Shown here piece by piece: positions 1 through 12,244 of a stretch of DNA of 12,244 bases (positions within the stretch are counted from its first letter, which is position 1; each line of letters starts with the position of its first letter). This DNA is from a virus (taxonomy: Duplodnaviria; Heunggongvirae; Uroviricota; Caudoviricetes). The position numbers were made by a program, and so were the translations under genes. The DNA is taken from the IMG/VR virus record IMGVR_UViG_2681813321_000010. One strand, given 5' to 3'. The notes below the pieces were generated by a model. The model was not told the DNA's origin and searched no databases. It was given only the letters and a program-made list of their open reading frames with translations.

Positions 1-138
1 TGCCTGGTGCCTCCAGGTGACGTTAACCAGTTAACAATTAACGCCGGATACAGAGAATCCACCCATAACACTGTTTTTGGTTTTAACTGTTCCGCGTGCG
101 CTCAGCCGCATTCACCGCATCACAAAATTCACTTTAAA

Positions 139-193
139 AACGGCGGCAGAGCAGTCACGGAGTAAAACTGATACCGCCAAACGTCACCAGAAA
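139..193 (-). ncRNA. dicF: DicF small RNA, copy 1: an FtsZ-translation-inhibiting sRNA with an intrinsic terminator at its 3' end.
   Basis: The minus-strand sequence is UUUCUGGUGACGUUUGGCGGUAUCAGUUUUACUCCGUGACUGCUCUGCCGCCGUUUUU. This matches my memory of the 53-nt E. coli DicF, apart from a possible 1-nt difference at the 3' end. It lies about 340 nt downstream of ydfC on the same strand, as in K-12 Qin. Confidence 0.8.
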
Positions 194-533
194 ATTGATA
201 ACAGAGGGCGTTGCAGCGGGGTTGTCGCTTAAGCGTATGGTCAACCTGACAACCCGGTGTCCTCAACGGGGAAGGAATAACCCCGCCATACTTACCGCCG
301 CGCCATTTCGCGGAGTGCCACAACCGGAAGCGCACGGTCGACGAAAATTTAACGACAGGCTATCTATGAACCAGCTACCTCGCCGTGCGCTTTCGCGTTA
401 TGGTCTGACTTTTCATGGAAATATCCTTTCAGTAAACTGTCAGTGCCGGATGCTCACCCATGTCCGGCGCACGCACTCCACCTCACCCGTGGAGAACTCC
501 TTAATTACCAACCTTAGCTTCGTTGGTTAGCTA

Positions 534-752
534 TTAACGCGGGTATGTAATCATTCTGGCAATGCTTAATGCCGCTGCTTTTTCCAGCCTGGTGATATCC
601 TGCTCCAGAGCGGACAGATTTTCAGCCTGCTTAGCCCTGGCTTCATTGGCCCATTTCAGATCCTGCGCTGCATTAATTTTCTGGCGCATCCACTCATAAA
701 GTTCATCATCGGTATAGTCTGGCGAGATGATGACGGGTTCTCGTTTCTGCAT
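534..752 (-). CDS. ydfC: YdfC-like small protein (72 aa) from the dicA-ydfABC-dicF operon.
   Basis: 72-aa ORF in the position and with the size of K-12 Qin ydfC, which follows ydfB and precedes dicF. The gene symbol rests on synteny and size, recalled from memory. Confidence 0.65.
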   Translation of the reverse strand: MQKREPVIISPDYTDDELYEWMRQKINAAQDLKWANEARAKQAENLSALEQDITRLEKAAALSIARMITYPR

Positions 753-781
753 ACTGATTCCTCGCGGTGCTGCTTCGCTTA

Positions 782-910
782 TCAGCCGTTAGATTTTGCC
801 GAGCTGGAAAGCGCCTGTTTAAACTCACTGAAGCTGAGAGCTTCTTCGCCTTCGGCAAGGCCTTCGAAGTATTCTTCGTAAGCCTTTTCCATGATTGTGT
901 CGAAATCCAT
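782..910 (-). CDS. ydfB: YdfB-like small protein (42 aa, MDFDTIMEKAYEEYFEGLAEGEEALSFSEFKQALSSSAKSNG).
   Basis: 42-codon ORF below the ORF-track size cut-off, translated by hand. A GGTGAG Shine-Dalgarno sits 5 nt upstream. Its start lies 1 nt from the ydfA stop, a translational-coupling arrangement. Size and synteny match K-12 ydfB. Confidence 0.6.
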   Translation of the reverse strand: MDFDTIMEKAYEEYFEGLAEGEEALSFSEFKQALSSSAKSNG

Positions 911-911
911 A

Positions 912-1067
912 TCACTCACCTGAGTTTCTTTCCAGCCAGCGACGGGCACCATTTTCGGTTTTAAACGTTTTGCTTCTGGTATACGTCATCGCGGTAAACG
1001 TGCCGTCCTGGTTGGGAAACACGCCGTACACCAGAGATTCGTTGTTGCCAAGATCGATAGTATCCAT
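912..1067 (-). CDS. ydfA: YdfA-like small protein (51 aa, MDTIDLGNNESLVYGVFPNQDGTFTAMTYTRSKTFKTENGARRWLERNSGE).
   Basis: An internal ATG preceded by GAGG, giving a 51-aa product that matches K-12 ydfA in length. The ORF-track entry 912..1121 is an N-terminally over-extended version. The gene sits immediately downstream of dicA on the same strand. Confidence 0.65.
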   Translation of the reverse strand: MDTIDLGNNESLVYGVFPNQDGTFTAMTYTRSKTFKTENGARRWLERNSGE

Positions 1068-1147
1068 GCTGACCTCATTTCCCCTTAACGCTGGGGTAGC
1101 GGAACTGTTTGCTGAGAACACCGTGCGGTGTGTTGATGCAAATAAGA

Positions 1148-1199
1148 TTAGCCATGGCTAACATATAGGTCAAGTGATTTTGTATGTTATGGCTAACAT
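1148..1199. promoter_or_regulatory. Operator-like palindromes distal to dicA: TTAGCcatgGCTAA (1148-1161) and ATGTTAtggcTAACAT (1184-1199).
   Basis: Both are exact inverted repeats. The half-site core TTAG(C/T)/(G/A)CTAA recurs in the dicA-dicC intergenic region. Confidence 0.45.
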
Positions 1200-1233
1200 G
1201 ATTGATGTGGTAAAAGATAACTCATTGATGATG

Positions 1234-1641
1234 TTATCTTTTATTTGTCCGCTGACGGGCTTTTAGTAATTCTTCAAAGAGTTTATTGAAGTTTTTTACT
1301 CGAGCTCGCATTTCGGCGAGCTGGGTATCCTGTTCTGATTCTGGCAGTGCATTAAACAGCTCAAGGAGCTCTAGTTCTTTGGGGGATAAGGCAACTGGCT
1401 TCTCAACAGGTGGTGTTGGTTGCTTGTCTTCATCGCCAAATAGAATCCATGTTGGTGAGCATTGCAATACTTTGCTGAGGGCAAAAAGGTTCTTCCCTGT
1501 AGGTTCACTATCATCCCGTTCCCATTGTGATACAGACACATGGGAGATTTTCAGGGCTTTAGCAAGAGACCTTTGGGTGTGTTTGAGGTTTTTCCGACGA
1601 TACCTAATGCGTTCGCCGATAGTTAAATTTTTTGTTTCCAT
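1234..1641 (-). CDS. dicA: DicA repressor. It is an XRE-family HTH protein of 135 aa with no C-terminal S24 autopeptidase domain.
   Basis: The translation METKNLTIGERIRYRRKNLKHTQRSLAKALKISHVSVSQWERDD... is recognised as E. coli DicA. It is transcribed divergently from dicC. Confidence 0.9.
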   Translation of the reverse strand: METKNLTIGERIRYRRKNLKHTQRSLAKALKISHVSVSQWERDDSEPTGKNLFALSKVLQCSPTWILFGDEDKQPTPPVEKPVALSPKELELLELFNALPESEQDTQLAEMRARVKNFNKLFEELLKARQRTNKR

Positions 1642-1643
1642 AG

Positions 1644-1710
1644 TTAGCTAATGCTAAATCGTATTGACTATGTTTTTGTTAACATCTATTTTGTTAGTTA
1701 TGACTAACAA
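1644..1710. promoter_or_regulatory. dicA/dicC divergent control region. Contains palindromes TTAGCtaatGCTAA (1644-1657), TGTTAACA (1674-1681) and the perfect 8+4+8 palindrome TTGTTAGTtatgACTAACAA (1691-1710). Also contains a candidate PdicC: TTGACT (1664-1669), a 17-bp spacer and TATTTT (1687-1692).
   Basis: The inverted repeats and the -35/-10 spacing were read directly from the sequence. The 20-bp palindrome overlaps the -10/+1 of the putative dicC promoter. Confidence 0.5.
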
Positions 1711-1724
1711 TAAAGGTGTTTTAA

Positions 1725-1955
1725 ATGCTTAAAACTGACGCTCTTTTGTATTTCGGTTCAAAAACAAAACTTGCACAAGCAGCAGGTATTCGTTTGGCTT
1801 CGCTTTATAGCTGGAAAGGGGATTTAGTTCCCGAAGGTCGCGCGATGCGTCTACAGGAGGCATCTGGCGGGGAGCTTCAGTATGATCCCAAAGTTTATGA
1901 TGAATATCGTAAGACGAAGCGGGCGGGGCGGTTGAACAATGAAAATCACTCCTGA
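1725..1955 (+). CDS. dicC: DicC, a Cro-like HTH regulator of 76 aa.
   Basis: MLKTDALLYFGSKTKLAQAAGIRLASLYSW... is recognised as DicC. AAAGGTG Shine-Dalgarno upstream. Divergent from dicA. Confidence 0.85.
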   Translation: MLKTDALLYFGSKTKLAQAAGIRLASLYSWKGDLVPEGRAMRLQEASGGELQYDPKVYDEYRKTKRAGRLNNENHS

Positions 1956-2460
1956 ACAGGCTCGTGAGGCTCTGGATGCCTGGATATGTCGACCAGGAAT
2001 GACACAGGAGCAGGCGACGATATTAATCACTGAAGCATTCTGGGCTTTGAAAGAGCGCCCGAACATCGATGTTCAGCGTGTCACAGATGAAGGTGGCGCG
2101 GTTGATCAGCGAGCGCTTGGCGTTAATCGAGTGAAGATATTCGAACGCTGGAAGGCTATCGACACCAGGGATAAGCGTGAAAAGTTCACGGCGCTAGTGC
2201 CTGCGATTATGGAGGCTATCCGGATTAGTGATTTCAGGTTGTATCGTGAGATCAGTGATGGAAAAAGTATTACGTACATGATCGCCGGGTTAAATAAAGA
2301 ATATGGCGATGTGGTGGAATCCGGACTGCTTTTTGCAGATCCTGCCGTTGTAGATCGTGAAACTGACGAACTTATAGAAAAAGCAATTGCTTTCAAGCTT
2401 GCGTATCGACAGCAATACCAACAAAAAGCTGGATGGAATTATGAGTCTTCTTTTTGCTGA
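1939..2460 (+). CDS. ydfX: YdfX-like early-operon protein of 173 aa. It overlaps the dicC stop by 17 nt, which suggests translational coupling. Function unknown; possibly a CII/YdaT-like regulator.
   Basis: Long ORF with a start inside the dicC 3' end, paralogous to 6316..6837. In K-12 a truncated pseudogene, ydfX, directly follows dicC. The symbol rests on that synteny, recalled from memory. Confidence 0.6.
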   Translation: MKITPEQAREALDAWICRPGMTQEQATILITEAFWALKERPNIDVQRVTDEGGAVDQRALGVNRVKIFERWKAIDTRDKREKFTALVPAIMEAIRISDFRLYREISDGKSITYMIAGLNKEYGDVVESGLLFADPAVVDRETDELIEKAIAFKLAYRQQYQQKAGWNYESSFC

Positions 2461-3406
2461 ACGCCCACTGGTTATAAACACGCAGCTGGCAATGAAAATT
2501 GGCTTAAACGAAGCCATTGTTTTGCAACAACTGCACTACTGGTTGAGAGATACCAACTCCGGCATGGAATGTGATGGTGTTCGCTGGATTTATAACACAA
2601 CGGAACAATGGCTGGAACAGTTCCCATTCTGGTCAGAGTCAACGTTAAAGCGCGCGTTTGCAAGTCTGAAAACGCTGGGGCTTTTGCGTTGTGAAAAGCT
2701 CAATAAATCAAAGCGCGATATGACCAATTTCTACACGATCAACTACGGGAGCGAGCTTTTAGATGGTGGCAAATTGAGCGAATCCATCGGTTTAAAATGC
2801 GCCGCTCCATCAGGTCAAAATGACACGATGGAAGAGGTCAAAATGAAACGCTCCATTGGTTCAAAACGACTCAATGTCATCGGGTCAAAATGGCCTGATG
2901 ATCTTACAGAGAATACAACAGAGATTACTACAGAGAATAAAAAGACTTCTCGTCCGGAAGCTTCGCAACCGGACCCGCAGACGGTTGAACAGGATTTTTT
3001 AACCCGACACCCTGACGCGGTTGTGTTCAGTGCGAAAAAACGCCAGTGGGGCAGCCAGGAAGATTTGGCGTGTGCGCAGTGGATCTGGGGGCGAATCGTG
3101 AGTCTTTACGAGCAGGCCGCCAGCGATGATGGCGAGATTTCGCGACCGAAAGAACCCAACTGGACCGCATGGGCCAACGACGTGCGCACAATGCGGATGC
3201 TGGATGGCAGAACTCACAGACAAATTTGTGAAATGTTTGGTCGGGTGCAGCGGGATCCATTCTGGGTAAAAAATATCATGAGTCCGTCAAAGCTTCGCGA
3301 AAAATGGGATGAACTGGTTATCCGCCTGGGGCGTTCGTCTGTACAGCGTTGTGTGAATCATATTTCTGAGCCGGATACCGAAATTCCGCCGGGCTTCAGG
3401 GGGTAA
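2441..3406 (+). CDS. Lambda-O-like replication initiator or replisome organizer (321 aa from ATG 2441). Its N-terminal domain is winged-helix-like, a low-complexity linker is encoded by the iteron array, and a C-terminal domain follows.
   Basis: The ORF track gives a TTG start at 2387, but the ATG at 2441 overlaps the upstream stop by 20 nt and is the likelier start. The N-terminus LVINTQLAMKIGLNEAIVLQQLHYWL is typical of phage replication initiators. The in-gene iterons plus the AT-rich tract mirror the ori inside lambda gene O. Confidence 0.7.
   Translation: MSLLFAERPLVINTQLAMKIGLNEAIVLQQLHYWLRDTNSGMECDGVRWIYNTTEQWLEQFPFWSESTLKRAFASLKTLGLLRCEKLNKSKRDMTNFYTINYGSELLDGGKLSESIGLKCAAPSGQNDTMEEVKMKRSIGSKRLNVIGSKWPDDLTENTTEITTENKKTSRPEASQPDPQTVEQDFLTRHPDAVVFSAKKRQWGSQEDLACAQWIWGRIVSLYEQAASDDGEISRPKEPNWTAWANDVRTMRMLDGRTHRQICEMFGRVQRDPFWVKNIMSPSKLREKWDELVIRLGRSSVQRCVNHISEPDTEIPPGFRG
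2789..2950. repeat. ori-like iteron array inside the O-like gene. Five GGT(C/T)(A/T)AAA(T/C)G repeats with 22-25 bp periodicity (starts 2789, 2813, 2836, 2858, 2883), followed by an AT-rich ACAGAGAATA-repeat tract (2901-2950).
   Basis: Counted directly from the sequence. The encoded protein shows the matching repeats GQN/SIGSKR/VIGSKW. Confidence 0.6.
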
Positions 3407-3446
3407 GTGTTAATTTCTGGTCATGAGGTAATTTTCAGGAGGGCTT

Positions 3447-3869
3447 GTGGCAAAAGTTTTTACACAAGAAGAGCGGGAAAAAATTAAAGGGCAGGTTGTT
3501 GAACTCGTACGCCGGAGTGGGCGTGAGACGTTACGGCAACTGGAAGTCAAGACAGGTGCGACAAGATATCTGATGAGCGTTCTCGCAAGAGAGCTGGTTG
3601 CCAGCGGCGATGTATACAACTCTGGTTACGGGTTATTCCCGTCTGAACAGGCGCGTAAGGACTGGCAAAATGCCCGTAAAAAGCTCTCAAGGGCAAAGCT
3701 GAAGGAACCATCTGCGGTTGATCCGGACCTTATCTGGTCATTACCTGACGGAGAAATACGTCGCTACGACAGGCGTCAGAACATAATCTGTCGCGAGTGC
3801 CGGAAGAGTGAAGTTATGCAGCGCATACTAGCATTCTATCAGGGAAATGCTCGATATTTATTGAAGTGA
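3447..3869 (+). CDS. Conserved 140-aa protein downstream of the O-like gene. GTG start; function unknown. It occupies the position where a helicase loader (P/DnaC-like) would be expected.
   Basis: AGGAGGG Shine-Dalgarno 6 nt upstream of the GTG. Paralogue 7824..8231 is about 90% identical. Basic C-terminus with a single CxxC. Confidence 0.6.
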   Translation: MAKVFTQEEREKIKGQVVELVRRSGRETLRQLEVKTGATRYLMSVLARELVASGDVYNSGYGLFPSEQARKDWQNARKKLSRAKLKEPSAVDPDLIWSLPDGEIRRYDRRQNIICRECRKSEVMQRILAFYQGNARYLLK

Positions 3870-4121
3870 TGAGATTAAAGTTTATTAGTTCAGATATTGA
3901 TTGGCTCTTTTGTGGAGTAGGGTAGAGTTAGTGTGTTTGTCTGCTTGGTGCCAGCAGCGGATATGTTTAACAACAGAAAGCATTCAGCATGGTTAGTGGA
4001 TTTGCAAAGTGGATTAGGATTTGAGAAACTTTGATGAAGTTGTAAAGCTTGTTTCTATAAAAATAGAAATTTAACTAATAGTTAAACACACCTCCAGCTT
4101 CATTGAAAAGGATTATTAGCT

Positions 4122-4547
4122 ATGATTGATCCACTTATTAGAAACTTACAGAGTGATATTGCACTACTCCAGCTTTATATCGCGCAACGCAAACAGGCAG
4201 GCTTTCATGACATGGAAAGAATAATTGAGTCATTGACCATCTTTATGTTTCGCGCGCTGAAAATGGGTGAACTGGTAAACATGAATCAGATTAAAGTTAA
4301 TTTTCCCGCCATTGATTTAGCTGATAATAAAAACATGATAGCAGTTCAAGTTACTACGAATGCAAGTCCAGCAAAAATTAAAAAAACTATCGAATCTTTT
4401 GAGAAAATAAATGAAATAGGAGAGAGTCTGAAAGATAAATACTCTACTTTATATATTTTTGGTTTTAACTGTTCCGCGTGCGCTCAGCCGCATTCACCGC
4501 ATCACAAAATTCACTTTAAAAACGGCGGCAGAGCAGTCACGGAGTAA
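4122..4547 (+). CDS. AT-rich 141-aa ORF, possibly a truncated or chimeric N-terminal domain of an abortive-infection-type protein. It tentatively resembles a SMEK-type N-terminal domain. The last ~30 codons are encoded by the direct repeat.
   Basis: AAGGA Shine-Dalgarno 9 nt upstream. GC content is visibly far below the flanking sequence. The region from 4456 onward is shared with 74-165, where a different upstream reading frame fuses to the same tail FGFNCSACAQPHSPHHKIHFKNGGRAVTE. The stop codon lies inside the DicF copy-2 terminator on the opposite strand. Confidence 0.5.
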   Translation: MIDPLIRNLQSDIALLQLYIAQRKQAGFHDMERIIESLTIFMFRALKMGELVNMNQIKVNFPAIDLADNKNMIAVQVTTNASPAKIKKTIESFEKINEIGESLKDKYSTLYIFGFNCSACAQPHSPHHKIHFKNGGRAVTE

Positions 4548-4575
4548 AACTGATACCGCCAAACGTCACCAGAAA
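4521..4575 (-). ncRNA. dicF: DicF small RNA, copy 2. Identical to copy 1.
   Basis: Same sequence as 139-193, offset 4382. Confidence 0.8.
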
Positions 4576-4915
4576 ATTGATAACAGAGGGCGTTGCAGCG
4601 GGGTTGTCGCTTAAGCGTATGGTCAACCTGACAACCCGGTGTCCTCAACGGGGAAGGAATAACCCCGCCATACTTACCGCCGCGCCATTTCGCGGAGTGC
4701 CACAACCGGAAGCGCACGGTCGACGAAAATTTAACGACAGGCTATCTATGAACCAGCTACCTCGCCGTGCGCTTTCGCGTTATGGTCTGACTTTTCATGG
4801 AAATATCCTTTCAGTAAACTGTCAGTGCCGGATGCTCACCCATGTCCGGCGCACGCACTCCACCTCACCCGTGGAGAACTCCTTAATTACCAACCTTAGC
4901 TTCGTTGGTTAGCTA

Positions 4916-5134
4916 TTAACGCGGGTATGTAATCATTCTGGCAATGCTTAATGCCGCTGCTTTTTCCAGCCTGGTGATATCCTGCTCCAGAGCGGACAGA
5001 TTTTCAGCCTGCTTAGCCCTGGCTTCATTGGCCCATTTCAGATCCTGCGCTGCATTAATTTTCTGGCGCATCCACTCATAAAGTTCATCATCGGTATAGT
5101 CTGGCGAGATGATGACGGGTTCTCGTTTCTGCAT
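4916..5134 (-). CDS. ydfC: YdfC-like protein, copy 2. Identical to copy 1.
   Basis: Identical translation to 534..752. Confidence 0.65.
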   Translation of the reverse strand: MQKREPVIISPDYTDDELYEWMRQKINAAQDLKWANEARAKQAENLSALEQDITRLEKAAALSIARMITYPR

Positions 5135-5163
5135 ACTGATTCCTCGCGGTGCTGCTTCGCTTA

Positions 5164-5292
5164 TCAGCCGTTAGATTTTGCCGAGCTGGAAAGCGCCTGT
5201 TTAAACTCACTGAAGCTGAGAGCTTCTTCGCCTTCGGCAAGGCCTTCGAAGTATTCTTCGTAAGCCTTTTCCATGATTGTGTCGAAATCCAT
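5164..5292 (-). CDS. ydfB: YdfB-like 42-aa protein, copy 2.
   Basis: Offset copy of 782..910. Confidence 0.6.
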   Translation of the reverse strand: MDFDTIMEKAYEEYFEGLAEGEEALSFSEFKQALSSSAKSNG

Positions 5293-5293
5293 A

Positions 5294-5449
5294 TCACTCA
5301 CCTGAGTTTCTTTCCAGCCAGCGACGGGCACCATTTTCGGTTTTAAACGTTTTGCTTCTGGTATACGTCATCGCGGTAAACGTGCCGTCCTGGTTGGGAA
5401 ACACGCCGCATACCAGAGATTCGTTGTTGCCAAGATCGATAGTATTCAT
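5294..5449 (-). CDS. ydfA: YdfA-like 51-aa protein, copy 2 (D2N and Y14C relative to copy 1).
   Basis: Offset copy of 912..1067. The two amino-acid differences fall in the substitution cluster near the repeat boundary. Confidence 0.65.
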   Translation of the reverse strand: MNTIDLGNNESLVCGVFPNQDGTFTAMTYTRSKTFKTENGARRWLERNSGE

Positions 5450-5561
5450 GCTGACCTCATTTCCCCTTAACGCCGGGGTAGCGGAACTGTTTGCTGAGAA
5501 CACCGTGCGGTGTCTTGGTGGAGATTAATTTAGAATAACCTAACAAATGTAGCAAGTATTT

Positions 5562-5581
5562 TTGTTAGATTGGTCTAACAA
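5562..5581. promoter_or_regulatory. Operator-like 8+4+8 palindrome TTGTTAGAttggTCTAACAA distal to dicA'. An additional CCTAACAA half-site lies at 5539-5546.
   Basis: Exact inverted repeat. It has the same architecture as the module-A sites but different specificity positions (GA/TC instead of GT/AC). Confidence 0.45.
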
Positions 5582-5616
5582 AAAGAGTGAGGGAATCTAA
5601 GTATCTGAAAGGAGTG

Positions 5617-6024
5617 TTATTTTATTGATTTGTTTTTACGTGCTTTAAGCATTTCTTCGAAGAGTTTATTGAAATTCTCTACTCTTGCGCGCATTTCAGA
5701 CAGTAAGGCTTCCTGCTCGGAGGAGGGAAGAGCATCGAATAATTCGATCAATTCTTTGTGGCTGGGAGTTAACTCGGTTTCCACATGAAGTTCTTGTGCT
5801 GGCACTGGTGCCTTGTCTTCGTCACCAAACATTAGCCATGTAGGCGAGCACTTCAGCGCATCAGCTAAAGCAAATAACCGCTTCCCGACCGGTTGGGTTT
5901 CGTCTCTTTCCCATTGTGAAATTGTGACGTGAGCTACCCCAGCGAGGCGTGCAGCTTCTCGTTGTGTTAGGCGTAATTCTTTTCGTCGTGCCAGAACTCG
6001 CTGGCCTAGGGTTCTTGTATCCAT
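5617..6024 (-). CDS. Second, hetero-immune DicA-type repressor (135 aa). It has a different HTH recognition region and is about 55% identical to DicA.
   Basis: MDTRTLGQRVLARRKELRLTQREAARLAGVAHVTISQWERDE... shows the same domain layout and C-terminal half as DicA. The N-terminal DNA-binding half is substituted. Confidence 0.85.
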   Translation of the reverse strand: MDTRTLGQRVLARRKELRLTQREAARLAGVAHVTISQWERDETQPVGKRLFALADALKCSPTWLMFGDEDKAPVPAQELHVETELTPSHKELIELFDALPSSEQEALLSEMRARVENFNKLFEEMLKARKNKSIK

Positions 6025-6047
6025 AGTTAGGTAATTCTAATTTTTCT

Positions 6048-6092
6048 TGACTTAGGTATCCCGCGCACATTACTGTTAGGAATATCTAACAA
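6048..6092. promoter_or_regulatory. dicA'/dicC' control region. Contains a candidate -35 TTGACT (6048-6053) and the imperfect 8+4+8 palindrome cTGTTAGGaataTCTAACAa (6073-6092), directly upstream of the dicC' GAGGGGG Shine-Dalgarno.
   Basis: Read from the sequence. 6 of 8 arm positions are complementary. Confidence 0.4.
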
Positions 6093-6104
6093 GAGGGGGC
6101 TTTG

Positions 6105-6332
6105 ATGCTTAAAGTTGACGCAATTACTTTTTTTGGCAGCAAAACAAAACTTGCCAATGCCGCAGGAGTGAAACTGGCAAGTGTTGCTGCATGGGGGGAA
6201 CTGGTTCCTGAAGGTCGCGCGATGCGCCTGCAAGAGGCATCCGGCGGGGAACTTCAGTACGACCCCAAAGTTTATGACGAATATCGTAAGGCAAAGCGGG
6301 CGGGGCGGTTGAACAATGAAAATCACCCCTGA
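6105..6332 (+). CDS. Second DicC/Cro-like regulator (75 aa from the ATG at 6105). Its N-terminal HTH is diverged and its C-terminal half is identical to DicC.
   Basis: GAGGGGG Shine-Dalgarno. The ORF-track start at 6102 is a TTG one codon upstream. Confidence 0.8.
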   Translation: MLKVDAITFFGSKTKLANAAGVKLASVAAWGELVPEGRAMRLQEASGGELQYDPKVYDEYRKAKRAGRLNNENHP

Positions 6333-6837
6333 ACAGGTTTGTGAGGCTCTGGATGCCTGGGTATGCCGACCAGGAATGACACAGGAGCAGGCGACGATAT
6401 TAATCACGGAAGCATTCTGGGCTCTGAAAGAACGCCCGAACATCGATGTTCAACGCGTCACGTTTAATGATGGCGAGGTTGATCAACGGGCGTTGGGCGT
6501 TAACCGGGTGAAGATATTCGAACGCTGGAAAGCTATCGACACCAGGGATAAGCGGGAAAAATTCACGGCGCTGATTCCGGCAATTATGGAGGCTATCCGG
6601 ATCAGCGATTTCAGGTTGTATTGTGAAATTACTGACGGAAAAAGCATTACGTACATGATCGCCGGGTTAAACAAAGAATATGGTGATGTGGTGGAGTCCG
6701 GGCTGCTTTTTGCGGATCCATCTGTTGTGGAACGTGAGACTGACGAGCTTATAGAAAAAGCTATTGCTTTCAAGCATGCGTATCGTCAGCAATACCAACA
6801 AAAAGCTGGATGGAATTATGAGCCTTCTTTTTGCTGA
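6316..6837 (+). CDS. ydfX: YdfX-like 173-aa protein, module B. It overlaps the dicC' stop by 17 nt, as in module A.
   Basis: About 90% identical to 1939..2460. Confidence 0.6.
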   Translation: MKITPEQVCEALDAWVCRPGMTQEQATILITEAFWALKERPNIDVQRVTFNDGEVDQRALGVNRVKIFERWKAIDTRDKREKFTALIPAIMEAIRISDFRLYCEITDGKSITYMIAGLNKEYGDVVESGLLFADPSVVERETDELIEKAIAFKHAYRQQYQQKAGWNYEPSFC

Positions 6838-7783
6838 ACGCCCACTGGTTATAAACACACAGCTTGCGATGAAGATTGGCTTAAATGAAGCCATTGTGTT
6901 GCAGCAGTTGCATTACTGGTTGAGAGATACCAGTTCCGGTATGGAATGTGACGGGGTTCGCTGGATTTATAACACAACAGAACAATGGCTGGAACAGTTC
7001 CCGTTCTGGTCAGAGTCAACGTTAAAACGCGCATTTGCAAGTCTGAAAACGCTGGGGCTTTTGCGTTGCGAAAAGCTCAACAAATCAAAGCGTGATATGA
7101 CTAATTTTTACACGATTAATTACGAGAGTGAGCTTTTAGATGGTGGCAAAGTGAGCGAATCCATCAGGTCAAAATGCGCCGCTCCATCGGGTCAAAATGA
7201 CACGATGGAAGAGGTCAAAATGGCACGCTCCATTGGTTCAAAACGACCCAATGTCATCGGGTCAAAATGGCCTGATGATCTTACAGAGAATACAACAGAG
7301 ATTACTACAGAGAATAAAAACACTTCTCGTCCGGAAGCTTCGCAACCGGACCCGCAGACGGCTGAACAGGATTTTTTAACCCGACACCCTGACGCGGTTG
7401 TGTTCAGTGCGAAAAAACGCCAGTGGGGAAGTCAGGAAGATTTGGCGTGCGCACAGTGGATCTGGGGACGAATCGTGAGTCTTTACGAGCAGGCTGCCAG
7501 CGATGATGGCGAGATCACGCGACCGAAAGAACCAAACTGGACCGCATGGGCCAATGACGTGCGCACAATGCGGATGCTGGATGGCAGAAGCCACAGACAA
7601 ATTTGCGAAATGTTTGGTCGGGTACAGCGAGATCCATTCTGGGTAAAAAACATCATGAGCCCGTCAAAGCTTCGCGAAAAATGGGACGACCTGGTCATCC
7701 GCCTGGGGCGTTCACCTGTACAGTGTTGTGTGAATCATATTTCTGAACCGGATACCGAAATTCCGCCTGGTTTCAGGGGATAA
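6818..7783 (+). CDS. O-like replication initiator, module B (321 aa from ATG 6818).
   Basis: Paralogue of 2441..3406 with the same overlapping start context. Confidence 0.7.
   Translation: MSLLFAERPLVINTQLAMKIGLNEAIVLQQLHYWLRDTSSGMECDGVRWIYNTTEQWLEQFPFWSESTLKRAFASLKTLGLLRCEKLNKSKRDMTNFYTINYESELLDGGKVSESIRSKCAAPSGQNDTMEEVKMARSIGSKRPNVIGSKWPDDLTENTTEITTENKNTSRPEASQPDPQTAEQDFLTRHPDAVVFSAKKRQWGSQEDLACAQWIWGRIVSLYEQAASDDGEITRPKEPNWTAWANDVRTMRMLDGRSHRQICEMFGRVQRDPFWVKNIMSPSKLREKWDDLVIRLGRSPVQCCVNHISEPDTEIPPGFRG
7167..7327. repeat. ori-like iteron array, module B. Five GGT(C/T)CAAAA(T/C)G repeats (starts 7167, 7190, 7213, 7235, 7260) followed by an AT-rich ACAGAGAATA tract.
   Basis: Counted directly. 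Same periodicity as module A. Confidence 0.6.
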
Positions 7784-7823
7784 GTGGTGATTTTAGGGCA
7801 TAAAGTAATGTTCAGGAGGACTT

Positions 7824-8231
7824 ATGGCAAAAGTATTTACACAGGAAGAGCGGGAAAAAATTAAAGGACAGGTGGTGGAACTCGTGCGCCAGAGCGGTCG
7901 TGAGACGTTACGGCAACTGGAAGCTAAAACAGGTGCGACAAGATATCTGATGAGCGTTCTTGCCAGAGAGCTGGTTGCCAGTGGTGATGTATATCACTCT
8001 GGCTATGGGGTGTTCCCGTCAGAACGGGCTCGTAAGGACTGGCAAAACGCCCGCAAAAAACTCTCGAGGGCAAAGGTGAAGAAACCTGTTGTGGTTGATC
8101 CGGGCCTTATCTGGACATTACCCGACGGAGAAATACGCCGCTACGACAGGCGTATGAACATAATCTGTCGCGAGTGCCGGAAGAGCGAAGTTATGCAGCG
8201 TGTATTGGCGTTCTATCAGGGATATGCCTAG
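7824..8231 (+). CDS. Conserved 135-aa protein downstream of the O-like gene, module B.
   Basis: AGGAGGA Shine-Dalgarno. Paralogue of 3447..3869 with a shorter C-terminus. Confidence 0.6.
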   Translation: MAKVFTQEEREKIKGQVVELVRQSGRETLRQLEAKTGATRYLMSVLARELVASGDVYHSGYGVFPSERARKDWQNARKKLSRAKVKKPVVVDPGLIWTLPDGEIRRYDRRMNIICRECRKSEVMQRVLAFYQGYA

Positions 8232-8277
8232 AATTGTCACAGGTAATGAAATTAAAGAGTATTGGTTCGGATATGAA

Positions 8278-8307
8278 TTGACATTTTCGCGGCACAGAGC
8301 TAAAAAT
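8278..8307 (+). promoter_or_regulatory. Candidate sigma70 promoter at the start of the AT-rich island: TTGACA (8278-8283), a 17-bp spacer and TAAAAAT.
   Basis: Consensus -35 with canonical spacing, read from the sequence. It would give a ~300-nt leader before the SIR2-family ORF. Confidence 0.3.
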
Positions 8308-8599
8308 AGCCTACTTGTTGGTTTTGTGTGAAAAGCAGACATTTTGAGGCTCAGGATTTGTTATCAAATAAGACCAATACTTATCTATATTAATACACAT
8401 TAAATACTGTGCAATACATTATTGCATTTTATTAGATAAGCGATATTTAGGGAAAAGAAAAGTCATAGAAAACAGGCCGCTATTTGTTGTTGGATTTTAT
8501 AGGCTATATCTAGATTATCTTGCCACTGCGGTCTCTGTTTACCTAACAGCTTGGGCTTCTTTGCATGCAAGTTTGTAATAACAAGAGTAATCAAACGGA

Positions 8600-9631
8600 A
8601 TGTCTATTAATCCTAAACTTAAGCGTATCGCGCGACGCTATCCAGCGTTATTCCAATATGAGTCCCCCTATATGGCAAGAAAATTAATAATATTCGGCAA
8701 CGGTCTCGGTATGGCTTTAGATCCTGCTCACTTCTCCTTAGACAGAGCGTTGGAAGAAATTTGGCATCGCCCCAATTTTTTAAAAGATATCCACAAGCAA
8801 CTTATCGAGCGTTGTCTTCAGCGGCAAGGTCCACCAGAAGGAGAACATGAGTTGGATACCCTTCACCAGGCTGTCACATATTGTAAAGCTCTTGCTCAAA
8901 TTGGAGAGGGGAACGTGCATTGGCTTACTGAAGATGGACTAAACTTCCCCAAAATTACCGCCACTTATATTCACAAAGTTGCAACCAGGTTGCATAATTA
9001 CGATAAAGGTTTGCCACAAAGATTCGAAAATGCGCTTGTGGAGTTTGTAAAGAACACACACTCACATATCGCGACATTAAACTATGACAAATTATTATAC
9101 AATTCATTCATAGATAATGATATATTCAACGGGTATGATGGGGTTTTAGTTGATGGGATGCTAAGCCACGGATTTTCCTCTGCAGCGCTCGAACGGAAAT
9201 ACAATCGTAGGTTTGGTTATTATTTGCACTTGCATGGTTCACCACTATTTATTAATCAGCATGAAAATGTTTTAAAACTTTCACGCTCACAACTTACTCT
9301 TGACATAGATGAACCTAGTGAGCATATAGTGTTAACTCATATAAAAAGAAAACCGTCAGTTATAGCAGCATCTAATGTTCTTTCTACGTACTGGGATTAT
9401 TTGCAGTTTGCATTATTTGAATCAGAAGAAATAATATTGTTTGGTTACTCTGGTCTCGATATTCACCTTAACCTGCTTATTCGACCTTACCTAACCTCTA
9501 AGCCTTTAAGAGTAATTGAGTGGAGCGGTGCTGGTGAACAAAACGCTCGTGAGATATATTGGAAAAACCAGTTGAGACGGGAAGTTACTGTAATTAGGTT
9601 GGATAACATCACTGATTTTATTGATTGGTAG
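8600..9631 (+). CDS. Stand-alone SIR2-family (SIR2_2/ThsA-like NAD+-hydrolase fold) protein of 343 aa in an AT-rich island. Candidate anti-phage defence effector.
   Basis: Motifs seen in the translation: LIIFGNGLGMAL (Rossmann-like N-terminal loop), IATLNYD (the TTNYD-type catalytic Asn motif), YLHLHGS (catalytic His motif) and ILFGYSGLD (the FxGYSxxD motif). GC content is clearly lower than in the flanking phage genes. No SLOG, TIR, STAND or HerA partner is encoded nearby. Confidence 0.75.
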   Translation: MSINPKLKRIARRYPALFQYESPYMARKLIIFGNGLGMALDPAHFSLDRALEEIWHRPNFLKDIHKQLIERCLQRQGPPEGEHELDTLHQAVTYCKALAQIGEGNVHWLTEDGLNFPKITATYIHKVATRLHNYDKGLPQRFENALVEFVKNTHSHIATLNYDKLLYNSFIDNDIFNGYDGVLVDGMLSHGFSSAALERKYNRRFGYYLHLHGSPLFINQHENVLKLSRSQLTLDIDEPSEHIVLTHIKRKPSVIAASNVLSTYWDYLQFALFESEEIILFGYSGLDIHLNLLIRPYLTSKPLRVIEWSGAGEQNAREIYWKNQLRREVTVIRLDNITDFIDW

Positions 9632-9701
9632 CGCAATGCGAAGTTAAAGAGGCAGCCTCATATTTATCAGAGCTGGTGTACGTCCAATACAGGAGGTTAT
9701 C

Positions 9702-9791
9702 GTGCTGGTTCTCAAATGCGCGCTGGCTATTGCGGCTGTAGTGGCAATTTATTGTCTTGCTATTGTTCTTATGGATCGCCTTTCTGATTGA
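9702..9791 (+). CDS. Putative 29-aa hydrophobic single-TM peptide (MLVLKCALAIAAVVAIYCLAIVLMDRLSD). GTG start.
   Basis: Consensus AGGAGG 7 nt upstream of the GTG. The product has uniform hydrophobic composition and charged ends. It was not in the ORF track because it is below the size cut-off. Confidence 0.35.
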   Translation: MLVLKCALAIAAVVAIYCLAIVLMDRLSD

Positions 9792-10002
9792 TTTTATATT
9801 GGCGAGGTGACGGGAGTTAAGTAGAATTGCTGCGGGTGCTTGAGGCTGTCTGCCTCGGGCATGCCACCGTAAGGCAGACAGAGAAAAGCCCCAGTTAACA
9901 TTACGCGTCCTGCAAGACGCTTAACATTAATCTGAGGCCCAATCTATGCTTCACAAACGTAGGTTAGCCTCTTACGCGCCGAAAGGCAAGGAGAAGCAGG
10001 CT

Positions 10003-10158
10003 ATGAAGCAGCAAAAGGCGATGTTAATCGCCCTGATCGTCATCTGTTTAACCGTCATAGTGACGGCACTGGTAACGAGGAAAGACCTCTGCGAGGTACG
10101 AATCCGAACCGGCCAGACGGAGGTCGCTGTCTTCACAGCTTACGAACCTGAGGAGTAA
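10003..10158 (+). CDS. hokD: HokD (RelF), a Hok/Gef-family type I toxin of 51 aa. An in-frame upstream start at 9946 gives a 70-codon mok-like reading frame.
   Basis: MKQQKAMLIALIVICLTVIVTALVTRKDLCEVRIRTGQTEVAVFTAYEPEE is recognised as the Hok family and specifically HokD. AAGGAG Shine-Dalgarno. The leader contains a 10-bp-stem hairpin (9846-9881) typical of hok mRNAs. Confidence 0.85.
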   Translation: MKQQKAMLIALIVICLTVIVTALVTRKDLCEVRIRTGQTEVAVFTAYEPEE

Positions 10159-10226
10159 GAGACCAGGCGGGGGAGAAATCCCTCGCCACCGCTGATGTGT
10201 CAGGCATCCTCAACGCACCCGCACTT

Positions 10227-10258
10227 AACCCGCTTCGGCGGGTTTTTGTTTTTATTTT
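10227..10258 (+). terminator. Rho-independent terminator of the hokD transcript.
   Basis: CCCGC-TTCG-GCGGG stem-loop followed by TTTTTGTTTTTATTTT. Confidence 0.8.
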
Positions 10259-10374
10259 CAACGCATTTGAAGTTCTGGACGGTGTCGGAATAGAATCAAA
10301 AATACTTAAGTAGCGCGCAGGGATAAGAGGGATGGTCCCTTAAAGGGGAGAGCTAATTATCCGGAAGGATTCTG

Positions 10375-10626
10375 ATGATGAACATCGAAGAACTGCGTAA
10401 AATTTTTTGTGAAGATGGCCTCTATGCTGTGTGCGTTGAAAATGGAAATATTGTTAGTCATTACCGCATTGTGTGTTTGCGAAAGAATGGGGCTGCGTTA
10501 ATTAATTTTGTGGATGGTCGAGTGACAGACGGATTTATCTTGCGCGAAGGTGAGTTTGTCACTTCATTACAGGCACTGAAAGAGATCGGAATAAAAGCTG
10601 GCTTTTCTGCTTTTTCAGAAGAATAA
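10375..10626 (+). CDS. rem: Rem-like 83-aa protein.
   Basis: Size and position (between hokD and ydfU) match K-12 Qin rem. GGAAGG Shine-Dalgarno. The symbol rests on synteny and length, recalled from memory. Confidence 0.6.
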   Translation: MMNIEELRKIFCEDGLYAVCVENGNIVSHYRIVCLRKNGAALINFVDGRVTDGFILREGEFVTSLQALKEIGIKAGFSAFSEE

Positions 10627-10692
10627 ACTCATCTACAATCTTGCGCGGGGCTGAACTCCCGCTGAGTAACACCGTGCCGCCGGAGGAAACCG

Positions 10693-10971
10693 ATGGCACG
10701 CAACGCAAAATATTACAATCATGATAATTCGACCGTTCTTGCCCACACGCACGAGCGGTATTCTCACGCATTTAAGTCAGACTGGTACCAGCATCCCCCA
10801 TGCACTGAAGAACAGGCCGAATGGCTCATTCAGTGTTACCGCAGGCGCGGATGCGAGGTTAAAAAAGCCCTTAGCCTCGACTACCGTCACTGGATAATCT
10901 CCGTCGGGCTTCCTTACTCCGAACGCCCACCGCGTCTGTCCCGCACATTCCAGCAACGCATCTGGAGGTAA
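10693..10971 (+). CDS. Hypothetical 92-aa protein, translationally coupled to the downstream DUF968 gene.
   Basis: GGAGGA Shine-Dalgarno 5 nt upstream. The stop lies 1 nt before the next gene's start. Confidence 0.55.
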   Translation: MARNAKYYNHDNSTVLAHTHERYSHAFKSDWYQHPPCTEEQAEWLIQCYRRRGCEVKKALSLDYRHWIISVGLPYSERPPRLSRTFQQRIWR

Positions 10972-10972
10972 C

Positions 10973-12022
10973 GTGCGGGTATTACTTCGACCTGTTCTGG
11001 TACCGGAACTCGGGCTGGTGGTCCTTAAGCCCGGTCGCGAATCACTGCCGGTTTTTCATTGCGGCAGGGTGCTGGTGGAGCCGGAACCGAAAAGCATGCG
11101 CGGTCTGCCGTCCGGAGTCGTCCCTGCCGTTCGCCAGCCGCTGGCGGAGGATAAATCATTACTGCCATTTTTCAGCGATGAGCGTGTGATTCGTGCTGCT
11201 GGCGGCGCTGGCGCACTGTCTGACTGGCTCCTGCGTCATGTCAAATCCTGCCAGTGGCCTCATGGTGACTACCATCACAGTGAAACCGTCATACATCGTT
11301 ATGGTACCGGCGCAATGGTGTTGTGCTGGCACTGCGACAACCAGCTGCGCGACCAGACCTCCGAATCACTCGGGCAACTTGCTCACCAAAACCTGTCTGC
11401 ATGGATGATTGACGTCATACGCCATGCAATGAATGGCTCGCAGGAACGGGAATTATCGCTGGCTGAATTATCCTGGTGGGCGATCCGCAATCAGGTGGCG
11501 GACGCGCTACCGGAAGCGGTATTACGTCGTTCGCTGGGGTTGCGTGCGGAAAAAATCCGCTCAATGTACCGTGAAAGCGACATCGTACCGGGAGAGCAGA
11601 CCGCCACCAGCATACTGAAACAGCGCACAAAAAATCTTGCGCCGCTGCCTCACGCCCACCAGCAACAGAACCCGCCACAGGAAAAGACGGTGGTCAGCAT
11701 TGCTGTTGATCCGGAGTCTCCGGAATCTTTAATGAAGCGACCTAAACGTCGCCGTTGGGTAAATGAGAAATATACGCGCTGGGTAAAGACACAGCCGTGT
11801 GCGTGTTGTGGTAAGCCAGCCGACGATCCCCATCACCTGATTGGTCATGGTCAGGGCGGAATAGGGACAAAAGCCCACGATATTTTCACGCTACCGTTGT
11901 GCCGGGAGCATCACAACGAACTTCATGCTGATCCGCTGGCATTTGAAGAAAAGCATGGTTCCCAGATTGATTTAATTTTTCGTTTTCTTGATCGCGCCTT
12001 TGCAACCGGCGTGCTCGGGTAA
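10973..12022 (+). CDS. ydfU: DUF968-family lambdoid protein (YdfU/YdaW-like, 349 aa) with a C-terminal Cys/His-rich HNH-like motif.
   Basis: C-terminus CACCGKPADDPHHLIGHGQGG...LCREHHNELH. GGAGG Shine-Dalgarno before the GTG. Length and synteny with rem and hokD match Qin ydfU. Confidence 0.75.
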   Translation: MRVLLRPVLVPELGLVVLKPGRESLPVFHCGRVLVEPEPKSMRGLPSGVVPAVRQPLAEDKSLLPFFSDERVIRAAGGAGALSDWLLRHVKSCQWPHGDYHHSETVIHRYGTGAMVLCWHCDNQLRDQTSESLGQLAHQNLSAWMIDVIRHAMNGSQERELSLAELSWWAIRNQVADALPEAVLRRSLGLRAEKIRSMYRESDIVPGEQTATSILKQRTKNLAPLPHAHQQQNPPQEKTVVSIAVDPESPESLMKRPKRRRWVNEKYTRWVKTQPCACCGKPADDPHHLIGHGQGGIGTKAHDIFTLPLCREHHNELHADPLAFEEKHGSQIDLIFRFLDRAFATGVLG

Positions 12023-12034
12023 AAGAGGTTACTG

Positions 12035-12244
12035 ATGCGTATAGAGTTTGTTTTGCCTTACCCGCCGACGGTGAACACCTACTGGCGACGTCGTGGCAGC
12101 ACATATTTTGTGTCAAAAGCCGGTGAGCGTTATCGCCGGGATGTGGCACTTATTGTTCGCCAGCAGCGGCTGAAATTAAACCTGTCCGGAAGGCTGGCGA
12201 TAAAGATTATTGCAGAGCCACCGGATAAGCGCCGCCGCGACCTG
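12035..12244 (+). CDS. rusA: RusA-family Holliday-junction resolvase, 5' partial. It runs off the window end.
   Basis: LPYPPTVNTYW...YRRDVALIV...IKIIAEPPDKRRRDL matches the RusA pattern, including the PDxRRRDLDN motif. AAGAGG Shine-Dalgarno. Confidence 0.8.
   Translation, partial: MRIEFVLPYPPTVNTYWRRRGSTYFVSKAGERYRRDVALIVRQQRLKLNLSGRLAIKIIAEPPDKRRRDL

Follow-up and report, generated by a model that had tools for sequence, protein, structure and literature searches.

The window, that is, the whole stretch of 12,244 nucleotides analysed here, contains a unit of about 3.8 kb that is present twice in direct orientation, at 74–3897 and at 4456–8274. Each copy carries DicF, ydfCBA, dicA and dicC, followed by a ydaT-like gene, an O-like gene and a DUF977 gene. 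The two copies, each a well-known form of the DicA/DicC on/off switch of prophages with its replication genes, are referred to as modules A and B, and the features of the window are as follows:

1–73, minus: dicB-dicF spacer of the left arm, outside the repeat; matches L001 6001–6073 and L002 5401–5473
74–84: left-arm copy of the 11-nt microhomology TTTTTGGTTTT, marking where the repeat begins on the left (repeat start 74)
141–192, minus: DicF sRNA copy 1 (Rfam RF00039, full match, 72.5 bits, E 9e-15)
534–752, 782–910 and 912–1067, minus: ydfC, ydfB and ydfA/DUF1391, copy 1 (positions transferred from L001 as annotated in RefSeq)
1003–1026: joint J1, putative homologous crossover interval in ydfA, B-type to A-type (last B-diagnostic site 1002, first A-diagnostic site 1027)
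1146–1163 and 1181–1198: module A operators GATTAGCCATGGCTAACA and TGTATGTTATGGCTAACA, dicBp (PL-like) side (pattern search)
1234–1641, minus: dicA type A, canonical Qin/K-12 type, 135 aa (NCBIfam NF007257, 235.6 bits)
1642–1724: module A dicA-dicC control region, with a weak site (1642–1659), a promoter-like TTGACT-17-TATTTT (1664–1692) and Oc (1691–1710)
1725–1955, plus: dicC type A, Cro analogue (Pfam P22_Cro; NCBIfam NF007282)
1939–2460, plus: YdaT/CII-like regulator copy A (Pfam YdaT_toxin; PHROG 163 'CII-like transcriptional activator', 2e-40)
2441–3406, plus: O-like replication initiator copy A (PHROG 391 'replication initiation O-like', 5e-95)
3447–3869, plus: DUF977/Ren-like protein copy A (Pfam DUF977, 2e-30; PHROG 142)
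4122–4547, plus: truncated SMEK-domain gene (Pfam SMEK_N, model positions 2–102 of 140)
4456–4466: joint J2, the 11-nt microhomology TTTTTGGTTTT, common to the SMEK gene (A prophage) and the dicB-dicF spacer (B prophage)
4523–4574, minus: DicF sRNA copy 2, no dicB downstream (Rfam RF00039, 72.5 bits)
4916–5449, minus: ydfC, ydfB and ydfA copy 2, B-type
5528–5545 and 5563–5580: module B operators ATTTAGAATAACCTAACA and TGTTAGATTGGTCTAACA, dicBp side (pattern search)
5617–6024, minus: dicA type B, 135 aa, 58% identical to type A (NCBIfam NF007257, 224 bits)
6025–6104: module B dicA-dicC control region, with a weak site (6025–6042) and the Oc homologue TGTTAGGAATATCTAACA (6074–6091)
6105–6332, plus: dicC type B (RefSeq coordinates)
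6316–6837, plus: YdaT/CII-like regulator copy B, 92% identical to copy A
6818–7783, plus: O-like initiator copy B, with five 23-nt iterons at 7162–7277
7824–8231, plus: DUF977 copy B (repeat end at 8274)
10375–10626, plus: rem, DicA antirepressor, single copy from the B prophage (RefSeq 'protein Rem')

The gene dicB lies just left of the window (annotated at L001 5778–5966), and copy 2 of the dicBF operon is without dicB, so that DicF output from it would be possible and DicB output would not. The DicA and DicC proteins of both modules pass the NCBIfam DicA and DicC models. DicA-A differs from K-12-type DicA at one of 135 residues and carries the RefSeq name dicA in L002 and L003, and the Oc of module A is identical to that of K-12, TTGTTAGTCATAACTAACAA (PMC3441716). 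The promoter dicBp is located upstream of ydfA, and Rem functions as an antirepressor of DicA (PMC10448788); the Rem of the window matches K-12-type Rem at 80 of the 84 positions aligned, the stop being counted with the 83 residues.

Self-BLAST resolves the repeat into parts of unequal similarity. Positions 74–1135 and 4456–5517 are 99.5% identical, the five mismatches falling at 1027, 1029, 1064, 1092 and 1132 of copy 1, and the 953 nt from 74 to 1026 are 100% identical between copies. Positions 1818–3897 and 6195–8274 are 90.1% identical over 2083 nt. Between these blocks nothing could be aligned beyond 60 nt at the 3' end of dicA, and the region comprising dicA, the operators and the 5' end of dicC is about 60% identical. 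DicA-A and DicA-B share 58% of residues by BLASTP and 56% by global alignment, and the DicC proteins share 82–83%, with differences confined to the first ~31 residues; in global alignment the YdaT-like, O-like and DUF977 proteins are 92%, 95.6% and 86% identical. An earlier note on this DNA had thus read its architecture largely correctly, as a unit of ~3.85 kb in two direct copies, with DicA ~55% and the replication genes ~90% identical. It was right that the left end is identical but put its length at 930 bp, and its 'ydfX' is here a full-length YdaT/CII-like gene. It also gave each module its own O-like initiator and iterons, which is true by position (in copy A five 23-nt iterons lie inside the O gene, at 2785–2900); however, the iterons are nearly the same and the initiators hardly differ, and a single replicon specificity, by sequence, appears to be present twice.

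Parentage and the two joints

The parental prophages both occur in E. coli O111:H2 12A and in FDAARGOS_1059, where they are annotated in the same chromosomes as separate, complete-looking prophages. Prophage A occupies the tRNA-Ser/mtfA site and has the canonical DicA and a SMEK gene downstream; prophage B occupies the yccA site and has the variant DicA and a SIR2 gene downstream. Positions 4456–12244 are 100.000% identical to the B prophage over 7789 nt in L001 and differ at one position in L004. Positions 1027–4466 show one mismatch to the A prophage in L002 and none in L003, and positions 1–1026 show no mismatch to the B arm versus 25 mismatches and one gap to the A arm. The window would accordingly be read from these matches as a B/A/B chimera put together from two separate lambdoid prophages and not as a diverged duplication. 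Since each repeat copy is 99.97–100% identical to its own widespread, separately existing prophage in related strains, the joining appears to be recent and the divergence between A and B inherited; the mosaic pattern, on the same matches, would be older than the tandem. The suggestion that this is not a simple recent duplication therefore stands in so far as the tandem did not diverge after duplication and the three levels of identity represent mosaicism, but that mosaicism predates the tandem.

The parental left arms around J1 are 97% identical, and in the SNP map the nucleotides of ydfCBA copy 1 are B-type as far as 1026, the YdfA protein of copy 1 being an A/B hybrid; no complete genome matched 1–1760 at 100%. 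At J2, for which the evidence is this one window sequence, the parental and chimeric sequences overlap by exactly 11 nt, and the BLAST end points overlap at 4456–4466. Microhomology of this length is a classic signature of genuine short-homology illegitimate recombination. The intact SMEK gene encodes 299 aa (L002 9523–10422); in the fusion at J2, ~115 codons of the A prophage run on into 26 more supplied by the dicB-dicF spacer, and the resulting protein is not on record.

Operators and repressor specificity

Each module has four operator sites at homologous positions, and all eight share the form TGTTAG-N6-CTAACA, the central spacer alone differing in pattern. The pattern search returned 11 sites versus 4.4 expected, a number reached in none of 200 shuffles. 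The operator-bearing regions are only 61–62% identical overall; by hand count, 43 of 48 outer-hexamer positions and 8 of 24 central-hexamer positions are the same in both modules. The claim that all operator palindromes had been substituted is therefore correct for the central 6 nt but not for the outer hexamers. Both palindromes quoted in its support exist, TTGTTAGTTATGACTAACAA at 1691–1710 and TTGTTAGATTGGTCTAACAA at 5562–5581, but they are not homologous operators, the former being the dicA-dicC site and the latter a dicBp-side site.

The proposal that the modules are hetero-immune is unsupported by the sequence. The recognition helices are nearly the same (SHVSVSQWERD in DicA-A and AHVTISQWERD in DicA-B), the outer hexamers are conserved, and the sole experimentally known binding-defective Oc mutation falls in the conserved hexamer (PMC3441716). 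Within the DicA family, operators co-vary with the helix-turn-helix (HTH), and where the operators of members clearly diverge, the outer half-site and the HTH are changed as well. Because both DicA proteins face TGTTAG-N6-CTAACA operators, cross-repression of the dicC and dicB-type promoters of both modules is probable, and this would amount to redundant repression and not to two independent immunities. A single Rem would probably relieve both DicA types; one identical Rem protein adjoins K-12-type DicA (L016) and DicA-B (L020) in other prophages. In systems of the 434/P22 type, differences in the central spacer can strongly alter repressor affinity, and a partial specificity of DicA-A and DicA-B by way of the spacer is possible. 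Immunity to two phage types, as the earlier note envisaged, would bring no gain over the related strains, in which both modules are already present in separate prophages. The alternative in that note, a bistable double switch, is speculative.

Distribution, origin and competing explanations

A J2 query at ≥80% coverage found no place in 5,426 complete E. coli genomes, nor in phages or plasmids, and there was no exact J2 match in the viral, species-representative and metagenome collections. The best coverage of the whole window was 90%, from single-module genomes, and the 20 further contexts examined were all single-module. Among the 5,426 genomes, the A-type immunity region is present in 851 and the B-type in 566, the latter once per genome in every case (566/566), and no complete genome has both in one place; the identical DicA-B entry occurs in 4112 blocks of the collection. 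Both types co-occur in 23 genomes versus ~89 expected under independence, a deficit of about four-fold in which phylogeny and competition over integration sites act as confounders. A and B are co-resident as separate prophages in at least two sequenced strains (12A and FDAARGOS_1059), a state that hetero-immunity would make easier.

We consider it likely that the window derives from a recombinant lambdoid (Qin/mEp460-like) prophage, in which a segment of A lies within B. The strain of origin would have been very close to 12A and FDAARGOS_1059 and have carried both prophages separately; 3.44 kb of A, starting in ydfA and taking in the first third of the SMEK gene, would then have moved into B, accompanied by a second copy of B's dicF-ydfCBA arm. 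J1 would represent a homologous crossover in the left arm, and J2 a short-homology event at TTTTTGGTTTT, either illegitimate recombination or template switching. Two routes are equally economical: an unequal illegitimate exchange between A and B, after which left arm 1 would be gene-converted by arm 2, or two template switches during repair or replication, from B to A by homology and from A to B by microhomology. So formed, the tandem would be a rare product of recombination, though an ordinary one in its mechanism. With direct repeats of 953 identical nt and of 2.1 kb at 90%, the structure should be unstable: recombination in the left arm would restore a pure B prophage, and recombination in the right arm would leave B with the A immunity cassette. 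For these reasons the tandem appears to be a transient stage in the exchange of immunity cassettes, and it is most likely a recent, unstable recombination intermediate.

The main competitor to a genuine recombinant, considerably less probable though to be taken seriously, is an assembly or library chimera, whereby A and B are separate in the source genome and were falsely joined in the contig, possibly by a scaffolder or gap-closer that merged ends on the 11-nt overlap, or through chimeric template-switched molecules. The absence of J2 from every other collection searched, the near identity of both parts to separate prophages of sequenced relatives, the unrecorded SMEK fusion ORF and the 953-nt exact repeat, a type of structure that assemblers handle badly, are all in keeping with such an artefact. 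It would require, however, that two independent clean joints are both wrong. Assembler k-mer sizes are usually longer than 24 nt, and J1 is confined to 24 nt between diagnostic SNPs, so that mis-threading of 12A-like arms in the graph is unlikely; moreover, the B-type SNPs extend as far as the A-specific region, whereas reads anchored in immA would give the reverse, and the microhomology at J2 is of the kind typical of real events.

That the tandem is a functional, selected dual-immunity prophage, as first proposed, seems improbable. Specificity would here be set by the central spacer, flanking bases and DicC differences, and in a two-lock switch DicA-A would govern DicB, DicF-1 and the early genes on the left, and DicA-B would govern DicF-2 together with the early and late genes on the right. 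The low identity of the DicA proteins (58%), the DicC helix-turn-helix (RLASLYSW versus KLASVAAW), the different central 6 nt of every operator and the co-residence of A and B in 12A and FDAARGOS_1059 suit this idea; the conserved recognition helix and outer hexamers do not, and neither does the deficit of co-occurrence. Both repressors are, besides, already held by relatives in separate prophages, and a unique structure still 99.97–100% identical to its parents has left no time for selection. An old in-place tandem duplication, in which the repressor region later diverged and the left arms were homogenised, would account for the direct repeat and the identical arms; it is refuted by the parental matches and the SNP map and retains a negligible probability, since the copies match different extant prophages at 99.97–100%, both immunity types are widespread singly (851 and 566 genomes), and ~60% beside 100% identity is impossible by divergence in place.

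Comparison with known systems

Module A corresponds to the immunity system of the cryptic prophage Qin in E. coli K-12 (dicA-dicC, dicBp-ydfABC-dicF-dicB, rem), with the same gene order and with DicF and Rem present; Qin-type regulation involves DicA, DicC and Rem (PMC10448788). Unlike Qin, module A retains intact YdaT-like, O-like and DUF977 genes, and what comes after it is not the remainder of the prophage but another, diverged copy of the unit. The right part of the window (4456–12244) is identical to the yccA-site prophage of 12A, one of the type B lambdoid prophages, to which the 'Rac' fragment MN652886 also belongs; these have the operator core seen in the window and usually carry rem, but elsewhere they present a single B-type region per genome, in contrast to A and B together here.

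The closest solved structure to the DicA N-terminal domain is the P22 c2 repressor (E 8e-20; PDB 2R1J, 1ADR), whose recognition-helix Val and Gln are conserved in both DicA types. The c2 operator is 18 bp long, with contacted 6-nt outer half-sites, a centre that is read indirectly and the consensus ATTTAAGATATCTTAAAT (PMC5175364). DicA differs in being short (135 aa), in its half-site, TGTTAG rather than ATTTAAG, and in having no RecA-dependent cleavage site, being controlled by an antirepressor (PMC10448788).

In the tandem or nested Stx2 phage and PPompW prophages (PMC8112680), two related lambdoid genomes lie adjacent at a single locus, each with a DicA-type repressor, but these are whole prophages joined by integrase at att sites. 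The window repeats only internal segments of 3.8 kb and has its joint inside a gene, and neither an att site nor an integrase separates the two copies. Tandem duplications and imm-hybrid recombinants of lambda, and the short-homology illegitimate recombination known from its bio/gal transducing phages, are also comparable: unequal exchange between two related genomes at ~10 nt of homology gives direct duplications that include the immunity and replication region and are unstable through recombination between the repeats. The window differs from the lambda duplications in that its partners are different prophages, which makes the duplication heterologous, and in its second, homologous joint, J1.

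Two copies of a Qin-type module

Self-comparison of the window bears out the tandem of two module copies described in the earlier note. A direct, colinear repeat is formed by a left block (74-1135 against 4456-5517, 99.5% identity) and a right block (1818-3897 against 6195-8274, 90.1% identity), separated by about 680 nt in which BLAST aligns only 60 nt, at the 3' end of dicA. Since all five differences between the left arms fall within 1027-1132, positions 74-1026 (953 nt) are identical in both copies. Module A (74-3897) carries the canonical K-12-type DicA and module B (4456-8274) a variant, DicA-B; the copies lie 4.38 kb apart, and the sequence between them amounts to only 558 nt, including a truncated SMEK gene.

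Features present in both copies
141-192 and 4523-4574, minus strand: DicF, a full-length Rfam match in each copy
1725-1955 (A) and 6105-6332 (B), divergent from dicA: dicC, Cro-like (NF007282, P22_Cro)

Each copy thus pairs a short helix-turn-helix (HTH) repressor of the DicA family with a divergent Cro-like DicC, as in a DicA/DicC (Qin-type) module. With NCBIfam NF007257, whose cut-off is 101 bits, the DicA proteins score 235.6 (A) and 224 (B), and they also match Pfam HTH_3; the DicC proteins match NCBIfam NF007282 with 159.5 and 166.7 bits (cut-off 130) and also Pfam P22_Cro. Between the copies YdfC and YdfB are 100% identical, YdfA 97%, DicA 56-58% and DicC 82-83%, the divergence of the last being confined to its first ~31 residues. 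Identity is 92% for the 173-aa YdaT/CII-like protein and 86% for the product of the final gene of the repeat unit, which is DUF977/Ren-like. Of the dicBF operon (ydfABC-dicF-dicB), which in this module type is driven by the PL-like promoter, DicF and ydfABC are found in both copies; dicB of copy 1 lies just beyond the window edge, as judged from the parental prophages, and copy 2 is devoid of dicB because the joint at 4456 severs the operon past dicF.

PHROG 391 identifies the 321-aa protein as an O-like initiator (5e-95), and five 23-nt iterons lie inside each O gene, the arrangement of a lambda-type O/ori replicon, in which an O-like initiator has iterons in its own gene. The O-like protein and Rem, the DicA antirepressor, matched no Pfam or NCBIfam family here and were assigned by PHROGs and RefSeq annotation. 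No adjacent P-like helicase loader was found, the sole gene after O being the DUF977/Ren-like one; related prophages with other replication modules carry Phage_lambda_P. The proposal that each module has its own separate replicon is unsupported, as the O proteins are 95.6% identical and the iterons, with the common core GGTCAAAATG, have nearly the same sequence in both genes; the window carries a single type of replicon in two copies rather than two specificities.

Parentage of the window and its joints

In a whole-window search thousands of E. coli genomes were matched, the best span being 7.86 kb of chromosome, or one module. Both halves of the window occur in each of two complete genomes, E. 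coli O111:H2 strain 12A and FDAARGOS_1059, where they lie in two separate prophages.

Parental prophages and their matches to the window
Beside yccA: type B prophage, with the DicA variant and with SIR2, hokD, rem and DUF968 downstream
At tRNA-Ser/mtfA: type A prophage, with canonical dicA/dicC and with SMEK and a methyltransferase downstream
Window 1-1026: identical to the B arm; differs from the A arm by 25 substitutions and 1 indel, all between 117 and 1002
Window 1027-4466: matches the A prophage of FDAARGOS_1059 without a mismatch and that of 12A with one, at position 1710
Window 4456-12244: over 7789 nt, 100.000% identity with the B prophage of 12A; a single mismatch to that of FDAARGOS_1059

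From these segment-by-segment matches, therefore, the window is a chimera of B (up to 1026), A (1027 to 4466) and B (from 4456 onwards). Module A is the Qin-type dicA/dicC/dicBF system and module B a widespread variant of it, and the earlier view that this is not a simple duplication holds, each half matching a different known prophage. The mosaic argument made for that view stands in part: the three levels of identity do reflect mosaicism, but it is ordinary lambdoid mosaicism, older than the tandem. In genomic contexts L010-L019 this YdfA (51 aa) and the dicB-dicF-ydfCBA arm are found next to repressors of at least three unrelated types (an S24-peptidase CI type of 238 aa, an HTH protein of 166 aa with PaaA2/ParE, and the DicA type), and the ydfA/dicBp boundary is thus a recurrent mosaic joint.

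The first joint (J1) is a homologous crossover within 1003-1026, inside ydfA and about 110 nt ahead of the end of left-arm homology between A and B. The second (J2) is an exact 11-nt overlap, TTTTTGGTTTT (4456-4466), common to the SMEK gene of the A prophage and the dicB-dicF spacer of the B prophage; the parental sequences read ...TATATATTTTTGGTTTTTGTAAAG on the SMEK side (A) and ...ACACTGTTTTTGGTTTTAACTG on the B side, and the chimeric sequence in the window reads ...TATATATTTTTGGTTTTAACTG. A direct repeat, a novel microhomology joint and identifiable parental sequences are all present, as in tandem duplication by unequal or illegitimate recombination. J2 leaves some 115 codons of SMEK, covering positions 2-102 of 140 in Pfam SMEK_N. 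The joint also makes a 141-aa ORF (4122-4547), composed of the SMEK N-terminal fragment and 26 residues from the dicB-dicF spacer, and this 26-residue tail is also open at 7-165. Inside the intact A prophage of 12A (locus L002, 5474-5484 and 9857-9867; window 74-84 and 4456-4466) the same 11 nt form a direct repeat 4.38 kb apart, so that this prophage alone could delete or duplicate its entire immunity-replication block by the same short-homology mechanism.

By BLAST, the J2 region was found with at least 80% query coverage nowhere in 5,426 complete E. coli genomes, 50,697 phage records or 72,556 plasmids. When the viral, species-representative and metagenome collections were scanned with 46, 35 and 28 nt of the joint (the last being TTTATATATTTTTGGTTTTAACTGTTCC), they yielded no exact copy, nor did an exact lookup of the SMEK' fusion ORF in the protein collection. 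No complete E. coli genome holds window 1-1760 at 100% (best 99.3%), and therefore J1 is also new; the hybrid YdfA was rejected as a marker of J1, its 51-aa sequence being common (417 blocks) and adjoining many unrelated immunity cassettes. No second tandem was seen in 20 further genomic contexts of YdfA and DicA-B, ten of them with the exact DicA-B protein, all being single-module by motif count.

Two routes to the B/A/B order can be envisaged, and we infer that each needs two steps. In one, A and B would first undergo unequal illegitimate recombination at a short homology, A in SMEK and B in the dicB-dicF spacer, after which gene conversion would copy the second left arm onto the first; in the other, the template would switch during repair or replication from B to A by homology in ydfA and then from A back to B via the 11-nt microhomology. 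Had the tandem arisen by Campbell-type insertion of a circle, or by one reciprocal A x B inversion through the homologous arms, the second left arm would be expected to show A-type SNPs; it shows none, 4456-5517 being purely B-type. Duplication in place followed by divergence is ruled out by the 99.97-100% matches to the 12A and FDAARGOS_1059 prophages, and tandem polylysogeny (two prophages sharing an att site) is rejected because the 558-nt intervening stretch holds no att site, no integrase and no full prophage length. An assembly or library chimera is possible, if rather unlikely: both clean joints would need to be false, J1 is confined to 24 nt, less than the k-mer lengths usually employed by assemblers, and B-type SNPs continue as far as the A-specific DNA, where reads anchored in immA would give the reverse pattern.

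A recombinant B/A/B tandem should itself be unstable. Recombination of the identical arms (953 nt) would give back a pure B prophage, and recombination of the 90% arms would yield a B prophage with the A immunity cassette. As to function, two dicC-type and two dicB-type promoters are expected to be repressed redundantly, with a second source of DicF without DicB and one rem for both repressors.

Operators, repressors and immunity

A search for TGTTAG-N6-CTAACA with up to three mismatches gave 11 sites against 4.4 expected, a number reached in none of 200 shuffles. Eight of the 11 form a matching layout in both modules, with two sites on the dicBp side 35 nt apart and two in the dicA-dicC spacer 49-50 nt apart. 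By manual count from these search sites, the outer hexamers are identical between modules at 43 of 48 positions and the central hexamers at 8 of 24, within regulatory DNA that is 61-62% identical. A dicA-dicC site of module A is the exact K-12 operator Oc, TTGTTAGTCATAACTAACAA (PMC3441716), and at the homologous position module B has TGTTAG-N6-CTAACA, a predicted operator; a single A-to-C change in the Oc hexamer is known to abolish DicA binding (PMC3441716), and the hexamer carrying that position is common to both modules. The palindromes that had been said to differ at specificity positions occupy non-homologous positions, Oc of A having been set against a PL-side site of B. A consensus promoter scan found only a dicCp-like site in module A and is not informative for module B or dicBp.

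Position 1710, the sole difference of window 1027-4466 from the 12A A prophage, is the outermost base of the Oc palindrome, which is perfect in the window and in FDAARGOS_1059; the 12A variant is a natural operator polymorphism.

The recognition helices of DicA are SHVSVSQWERD (A) and AHVTISQWERD (B). In P22 c2, the closest solved structure to DicA, the outer TTAA motif is read by Val33 and Gln37 (PMC5175364), and both DicA types retain Val and Gln at the aligned positions. A hetero-immune pair should differ in base-contacting helix residues and in half-sites at the contacted, outer positions; neither difference was found between A and B. In a family comparison, DicA homologues with clearly different operators differ in both outer half-site and HTH: PPompW and a Klebsiella phage have CCTTAG/CTAAGG, and mEp460_ev081 has ATTGAG..CTCAAT with the helix SGSSISLWESD. 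In that sense A and B differ in neither. Toward hetero-immunity count the overall identity of DicA of only 58%, a difference in every central spacer, a more divergent HTH region in DicC (RLASLYSW against KLASVAAW) and the co-residence of A and B prophages in at least two strains.

The antirepressor gene of the window
10375-10626: rem, DicA antirepressor, single copy

Rem has been shown experimentally to be an antirepressor of K-12 DicA (PMC10448788). An identical Rem protein is encoded beside K-12-type DicA in one genomic context (L016, 1343-1594) and beside DicA-B in another (L020, 2102-2353), which hints that one Rem may serve both DicA types.

The A-specific immunity region was found in 851 complete E. 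coli genomes and the B-specific one in 566; because the union of hits is 1394, both types occur together in only 23, where independence would predict about 89, a comparison confounded by phylogeny and by competition for integration sites. As a sign of cross-immunity this deficit is suggestive at best. The A type is present twice in 22 genomes and the B type twice in 0 of 566. The shared dicF-ydfCBA arm reaches up to 10 per complete genome. Immunity cassettes look mutually limiting and the arms freely multi-copy.

Hetero-immunity of the two modules, as the earlier note had it, is unsupported in view of the conserved outer hexamers and recognition helix, the co-variation seen across the family and the identical Rem beside both DicA types; judged from these features, cross-recognition by DicA-A and DicA-B would be more likely than strict hetero-immunity. 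It is very unlikely that the modules form a lock of two repressors distinguished by operator spacers and DicC partners, in which DicA-A would gate the left arm (dicB, DicF-1, recombination, int) and DicA-B the right arm (replication, late genes, DicF-2). Were it so, induction and DicF/DicB-mediated division arrest would need both switches flipped, and one recombination step would have made a natural AND-gated lysis-lysogeny circuit.

Neighbouring cargo and relation to known systems

The slot between DUF977 and hokD is a site of variable cargo. In the window it holds a SIR2-family gene (8600-9631, RefSeq start 8672), recognized by Pfam SIR2_2 and by weak PADLOC matches to SIR2 models; in the A prophage of 12A (L002, 9523-12098) it is occupied by SMEK, a methyltransferase and a hypothetical gene, and in other DicA-B prophages (L020 and L025, 3000-5000) by KwaA/KwaB (Kiwa) or a Beta_protein gene. 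The slot resembles a hotspot for anti-phage defence. Directly downstream of the SIR2 gene there is a hok/sok type I toxin-antitoxin locus.

Features of the hok/sok locus (9834-10158)
Within 9834-10158: sok, Rfam match of 116 bits
10003-10158: hokD coding sequence

If real, the B/A/B structure is a snapshot of lambdoid prophages swapping immunity cassettes, in which one homologous and one microhomology joint move the switch of one resident prophage into another via an unstable two-switch intermediate. It would offer a natural test bed for whether 58%-identical DicA repressors cross-recognize operators with the same outer half-sites and a different spacer, and for whether one Rem antirepressor serves both DicA types. 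It reveals no novel type of system, all of its components being known, widespread prophage parts, and is a rare recombinant with novelty limited to their recent joining, which resembles the classical tandem duplications of lambda and short-homology illegitimate recombination.

Follow-up and report, generated by a model that had tools for sequence, protein, structure and literature searches.

DicF genes and their surroundings

The window, that is the entire 12,244-nt stretch of DNA (IMG/VR record IMGVR_UViG_2681813321_000010) analysed here, contains two genes for DicF, a known small RNA that inhibits cell division. The covariance model RF00039 of Rfam was run over the whole window and yielded two matches on the minus strand, 141-192 and 4523-4574, with 72.5 bits and E = 9e-15 each, both covering the full length of the model (positions 1-52 of 52). 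Membership in this family needs a full-length match and a score of at least 48 bits, the curated gathering score; both copies are members. The genes extend over 141-193 (copy 1) and 4523-4575 (copy 2), both on the minus strand and 4,382 bp apart. A preliminary description of this DNA had placed them at 139-193 and 4521-4575, which is right within 2 nt, and had correctly stated that they are identical. Comparison with the 53-nt DicF of K-12 revealed the same base at 52 of 53 positions, the sole difference being the last base (C53G). Hence, the 5' region pairing with xylR and the 3' region pairing with ftsZ and pykA (PMC5069750) are as in the characterised K-12 DicF. Both copies show a terminator hairpin, GGCGGUAUCAG...CUGCUCUGCCGCC, with G and UUUUU behind it; a simple terminator scan passed over it, its loop limit being too small.

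Each DicF gene is preceded by ydfA, ydfB, ydfC and a spacer, an arrangement that suggests processing from a polycistronic precursor. As had been described, 340 nt separate the ydfC stop codon from DicF in both copies (194-533 and 4576-4915, minus strand); the K-12 spacer also has 340 nt, and that of copy 1 is 97.5% identical to it. Base-for-base identity reaches far past DicF: 74-1026 equals 4456-5408, and the first mismatch occurs at position 1027.

On the 3' side of copy 1 lies a flank of 67 nt (74-140, minus strand) with the U-run of the terminator and one arm, the proximal one, of a long-range stem. Beyond it, the canonical spacer between DicF and dicB continues with its distal part up to the window edge (1-73, minus strand). 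This distal part is present at copy 1 only; it is identical in three prophages of the parental type, L001 (positions 5001-5073), L002 and L003, where it leads to dicB. The 67-nt flank recurs identically behind copy 2 at 4456-4522. There, homology to the canonical spacer stops 67 nt past DicF; dicB, expected about 175 nt downstream, is absent and no ORF fits it. A DicB-like ORF, previously reported missing between 3870 and 4520, is lacking in the whole window, and a tblastn search of the window with two DicB proteins gave no match (best E = 0.35, in an unrelated place).

The start of dicB lies 35 nt to the left of the equivalent of position 1 in each of the three prophages of parental type that were examined, and in L001, which is the same as the window over 1-1026, it is annotated at 4778-4966. 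The distance from DicF to dicB is 175 nt in these prophages as compared to 174 nt in K-12. From these identical parental sequences we infer that dicB adjoins copy 1. The earlier expectation of a gene that begins a short way beyond position 1 thus pointed to the right place, dicB being 35 nt away in the parental prophages, but the argument given for it was wrong. It relied on a GGAGG (complement of 10-14), which indeed exists; this motif precedes the ATG of dicB by about 44 nt in the three homologous prophages and in K-12, within a small predicted hairpin (CCUGGAGGCACCAGG), and is not the ribosome-binding site of dicB, which is a GAGGA just before the ATG.

In a passage of PMC5069750 that cites Faubladier 1990, two forms of DicF are given, a terminated one of 53 nt and one of 72 nt generated by RNase III. 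The DicF 3' flank is predicted to pair with the dicB leader in a long-range stem, with z = -5.07 in the 12A parent and z = -4.86 in K-12; RNase III probably cuts in this stem to give the 72-nt form. At copy 1 the distal arm falls outside the window. At copy 2 only the proximal arm is left, and the fold of its 3' context is not significant (z = 0.16).

Two immunity and replication modules in tandem

The repeat is not confined to dicF and its upstream genes. A whole immunity and replication module is present twice, 74-3903 versus 4456-8280, with 87% identity and a period of 4382 bp, an extent missed in the preliminary description. By sequence, the window carries two immunity/replication modules in tandem together with a duplicated ydfA'-ydfB-ydfC-dicF block.

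The upstream module (A, DicA type) was delineated from its ORFs, Pfam searches and the RefSeq annotation of an identical parent. On the minus strand it contains ydfC (534-752), ydfB (782-910) and ydfA (912-1067; DUF1391, 1e-27); translation revealed that this ydfA is chimeric, with the A-type residues D2 and Y14 and the B-type residue R31. A putative leftward promoter (1145-1173, minus strand; -35 TTGACC, -10 TAATCT) with the overlapping operator TTAGCCATGGCTAA was read at the position equivalent to K-12 dicBp and would drive ydfABC, DicF copy 1 and dicB. The repressor of this module is a DicA of K-12 type (1234-1641, minus strand; HTH_3, 1e-15), annotated dicA (WP_000448563.1) in the parent that is identical over 1003-4466. 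The rightward operon on the plus strand (1725-3869) encodes DicC/Cro (1725-1955), a YdaT-family protein (1939-2460), an O-like replication protein (2441-3406) and a DUF977 protein (3447-3869).

Module B has the same plan. The minus-strand segment 4576-5449, comprising the 340-nt spacer, ydfC (4916-5134), ydfB (5164-5292) and ydfA (5294-5449), is 100% identical to L001. Here, a putative leftward promoter (5527-5555, minus strand; -35 TTGCTA, -10 TAAATT), likewise read from the sequence with an overlapping operator, TTAGGTTATTCTAA, would drive ydfABC and DicF copy 2. The repressor gene (5617-6024, minus strand) encodes 135 aa with an HTH_3 domain, 58% identical to DicA. ORFs, annotation and Pfam indicate a rightward operon on the plus strand (6105-8231) with genes for Cro (6105-6332), a YdaT-family protein (6316-6837), an O-like protein (6818-7783) and a DUF977 protein (7824-8231).

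The lambdoid immunity layout exists twice, Pfam having identified divergent HTH_3 repressor and P22_Cro genes in both modules. TTAG-N6-CTAA palindromes, candidate operators between repressor and cro and at the leftward promoter, were found at 1148, 1644 and 1694 in module A and at 5530, 5565, 6027 and 6076 in module B. They differ at half-site position 5, reading TTAGY in module A versus TTAGR in module B, and the two modules probably differ in immunity specificity; cross-repression between the two repressors is nevertheless possible, because the TTAG-N6-CTAA architecture is common to both.

Behind copy 2, on its 3' side, the DNA is rich in A+T, with 34% G+C over 3870-4455 as compared to 49-51% in the flanks. 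It had been taken for an insert that replaced dicB, a claim that has to be rejected: the AT-rich DNA is a cargo gene at the normal right end of module A, cut at a junction. It represents the 5' 115 codons of a SMEK-domain gene (Pfam SMEK_N, 1.1e-22, profile positions 2-102 of 140). Of its 299 codons the window retains 1-115; the reading frame (4122-4547, plus strand) then reads through for another 26 codons, antisense over DicF copy 2. The full-length gene is present in L002 and L003, and homology of the window to it stops at 4466. Furthermore, window positions 1-4466 are contiguous in 321 complete genomes, in which the full-length SMEK gene continues past 4466; the SMEK gene is thus the usual right-hand cargo of the upstream module.

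A mosaic of two resident prophages

Exact-string comparison revealed that the window is a mosaic of two lambdoid prophages in three pieces, with no other differences. Positions 1-1026 correspond to 5001-6026 of L001, the B-type prophage of strain 12A located next to yccA. Positions 1003-4466 are exact in L002, the A-type, Qin-like DicA/DicC prophage of strain FDAARGOS_1059, and positions 4456-12244 correspond to 5074-12862 of L001. Both outer flanks are B-type at all diagnostic sites. In the single-module B version of 12A, the base equivalent to position 73 is joined directly to that equivalent to 74. Both parents co-reside in 12A and also in FDAARGOS_1059 (O111:H2 lineage), where about 1.2 Mb lies between them and they point in opposite directions.

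At junction 1 (1003-1026) the sequence changes from the B-type to the A-type parent within 24 nt of shared identity; judged from this overlap, it is a homologous crossover inside ydfA. A three-way comparison showed that at junction 2 codon 115 of the SMEK-domain gene meets a point 57-67 nt past the 3' end of dicF, through an 11-nt microhomology, TTTTTGGTTTT, common to both (4456-4466). This sequence is one of only three 11-mers common to both parental regions, and none is longer. The junction thus lies exactly on a longest parental match, which points to a microhomology-mediated join and not to a random chimera.

That DicF occurs twice is best explained by the copying of a 3.4-kb block from one resident E. 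coli prophage into another, which would have duplicated about 950 bases with dicF. The repeated block starts 57-67 nt past dicF (4456-4466) and so never included dicB. The statement that copy 2 keeps the small RNA without dicB therefore stands, in that DicF, its precursor spacer and its terminator are complete and no dicB lies behind them; the explanation by loss does not, as copy 2 sits at a recombination junction. Since no insert took the place of dicB, the window is a single-case structural variant of an established system.

Junction 2 had no match in 5,426 complete E. coli genomes, in the phages collection (50,697 GenBank records), in the other records of IMG/VR, in GTDB representative genomes or in JGI metagenomes, and its fusion ORF had none in gene catalogues. 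The structure thus rests on a single assembly. A two-copy DicF locus was found at none of 133 other DicF loci; the canonical arrangement, one DicF with dicB about 176 nt downstream, was seen at 120 of 125 loci checked. The DicF block itself is common: 4,571 of the 5,426 complete E. coli genomes carry it, with a median of 2 and a maximum of 10 copies, and 12A and FDAARGOS_1059 have four copies each.

Proposed origin and consequences of the rearrangement

Microhomology-mediated template switching and homology-facilitated illegitimate recombination are known types of process, and the rearrangement looks like an event of one of these two kinds. We consider it likely that a block of the A prophage was recently copied into the B prophage by template switch or ectopic recombination and that its parts function as read here; among the explanations weighed, this is the most likely one, and an assembly artefact is less so. 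The recipient would be a lambdoid prophage of B immunity type, which adjoins yccA in close relatives and presumably also here. The donor would be a co-resident Qin-like A prophage, from which 3.44 kb would have been copied: the 5' part of ydfA, dicA, dicC, the ydaT-family gene, the O-like replication gene, the DUF977 gene and the first 115 SMEK codons. The switch into the A template may have occurred by homologous exchange inside ydfA (1003-1026) and the return to B at the 11-nt microhomology (4456-4466), 57-67 nt 3' of dicF. On the B map the return point lies upstream of the exit, and therefore 929-953 bp of B would have been copied twice, namely the dicF 3' flank, dicF, the 340-nt spacer, ydfC, ydfB and the 3' part of ydfA. 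With B-type sequence on both outer flanks, the event would be non-reciprocal. That prophages become mosaic by recombining with other resident or defective prophages is well established (PMC3945230).

As a consequence, DicF copy 1 and dicB would now lie behind the DicA-controlled leftward promoter, and copy 2 would be the last element of a leftward operon under the B repressor, ending at its own Rho-independent terminator. Copy 2 appears to retain the known needs of 53-nt DicF, i.e., the upstream spacer for 5' processing by RNase E, the hairpin and the U-run. Lacking the distal arm of the dicB-leader stem, it should give the terminated form only, and no dicB; transcription past it would run antisense into module A. 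Whether all this amounts to a genuine, very recent gain of a second immunity and replication module, probably of different specificity, from a co-resident prophage through two template switches, one homologous and one at a microhomology, with the division inhibitors uncoupled as a side effect, is doubtful. If true, DicF alone would answer to repressor B, DicF and DicB together would answer to DicA, and DicF dosage as well as the 53-nt and 72-nt forms could be separated genetically in a natural strain.

An assembly or library artefact, in which two ordinary prophages were linked into a B-A-B path by chimeric reads or by misresolution of a nearly identical repeat of about 1 kb common to the DicF-bearing prophages of the isolate, is unlikely. 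The structure is unique among all collections searched, nothing independent dates the event since all segments match a parental prophage at 100% identity, and the four DicF-block copies in each of the closest relatives, 12A and FDAARGOS_1059, are hard for assemblers. However, both outer flanks being B-type, two separate mis-joins would be required; the 11-nt overlap at junction 2 is too short for a de Bruijn graph edge or a long-read overlap, and random ligation chimeras do not fall on a maximal microhomology. Moreover, a perfect 953-bp repeat 4.4 kb apart in one contig implies spanning long reads.

Improbable, too, is a selected dual-immunity design, in which the inhibitors were split between two repressor circuits, DicF dosage was raised or immunity to two phage types was acquired. 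Repressor, Cro, operators and replication genes are intact in both modules, and roles of DicF and DicB beneficial to the host have been described (PMC5069750), but the structure is known from one sequence only, the resident A prophage already supplies A immunity in the parental lineage, and with zero substitutions since the event there was no time for selection to become visible. Such a design concerns selective value and is compatible with an origin by copying.

The earlier reading, two complete division-inhibition cassettes with an AT-rich insertion replacing dicB at copy 2, is very improbable. It accounts for the AT-rich DNA adjoining copy 2 and for the missing dicB; yet in hundreds of genomes a collinear, identical stretch forms the usual right end of module A; in the window it stops mid-gene at a microhomology, the distal spacer, dicB and ydfD have left no trace over 3870-4455, and the same B sequence runs straight into dicB in the unrearranged parent. 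An ordinary tandem duplication of one module with later divergence of the immunity region, as a direct repeat with a period of 4382 bp opening with 953 perfectly identical bp might suggest, is hardly conceivable, because the divergent parts (87% identity overall, 58% between the repressor proteins) match two different extant prophages, each at 100% identity, and divergence in place cannot arrive at exact replicas of two known sequences and at the same time spare 953 bp; a simple tandem duplication from one parental sequence is contradicted by these matches.

Comparison with known systems

The dicBF operon of K-12 Qin (dicA/dicC, ydfA-ydfB-ydfC-dicF-dicB-ydfD) has the same gene order as the window, identity is 97.5% over the 775 bases from ydfC up to the dicB leader, and DicA and DicC of module A are annotated with K-12 names. 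In contrast to Qin, the window has the left-operon block twice in one prophage, and its copy 2 is under another repressor, 58% identical to DicA, without dicB and the distal spacer. The B-type prophage adjoining yccA in 12A (NZ_CP077479.1, 3,363,514-3,381,375) is 100% identical to window positions 1-1026 and 4456-12244 and has the same right side with a SIR2-like gene, hok/sok, rem, DUF968 and rusA; it differs in having one module and one DicF followed by dicB, without the 4,382 extra bases of the window.

Several identical or nearly identical DicF genes per genome are known from multi-locus dicF/dicBF genomes such as O157:H7 Sakai and EDL933 (PMC5069750). There, however, the copies reside in separate prophages, usually each with dicB (120 of 125 loci), whereas in the window they are 4.4 kb apart in one prophage and one is without dicB. 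Mosaicism among resident prophages (PMC3945230) likewise involves a donor and a recipient that are related prophages of one cell; the window combines one homologous and one microhomology junction. The outcome in the window is an addition and not a swap of modules, with two complete immunity modules in tandem that probably differ in specificity.

Results

The Rfam covariance model RF00039 (gathering score 48 bits) matched the window at 141-192(-) and 4523-4574(-), with 72.5 bits each over the full model; DicF is thus present twice, as the preliminary description had stated. The two 53-nt genes, copy 1 at 141-193(-) and copy 2 at 4523-4575(-), are identical to each other and differ from K-12 dicF solely in the last base (C53G). 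The claim that each retains its precursor spacer after ydfC was confirmed: the ydfC stop codon lies 340 nt from DicF in either copy, exactly as in K-12. Likewise, an ORF scan and tblastn detected nothing DicB-like next to copy 2 or elsewhere in the window.

The repeat is far larger than noted at first. Positions 74-3903 and 4456-8280 form a repeat of 87% identity with a period of 4,382 bp, and the first 953 bases (74-1026 and 4456-5408) are identical. Each unit comprises a full early region as in Qin/Rac-like lambdoid prophages, with dicF, the spacer, ydfC, ydfB, ydfA (DUF1391) and a gene for a 135-aa HTH repressor on the minus strand, and a Cro-like gene, a YdaT-family gene, an O-like gene and DUF977 on the plus strand. 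Module A (74-4455) encodes DicA and DicC according to the annotation of parents with identical DNA. In module B, which starts at 4456, the repressor is 58% identical to DicA and Cro is 83% identical to DicC; to its right follow a SIR2-like gene, hok/sok, rem, DUF968 and rusA. No Pfam match was obtained for the O-like replication protein of 321 aa (2441-3406 and 6818-7783, plus strand); it is called "phage replication protein O" in one RefSeq record and hypothetical in most. The hybrid prophage would carry two O-like genes and, presumably, two origins.

The AT-rich DNA beside copy 2 (3870-4455, 34% G+C) had been taken for an insert that replaced dicB. At this end of module A, a 141-aa ORF (4122-4547) was found, residues 9-114 of which match Pfam SMEK_N (1e-22), covering only profile positions 2-102 of 140. 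It is a truncated SMEK gene, the normal follower of DUF977 in module A; in the 321 genomes where window 1-4466 is contiguous, this gene runs on to 299 codons. Nor was dicB replaced: it lay outside the duplicated block from the outset, since that block starts 57-67 nt past dicF. At copy 1, the canonical spacer continues to the window edge, and in L001, L002 and L003, three prophages of parental type, dicB follows 35 nt past the equivalent position, 175 nt after DicF as against 174 nt in K-12. A gene just beyond position 1 had therefore probably been predicted correctly, but the GGAGG motif (10-14) is not its ribosome-binding site. This motif lies about 44 nt from the dicB ATG in a small hairpin of the predicted fold; the ribosome-binding site is GAGGA directly before the ATG.

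A search of 5,426 complete E. coli genomes revealed that the window is an exact mosaic of three pieces. Window 1-1026 is identical to positions 5001-6026 of L001, the B-type prophage adjoining yccA in strain O111:H2 12A; 1003-4466 is identical to L002, the A-type, Qin-like DicA/DicC prophage at tRNA-Ser/mtfA in FDAARGOS_1059; and 4456-12244 is identical to L001 5074-12862. In 12A, the A-type block seems to deviate from this sequence by about one base (6,348 versus 6,353 bits). Both strains hold both parental prophages, about 1.2 Mb apart and in opposite orientation. The C53G allele of DicF (window 141 and 4523, minus strand) marks the B-type block; the last base is C in all three others compared base by base, K-12 and two A-type prophages. 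The 231-base C53G block is 100% identical in EPEC E2348/69 and a few further genomes and at least 99% identical in 64 records, the large majority of records reaching only 95-99%.

Junction 1, from B to A (1003-1026), is a homologous switch within a 24-nt interval of identity inside ydfA and gives a chimeric YdfA in which D2 and Y14 derive from A, and R31 derives from B. Junction 2, from A back to B (4456-4466), is the 11-mer TTTTTGGTTTT, located around codon 115 of the SMEK gene and 57-67 nt 3' of dicF. Between the A cargo region (3.6 kb) and the B early-left region (4 kb), no exact match exceeds 11 nt and only three of that length exist, TTTTTGGTTTT being one of them; junction 2 therefore bears the signature of a microhomology-mediated event. 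Since the outer flank is B-type on either side, the A block was acquired by non-reciprocal copying, and because the point of re-entry into B lies upstream of the point of exit, 929-953 bp including dicF were duplicated. The pieces show no additional substitutions, which points to a very recent event.

Misassembly as the source of this structure appears unlikely. It would require two mis-joins, one of them on a maximal microhomology of 11 nt, which is too short for assembly overlaps; furthermore, a contig containing a perfect 953-bp repeat 4.4 kb apart implies spanning reads. We therefore favor a real rearrangement in vivo with reasonable, though not full, confidence. As to other routes, Campbell-type integration of an A-only circle predicts A-type alleles in the part of the second repeat copy that corresponds to 74-1002; it was ruled out, both copies being B-type at every diagnostic site. 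A single reciprocal crossover was likewise rejected, as the left flank (103-1002) is B-type rather than A-type and the parents are inverted. Divergence after simple duplication is rejected by the 100% matches of the pieces to existing prophages.

The DicF block occurs at 10,908 places in 4,571 of the 5,426 complete E. coli genomes, with a median of two and a maximum of ten per genome (four each in 12A and FDAARGOS_1059); several copies per genome have been documented before (PMC5069750). Two DicF genes at one locus were found in none of 133 DicF-bearing loci (120 from IMG/VR and 13 others). At 120 of the 125 loci with enough flank, dicB is located about 176 nt downstream of DicF; the other five retain more than 120 nt of the canonical flank. 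Junction 2 was absent as an exact 35-50-mer from IMG/VR, GTDB representative genomes and JGI metagenomes and, by megablast, from the 5,426 complete genomes and 50,697 phage records; an exact-sequence look-up of the 141-aa fusion ORF returned no record. The chimeric YdfA protein is not unique (417 blocks); a tandem module was seen at none of the 10 such places shown, which served as controls.

Both immunity regions (1148-1707 and 5530-6089) contain TTAG-N6-CTAA palindromes. The half-sites differ mainly at position 5, reading TTAGY in module A versus TTAGR in module B, and the repressors, 58% identical, differ in the recognition-helix region. The distinct half-sites make a difference in specificity likely, and the window would thus probably hold two immunity modules of different specificity; cross-repression between them is possible. 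A consensus scan for promoters and terminators missed the DicF terminator as well as the leftward promoters, which were therefore read from the sequence and are marked as putative. The putative leftward promoters at 1145-1173 (module A) and 5527-5555 (module B) are each overlapped by a module-specific operator. Inactivation of DicA would lead to expression of DicF copy 1 and dicB, and inactivation of the B repressor to expression of DicF copy 2.

The 5' end of DicF is produced by RNase E from a polycistronic transcript; the 53-nt form stops at a Rho-independent terminator, and a 72-nt form is the RNase III product of full-length dicBF mRNA (PMC5069750). The targets of DicF are ftsZ and pykA via the 3' part and xylR via the 5' part (PMC5069750). 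In the canonical DicF-dicB spacer, the bases just 3' of DicF (the U-run and its flank) are predicted to form a duplex of about 24 bp with the dicB leader including its ribosome-binding site (L001 4965-5140, minus strand, z = -5.07; K-12 locus L004 3936-4112, plus strand, z = -4.86). In this model, the position of the duplex fits the +19 RNase III end of the 72-nt form, and, in read-through transcripts, the duplex would block the ribosome-binding site of dicB, which suggests that RNase III cleavage may also control dicB translation. The proximal arm is located at 113-140 and 4495-4522. Copy 2 has this arm only, and its 3' context is without significant structure (z = 0.16); it should therefore yield just the 53-nt terminated DicF. 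Any transcript reading through past copy 2 would be antisense to both the SMEK fragment and the replication genes of module A.

Additionally, a type I toxin-antitoxin locus of the hok/sok type was located at 9834-10158 (plus strand), consisting of sok (9834-10008; Rfam, 116 bits) and hokD (10003-10158) within a longer mok-like ORF (9946-10158). Between DUF977 and hokD lies a slot for variable, AT-rich cargo (window 3870-4455 and 8232-9640; L002 8873-11448; also the further loci L005-L014). The A-type prophage carries a SMEK-domain gene, a hypothetical gene and one for a SAM methyltransferase there, and the B-type prophage a SIR2-like gene (Pfam SIR2_2, 1e-5; weak PADLOC matches to SIR2 and PDC-S21). 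In other prophages, the slot is filled by an NgoMIV-type restriction-modification pair, QueH, HAD and NUDIX, a Beta_protein gene or a RelBE-type pair. The slot looks like a hotspot for defence genes; PADLOC gave weak matches only, for the SIR2-like and SMEK proteins. In several related prophages (L006, L007, L010, L012-L014: 10534-11528), the distance from ydfC to DicF is about 993 nt, not 340 nt; these encode an S24-peptidase CI repressor, and extra ORFs of 133 and 92 aa were called in the spacer. In L009, this distance is about 700 nt, with a single extra ORF (124 aa). Given these longer, ORF-bearing spacers, the precursor spacer is itself a variable insertion site.

Discussion

What sets this prophage apart is its tandem of two complete immunity/replication modules. 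The breakpoints could be placed within intervals of 24 nt and 11 nt, and for both parents a prophage with 100% identity was identified. If real, the structure is a clean natural record of resident prophages combining anew by non-reciprocal template switching, in which the toxic dicB has been rewired from one repressor to another. It would also provide a natural DicF-only operon end, separating DicF effects from those of DicB and termination from RNase III processing. In practice, an sRNA repeat beside seemingly "foreign" DNA may flag a duplication junction, not a gene replacement.

DicF, DicB and the Qin-type operon are well characterized and multiple DicF copies are normal; therefore, the sRNA finding alone adds nothing new, and DicF here is a known family member at ordinary multiplicity. 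The tandem-module architecture that gave rise to the dicB-less copy 2 is an unusual and apparently unique variant in structure, and its mechanistic signature is clear.

Follow-up and report, generated by a model that had tools for sequence, protein, structure and literature searches.

The TTAG-N6-CTAA palindromes of this window, i.e., the whole 12,244-nt stretch of DNA analyzed here, very probably represent two operator sets, each serving a P22-like (lambdoid) immunity cassette of a Qin-type defective prophage. Cassette A is the dicA-dicC locus of Escherichia coli K-12 Qin, whose operators are already published. The two site sets are distinguished by the inner base, i.e., the base next to TTAG, which is a pyrimidine (Y) in cassette A and a purine (R) in cassette B.

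Two sets of palindromes in two immunity cassettes

Exact TTAG-N6-CTAA dyads occurred seven times in the window (0.14 expected), a number reached by none of 200 shuffles. All seven lie in the spacers that hold dicBp and dicA-dicC in cassette A and dicBp' and dicA'-dicC' in cassette B, the two cassettes being arranged head to tail. With the inner base specified, the three copies of TTAGY-N4-RCTAA (0.03 expected) all fell in cassette A, and the four copies of TTAGR-N4-YCTAA (0.04 expected) all fell in cassette B; again, none of 200 shuffles gave such numbers. The initial annotation had proposed operator-type dyads of two DicA-type repressors, which the counts, the placement and the identity of Oc support. 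It had also given both families a TTAG(C/T)-N4-(G/A)CTAA core; this holds for cassette A, the core of cassette B being TTAG(A/G)-N4-(T/C)CTAA.

Alignment of the two cassettes showed that their operator sites share homologous columns. The block that diverges between the copies (~1135-1830) extends exactly from the dicBp operators through dicA to the DicC helix-turn-helix and is flanked by regions of 85-100% identity; its boundaries are sharp, like those of a classical immunity cassette. As in lambdoid switches, both cassettes have a divergent gene pair (dicA/dicC and dicA'/dicC'), several dyads overlapping the PR-like promoter (Oa, Om and Oc in cassette A), and, across the repressor gene, further operators at a PL-like promoter (Table 1).

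The N-terminal domain of DicA matches that of P22 c2 (E 8e-20), and RefSeq annotates the gene as dicA in a genome with a 100%-identical cassette A. DicA' is 58% identical to DicA. Their recognition helices differ conservatively at three positions (S33A, S36T and V37I), with V35, S38, Q39, W40, E41 and R42 invariant, and helix 2 and the loop following helix 3 contain further differences. DicC' and DicC are 83% identical and differ mostly in the helix-turn-helix. Pfam gave no match to Peptidase_S24, the RecA-stimulated self-cleaving C-terminal domain, in either 135-aa repressor. The cassettes therefore belong to the antirepressor-controlled short-repressor subgroup, though working like a lambdoid switch. 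Indeed, DicA of K-12 is without an Ala-Gly cleavage site, and its repression is relieved by the antirepressor Rem (PMC10448788).

TABLE 1 Genes, promoter and operator sites of the two cassettes (positions in the window)
Feature	Position	Strand	Sequence or motif	Basis and location
dicBp operator distal to dicA (predicted)	1145-1164 (core 1148-1161)		TTAGCCATGGCTAA (core)	Exact dyad
dicBp operator proximal to dicA (predicted)	1180-1199		TTGTATGT-TATG-GCTAACAT	Alignment with 5562-5581
dicA, class A repressor, 135 aa	1234-1641	-	Helix ISHVSVSQWER	ORF; Pfam HTH_3, Phage_CI_repr
Oa	1641-1660 (core 1644-1657)		TTAGCTAATGCTAA (core)	Exact dyad; adjoins dicA start codon
PdicC promoter (predicted)	1664-1692	+	TTGACT, 17-nt spacer, TATTTT (1687-1692)	Consensus scan
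Om (putative, weak)	1666-1685		GAC-TATG-TTTTTG-TTAA-CAT	Overlaps PdicC -35
Oc, principal DicA operator	1691-1710		TTGTTAGTTATGACTAACAA	Overlaps PdicC -10 and +1
dicC, Cro-like partner of cassette A	1725-1955	+		ORF; Pfam P22_Cro
dicBp' operator distal to dicA' (predicted)	5527-5546 (core 5530-5543)		AATTTAGAATAACCTAACAA (core TTAGAATAACCTAA)	Exact TTAG-N6-CTAA
dicBp' operator proximal to dicA' (predicted)	5562-5581		TTGTTAGATTGGTCTAACAA	Perfect 8+4+8 dyad
dicA', class B repressor, 135 aa	5617-6024	-	Helix VAHVTISQWER	ORF; Pfam HTH_3, Phage_CI_repr
Oa' (predicted)	6024-6043 (core 6027-6040)		TTAGGTAATTCTAA (core)	Exact dyad; adjoins dicA' start codon
Om' (putative)	6049-6068		TTAGG (6052-6056)	Left half-site alone
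Oc' (predicted)	6073-6092		CTGTTAGGAATATCTAACAA	Overlaps predicted PdicC' -10 and +1
dicC', Cro-like partner of cassette B	6105-6332	+		Pfam P22_Cro
rem	10375-10626	+		Annotated rem in 100%-identical genome; in cassette B prophage arm

Operators of cassette A

Cassette A is identical to the K-12 Qin dicA-dicC-dicBp locus with its Oa, Om and Oc, and has dicBp, ydfABC, DicF and rem in common with it (Bejar et al. 1986/1988; Yun et al. 2012, PMC3441716; Ragunathan et al. 2023, PMC10448788). When reverse-complemented, positions 1691-1710 match the published Oc, 5'-TTGTTAGTCATAACTAACAA, letter for letter and share its TGTTAG-YYATRR-CTAACA type. Oc mediates DicA-dependent repression in vivo, which is lost by a single A-to-C change corresponding to T1695G in the window (PMC3441716). 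According to the literature, DicA acts at Oc and represses dicBp and dicC. The promoter drawn in PMC3441716 agrees with the predicted PdicC, and the overlap of Oc with its -10, as first annotated, was borne out.

The centers of Oa (1650.5), Om (1675.5) and Oc (1700.5) are exactly 25 bp apart. Oa is almost invariant among class A loci; its center, CTAATG, is unlike that of the other sites, and it is without the outer TG/CA. The element TGTTAACA, initially placed at 1674-1681, where the window reads TTTTGTTA, is located at 1677-1684 and forms the right part of Om; its conservation as a palindrome was not found in other genera. At the Om-homologous positions, class A loci of Cronobacter and Serratia have TTAGT, and class B loci have TTAGG or TTAGA. 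In an in vivo reporter, neither Oa nor Om was bound by DicA (data not shown there; PMC3441716), and the elements at 1644-1657 and 1677-1684 are therefore not established DicA sites. The six other strings listed in the initial annotation (TTAGCTAATGCTAA, TTAGCCATGGCTAA, ATGTTATGGCTAACAT, TTGTTAGTTATGACTAACAA, TTGTTAGATTGGTCTAACAA and CTGTTAGGAATATCTAACAA) proved exact in sequence and position.

On the other side of dicA, the distal site lies between the -35 and -10 elements of dicBp and overlaps the latter. As read from the sequence, these minus-strand elements are TTGACC (reverse complement of 1168-1173) and TAATCT (reverse complement of 1145-1150), separated by a 17-nt spacer. The YYATRR center of this site is retained across 49 unique class A loci. 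The proximal site, just upstream of the -35, has a good right half and a degenerate left half. Each of its columns aligns with the perfect site 5562-5581 of cassette B, and its Cronobacter homologue has a full TTAG. Its variants retain T(A/T)TG-YYATRR-CTAACA, not a 6+4+6 palindrome; the string ATGTTATGGCTAACAT (1184-1199), earlier taken for an operator of that 6+4+6 form, is 2 bp off the register given by the homologous sites.

The sites beyond dicA had been suggested to be autoregulatory or looping sites by analogy with OL/OR. Since they overlap and flank dicBp, their main role appears instead to be PL/OL-like repression of the ydfABC-dicF-dicB operon rather than autoregulation; OL-OR-type looping is conceivable. 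In the literature, operators at dicA-dicC and dicBp date back to Bejar 1988 (cited in PMC10448788), those at dicBp as a proposal, and DicA represses dicBp 22-fold. RegulonDB-derived text lists the dicB binding location as unknown. We placed two sites on or beside the promoter per cassette (dicBp and dicBp'), whereas the literature mentions three.

Cassette B, a sister immunity type

The cassette B type was present in 566 of 5,426 complete E. coli genomes, and our literature search found no explicit description of it. It has four sites at positions equivalent to those of cassette A, two of which (5562-5581 and 6073-6092) had been recognized in the initial annotation and two (6027-6040 and 5530-5543) missed. 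The distal dicBp' site occupies the position of 1145-1164 in the A/B alignment and overlaps the -10 of dicBp' (TAAATT, reverse complement of 5527-5532), whose -35 on the same minus strand is TTGCTA (reverse complement of 5550-5555). The proximal site is kept in 58 unique class B loci, varying solely in its center. Oa' is invariant among class B E. coli loci, and Oc' is the positional homologue of Oc in the alignment. The putative Om' would overlap a -35 element, TTGACT (6047-6052), and be centered at 6058.5, with Oa' 25 bp and Oc' 24 bp away; a G/A polymorphism there always leaves a purine across class B loci.

Because all eight cassette B half-sites carry a purine next to TTAG, and not the pyrimidine of the K-12 Oc type, they represent a sister operator class rather than the K-12 class. 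Relative to K-12 Qin, cassette B is thus set apart by its diverged DicA' and by operators of the form TTAG-R...Y-CTAA, to which DicA' presumably binds.

The inner base covaries with repressor class

The counts by repressor class are not independent, because classes A and B separated in what is essentially a single event of the phylogeny: TTAG-Y was found in 326/326 half-sites beside DicA proteins with the helix SHVSVSQWE (class A), and TTAG-R in 438/456 beside those with AHVTISQWE (class B). The class B exceptions had T or C at the inner base (18/456), and some right halves were of the ACTAA or GCTAA type. With the helix SDVS(I/V)SQWE (class C), it is the outer G that is replaced, by A, the inner base being Y in 34 of 36 half-sites. 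Besides E. coli prophages, this rule was seen in more than 12 further genera of enterobacteria, including Citrobacter, Serratia, Klebsiella, Cronobacter, Buttiauxella, Enterobacter, Pantoea, Erwinia, Rahnella and Rosenbergiella, where it holds down to ~45-65% protein identity. The inner base follows the class of DicA and not that of the Cro-like DicC, as the Cro helix-turn-helix VELQSLYKW is common to locus L164 (class A, Y-type operators) and loci L170 and L203 (class B, R-type). The cross-genus comparison thus supports the previously proposed coevolution of DicA and its operators as far as the inner base is concerned, which tracks the helix-turn-helix class; the recognition helices, also said to differ, do so at just the three conservative positions.

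We consider it a realistic, if minority, possibility that some sites, especially Oa/Oa' and the weak Om, are mainly targets through which DicC or DicC' shuts off dicA, in the manner of Cro at lambda OR3, instead of being sites of DicA. The negative reporter result at Oa and Om points in this direction, as do the literature reports that overexpressed DicC represses dicA in O157:H7 and that spontaneous switching needs DicC. The aberrant center of Oa, its missing outer TG/CA and its standing as the most invariant site also fit. However, Oa obeys the DicA class rule even among loci with one Cro type: classes A and C have TTAGC, and class B has TTAGG or TTAGA. As both proteins of lambdoid switches normally use the same sites, a role of DicC would refine the assignment of the dyads to lambdoid operator sets, not replace it.

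Possible discrimination between the two site sets

From the sequence comparison, we infer that the Y/R difference lets DicA and DicA' discriminate each other's sites. It is less likely, though quite conceivable, that both repressors have one specificity and read the common TGTTAG...CTAACA arms alone, which would make the cassettes homoimmune and cross-repressing and reduce the Y/R and center differences to lineage-specific drift or mere affinity tuning. Cross-binding is plausible because the outer TGTTAG hexamer is identical in both classes and the helices differ by conservative substitutions (S to T, V to I), and six helix residues are invariant. For P22 c2, the main specific contact is that of Val33 with the TTAA thymine methyls, and a molecular dynamics simulation gave no preference at the base adjoining the center (PMC5175364); center positions are free to vary inside a class as well. 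Against a single specificity, the inner base of class A shows no transversion in 326 half-sites despite abundant transitions, the class rule survives the protein divergence of other genera, the inner base changes with DicA class while the Cro helix-turn-helix stays the same, and the divergent block is as sharply bounded as a classical immunity cassette.

That the palindromes are chance or structural features (hairpins) without a regulatory role is next to impossible, since all that speaks for it is how weak Om and the left half of 1180-1199 are, and shuffles and literature already rule it out through the unmatched dyad counts, the experimental support for Oc and the site positions kept across genera.

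Proposed mechanism and comparison with known systems

In the mechanism that we propose, each cassette has a short CI-like repressor (DicA/DicA') and a divergent Cro-like gene (DicC/DicC'). The dicA-dicC spacer would hold three sites ~25 bp apart, Oa at the dicA start, the weak Om on the PdicC -35 and the strong Oc on the PdicC -10/+1, and dicBp would serve as the PL-like promoter of ydfABC-dicF-dicB, with one site over its -10 and the other just upstream of its -35. A DicA dimer, with its N-terminal domain homologous to P22 c2, would bind TGTTAG-N6-CTAACA, silencing dicC together with the toxic dicBF operon and, at Oc, also activating dicA. The two cassettes have the outer TGTTAG in common and differ in the center and at one base, 3 bp away from the dyad (TTAG-YYATRR-CTAA in class A versus TTAG-R(W-rich)Y-CTAA in class B), where specificity would lie. 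The differing base, which covaries with DicA class, is equivalent to the P22 operator position that is innermost among those contacted.

P22 c2 (OR/OL consensus ATTTAAGATATCTTAAAT; PDB 2R1J, 3JXB-D) has an N-terminal DNA-binding domain homologous to that of DicA. The P22 and dic operators are both dyads with the TTA step equally far from the dyad, contacted arms and an uncontacted 4-bp center, and the likeness extends to three OR-like plus OL-like sites and a P22_Cro-family partner. In contrast, the half-site is TGTTAG(Y/R) here and ATTTAAG in P22, which places the dic sites outside the P22 c2 operator family; true P22-type TTAAG sites were seen only beside 216-aa c2-like repressors of Edwardsiella. 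In place of residue N32 of c2, classes A and B have H and class C has D, and the center-tuning residues E44 and N46 are E/T in DicA and Q/V in DicA'. Also unlike c2, DicA has 135 aa, lacks a RecA-cleavable C-terminal domain and is induced via Rem.

PaaR2/YdaS of CP-933P (PMC8630535) and RacR/YdaS of Rac are likewise CI/Cro-like bistable switches of cryptic prophages, whose palindromic operators lie at PR/PRM and, as another set, at the PL-like promoter preceding genes of the kil/dicB type, which are followed by a ydaT-family gene. The PaaR2 system differs in its repressor family, which has low similarity to DicA, in its half-site consensus, GTTTAGTAA, and in its four equally spaced 18-bp repeats. 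A parallel to the A/B divergence pattern is offered by imm-lambda, imm434 and imm21, where a sharp divergent block of OL, repressor gene, OR and N-terminal cro also lies between near-identical flanks, and repressor and operators change together. Compared with these, the specificities of the dic cassettes are much closer, six outer bases being shared, and their heteroimmunity is putative. The two cassettes represent known biology with a new member, cassette B being an ordinary sister variant of the K-12 Qin locus.

Results

ORF calls and Pfam, Rfam and BLAST matches showed that the Qin-type prophage early region is present in the window as two head-to-tail copies, A and B. Between the copies, identity is 100% from 74 to about 1000, about 50-65% between about 1135 and 1830, and 85-100% again past about 1830. 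The divergent block runs from the operators of dicBp, the PL-like promoter of ydfABC-dicF-dicB, through dicA to the DicC helix-turn-helix, a shape that matches a classical immunity cassette. DicA and DicA' share 58% identity; DicC and DicC' share 83%, and their differences lie in the helix-turn-helix.

Features of the two early-region copies, with promoters and spacer sites (primes denote cassette B counterparts)
Feature	Coordinates	Strand	Remarks
DicF	141-192	minus	Copy A; followed by ydfC/B/A
dicBp spacer	1122-1233		Copy A
dicBp		minus	TTGACC, 17-nt spacer, TAATCT
dicA	1234-1641	minus	Copy A
Oa	1644-1657		Abuts dicA start codon
PdicC	1664-1692		TTGACT, 17-nt spacer, TATTTT
Weak middle site	1666-1685		Core TATG-TTTTTG-TTAA; overlaps PdicC -35
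dicC	1725-1955	plus	Copy A; followed by ydaT-like, DUF977 and truncated SMEK genes
DicF	4523-4574	minus	Copy B; gene order as in copy A
dicBp'			TTGCTA, 17-nt spacer, TAAATT; layout as in cassette A
dicA'	5617-6024	minus	Copy B
dicC'	6105-6332	plus	Copy B
SIR2, hok/sok, rem			Copy B; follow the gene order in common with copy A

The DicF sRNA genes, one per cassette and each downstream of its own dicBp-type promoter, are identical (Rfam, 72.5 bits each); transcription from dicBp' would continue antisense into the replication and SMEK genes of cassette A. In the type B prophage, the moron region (8600-9631 and 9834-10158) contains the SIR2-family gene, a candidate for anti-phage defence, and a hokD/sok type I toxin-antitoxin system (Rfam sok, 116 bits); SMEK and methyltransferase genes take this place in the type A prophage. 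Two adjoining perfect palindromes, TTTCTATAAAAATAGAAA (4052-4069) and TTTAACTAATAGTTAAA (4070-4086), are found a short distance before the SMEK-domain ORF (4122-) and bear no relation to the DicA motif.

Positions 1-1026 are found unchanged in the type B prophage that strain 12A (O111:H2) carries, and positions 1003-4466 in the type A prophage of FDAARGOS_1059; positions 4456-12244 again match strain 12A at 100% identity. The window is a mosaic, i.e., a type B left arm, then a type A prophage as far as the truncated SMEK gene, then type B again. The second junction (4446-4466), that of the tandem, falls within the SMEK gene at an 11-nt microhomology, TTTTTGGTTTT; neither the 5,426 complete E. 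coli genomes nor IMG/VR contained it. In FDAARGOS_1059 both cassettes are present at 100% identity, each in a prophage of its own. Given these identities, the separate prophages and the absence of the junction elsewhere, the tandem may reflect either genuine recombination or chimeric assembly; the operator analysis holds in both cases. Cassette A, found in 851 of the 5,426 genomes, is the known K-12 locus, and cassette B, found in 566, is a common sister type.

The dyad TTAG-N6-CTAA occurs 7 times in the window against 0.14 expected, always within the four regulatory spacers. Its TTAGY-N4-RCTAA form is confined to cassette A (3 observed, 0.03 expected) and the TTAGR-N4-YCTAA form to cassette B (4 observed, 0.04 expected). 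The formula TTAG(C/T)-N4-(G/A)CTAA, proposed for both cassettes in the initial annotation, therefore describes cassette A only. The strings it listed lie where it placed them except TGTTAACA, which is at 1677-1684; as a separate site this string was rejected, its palindrome not being kept in Klebsiella or Serratia. Two cassette B sites had been overlooked, one at the start of dicA' (6027-6040) and the other on the -10 of dicBp' (5530-5543). In the A/B alignment the four strong sites of each cassette occupy homologous columns, and the cassette A site beside dicA is 1180-1199, TTGTATGT-TATG-GCTAACAT, with a degenerate left half. The 6+4+6 palindrome previously assigned to 1184-1199 is 2 bp out of register with that site. 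As a functional register it is broken by the commonest natural variant, TGTATGCTATAGCTAACA, whereas the 8+4+8 register retains the family centre YYATRR.

In the dicA-dicC spacer, Oc overlaps the -10 and start site of PdicC. Site centres in cassette A fall at 1650.5, 1675.5 and 1700.5, exactly 25 bp between neighbours, and those in cassette B at 6033.5, 6058.5 and 6082.5. Two nucleotides separate the dicA start codon from Oa and Oa' (CAT-AG-TTAG; 1641-1646 and 6024-6029), with no obvious Shine-Dalgarno sequence; the dicA transcript may be translated with little or no leader, as those of lambda cI and paaR2 are.

On the far side of dicA, the site at 1145-1164 fills the spacer and -10 of dicBp, and that at 1180-1199 sits 6 bp upstream of its -35. 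Because of this placement on or beside dicBp, we regard the far-side sites as PL/OL-like operators silencing ydfABC-dicF-dicB, and not as primarily autoregulatory, as had been suggested. The two operator sets lie about 546 bp from each other, and looping between them would be possible by analogy with the OL/OR arrangement. No convincing conserved dyad was found downstream of 1199 or 5581 that could represent a third dicBp operator.

Read on the opposite strand, 1691-1710 gives the published DicA operator Oc, 5'-TTGTTAGTCATAACTAACAA. Placed before a reporter, Oc conferred DicA-dependent repression, which was abolished by a single A-to-C change (PMC3441716) equivalent to T1695G in the window. 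DicA bound at Oc represses dicC and activates dicA, and Om and Oa, further operators predicted from sequence, were reported as not bound by DicA, with data not shown (PMC3441716). Our Oa and Om coordinates were inferred from papers later than Bejar 1986/1988. In its passage citing Bejar 1988, another report mentions three lambda-like operators in each of the dicA-dicC and dicA-dicBp spacers; it also describes 22-fold repression of dicBp by DicA, Rem as the antirepressor, and a requirement for DicC in spontaneous switching (PMC10448788). For DicA binding at dicB, the Reg-Seq text has "location unknown".

Loci for comparison comprised 160 from IMG/VR, covering both E. coli types, 29 from a contig scan of species-representative genomes, in which class C was missed, and 13 more distant homologues (L191-L198 and L200-L204); class C was retrieved by searching for contigs encoding the protein. 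Three recognition-helix classes were found among them.

Recognition-helix classes of DicA homologues and their operators (inner base, the base next to TTAG, 3 bp from the dyad)
Class	Helix	Sites	Inner base, half-sites of unique loci (within-clade conservation)	Occurrence
A	ISHVSVSQWER	TGTTAG-YYATRR-CTAACA	Y, 326/326	E. coli, Citrobacter, Serratia, Klebsiella, Cronobacter
B	VAHVTISQWER	TTAG-R...Y-CTAA	R, 438/456	E. coli, Buttiauxella, Citrobacter, Enterobacter, Pantoea, Erwinia, Rahnella; also Rosenbergiella (VSHVTISQWE protein)
C	LSDVS(I/V)SQWER	TATTAG-YYATRR-CTAAT(T)	Y, 34/36	Citrobacter, Salmonella, Serratia, E. albertii (L191-L198)

The expectation that sites had co-evolved with their repressors is supported, in that the inner base co-varies with the DicA helix class across genera; as classes A and B in essence parted only once, long ago, the counts reflect conservation within clades, not many independent switches. 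The inner base follows DicA and not DicC: a locus with a class A DicA (L164) and two with a class B DicA (L170/L203) encode the identical Cro-like helix-turn-helix VELQSLYKW, and their operators differ (TTGTTAGTCATGACTAACAA and TTGTTAGACATACCTAACAA, respectively). Class C retains the inner Y, and its outer G becomes A where D replaces H in the helix, which suggests a residue-to-base code pairing N with T in P22, H with G, and D with A.

Some class B repressors (L166, L168, L169, L202 and L179) have the same recognition helix and a different helix 2 (SQAALGK...); the outer bases of the SQAALGK type are CTTAGG or TTTAGG, versus TGTTAGG. Those of L202 differ even though its Cro-like helix-turn-helix, VRLASVAAW, is one residue off the VKLASVAAW of dicC'. 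A 2.5-kb contig from a Collinsella sp. MAG (L162, JAIIUG010000151.1), with type A operators and a DicA 100% identical to that of E. coli, almost certainly reflects contaminating E. coli sequence in the bin.

The four Y/R positions of the class A centre vary in many combinations, by transitions only, and the remaining spacer is almost invariant. The Oc centre and adjacent dicC 5' UTR (1698-1715) are the most polymorphic intergenic positions of type A prophages (L002-L081), with diversity at about the level of dicA synonymous sites and restricted to transitions. Diversifying selection on the Oc centre explains this pattern less well than does a constraint that is relaxed but still limited by class.

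The N-terminal domains of DicA and P22 c2 gave an ungapped alignment (E 8e-20). Contacts in the P22 operator cover positions 2-7 and leave out 8-11; c2 Val33 lies on the TpA step of TTAA, and residues E44 and N46 adjust how the centre is recognised (PMC4267663, PMC5175364). When the sites are lined up from the dyad outwards, P22 ATTTAAGAT and DicA TTGTTAGYY have in common the TTA step, on which the published killing mutation of Oc falls, and the counterpart of the Y/R base of DicA sites is position 7 of the P22 operator, the contacted base closest to the dyad. Six residue pairs of DicA and DicA' come into question: S33/A31, S36/T34, V37/I35, E46/Q44, T48/V46 and N51/R49. Which of these might set the Y/R preference is something we infer from sequence.

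Discussion

The corrected site map for both cassettes is the contribution of this analysis, to which the predicted placing of the dicBp operators adds a second and the residue-to-base correlation a third. The comparative map narrows DicA binding at dicBp, for which database-derived text has the location unknown, to two predicted sites. The predicted cassette B operators conform to what lambdoid immunity cassettes would lead one to expect.

A tentative reading, which we consider rather doubtful, is that the purine or pyrimidine at the inner base acts with the centre as a near-binary specificity switch set by the handful of DicA residues listed above, which would make the cassettes orthogonal bistable switches. 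Cross-binding between cassettes A and B, which share the outer hexamer, is a live alternative. If the near-binary switch holds and the tandem is real, a single prophage would harbour two immunity switches acting independently, each with its own copy of the DicF cell-division-inhibitor operon under its control. The switch would also allow specificity to be re-engineered through a compact code (H/outer G, D/outer A, S-V class/Y, T-I class/R).

The current understanding of lambdoid switches is unchanged by these results. They provide a candidate residue-to-base correspondence for a P22 c2-like repressor family that could help predict cross-immunity among the numerous Qin-like prophages carried by pathogenic E. 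coli.

What the first reader, a model, noticed from the sequence alone, without database searches (positions are those of the whole stretch)
2789..2950. Lambda-style origin inside the O-like gene: a 5-iteron array plus an AT-rich tract, present in both modules
Five GGTCAAAATG-type repeats at ~23-bp phasing are embedded in the linker-coding part of each O-like gene (module B: 7167-7269). Each array is followed by a 40-50 bp A+T tract with ACAGAGAATA repeats. This is the same logic as ori-lambda inside gene O.

Two such putative origins 4.4 kb apart in one prophage is uncommon. The next gene is a 140-aa protein, not a P/DnaC-type helicase loader. This raises the question of how, or whether, these origins fire. 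They may, for example, recruit host DnaC through the O-like C-terminal domain or through the 140-aa protein.
Basis: partly seen in the sequence, partly recalled or inferred. Interest (0 to 1): 0.55.

Follow-up and report, generated by a model that had tools for sequence, protein, structure and literature searches.

The report
Lambda-type origins with DnaT-tailed initiators
Each of two tandem prophage early regions carries a lambda-style replication origin inside its initiator gene, and the initiator ends in the same short tail as the host restart protein DnaT, which probably lets it borrow the host's DnaC/DnaB helicase-loading system instead of encoding its own loader.

Summary
Both O-like genes (2441-3406, 6818-7783) hold five 23-nt repeats at 23/23/23/24-nt spacing, then a 49-nt A-rich tract made of three 12-mers. 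Both motifs are far above chance and occur nowhere else in the window.

Four results indicate DNA-level function. The repeat is read in three frames. It encodes a predicted disordered linker. Third-codon-position variation collapses there. Relatives with a different N-domain have different iterons at the same phase.

The C-domain is a true lambda O homologue (E 4e-28), so this is a lambda-type ori.

No loader gene is present. The 140-aa gene (DUF977) sits at the ren position and is dispensable. The initiator's last 17 residues (VNHISEPDTEIPPGFRG) match the C-terminus of host DnaT.

Across relatives the tail tracks the loader type:
- IPxGFRG tails go with a DnaC-type gene or with none, never with lambda P.
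- W-rich tails go with lambda P (32/32).
- 79/79 YdaV-like DnaC genes follow an IPPGFRG tail.

The inferred mechanism is a "solo" initiator that recruits host DnaB-DnaC through a DnaT-like tail. This has not been tested by experiment.

The tandem of two origins comes from one microhomology junction. That junction is not found in 5,426 complete E. coli genomes.

The parts
1234..1641 (-). Repressor of module A (DicA-like HTH_3 protein, 135 aa)
   Evidence: Pfam HTH_3 9.8e-16 and Phage_CI_repr. Annotated dicA in the near-identical E. coli C3 prophage.
1725..1955 (+). Cro-like gene of module A (DicC-like)
   Evidence: Pfam P22_Cro 1.7e-11. Annotated dicC in E. coli C3.
1939..2460 (+). YdaT-family gene at the cII position, module A
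   Evidence: Pfam YdaT_toxin 1.4e-5. Annotated as cII-like in phage records.
2441..3406 (+). O-like initiator gene A (321 aa): winged-helix N-domain 1-105, disordered linker 110-173, lambda-O-type helical C-domain 180-298, tail 305-321
   Evidence: PHROG 391 'replication initiation O-like' 4.5e-95. AlphaFold2 model. BLASTP to lambda O aa 135-270, E 4e-28. No Pfam hit.
2785..2900 (+). Iteron array A: five 23-nt repeats (2785, 2808, 2831, 2854, 2878), the first one degenerate
   Evidence: Only 20.5% of third codon positions are polymorphic here, against 39-62% in the protein domains.
2900..2948 (+). A-rich tract A, the candidate unwinding element: three 12-mers at 2905-2941, 69% A+T
   Evidence: The encoded TENTTEITTENK is invariant in relatives of 70% identity.
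3353..3403 (+). Codons for the DnaT-like C-terminal tail VNHISEPDTEIPPGFRG (aa 305-321), module A
   Evidence: phmmer against PDB: aligns to DnaT 159-179 (9zbt_D, 2ru8_A, 6aep_A). NCBIfam DnaT model positions 158-179.
3447..3869 (+). DUF977 gene A (140 aa), at the ren position; not a loader
   Evidence: Pfam DUF977 2e-30. PHROG 142 'Ren-like exclusion protein'. Lies after lambda-P or DnaC-like genes in L087, L096 and Rac.
4456..4466 (.). Junction between the two modules: 11-nt microhomology TTTTTGGTTTT, where the SMEK gene (4122-4547, cut to 141 aa) meets the dicB-ydfC spacer of the second early region
   Evidence: Absent from 5,426 complete E. coli genomes and from GTDB species representatives.
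5617..6024 (-). Repressor of module B (135 aa, not similar to repressor A)
   Evidence: ORF list. The immunity region 1136-1817 has no counterpart in B apart from a 60-nt stretch at 82% identity. HTH protein in E. coli O111:H2 12A.
6102..6332 (+). Cro-like gene of module B
   Evidence: ORF list. Cro/CI family regulator in strain 12A.
6316..6837 (+). YdaT-family gene of module B
   Evidence: 90% identical to module A. Annotated as toxin YdaT family.
6818..7783 (+). O-like initiator gene B (321 aa; 66 nucleotide differences from A)
7162..7277 (+). Iteron array B: five 23-nt repeats (7162, 7185, 7208, 7231, 7255)
7277..7325 (+). A-rich tract B with three 12-mers (7282-7318)
7730..7780 (+). Codons for the DnaT-like tail VNHISEPDTEIPPGFRG, module B
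   Evidence: Translation; identical to the tail of module A.
7824..8231 (+). DUF977 gene B (135 aa)
   Evidence: PHROG 142 1.6e-45.

Best explanation
Each module is a lambda-type replicon in which the origin lies inside the initiator gene.

Shown by computation:
- The initiator has a winged-helix N-domain and a disordered linker whose coding DNA is the origin: five 23-nt iterons followed by an A-rich, easily melted tract of three 12-mers.
- It has a helical C-domain homologous to the lambda O C-domain.
- It ends in a 17-residue tail almost identical to the C-terminus of host DnaT.

Inferred by analogy with lambda O and ori-lambda:
- After the module's repressor is lifted and rightward transcription begins, initiator dimers fill the iterons.
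- They distort the DNA and open the adjacent A-rich tract.

Inferred from comparative genomics:
- The window encodes no lambda P, DnaC-like or DnaB-like protein, so the helicase comes from the host.
- The IPPGFRG tail docks the host DnaB6-DnaC6 complex. DnaC is the most likely direct partner.
- This would be the same interaction that phage initiators with this tail make with their own DnaC-like loaders, and that DnaT, encoded 2 nt upstream of dnaC, may make in replication restart.

The DUF977 gene is accessory. It occupies the ren position and is not part of helicase delivery.

The two origins and initiators are near-identical in specificity. Their N-domains are 98% identical and their iterons are the same. 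They sit under two different repressors because two hetero-immune early regions were joined by one illegitimate recombination.
For: Origin:
- Both repeat motifs exceed chance and are confined to the arrays.
- The 23-nt period is not a multiple of 3, so the core GGTCAAAATG is read as GQN, VKM and (G)SK(W). The repeat is therefore in the DNA, not in the protein.
- The region encodes residues 110-173, which have pLDDT below 50.
- Among 45 alleles, third-position polymorphism is 10/55 in iterons plus tract against 118/250 in the domains (p = 6.8e-5). Between A and B, synonymous:nonsynonymous changes are 1:8 in the central region against 47:10 in the domains (p = 5.8e-5).
- Array and 12-mers persist in divergent Escherichia and Klebsiella phage records (L084, L085).
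- Relatives with other N-domains carry other iterons at the same 23-nt phase, and one of them (L096) keeps the same 12-mers.
- A natural 290-aa allele lacks exactly 93 nt, the distance from iteron 1 to iteron 5.
- The C-domain matches lambda O with E 4e-28, and the layout matches the annotated lambda ori.
- The same module is found in the phage records mEp460_ev081, HannyBb and PhiR42_1.

Helicase delivery:
- There is no loader or helicase homologue in the window.
- The tail matches DnaT 159-179.
- P0033 is 73% identical, with the same iterons and the same gene context. It has a W-rich tail and is followed by a lambda-P gene.
- In 11 tail-bearing cases (window modules, phage records and contig look-ups) none is followed by a lambda-P gene or a helicase gene. 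Among 6 cases with other tails, 5 are (p = 0.001).
- The IMG/VR census of D-x-x-I-P-x-G-F-R-G-stop found 108 ORFs with at least 5 different initiator bodies. The next loader gene was DnaC-type in 51, none in 43, lambda-P in 0 and a helicase in 0.
- The converse also holds. 32/32 initiators upstream of lambda-P genes have W tails, and 79/79 upstream of YdaV-like DnaC genes have IPPGFRG.
- Rac YdaU ends in ...VNTVSLPDSAIPPGFRG and is followed by the DnaC-like YdaV.
- Prophage initiators whose C-half is 44-49% identical to DnaT 84-179 were found, three of them directly upstream of DnaC-like genes.
- Host dnaT ends 2 nt before dnaC, and DnaC is 48-50% identical to the phage loaders.
Against: - No experiment shows replication from these sequences, initiator binding to the repeats, or any contact between the tail and DnaC or DnaB.
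- The 2026 preprimosome structure paper suggests the DnaT N-domain, not the C-tail, as a possible DnaB/DnaC recruiter, and shows the DnaT C-domain docking on PriA (PMC13377028).
- The censuses are phylogenetically non-independent. Many loci are near-identical prophages, and the DnaC set is at least 97% identical to YdaV.
- The 'no loader' class could hide an unrecognised loader.
- The A-rich tract is only 69% A+T.
- Iteron 1 of module A is degenerate.
Confidence: 0.62

Rival explanations
1. The origin reading is right, but the DnaT-like tail docks the initiator onto PriA and/or PriB, not DnaC/DnaB. The phage would then assemble the host restart primosome at the melted origin, and that primosome would load DnaB.
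For: In the cryo-EM preprimosome the DnaT C-domain docks on PriA through a hydrophobic, conserved interface, and the DnaT linker binds PriB (PMC13377028). No direct DnaT-DnaC contact has been demonstrated (PMC11087952). The tail contains hydrophobic residues (IPPGF).
Against: The tail is found on phage initiators that carry their own DnaC-like loader immediately downstream (51 of 108 in the census; Rac YdaU-YdaV; L096). It is never found with a lambda-P loader. That pattern tracks the loader type, not PriA, which every host has regardless of loader. The papers read do not assign residues 154-179 of DnaT to the PriA interface.
Confidence: 0.2
2. The arrays are initiator-binding sites used for control (autoregulation, copy-number handcuffing or exclusion of related phages), or are relics in decaying prophages. 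On this view replication does not start here.
For: Iterons serve control functions in plasmids (established knowledge). A 290-aa allele that lost four of the five repeats persists in several E. coli genomes, and iteron 1 of module A is degenerate, so prophages tolerate damage to the array. Nothing here measures replication.
Against: The array is always followed by the A-rich 12-mer tract in the lambda order. Both are under DNA-level constraint. The same module is the only replication-type gene set between the immunity region and the Q region in phage mEp460_ev081. No other iteron/A+T candidate or DnaA box lies in the window.
Confidence: 0.1
3. The 140-aa DUF977 protein is the missing helicase loader or adaptor.
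For: It is translated directly after the initiator, where lambda P or DnaC-like genes sit in other modules. It has a winged-helix-like N-terminus (PHROG 2391).
Against: In relatives DUF977 lies downstream of a lambda-P gene (L087), of DnaC-like genes (L096, Rac ydaV-ydaW), and therefore in addition to a loader. It is absent from the records of mEp460_4F5, Klebsiella phage ST147-VIM1phi7.2 and the P0135 locus, which keep the tail-bearing initiator. PHROGs files it as 'Ren-like exclusion protein'. It has no ATPase or helicase-binding family match.
Confidence: 0.05
4. The periodic sequence is only a repetitive peptide linker, or a chance feature, with no DNA-level role.
For: It lies wholly within a coding region, and the encoded segment is a low-complexity linker.
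Against: The period is 23 nt, so the repeat is read in all three frames and gives non-repetitive peptides. Shuffles never reach the observed counts. The codon-position pattern of variation is lost. Lambda has the same arrangement with experimentally annotated iterons.
Confidence: 0.03

Closest known systems
Bacteriophage lambda ori-lambda with O and P
   Same: The origin lies inside the initiator gene. Four or five dyad-like iterons at about 20-24-nt spacing are followed by an A-rich tract, all in the linker-coding part. The C-domain is homologous (35% identity, E 4e-28). The gene order is repressor, cro, cII-position gene, initiator.
   Different: The N-terminal DNA-binding domain is not alignable with that of lambda O, and the iteron sequence differs. 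There is no P gene. Lambda O ends in a W-rich tail (…TDWIYGVDL), like the initiators that precede lambda-P genes. This protein ends in the DnaT-type IPPGFRG tail.
Rac prophage ydaU-ydaV(-ydaW) replication genes of E. coli K-12
   Same: YdaS/YdaT-type regulators lie upstream. The initiator ends in …PDSAIPPGFRG, and a DUF977 gene (ydaW) lies downstream.
   Different: YdaU has a different body (DUF1376). It is followed by its own DnaC-like loader, YdaV. The window has no such gene.
Host primosomal protein DnaT with DnaC (dnaT-dnaC operon)
   Same: The last 17 residues are 14/17 identical. There is a possible distant homology of the C-domain (hhalign 85%; published HHpred link for the O-like DopC, PMC5509034). 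dnaT sits 2 nt upstream of dnaC, just as tail-bearing phage initiators sit upstream of DnaC-like genes.
   Different: DnaT has no sequence-specific DNA-binding domain and no origin. It acts at forks through PriA/PriB. Its N-domain is unrelated. The function of its residues 154-179 is undefined in the papers read.
DopC/DopE, domesticated lambda O/P-like genes (Brezellec et al. 2017, PMC5509034)
   Same: DopC is an O-like protein with an HTH N-domain and a DnaT_C-like C-terminal motif.
   Different: DopC is chromosomal, has no iterons and pairs with a P-like protein. The authors did not address the extreme tail or its link to the loader type.
Iteron plasmid initiators that recruit host DnaB/DnaC without their own loader (pSC101 RepA, R6K pi, RK2 TrfA; from established knowledge)
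   Same: A winged-helix initiator binds directly repeated iterons next to an A+T-rich tract and relies on the host helicase and loader. The nearest structural neighbours of the N-domain include the plasmid initiators RepA_N 4pql, 4pt7 and 5kbj, at weak scores.
   Different: Those origins are intergenic and usually need DnaA boxes. None is present here. There is no sequence relationship, and no DnaT-like tail is known in them (not tested).
'Eru' non-lambdoid replication regions of Stx phages (PMC8951638)
   Same: Eru8 and Eru11 are described as having a YdaT-family gene next to cI and HTH proteins, with no O/P genes.
   Different: That work classifies regions by gene content only. It states that nothing is known about how these replicons work. 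Identity of this module with a given Eru type was not tested.

Membership tests
Lambda-type (O-family) origin-initiator module | Multiple initiator-binding repeats (iterons) located inside the initiator gene | tested here: met
   Five 23-nt repeats per gene; 10 hits against 0.74 expected, confined to the arrays. Binding by the protein was not tested.
Lambda-type (O-family) origin-initiator module | An A+T-rich, easily melted tract immediately downstream of the iterons | tested here: met
   49 nt, 69% A+T; the least stable 45-mer of each gene (z 2.1). Same order as in the annotated lambda ori.
Lambda-type (O-family) origin-initiator module | Initiator homologous to lambda O | tested here: met
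   The C-domain (aa 147-294) matches lambda O aa 135-270 at 35% identity, E 4e-28. The N-domain is not alignable, and Pfam Phage_rep_O does not hit. Homology therefore covers the C-domain only.
Lambda-type (O-family) origin-initiator module | A partner P-type helicase loader encoded next to the initiator | tested here: not met
   No lambda-P, DnaC-like or DnaB-like homologue in the window (Pfam, tblastn). The close relative P0033 does have one.
Lambda-type (O-family) origin-initiator module | Supports initiator-dependent autonomous replication | not testable with these tools
   Requires cloning and replication assays.
DnaT (primosomal protein i) family | Full-length match to the DnaT model (N-terminal oligomerisation domain, acidic linker, three-helix C-domain) | tested here: not met
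   NCBIfam DnaT equivalog: 17.2 bits against a cutoff of 201, tail only. phmmer against PDB aligns only residues 296-321.
DnaT (primosomal protein i) family | C-terminal tail …V-N-x-[VI]-S-E-P-D-x-x-I-P-P-G-F-R-G | tested here: met
   14 of 17 residues are identical to E. coli DnaT 163-179.
DnaT (primosomal protein i) family | C-domain fold and sequence homology to DnaT 84-153 | tested here: inconclusive
DnaD-like / replisome-organiser C-domain | Structural similarity to the DnaD-like helical domain | tested here: inconclusive
Winged-helix iteron-binding initiators (RepA_N-like) | N-domain with a winged-helix fold similar to known initiators | tested here: inconclusive
   The AlphaFold2 N-domain has pLDDT 80-93. 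Foldseek finds many generic winged-helix proteins at E 0.02-0.08, among them 4pql, 4pt7 and 5kbj.

The most novel reading that the evidence does not exclude
The C-terminal peptide …PD-x-x-IPPGFRG is a portable docking motif for DnaC-type helicase loaders (DnaC, or the DnaB6-DnaC6 complex). Phage initiators with at least five unrelated bodies use it to reach either their own DnaC-like protein or, in 'solo' modules like the two in this window, the host's DnaC.

Host DnaT would carry the same motif because dnaT-dnaC is a domesticated phage initiator-loader pair. If so, the DnaT tail is the missing link by which the PriA-PriB-DnaT preprimosome recruits DnaB/DnaC. Recent papers state that this step is unknown (PMC13377028, PMC11087952).

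A parallel W-rich tail ([HDN]WN..E.W..[TF]L; lambda O ends …TDWIYGVDL) would be the lambda-P docking motif. Initiator tails would then form a simple swap-in code for the helicase-delivery route.
Probability: 0.4. Interest if true: 0.85.

Novelty: new variant of a known kind. Interest (0 to 1): 0.62.

Why it matters
The origin itself is an expected kind of element in a lambdoid prophage. However, this initiator family is very large: 4,317 close hits and 12,330 cluster representatives. It is annotated almost everywhere as 'hypothetical protein', has no Pfam domain, and belongs to replication regions that the Stx-phage literature describes as uncharacterised. Assigning it an origin, a domain map and a helicase-delivery route makes these prophages interpretable.

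The larger point is the tail rule. In every sample examined, the last dozen residues of the initiator predict which loader type follows it, and the DnaC-associated tail is the tail of host DnaT.

That gives a concrete, cheap experiment on an open question in E. coli replication restart, namely how DnaT brings in DnaB-DnaC. It also gives a rationale for why some temperate phages can drop their loader gene in hosts that have DnaC. In addition, it supports the idea that dnaT-dnaC descends from a phage initiator-loader pair.

Tried and rejected
- Pfam and NCBIfam on the initiator gave no family at E up to 10, apart from the DnaT tail.
- A PDB sequence search with the single protein matched only the tail. 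With a C-domain profile it found nothing meaningful.
- Foldseek on the full model returned only generic winged-helix hits at E of 0.02 or worse.
- DUF977 as a loader was rejected (see rivals).
- DnaA boxes: none near either array; there is a single 1-mismatch box at 8787.
- Rfam: nothing in the origin regions.
- Source of the tandem: the junction 44-mer is absent from GTDB representatives, and no complete E. coli genome spans the junction. I could not tell whether the tandem is a rare real rearrangement or a chimeric assembly. The 11-nt microhomology is shorter than typical assembler k-mers, which favours a real junction.
- Literature: searches for the tail motif, DUF977/LygF/YdaW/mEp460, 'initiator-solo', and YdaU/YdaV found no description of this origin or of a tail-loader rule. 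The Weigel and Seitz review of phage replication modules is not in the searchable library, so an earlier prediction of this ori cannot be excluded.
- The first IMG/VR scan with the family alignment returned only relatives of 95-100% identity. These were useful for polymorphism but not for divergence.
- Part of the genome-wide scan with the tail pattern was chance matches in unrelated phyla (short ORFs or no stop codon). These were discarded.
Full report
**What the window is**

The 12.2-kb window holds the early region of a Qin/DicA-type lambdoid prophage twice in tandem.

- BLASTN of the window against itself gives 74-1135 = 4456-5517 at 99.5% and 1818-3897 = 6195-8274 at 90.1%.
- The repressor/cro segment between them (1136-1817) has no counterpart in the second copy, apart from a 60-nt stretch at 82% identity. 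The two modules are therefore hetero-immune.
- Module A resembles a prophage of E. coli C3: dicA, dicC, YdaT-family gene, 'hypothetical protein', DUF977, SMEK.
- Module B resembles one of E. coli O111:H2 12A, which has a different repressor and cro and a SIR2 gene downstream.
- Both DicF sRNA copies and a hok/sok locus are recognised by Rfam.

**Checking the observation**

- The repeat finder reports five 23-nt units per O-like gene at 23/23/23/24-nt spacing, followed by three 12-mers.
- The 10-nt core occurs 7 times against 1.17 expected.
- A 15-nt consensus with up to three mismatches finds exactly the ten units and nothing else in 12.2 kb on either strand, against 0.74 expected.
- The 12-mer motif gives 7 hits against 0.27 expected.
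- The tract at 2900-2948 / 7277-7325 is 69% A+T and 49% A. It is the least stable 45-mer within each gene.
- Several units are partial palindromes. For example, TCCATCGGGTCA-AAA-TGACACGATGGA in module B is 92% complementary.

The description and coordinates are therefore correct.

**Is the repeat a DNA element or a protein feature?**

- The period of 23 nt puts successive cores in different frames. The translated segment (…SIGLKCAAPSGQNDTMEEVKMKRSIGSKRLNVIGSKW…) is not a peptide repeat.
- AlphaFold2, run with a 23-sequence alignment, gives a confident winged-helix N-domain (1-105) and a confident helical C-domain (180-298). Residues 110-173, the part encoded by iterons and tract, have pLDDT below 50.
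- Between modules A and B, synonymous:nonsynonymous differences are 26:4 and 21:6 in the two domains but 1:8 in 2785-3000 (p = 5.8e-5).
- Among 45 distinct alleles from 85 loci, third codon positions are polymorphic at 39-62% in the domains. The figure is only 20.5% in the iterons and 12.5% in the A-rich tract, where positions 1 and 2 vary as much as position 3 (p = 6.8e-5).

This is the signature of constraint on the nucleotide sequence with little constraint on the peptide.

**Comparative anatomy**

- Divergent phage records keep the array at the same place and phase, with the same three 12-mers. These are mEp460_4F5 (78% DNA identity) and Klebsiella phage ST147-VIM1phi7.2 (77%).
- Relatives whose N-domain differs have different repeats at the same position:
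  - GGGCAAARCCCA at a 23-nt phase in L096, which keeps the CTACAGAGAnTA 12-mers;
  - TTCTGAACGTYCAGA in L095;
  - GTCACG-based repeats in phage Tritos.
- Iteron sequence therefore tracks the DNA-binding domain, as expected for initiator sites.
- A 290-aa allele found in several E. coli genomes lacks 31 residues. That is exactly 93 nt, the distance from iteron 1 to iteron 5, as expected from recombination between repeats.

**Relation to lambda**

- BLASTP of the window protein against lambda O aligns aa 147-294 with O aa 135-270 at 35% identity, E 4e-28.
- The N-domains do not align. This explains why Pfam's lambda-O model does not hit.
- In the annotated lambda record, four iterons (start-to-start 20, 24, 23 nt) are followed by the A-rich tract within the linker-coding part of O. 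The order is the same as here.
- PHROGs places the protein in 'replication initiation O-like' (4.5e-95).

I therefore file the element as a lambda-type origin-initiator module with a replaced DNA-binding domain and cognate iterons.

**How can it fire without a loader?**

The window contains no lambda-P, DnaC-like or DnaB-like gene.

The 140/135-aa gene is DUF977, which PHROGs calls 'Ren-like'.

- In relatives it follows a lambda-P gene (L087).
- It also follows DnaC-like genes, in L096 and in Rac (ydaV-ydaW).
- It is missing from related phage records that keep the initiator.

It is therefore not the loader.

The clue is the initiator's C-terminus. VNHISEPDTEIPPGFRG aligns with the last residues of E. 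coli and Klebsiella DnaT in the PDB. The sequence was verified against K-12 dnaT.

The tail is portable. It ends at least five unrelated initiator bodies:

- this lambda-O-type C-domain;
- the Tritos replisome-organiser type;
- the Klebsiella-phage C-domain;
- Rac YdaU (DUF1376);
- DnaT-like C-halves.

**The tail-loader rule**

- P0033 is 73% identical to the window protein and has the same iterons, YdaT and DUF977 context. It ends in …GDWNSADGWEDVL and is followed by a Phage_lambda_P gene.
- Four further initiators with non-IPxGFRG tails are followed by lambda-P (three) or by a primase-helicase (one). One has nothing recognisable.
- Tail-bearing initiators are followed by no loader in the window (twice), mEp460_ev081, mEp460_4F5, the Klebsiella phage, Tritos, P0127, P0134, P0237 and P0135. 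In L096 the next gene is a DnaC-like AAA+ gene.
- A pattern scan of IMG/VR for D-x-x-I-P-x-G-F-R-G-stop returned 120 loci, all at in-frame ORF ends. Of 108 ORFs of at least 200 aa, the downstream loader was DnaC-type in 51, none in 43, undeterminable in 14, and never lambda-P or a helicase. Representative downstream genes of the 'none' class are DUF977, Dam, Rha, PerC-like and zinc-ribbon proteins.
- Conversely, 32/32 initiators upstream of lambda-P-like genes end in [HDN]WN[ST][AP]E[AG]W..[TF]L, and 79/79 upstream of YdaV-like genes end in IPPGFRG. Lambda O itself ends in …TDWIYGVDL.
- These samples are not phylogenetically independent, but there are no exceptions in either direction.

**Link to the host**

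- E. coli dnaT ends 2 nt before dnaC. DnaC is 48-50% identical over its full length to the phage loaders.
- A scan of species-representative genomes with the tail pattern found 63 dnaT genes and 25 prophage initiators, all in records named as Enterobacterales. The matches in other phyla were chance.
- Four of those prophage initiators combine a YdaU-type N-domain with a C-half 44-49% identical to DnaT 84-179 (E down to 2e-29). Three of them sit directly upstream of a DnaC-like gene.
- The DnaT C-domain plus tail is thus a module of phage initiators that travels with DnaC-type loaders.
- Brezellec et al. (PMC5509034) had already noted a DnaT_C motif in the O-like DopC.

**Mechanism proposed**

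The steps that follow are inferred, not shown.

1. Derepression leads to transcription of the initiator gene.
2. Initiator dimers bind the five iterons, and the A-rich 12-mer tract opens.
3. The disordered C-terminal tails, clustered on the origin complex, capture host DnaB6-DnaC6, most simply through DnaC.
4. DnaB is loaded.

The main rival is that the tail instead engages PriA/PriB. The DnaT C-domain docks on PriA in the 2026 cryo-EM structures, and no DnaT-DnaC contact has been shown biochemically. The strict correlation with loader type argues for the DnaC system, but only binding and genetic tests can decide.

**The two origins**

- The SMEK gene downstream of module A is identical to that of E. 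coli C3 up to position 4466. It then continues as the dicB-ydfC spacer of a 12A-like prophage.
- The crossover lies in an 11-nt microhomology, TTTTTGGTTTT.
- No complete E. coli genome (0 of 5,426) and no GTDB representative carries this junction.
- The N-domains (98% identical) and iterons of A and B are essentially the same. The two origins should therefore respond to either initiator, while each is controlled by its own repressor. This is an inference.

**Verdict**

- The lambda-style-origin interpretation is supported as far as sequence analysis can go.
- The element is a new variant of a known kind: a lambda-O-type replicon that has lost, or never had, its own loader and carries a DnaT-type tail.
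- The tail-loader rule is the most interesting outcome and is directly testable.

Noticed in passing
window 3897-4466 (junction at 4456-4466): Two hetero-immune early regions are joined head to tail. The junction is an 11-nt microhomology inside a SMEK-domain gene, which is cut to 141 aa. It is absent from 5,426 complete E. coli genomes and from GTDB representatives, so it is either a rare illegitimate recombination or a chimeric assembly.
   Followed up: partly
window 141-192 (-) and 4523-4574 (-); 9834-10008 (+): Two identical DicF sRNA genes, one per module (72.5 bits each), and a sok antitoxin RNA next to a hok-type ORF (9946-10158). The truncated SMEK ORF reads antisense into the second DicF copy.
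   Followed up: no
P0016 and P0018-P0022 (relatives); corresponds to window 2785-2877: 290-aa alleles of the initiator lack exactly 93 nt, the distance from iteron 1 to iteron 5, which leaves a single iteron. They look like natural ori deletions by recombination between repeats, found on E. coli contigs up to 264 kb.
   Followed up: partly
window 2785-2799: Iteron 1 of module A is degenerate (CATCGGTTTAAAATG, against CATCAGGTCAAAATG in module B). Three of the seven A/B differences in the array fall here.
   Followed up: no
L221-L252, L087, L088, L334 (lambda O): Initiators that precede lambda-P-type genes share their own C-terminal tail, [HDN]WN[ST][AP]E[AG]W..[TF]L. Lambda O ends in …TDWIYGVDL. 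This may be the P-docking counterpart of the IPPGFRG tail.
   Followed up: partly
L336, L450, L452, L402 (Phytobacter, Kosakonia and other Enterobacterales prophages): These prophage initiators have a DUF1376/YdaU-type N-domain and a C-half 44-49% identical to E. coli DnaT residues 84-179. Three are followed by a DnaC-like gene. They look like the phage counterpart of the host dnaT-dnaC pair.
   Followed up: partly
window 2905-2941 / 7282-7318; L086 1928-1963; L096 3452-3487; L089 4441-4482: Three tandem 12-mers beginning ACAGA (ACAGAGAATACA, ACAGATAAAGAT, CTACAGAGAnTA) follow the iterons in initiator genes with unrelated N-domains. They encode T-E/D-x-T runs. This appears to be a conserved unwinding-element design shared across initiator families.
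   Followed up: partly
window 8600-9631 and 4122-4547: A SIR2_2-domain gene and the SMEK-domain gene occupy the same slot downstream of DUF977 in the two parental prophage types. The slot looks like a variable cargo or defence hotspot.
   Followed up: no
P0002-P0004 (relatives): These 448-aa proteins combine a YdaT_toxin domain with the full O-like sequence (96% identity). They are probably read-through or frameshift fusions of the overlapping ydaT-like and initiator genes.
   Followed up: no

What the first reader, a model, noticed from the sequence alone, without database searches (positions are those of the whole stretch)
3870..4575. Foreign AT-rich insert at the module junction: a chimeric ORF whose tail is the repeat and which is antisense to the DicF terminator
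Homology between the modules ends at about 3920. The next ~540 bp, up to 4455, are AT-rich and encode a 141-aa ORF (4122-4547).

From 4456 onward the ORF continues into the direct repeat. Its C-terminal 30 residues, and its stop at 4545-4547, therefore lie within the region complementary to DicF copy 2 (4521-4575). At the left copy, a different upstream reading frame (1-165) is open into the same tail. The junction at TTTTTGGTTTTAAC thus looks like a recombination point that truncated a larger gene.

The N-terminal region has a motif, NFPAIDLADNKNMIAVQVTT, that I tentatively associate with SMEK-type N-terminal domains of abortive-infection proteins. That recall is unverified. Full-length proteins of this kind would carry a C-terminal effector that is missing here.

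Convergent transcription from this ORF would produce RNA perfectly complementary to the 3' half of DicF. That RNA could act as an antisense sponge or a terminator-collision element.
Basis: partly seen in the sequence, partly recalled or inferred. Interest (0 to 1): 0.65.

Follow-up and report, generated by a model that had tools for sequence, protein, structure and literature searches.

The report
Truncated SMEK gene at prophage junction
The AT-rich stretch is the front 38% of an ordinary 299-residue prophage gene (a SMEK-domain, restriction-nuclease-like protein), cut off where 3.4 kb copied from one resident E. coli prophage was spliced into another through an 11-base match next to the DicF small-RNA gene. 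It is most likely a recombination scar, not a new regulator.

Summary
ORF 4122-4547 (141 aa) is chimeric. Codons 1-115 are the 5' part of a 299-aa SMEK-domain gene, and the last 26 codons are read from the antisense strand of the dicF-dicB spacer and the DicF terminator hairpin.

The window is a composite of two lambdoid prophages that sit separately in E. coli O111:H2 12A and FDAARGOS_1059:
- 1-1026 and 4456-12244 match the SIR2-carrying prophage "B" of 12A at 100%.
- 1027-4466 matches the SMEK-carrying prophage "A" (1 mismatch to 12A, 0 to FDAARGOS_1059).
- Deleting 1027-5408 restores prophage B exactly.

There are two joints. One is homologous (1003-1026). The other is an 11-bp microhomology, TTTTTGGTTTT (4456-4466), inside the conserved IFGF motif. 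This junction was not found in any collection searched.

All full-length homologues are about 293-305 aa with a conserved C-terminal half, so the gene is truncated. The SMEK recall was right, but SMEK_N is itself the nuclease-like domain (PD-(D/E)xK/Mrr). The lost part is a conserved helical domain of unknown role.

DicF copy 2 and its terminator are intact but have lost dicB. The antisense-sponge idea is possible but has no supporting evidence. Verdict: a recent recombination scar and pseudogene, of low to moderate interest.

The parts
3447..3869 (+). DUF977 family gene, the last backbone gene of module 1. Module-to-module homology fades just after its stop codon.
   Evidence: ORF; RefSeq annotation of the identical parent locus; homology ends at 3903/8280.
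3870..4121 (+). AT-rich native leader of the SMEK gene, with AGGA 9 nt before the ATG. No convincing sigma-70 consensus was found.
   Evidence: GC 0.345; 100% identical to the sequence upstream of intact SMEK genes; promoter scan empty here.
4122..4547 (+). Chimeric 141-aa ORF: SMEK codons 1-115, a 26-codon non-native tail, and the stop codon at 4545-4547.
   Evidence: SMEK_N hits; alignment with the intact gene; AF2 pLDDT falls to 56, 43 and 31 over residues 121-141.
4122..4466 (+). 5' fragment (residues 1-115 of 299) of the SMEK-domain, PD-(D/E)xK-like nuclease gene. All invariant N-domain residues are kept (E36, N60, D65, Q76, T78, K85, T89, Y107, G114, F115). The cut falls inside core strand 109-118.
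4456..4466 (.). Joint J2: the 11-bp microhomology TTTTTGGTTTT, shared by SMEK codons 112-115 and the dicF-dicB spacer.
   Evidence: Three-way alignment; longest identity available between the parents.
4467..4522 (-). Retained native sequence 3' of DicF copy 2, including the U-run GUUUUUAAAG directly after the hairpin. dicB, which normally follows, is absent.
   Evidence: Sequence; identical to the left copy and to parent B; native gene order ydfC-dicF-dicB.
4523..4574 (-). DicF sRNA gene, copy 2. It belongs to the leftward ydfA-ydfB-ydfC-dicF operon of module 2.
   Evidence: Rfam RF00039, 72.5 bits, E 9.2e-15, full model 1-52.
4456..5408 (.). Right copy of the 953-bp repeat R (spacer, dicF, ydfC, ydfB, part of ydfA), of the prophage B type.
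   Evidence: 100% identical to 74-1026 and to L002.
74..1026 (.). Left copy of repeat R. It is also of the B type: 100% to parent B, about 97% to parent A.
   Evidence: 26 consecutive B-type informative sites.
1003..1026 (.). Joint J1: the homologous crossover interval where the sequence switches from parent B to parent A, inside the ydfA (DUF1391) gene.
   Evidence: Last B-type site at 1002, first A-type site at 1027. This hybrid is absent from complete genomes (best 99.0%).
141..192 (-). DicF sRNA gene, copy 1, in its native context leading towards dicB.
   Evidence: window 1-73 is the dicF-dicB spacer of all three reference prophages.
7..165 (+). Left-copy ORF with the same tail: an accidental open frame antisense to the spacer and DicF. 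It is not annotated in the reference genomes.
   Evidence: no CDS at the corresponding place.
8600..9631 (+). SIR2-family gene. In module 2 it occupies the same AT-rich cargo slot after the DUF977 gene.
   Evidence: Pfam SIR2_2 1e-05; PADLOC SIR2-type hits; RefSeq 'SIR2 family protein'; GC 0.391.

Best explanation
The region is a recombination scar. It arose in a strain closely related to E. coli O111:H2 12A and FDAARGOS_1059, which carries two related DicB/Qin-type lambdoid prophages. Prophage A has a SMEK cargo gene and prophage B has a SIR2 cargo gene.

A 3.4-kb stretch of A (ydfA' to the first 115 codons of SMEK) was copied into B. One joint, J1 (1003-1026), lies in homologous sequence. 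The other, J2 (4456-4466), is an 11-bp microhomology, TTTTTGGTTTT, between SMEK codons 112-115 and B's dicF-dicB spacer. Because re-entry into B was 953 bp 'behind' the exit point, that stretch (spacer-dicF-ydfC-ydfB-ydfA') is duplicated.

The pattern B to A to B, with a homologous joint, a microhomology joint and a flanking duplication, is what template switching predicts. This could be replication template switching or microhomology-mediated break-induced replication, or recombination between replicating phage genomes. This mechanism is inferred, not shown.

Consequences that the sequence shows directly:
- The SMEK gene loses residues 116-299. That is the last strand and helices of its nuclease-fold domain plus the whole conserved C-terminal helical domain. 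It gains 26 meaningless codons that end in the loop of the DicF terminator hairpin.
- Prophage A's cargo beyond the joint (the rest of SMEK and the genes that follow it in A) was not copied into this composite.
- The prophage now has two immunity regions and two identical dicF genes.
- dicF copy 2 keeps its operon, hairpin and U-run, but is followed by the SMEK fragment in convergent orientation instead of dicB.

Most likely the 141-aa ORF is a non-functional pseudogene remnant. Any antisense transcription over DicF would be an unselected by-product. Both of these points are inferred.
For: - Parentage: window 4456-12244 and 1-1026 match L002 (12A prophage B) at 100%. Window 1027-4466 matches L003 (12A prophage A) with 1 mismatch and FDAARGOS_1059 at 3440/3440.
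- Removing 1027-5408 gives 7862/7862 identity to 12A prophage B.
- The switch in informative sites is clean: 26 B-type sites, then A-type sites.
- J2 is an 11-bp overlap, and 11 bp is the longest identity available between the parental segments.
- The intact gene is 299 aa. 108 homologues, nearly all of 293-305 aa, are conserved end to end, including H158, H165, P166, D169, R182, H187, E192 and G193 in the lost half.
- In the AF2 model the cut is inside strand 109-118, and the tail is predicted with low confidence.
- Neither joint, nor the chimeric protein, was found in 5,426 complete E. coli genomes, GTDB representatives, IMG/VR, JGI metagenomes, phage records or the gene-position index. This fits a recent, lineage-private event.
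Against: - The source genome and its reads are unknown, so an assembly or amplification chimera cannot be excluded.
- No expression data exist, so 'non-functional' is an inference.
- All invariant residues of the N-terminal nuclease-like domain are retained, with the native leader and Shine-Dalgarno sequence. A stable N-domain fragment is therefore not excluded.
- The order and mechanism of the two joints cannot be determined from one sequence. One complex event is as possible as two successive events.
Confidence: 0.8

Rival explanations
1. Assembly or amplification artefact. The composite does not exist in the cell. A chimeric read or contig joined the two resident prophages.
For: Both parents exist as separate, intact prophages in the nearest complete genomes. 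Neither joint is seen anywhere else. The 953-bp repeat and the related backbones are the kind of sequence that confuses assemblers.
Against: J2 has only 11 bp of overlap. That is too short for a k-mer or overlap mis-join, and a ligation chimera would not be expected to fall on the longest microhomology available. The structure needs two coordinated joints that leave a clean B to A to B path with no stray bases.
Confidence: 0.09
2. Transcription from the SMEK leader runs through the lost gene end into dicF, making RNA fully complementary to DicF. This RNA acts as an antisense sponge (RNase III substrate) or collides with leftward transcription, lowering DicF output.
For: The geometry is right. 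The ORF is convergent with dicF and overlaps its nt 28-52. Nothing resembling an intrinsic terminator lies on the + strand between 4547 and 4939. Both DicF copies are identical, so such an RNA could also act in trans. Cargo genes of this kind are often expressed in lysogens (general knowledge, not tested here).
Against: No promoter consensus was found in 3870-4121, and the one + strand match (4428-4457) is within chance (1 found, 2.7 expected). The dicBF operon is normally repressed by DicA-type repressors (established knowledge), so there may be little DicF to antagonise. The junction is unique, so nothing indicates selection. The same antisense frame is open at the native left copy without any annotated gene.
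Confidence: 0.07
3. The truncated protein is functional as a free-standing SMEK/Mrr-like nuclease domain. It could be deregulated, or act as a dominant-negative partner of intact SMEK proteins.
Against: The domain, as defined by Pfam (140 positions) and by the solved Kordia Mrr domain, runs to about residue 140. The cut removes strand 127-130 and helix 132-142. Apart from a few fragments and partial records (for example P0035, 187 aa; P0107, 166 aa), none of the 108 homologues lacks the C-terminal half. The tail is low-confidence junk. A deregulated nuclease would be counter-selected.
Confidence: 0.04

Closest known systems
SMEK domain-containing proteins of enterobacterial prophages and defence islands (e.g. 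WP_000566848.1, 299 aa; NCBIfam NF033859, Pfam PF21941)
   Same: Residues 1-115 are identical to the intact E. coli protein (the DNA matches the intact gene at 100%). The leader, upstream neighbour (DUF977 gene) and AT-rich composition are the same.
   Different: It lacks residues 116-299, that is the end of the nuclease-fold domain and the conserved C-terminal helical bundle. It carries 26 unrelated residues instead.
Mrr/SMEK nuclease domain of short-pAgo partners (Kordia jejudonensis Mrr-APAZ, PDB 26bh; SMEK-APAZ in PMC10810196)
   Same: The N-terminal domain is homologous: profile E 1.6e-13 over positions 20-140, with the shared motif NFPAIDLAD...AxQ(V/I)T(S/T). PADLOC hits the N-terminal part of Aga_REase models.
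   Different: The PADLOC match stops at model position 143 of 463, so no APAZ domain is matched. There is no Argonaute gene next to it in the prophage, and only one of three distant homologue loci has a PIWI-free but otherwise unrelated neighbourhood. The family is a stand-alone gene.
dicBF operon of the Qin prophage (ydfABC-dicF-dicB-ydfD) and the multi-copy DicF of pathogenic E. coli
   Same: DicF copy 2 has the full Rfam model, hairpin and U-run, and sits in the 3' UTR of ydfC as in K-12 (PMC9438474).
   Different: dicB and ydfD are replaced by a convergent gene fragment. The two copies lie 4,382 bp apart in one prophage rather than in separate prophages.
Mosaic joints of lambdoid phages, and microhomology-mediated templated insertions (MMBIR/FoSTeS type)
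   Same: Short microhomology at the novel joint, an insert copied from a second locus in the same genome, and duplication of flanking sequence.
   Different: Here both parents are still identifiable at 99.97-100% identity in sister genomes, so the event is seen 'fresh'. The mechanism itself is inferred, not observed.

Membership tests
SMEK domain-containing protein (NF033859 / PF21941) | N-terminal SMEK_N domain above the curated cut-offs | tested here: met
   107.9 bits against a cut-off of 30; 80.8 bits against 27.
SMEK domain-containing protein (NF033859 / PF21941) | Invariant residues of this 299-aa subfamily (E36, N60, D65, Q76, T78, K85, T89, Y107, G114, F115) | tested here: met
   All are present in the window ORF, which is one row of the 50-sequence alignment.
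SMEK domain-containing protein (NF033859 / PF21941) | Full subfamily architecture: about 293-305 aa with a conserved C-terminal helical domain | tested here: not met
   The ORF departs from the family after residue 115. Homologue lengths and coverage are, and the lost conserved columns. It is a gene fragment, not an intact member.
PD-(D/E)xK (restriction-endonuclease/Mrr) fold | Alpha-beta-beta-beta-alpha-beta core with acidic and Lys/Gln motif residues; structural similarity to solved nucleases | tested here: met
Short pAgo / nuclease-APAZ system | APAZ domain fused to the nuclease domain, and an adjacent short Argonaute gene | tested here: not met
   The PADLOC match is limited to model positions 9-143 of 463. 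Neighbours are the DUF977 gene and a methyltransferase gene in E. coli, and various unrelated genes elsewhere.
Abortive-infection / anti-phage defence gene | Demonstrated protection against phage; match to a known defence-system model | not testable with these tools
   The only PADLOC hit is to the nuclease domain. The context is suggestive: a variable cargo slot also used by SIR2, and neighbours such as Abi_alpha, SLATT_5 and SymE. This is a lead, not a test.
DicF RNA (RF00039) | Covariance-model score above gathering, terminator hairpin followed by a U-run, location 3' of ydfC | tested here: met
   72.5 bits against 48, model 1-52. The U-run is visible in the sequence. ydfC lies at 4916-5134(-).
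Cis-antisense RNA / sRNA sponge | A promoter and transcript on the opposite strand covering the sRNA; conservation of the arrangement | tested here: inconclusive
   Complementarity is a given. The promoter scan shows nothing above chance. The arrangement was found in no other sequence. Transcription cannot be tested here.
Microhomology-mediated templated insertion | Microhomology at the joint, a donor locus elsewhere in the genome, flanking duplication | tested here: met
   11-bp overlap; donor and recipient at 99.97-100% identity in 12A and FDAARGOS_1059; 953-bp duplication. The molecular pathway itself is not testable here.

The most novel reading that the evidence does not exclude
The scar accidentally built a new regulatory circuit. 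If the SMEK leader is active in the lysogen, it now has no gene end or terminator. It would then transcribe through dicF and ydfC on the wrong strand, giving an RNA perfectly complementary to every identical DicF copy in the cell. This would dampen DicF-dependent control of ftsZ, manX and pchA in this lineage, and the second immunity region would make the prophage doubly immune.
Probability: 0.07. Interest if true: 0.5.

Novelty: new member of a known kind. Interest (0 to 1): 0.25.

Why it matters
It is a clean, datable example of how lambdoid prophages are remodelled. Both parents survive intact in sister genomes. The event can therefore be reconstructed to the base: one homologous joint, one 11-bp microhomology joint and a 953-bp duplication. 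The result is a prophage with two immunity regions and two dicF genes.

For annotation, it shows that ORF 4122-4547 should be called a 3'-truncated SMEK pseudogene, not a small novel protein. It also shows that the open frame antisense to DicF is incidental.

It further flags the 299-aa SMEK family as an uncharacterised stand-alone candidate defence gene. That family combines an Mrr-like nuclease domain with a conserved helical domain, and it occupies the same prophage cargo slot as a SIR2 gene.

Tried and rejected
1. Searches for the junction elsewhere all found nothing:
- complete E. coli genomes, where the best coverage stops at 4466;
- GTDB representative genomes;
- IMG/VR;
- JGI metagenomes;
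- phage records, which match only the DicF side;
- an exact look-up of the 141-aa product.

2. I tested whether joint J1 is a pre-existing natural mosaic, so that a single event would suffice. No complete genome has it (best 99.0%), so I treat both joints as private to this lineage.

4. Promoter and terminator scans of the window and of the intact locus were uninformative.

5. RNA folds of both strands around DicF were no better than shuffles (z -0.57 and -0.93). I draw nothing from them, except that the sequence up to the joint is native.

6. I first equated the left-copy ORF 7-165 with RefSeq hypothetical WP_001340038.1. On checking coordinates, that CDS maps to window 367-531, which is another frame between dicF and ydfC. 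The claim is withdrawn (note 2).

7. I considered the convergent methyltransferase beside intact SMEK as a restriction-modification partner. It is rejected as a conserved partner because distant homologues have unrelated neighbours.

Full report
**What is in the sequence**

The window holds two head-to-tail copies of the early region of a DicB/Qin-type lambdoid prophage. On the minus strand each copy runs repressor, ydfA, ydfB, ydfC, dicF. On the plus strand each runs dicC/cro-like, ydaT, a replication-type gene and a DUF977 gene.

Rfam finds DicF at 141-192(-) and 4523-4574(-), each at 72.5 bits, and a sok RNA at 9834-10008.

The two copies align from 74/4456 to 3903/8280. Identity along that alignment varies:
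- 100% for 953 bp (74-1026 = 4456-5408);
- about 50-65% across the repressor/cro region;
- 84-98% across ydaT to the DUF977 gene.

Between the copies lies 3870-4455, with GC 0.341 against about 0.48-0.53 for the backbone. ORF 4122-4547 (141 aa) starts there and runs into the second repeat copy.

**What the ORF is**

Its first 115 residues are the N-terminus of a 299-aa protein that RefSeq calls 'SMEK domain-containing protein' (WP_000566848.1). Window 3870-4466 is 100% identical to that locus in many complete E. coli genomes, and every match stops at 4466.
- NCBIfam SMEK_N scores 107.9 bits (E 1.8e-31).
- Pfam SMEK_N scores 80.8 bits (E 1.1e-22).

A three-way alignment shows that the intact gene and the dicF-dicB spacer share exactly TTTTTGGTTTT (4456-4466). 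This encodes I-F-G-F, a conserved motif of the family. To the left of it the window follows the SMEK gene; to the right it follows the spacer.

The ORF therefore has 115 native residues plus 26 non-native ones (NCSACAQPHSPHHKIHFKNGGRAVTE). Only codons 134-141 and the stop overlap DicF, at its nt 28-52. The TAA falls in the loop of the terminator hairpin. The same antisense frame is open at the left copy (ORF 7-165), and no gene is annotated at the corresponding place in the reference genomes.

**Is the gene truncated?**

Yes. A search of 5.8 billion proteins returned 108 relatives across Enterobacterales, Pseudomonas, Vibrio, Xanthomonas, Cupriavidus and others. Nearly all are 293-305 aa and cover 96-100% of the query.

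In a 50-sequence alignment the second half is as conserved as the first. Near-invariant residues include H158, H165, P166, D169, R182, H187, E192, G193 and K221.

**What SMEK_N is**

A profile of the family matches the solved 'Mrr domain from Kordia jejudonensis Mrr-APAZ pAgo' (26bh_D) at E 1.6e-13 over profile positions 20-140. The two share NFPAIDLAD...A(V/F)Q(V/I)T(S/T)...K.

[quoted passage not shown] Another paper calls such proteins restriction endonucleases (PMC10318531).

An AlphaFold model of the intact protein (pLDDT 86.4) shows two parts:
- an N-terminal alpha/beta domain, with strands 66-68, 73-81, 109-118 and 127-130 and helices up to about 157;
- a C-terminal helical bundle, residues 169-287.

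So the retained part is the nuclease-like module. It is cut inside strand 109-118 and lacks its last strand and helices. The lost C-terminal domain has no assignable function. In the model of the chimera, confidence falls to 56, 43 and 31 over the tail.

There is no APAZ match and no Argonaute neighbour. Distant homologues sit beside varied genes (SLATT_5, Abi_alpha, SymE, DUF87 ATPase) with no fixed partner. The family looks like a stand-alone cargo or candidate defence gene, but its function is untested.

**Where the arrangement came from**

E. coli O111:H2 strain 12A carries two separate prophages of this type. Prophage B carries a SIR2 gene after the DUF977 gene (L002). Prophage A carries SMEK, a methyltransferase gene and a hypothetical gene in the same slot (L003).

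The window matches them as follows:

| Window segment | Match |
|---|---|
| 4456-12244 | B of 12A, 100% |
| 1-1026 | B of 12A, 100% (about 97% to A) |
| 1027-4466 | A of 12A, one mismatch at 1710 |
| 1027-4466 | A of FDAARGOS_1059, 3440/3440 |
| B-type parts | B of FDAARGOS_1059, one difference at window 9222 |

Informative sites switch cleanly from 26 B-type to A-type between 1002 and 1027. Deleting 1027-5408 from the window reproduces 12A's prophage B at 7862/7862.

The window is therefore prophage B with a 4,382-bp addition: 3.4 kb copied from A plus a second copy of the 953-bp segment R. The addition is bounded by a homologous joint J1 (1003-1026) and a microhomology joint J2 (4456-4466).

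Eleven bases is the longest identity that exists between the relevant parts of A and B. There are five shared 11-mers and no 12-mer, and shuffles give about 3.5 shared 11-mers. The joint thus used one of the best microhomologies available.

Neither joint occurs in 5,426 complete E. coli genomes, GTDB representatives, IMG/VR, JGI metagenomes or phage records. The chimeric protein is not on record either.

In both reference chromosomes A and B lie about 1.2 Mb apart in opposite orientation. A simple reciprocal crossover would give an inversion, not this structure. A copy-type event fits best. Candidates are template switching or microhomology-mediated break-induced replication, or recombination between replicating phage genomes. 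This is inference.

**Consequences**

Shown by the sequence:
- The SMEK gene is 3'-truncated.
- The A cargo beyond the joint (the rest of SMEK and the genes that follow it in A) was not copied into the composite.
- The composite has two different repressor/cro pairs (1234-1641/1725-1955 and 5617-6024/6102-6332).
- It has two identical dicF genes.
- dicF copy 2 keeps ydfABC upstream, its hairpin, its U-run and 57-67 nt of native 3' sequence, but has lost dicB and ydfD.

Established knowledge: DicF is made from the ydfABC-dicF-dicB transcript by early Rho-independent termination plus RNase E processing, or by RNase III processing of the full-length RNA (PMC9438474).

Inferred:
- The elements for the 53-nt form are intact at copy 2.
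- Read-through transcripts from module 2 now run antisense into the SMEK fragment and module 1.
- Any rightward transcription from module 1 or from a SMEK promoter would run antisense over dicF and ydfC.

**The antisense idea**

The geometry allows it. However, no promoter stands out in 3870-4121, and the single + strand consensus match (4428-4457) is within chance. The intact locus is equally uninformative, and RNA folds are no better than shuffles. The arrangement is unique, so there is no evolutionary support. I rate a physiologically relevant antisense effect at about 7%.

**Verdict**

The 'truncated larger gene' and 'SMEK' parts of the interpretation are correct. The 'foreign insert' and 'missing effector' parts are not, and the regulatory reading is unsupported.

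The feature is a recent, lineage-private recombination scar that left a SMEK pseudogene abutting an intact DicF gene. It is a new instance of a known kind of event. The main residual doubt is an assembly artefact (about 9%), which spanning reads would settle.

Noticed in passing
window 1234-1955 and 5617-6332: The composite prophage carries two different immunity regions. One is a DicA/DicC pair annotated as such in RefSeq. The other is a divergent HTH/Cro-CI pair that is only about 50-65% identical at the DNA level. One prophage may therefore confer two immunities and place its two dicF operons under different repressors.
   Followed up: partly
window 8232-9830 (SIR2 ORF 8600-9631): In module 2 the AT-rich slot after the DUF977 gene holds a SIR2-family gene (Pfam SIR2_2; PADLOC Aga_SIR2, PDC-S21 and SIR2 hits). 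Prophage A holds SMEK, a methyltransferase gene and a hypothetical gene in the same slot. This looks like a variable defence-cargo hotspot between DUF977 and hok/sok. RefSeq starts the SIR2 CDS 72 nt later (about 8672) than the longest ORF.
   Followed up: partly
window 9834-10008 (+), ORF 9946-10158: A complete hok/sok type I toxin-antitoxin locus: Rfam sok at 116.2 bits, and hokD annotated in the parent prophage.
   Followed up: no
window 195-530 and 4577-4912 (+): A 111-aa open frame lies between dicF and ydfC on the opposite strand. Its last 54 residues are annotated as hypothetical protein WP_001340038.1 in strain C7 but not in 12A. It is probably a spurious call.
   Followed up: partly
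window 1710 and 9222: These are the only base differences from the reference parents. At 1710 the window has A and 12A has G; this lies in the dicA-dicC intergenic operator/promoter region, and FDAARGOS_1059 has the window's base. At 9222 the window has A and FDAARGOS_1059 has G; this lies inside the SIR2 gene, and 12A has the window's base.
   Followed up: partly
window 4456-4574 (-): The minimum-energy fold of DicF plus its 67-nt 3' flank pairs the 3' half of DicF with the downstream spacer in a long alternative hairpin. It could be the RNase III substrate of read-through transcripts, and it ends only about 6 nt before the recombination joint. The fold is not better than shuffles (z -0.57).
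   Followed up: no
L004 5001-8736, L007 5001-6755, L010 5001-6369: Distant 299-aa SMEK homologues sit next to SLATT_5, Abi_alpha or SymE-toxin genes in Pseudomonas, Vibrio and Cupriavidus. This suggests that the family rides in defence or toxin islands as a single gene.
   Followed up: partly

What the first reader, a model, noticed from the sequence alone, without database searches (positions are those of the whole stretch)
8232..9640. AT-rich moron island with a stand-alone 343-aa SIR2-family gene in the relBE slot upstream of hokD
The phage-homologous sequence of module B ends at about 8290. There the base composition drops sharply into a ~1.4 kb AT-rich block that carries one gene.

Its product has the full motif set of prokaryotic defence-type SIR2 domains: a G-rich N-terminal loop, LNYD (TTNYD-type), HLHGS and FGYSGLD. 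It has essentially no accessory domain; only about 40 residues follow the SIR2 fold.

Known SIR2 defence proteins act with a partner or a fused sensor: ThsA-SLOG with ThsB, SIR2-HerA, SIR2-pAgo, and the large DSR and SIR2-STAND proteins. A minimal SIR2 alone in a lambdoid early-region hotspot is therefore unusual. K-12 Qin carries the relBE toxin-antitoxin in this exact position before hokD.

It could be a single-gene NAD+-depleting abortive-infection or superinfection-exclusion factor. Alternatively its sensor may be supplied in trans by the prophage.
Basis: partly seen in the sequence, partly recalled or inferred. Interest (0 to 1): 0.8.

Follow-up and report, generated by a model that had tools for sequence, protein, structure and literature searches.

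The report
Stand-alone SIR2 gene in prophage hotspot
A cryptic lambda-like prophage of E. coli carries, in a slot that sister prophages fill with other candidate anti-phage genes, a self-contained 1.37-kb AT-rich cassette encoding a 319-residue protein that is only a SIR2 (NAD-binding) domain with no partner gene, most likely a one-protein NAD-destroying anti-phage module that nobody has tested.

Summary
The observation largely holds. Window 8281-9648 is a 38% GC cassette between 48-52% GC prophage flanks. It carries one gene with intact SIR2 motifs.

Two corrections. The gene starts at 8672 (319 aa), not 8600 (343 aa). It is also not in the relBE position: E. coli KSC1031 has DUF977-SIR2-...-relB-relE-hokD, so these are two adjacent sites.

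It is truly stand-alone. No neighbour is conserved across 77 genomes, and none of the 150 best-scoring cluster representatives (of 355 hits) exceeds 397 aa.

The DUF977-to-hok slot is a cargo hotspot. Sister prophages carry PADLOC candidates PDC-S33 and PDC-S39, a SMEK-domain gene with a methyltransferase, or a nuclease-ATPase there. The same cassette also recurs in a non-prophage islet.

Best reading: an infection-triggered, single-protein NADase acting by abortive infection, with sensing built into the enlarged helical lobe. Only fold, motifs, autonomy and context are shown; NADase activity, defence and trigger are inferred.

It is a new variant of a known kind. PGAP already calls it "SIR2 family protein". 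Interest is moderate.

The parts
8281..9648 (.). AT-rich cargo cassette (38.1% GC) inserted between the DUF977 gene and the conserved hok-proximal flank
   Evidence: Left edge: module A/B similarity ends at 8280. Right edge: from 9649 the sequence is shared at 91-93% with prophages carrying other cargo. GC values.
8323..8671 (+). Non-coding 5' region that travels with the gene; presumed own promoter or regulatory region (function not shown)
   Evidence: 8323-9645 aligns as one block at 86.9% to a non-prophage islet (L098). The upstream part is 83% identical with indels. No strong sigma-70 consensus was found inside it; the best promoter-like site, 8278-8307, lies at the cassette edge.
8600..8671 (+).
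   Evidence: Substitutions fall evenly over codon positions at 78-79% identity. The extension is absent from or unrelated in homologues outside the closest subclade. It keeps a fixed length and an LRYPxLF motif in 11 close homologues, so translation is not fully excluded.
8672..9631 (+). SIR2-domain protein, 319 aa (WP_000101550.1, annotated 'SIR2 family protein'). Motifs in 319-aa numbering: GNGLGM 9-14, TLNYD 135-139, HLHGS 186-190, GYSGLD 258-263.
7824..8231 (+). DUF977 gene, the conserved left flank of the cargo slot
   Evidence: PGAP annotation; Pfam DUF977 E 1.7e-29 for the E. albertii counterpart of this gene (L002:7880-8287); it precedes the variable slot in sister prophages.
9702..9791 (+). 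Unannotated 29-codon hydrophobic ORF with an AGGAGG ribosome-binding site. It belongs to the conserved right flank, not to the cargo.
   Evidence: Intact in four prophage backgrounds with different cargo.
9834..10008 (+). hok/sok leader (Rfam sok RF01794, 116 bits) preceding hokD
10003..10158 (+). hokD (type I toxin), right-hand landmark of the slot
3904..4455 (+). The equivalent slot of the other early-region module in the window: an AT-rich block (34.8% GC) with the first ~111 codons of a SMEK-domain gene (ORF from 4122), cut at the module junction

Best explanation
The gene at 8672-9631 encodes a self-sufficient single-domain SIR2 enzyme. It is carried as a mobile 1.3-1.4 kb cassette (gene plus its own 5' region) in a cargo hotspot of a Qin/DicB-type lambdoid prophage.

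The most likely function is anti-phage defence by NAD+ hydrolysis (abortive infection or growth arrest). In this reading the enzyme is kept inactive in uninfected cells and is switched on directly by a phage-derived protein or small molecule. Sensing would reside in the SIR2 fold itself. The family-specific, highly conserved helical lobe (about residues 15-130, with the invariant GEHELD and YIHKVAT-LHN motifs) is the best candidate for the sensor. Activation would probably go with a change of oligomeric state, as in other defence SIR2 proteins.

Shown: real gene and its start, SIR2 fold, intact catalytic motifs, absence of any partner or fused domain, mobility of the cassette, hotspot context.

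Inferred: NADase chemistry, defence phenotype, trigger, oligomeric activation.
For: Fold and motifs:
- Pfam SIR2_2 is above its gathering cutoff for this protein and matches 31 of 31 family members.
- The AF2 model has pLDDT 86.5 and pTM 0.87.
- Foldseek top hits are the SIR2 subunits of SIR2-HerA/Nezha (E 1.3e-10).
- G9-N10-G11, N137, D139, H186 and H188 are invariant or nearly so.
- Only two cysteines are present, so there is no sirtuin zinc module (sequence).

Autonomy:
- No neighbour cluster occurs in more than 5 of 77 loci.
- 355 cluster representatives match, and none of the 150 best-scoring ones exceeds 397 aa.

Context:
- The DUF977-to-hok slot carries, in sister prophages, full-length PDC-S33 (RelA_SpoT, 1e-118), PDC-S39 (8e-103), a 932-aa protein with a Cap4/LmuA-like nuclease, AAA_22 and SEC-C, or SMEK plus a methyltransferase.
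- Two diverged SIR2 alleles occupy this slot in 30 and 16 complete E. coli genomes.
- The cassette also sits beside tacA/tacT and an IS110 remnant.
- Immediate neighbours in 77 genomes hit 149 PADLOC families. An equal number of genes 6.5-9.5 kb away hit 33.
- Neighbours include integrases, transposases, a reverse transcriptase, AriA-like ATPases and a ThiF-JAB protein.

Precedent: a single-gene 'sole-Sir2' is an NADase, and a close homologue protects against T2 and T4.
Against: - No activity or phenotype data exist for this family.
- It has no dedicated model in PADLOC. The best hits across the family are weak: PDC-S21 3.5e-9 and Aga_SIR2 1.2e-8.
- There is no homologue in 50,697 phage records by tblastn, none in BFVD by fold, and only one plasmid copy.
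- Many homologues sit among housekeeping genes such as lepA, gatB and carB. Three Rhodobacteraceae copies lie directly downstream of the NAD-salvage gene pncB.
- The sequence is unusually well conserved for a defence protein: 38-80% identity across proteobacterial classes, Chloroflexi and Verrucomicrobiota.
- How a bare SIR2 domain would avoid killing its host is unexplained.
- The PADLOC near/far comparison counts families, not proteins, and uses crude ORF calls.
Confidence: 0.5

Rival explanations
1. It is an NAD+-dependent protein-modifying enzyme (deacylase or ADP-ribosyltransferase) acting on a specific host or phage protein, not a bulk NADase. It could serve physiology or virulence, like the DUF4917 protein SliP of Campylobacter jejuni, or it could defend by modifying a phage target.
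For: - 23 of 31 family members also match Pfam DUF4917 (best E 7e-8).
- The only studied DUF4917 protein, SliP, was reported to have lysine deacetylase activity (PMC10421069).
- The motifs kept here are the same ones used by deacylating sirtuins.
- High sequence conservation, and frequent housekeeping neighbours including pncB, fit a metabolic or regulatory enzyme.
Against: - This protein itself does not reach E <= 1 for DUF4917.
- It lacks the Cys4 zinc module of canonical sirtuins.
- The patchy distribution (46 of 5426 complete E. coli genomes), the AT-rich cassette and the hotspot location argue against a housekeeping role.
Confidence: 0.2
2. It is the effector of a split system whose sensor or activator is encoded elsewhere. 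The sensor could be a signal-producing enzyme or a prophage gene acting in trans.
For: - All well-studied defence SIR2 proteins need a partner or a fused sensor (established knowledge of Thoeris, SIR2-HerA, DSR and SPARSA).
Against: - No gene co-occurs with it within 10 kb in 77 genomes.
- The cassette moves alone between a prophage slot, a TA-bearing islet and plain chromosomal sites in distant taxa. A dedicated unlinked partner would have to be present in all of them.
Confidence: 0.1
3. It is an inert or decaying passenger gene of a defective prophage with no current function.
For: The host prophage in strain 12A looks defective: its terminase is a pseudogene next to an IS66 element. No strong promoter consensus lies inside the cassette's 5' region.
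Against: - The ORF is intact in 46 complete E. coli genomes, in two alleles.
- Substitutions between alleles show clear third-position bias ([23,17,53]).
- About 60 positions are invariant across 31 members down to 57% identity.
Confidence: 0.05

Closest known systems
SIR2 subunit of SIR2-HerA (Nezha) anti-phage systems (PDB 8w9l, 8j4u, 8sub)
   Different: Only about 15% sequence identity. No HerA gene lies next to it in any of 77 loci. The PADLOC SIR2 model matches only weakly (E 5e-5). In SIR2-HerA, activity depends on the HerA complex.
Thoeris ThsA and Kongming KomC (SIR2 effectors activated by a small-molecule signal)
   Different: There is no SLOG domain, and no ThsB/TIR or KomA/KomB neighbours.
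Single-protein SIR2 defences: DSR1/DSR2 and 'sole-Sir2' (bioRxiv 10.1101/2024.12.27.630466)
   Same: One gene, a SIR2 NADase and no partner. Sole-Sir2 is small (about 440 aa); a close homologue of it protected against T2 and T4.
   Different: DSR proteins are about 1000 aa with a large sensor domain. Sole-Sir2 has an extra N-terminal domain and a DSR2-like SIR2. This protein is 319 aa and consists of the SIR2 fold only. A sequence relationship to sole-Sir2 could not be tested because its sequence was not at hand.
Pfam DUF4917 (PF16263), including C. jejuni SliP, and the PADLOC candidate PDC-S21
   Same: Similar size (about 320-340 aa) and SIR2-like. 23 of 31 family members match DUF4917 and 23 of 31 match PDC-S21 at weak E-values.
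   Different: The matches are weak: best 7e-8 for DUF4917 and 3.5e-9 for PDC-S21, the latter covering only about two thirds of the model. The window protein itself misses DUF4917. SliP is described as a secreted deacetylase, not a defence protein.
Cargo hotspots of temperate phages (P2/P4 hotspots, lambdoid morons)
   Same: There is a fixed site between conserved phage genes (DUF977 and the hok flank) with interchangeable AT-rich cargo, much of it candidate defence genes.
   Different: I did not find this particular slot of Qin/DicB-type prophages described in the papers searched. That search was limited.

Membership tests
SIR2 superfamily (Pfam SIR2_2, PF13289) | Profile match above the curated cutoff | tested here: met
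   26.1-26.3 bits against a 24.5 cutoff, E about 1e-5. All 31 of 31 family members match. The margin is small.
SIR2 superfamily | Rossmann-type SIR2 fold | tested here: met
SIR2 superfamily | Glycine-rich NAD loop, N/D motif and catalytic His | tested here: met
   GNGLG 9-13, TLNYD 135-139 and HLHGS 186-190 are invariant or nearly so in 31 sequences. Their equivalence to catalytic residues of solved enzymes rests on motif position, not on superposition.
Canonical sirtuin deacylases (CobB/SIRT type) | Cys4 zinc-binding module | tested here: not met
   Only two cysteines (C47, C71) in the 319 residues and no CxxC pairs (sequence).
SIR2-HerA (Nezha) | Adjacent HerA ATPase gene | tested here: not met
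   No neighbour is conserved in 77 loci. In the window the neighbours are DUF977 and hokD.
Thoeris (ThsA) | C-terminal SLOG (or Macro) sensor domain and a ThsB/TIR partner | tested here: not met
   The whole 319 aa is one SIR2 fold. No TIR family is among the 25 listed (of 73) Pfam families hit by neighbours.
DSR1/DSR2 | About 1000-aa protein with a large non-SIR2 sensor region | tested here: not met
   319 aa, and no member among the 150 best-scoring cluster representatives is longer than 397 aa.
Short pAgo-associated SIR2 (SPARSA) | APAZ domain and an adjacent short pAgo | tested here: not met
   Only weak Aga_SIR2 matches over the SIR2 core (E 3e-6). No conserved neighbour.
Pfam DUF4917 (PF16263) | Profile match | tested here: inconclusive
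   The window protein has no hit at E <= 1. 23 of 31 relatives hit at E <= 0.01, best 7e-8.
PADLOC candidate PDC-S21 | Full-length profile match | tested here: not met
   E 8e-6 to 1.5e-5 over model positions about 18-213 of 336. The best in the family is 3.5e-9.
Anti-phage NADase (functional class) | NAD+ glycohydrolase activity and protection from phage | not testable with these tools
   Needs the biochemistry and plaque assays listed under next steps.

The most novel reading that the evidence does not exclude
A bare 319-residue SIR2 domain is a complete immune system. Its own enlarged helical lobe, with the invariant GEHELD and YIHKVAT-LHN motifs, would directly recognise a phage protein or phage-made metabolite. 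That would switch on NAD+ hydrolysis, probably through oligomer or filament assembly, without any partner or fused sensor. This would make it the smallest SIR2 defence unit and a tractable model for how SIR2 effectors are gated.
Probability: 0.3. Interest if true: 0.7.

Novelty: new variant of a known kind. Interest (0 to 1): 0.5.

Why it matters
SIR2 NADases are among the commonest effectors of bacterial immunity. In every well-understood case a separate protein or fused domain does the sensing.

If this family defends on its own, a discrete and compact set of proteins with no fusions and no linked partner would be a minimal system for asking how a SIR2 active site is held off and released. 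The family has about 350 cluster representatives at 50% identity, and its full-length members are 310-380 aa.

The work also defines a cargo hotspot in Qin/DicB-type prophages, immediately after the DUF977 gene. Its contents (PDC-S33, PDC-S39, SMEK, a nuclease-ATPase, SIR2) make a ready shortlist of single-gene defence candidates in E. coli.

If the gene proves instead to be a protein-modifying sirtuin, it would give a function to part of the DUF4917/SIR2_2 grey zone.

Tried and rejected
- Sequence search of solved structures with the family profile found nothing relevant (best E 0.14, a hemin-binding protein).
- NCBIfam gave no hit and PHROGs no meaningful hit.
- Nucleotide and protein searches of 50,697 phage records found nothing. 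The BFVD fold search found nothing at E <= 1e-3. The AFDB fold library was not available.
- Literature searches for WP_000101550, PDC-S21 and stand-alone SIR2 phrases found no study of this family. Vassallo et al. 2022 mention a Sir2 homologue among their systems, but no PD-* PADLOC model matches this protein.
- I rejected a conserved partner gene.
- I rejected the 343-aa reading.
- I rejected the idea that the 29-codon hydrophobic ORF at 9702-9791 is a cargo-encoded partner or antitoxin. It belongs to the conserved flank shared by prophages with other cargo.
- I rejected the claim that SIR2 replaces relBE at one site.
- I looked for a clear sigma-70 promoter inside the cassette's 5' region and found none above the scan threshold.

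Full report
**What is in the sequence**

The window holds two diverged tandem copies of a Qin/DicB-type lambdoid early region. Positions 74-3903 match 4456-8280 at 87% identity, and the similarity stops at 3903/8280. Window 4456-12244 is 100% identical to a prophage integrated next to yccA in E. coli O111:H2 strain 12A.

After 8280, GC falls to 38.1% over 8281-9648. The left flank is 48.4% and the right flank 52.1%.

The right edge of the island is 9648. From 9649 onward the sequence is shared at 91-93% with sister prophages that carry entirely different cargo. That shared flank contains three things:
- a 29-codon hydrophobic ORF at 9702-9791;
- the hok/sok leader at 9834-10008 (Rfam sok, 116 bits);
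- hokD at 10003-10158.

The island therefore holds one gene plus about 390 bp of upstream non-coding DNA and 17 bp downstream.

**The gene and its start**

The ORF is open from 8600 (343 aa). The evidence nevertheless puts the start at 8672 (319 aa, MARKLIIFGNGLG):
- PGAP annotates it that way, as WP_000101550.1, "SIR2 family protein".
- Homologues in 77 other genomes all align from residue 1 of the 319-aa form, and their upstream extensions are unrelated.
- DNA similarity to the Klebsiella homologue begins exactly at 8672.
- Between three diverged E. coli-type alleles, the 24 upstream codons are 78-79% identical with substitutions spread evenly over codon positions ([5,6,4] and [7,5,4]). This resembles the non-coding upstream region (83%).
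- The core, by contrast, is 90% identical with a clear third-position bias ([23,17,53] and [23,17,61]).

One caveat remains. Eleven close homologues keep the extension at 24 codons with an LRYPxLF motif. Translation from 8600 in this subclade is therefore not fully excluded.

**What the protein is**

- Pfam SIR2_2 scores just above its cutoff (26.1 against 24.5 bits) and matches all 31 aligned relatives. 23 of these also match DUF4917.
In 319-aa numbering, GNGLGM is at 9-14, TLNYD at 135-139, HLHGS at 186-190 and GYSGLD at 258-263. They are invariant or nearly so down to 57% identity.
- An AlphaFold2 model built on that alignment is confident (pLDDT 86.5, pTM 0.87).
- Foldseek against the PDB returns the SIR2 subunits of SIR2-HerA/Nezha first (E 1.3e-10). 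CobB and SIRT2 come further down.
- The whole chain is one SIR2 fold with a large helical lobe (about residues 15-130). There is no extra domain.
- Only two cysteines are present, so the sirtuin zinc module is absent.
- The profile finds no solved structure by sequence.
- PADLOC models match only weakly across the whole family: best PDC-S21 3.5e-9 and Aga_SIR2 1.2e-8.

**Is it really alone?**

A scan of one genome per species returned 80 loci (L002-L081; 112 candidate stretches passed tblastn confirmation). They come from Enterobacterales, Pseudomonas, Stenotrophomonas, Xanthomonas, Acinetobacter, Rhodobacteraceae, Chloroflexi and Verrucomicrobiota. Nearly all copies are about 320 aa.

I called ORFs in these loci and clustered all neighbours; the homologue was recovered as an ORF in 77 of the loci. 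No neighbour cluster is present in more than 5 of the 77.

A profile search of 1.84 billion cluster representatives found only 355 relatives at E <= 1e-3. None of the 150 best-scoring ones exceeds 397 aa. The family is small, discrete and, as far as sampled, not fused to another domain.

**Context**

*The slot is a cargo hotspot.* The site right after the DUF977 gene is variable. Contexts of the identical HokD protein, plus E. coli strain C3, show the following cargo between DUF977 and the hok flank:
- a 341-aa RelA_SpoT protein;
- a 595-aa DUF7380/EMARD_N protein;
- a 932-aa protein with Cap4-nuclease-like, AAA_22 and SEC-C domains;
- two unknown genes;
- small phage ORFs;
- a SMEK-domain gene with a methyltransferase.

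Against PADLOC, the RelA_SpoT protein is a full-length PDC-S33 (1e-118) and the 595-aa protein a full-length PDC-S39 (8e-103). The SMEK protein matches the N-terminal part of a pAgo-associated nuclease model (1e-20).

*Distribution in E. coli.* The SIR2 cassette occurs in 46 of 5426 complete E. coli genomes, always on the chromosome. 30 copies are at 99% identity or more, and 16 are a second allele at 80-90%.

*relBE is a separate site.* The second allele, in strain KSC1031, sits in the same slot of a prophage that also has relBE: DUF977-SIR2-(IS remnant)-ydfW-flxA-ydfV-relB-relE-hokD. SIR2 and relBE are therefore not alternatives at one site. In K-12-type prophages the relBE block lies inside the hok/sok leader.

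*The cassette moves on its own.* Block 8323-9645 recurs at 86.9% identity, 5' region included, in a non-prophage islet beside tacA/tacT and an IS110 remnant.

*Contexts elsewhere.* The gene lies in short islets among chromosomal genes, for example between a LysR regulator and an AAA_28-like gene in Klebsiella pneumoniae. The 117 immediate neighbours across the loci hit 149 PADLOC families at E <= 1e-5. These include AriA, a reverse transcriptase, HEC-05, several PDC-S families and a type IV restriction enzyme. The same number of genes 6.5-9.5 kb away hit 33 families, mostly from one or two methyltransferases. Five neighbours are integrases. Others are transposases or a ThiF-JAB protein. Several are plain housekeeping genes, and in three Rhodobacteraceae loci the upstream gene is pncB.

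*Not a typical phage gene.* No sequenced phage carries a homologue, and only one plasmid does.

**How it most likely works**

The fold, the intact NAD-binding and catalytic motifs, and the missing zinc module point in one direction. So do the structural ranking, with most defence NADases above the deacylases, and the location in a hotspot that otherwise carries candidate single-gene defences. Together they make an infection-triggered NAD+ hydrolase the best-supported reading (about 0.5).

There is no partner and no extra domain, so sensing would have to be intrinsic. The conserved helical lobe is the obvious candidate, with invariant E58, E60 and D62 in GEHELD and the YIHKVAT-LHN stretch. Oligomeric switching is the usual activation route among the structural neighbours. 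Both points are inference.

Rival explanations:
- A protein-modifying sirtuin in the manner of the DUF4917 protein SliP (0.2).
- An effector whose activator is unlinked (0.1).
- A functionless passenger gene (0.05). The purifying selection seen argues against this.

**Comparison with what is known, and verdict**

The protein is a member of the SIR2 superfamily. It is not a member of SIR2-HerA, Thoeris, DSR, SPARSA or the canonical sirtuin deacylases, because each has a defining feature that was tested here and not met. Its relation to DUF4917 and PDC-S21 is distant or unresolved.

Single-gene SIR2 defence has precedents in DSR1/DSR2 and in "sole-Sir2" (about 440 aa, with an extra N-terminal domain). 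SIR2-only effectors also exist (KomC, FAM118B).

This is therefore a new variant of a known kind: a domain-minimal, partner-less SIR2 family, already annotated generically in RefSeq but uncharacterised. The gene length, the "relBE slot" and the trans-sensor idea do not. Interest is moderate (0.5). It would rise if autonomous sensing by a bare SIR2 domain were demonstrated.

Noticed in passing
window 1-4466 and 4456-12244 (junction 4456-4466): The window is a head-to-tail join of two different Qin/DicB-type early regions. Positions 1-4466 are 99.2% identical to the E. coli C3 prophage, and 4456-12244 are 100% identical to the O111:H2 12A prophage. The join lies in an 11-bp microhomology (TTTTTGGTTTT) and cuts a SMEK-domain gene after about 111 codons. 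None of 5426 complete E. coli genomes shows this tandem. It may be a real rearrangement or an assembly chimera.
   Followed up: partly
window 9702-9791 (+): An unannotated 29-codon hydrophobic ORF (VLVLKCALAIAAVVAIYCLAIVLMDRLSD) with a GTG start and AGGAGG 6 nt upstream, just before the hok/sok leader. It is intact in four prophage backgrounds with different cargo and is truncated by the cargo insertion in L089.
   Followed up: partly
L089, L093/L094, L095, L090, L087 (slot between DUF977 and hokD): Sister prophages fill the same slot with PADLOC candidates PDC-S33 (RelA_SpoT, 341 aa) and PDC-S39 (595 aa), a 932-aa Cap4/LmuA-like nuclease-AAA_22-SEC-C protein, two unknown genes, or SMEK plus a methyltransferase and a hypothetical gene. 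This looks like a defence-cargo hotspot of Qin/DicB-type prophages.
   Followed up: partly
L088/L091/L086 (K-12 Qin type) versus window 9834-10260: In K-12-type prophages the relB-relE-ydfV-flxA block splits the hok/sok leader. Window 9834-10004 matches about 3.3 kb upstream of the part that matches 9989-10260, with a 16-bp overlap.
   Followed up: no
L069, L077, L079 (Rhodobacteraceae): The SIR2 homologue lies directly downstream of, and on the same strand as, nicotinate phosphoribosyltransferase (pncB, NAD salvage). An RF-1-domain (ArfB-like) gene lies on the other side. This could be a functional link to NAD metabolism or just shared synteny of related genomes.
   Followed up: partly
window 141-192 (-) and 4523-4574 (-): Two copies of the DicF small RNA (Rfam RF00039, 72.5 bits each), one per early-region module.
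   Followed up: no
window 8600-8671: The 24-codon in-frame extension upstream of the SIR2 start evolves like non-coding DNA. Even so, it keeps its length and an LRYPxLF-coding motif in 11 close homologues. This could reflect a conserved regulatory or leader element rather than protein.
   Followed up: partly
PMC10421069 (C. jejuni sliP locus): The paper states that the DUF4917 gene sliP is in an operon with a type I restriction R-subunit gene. That is a defence-like neighbourhood for a protein described as a secreted virulence sirtuin.
   Followed up: no
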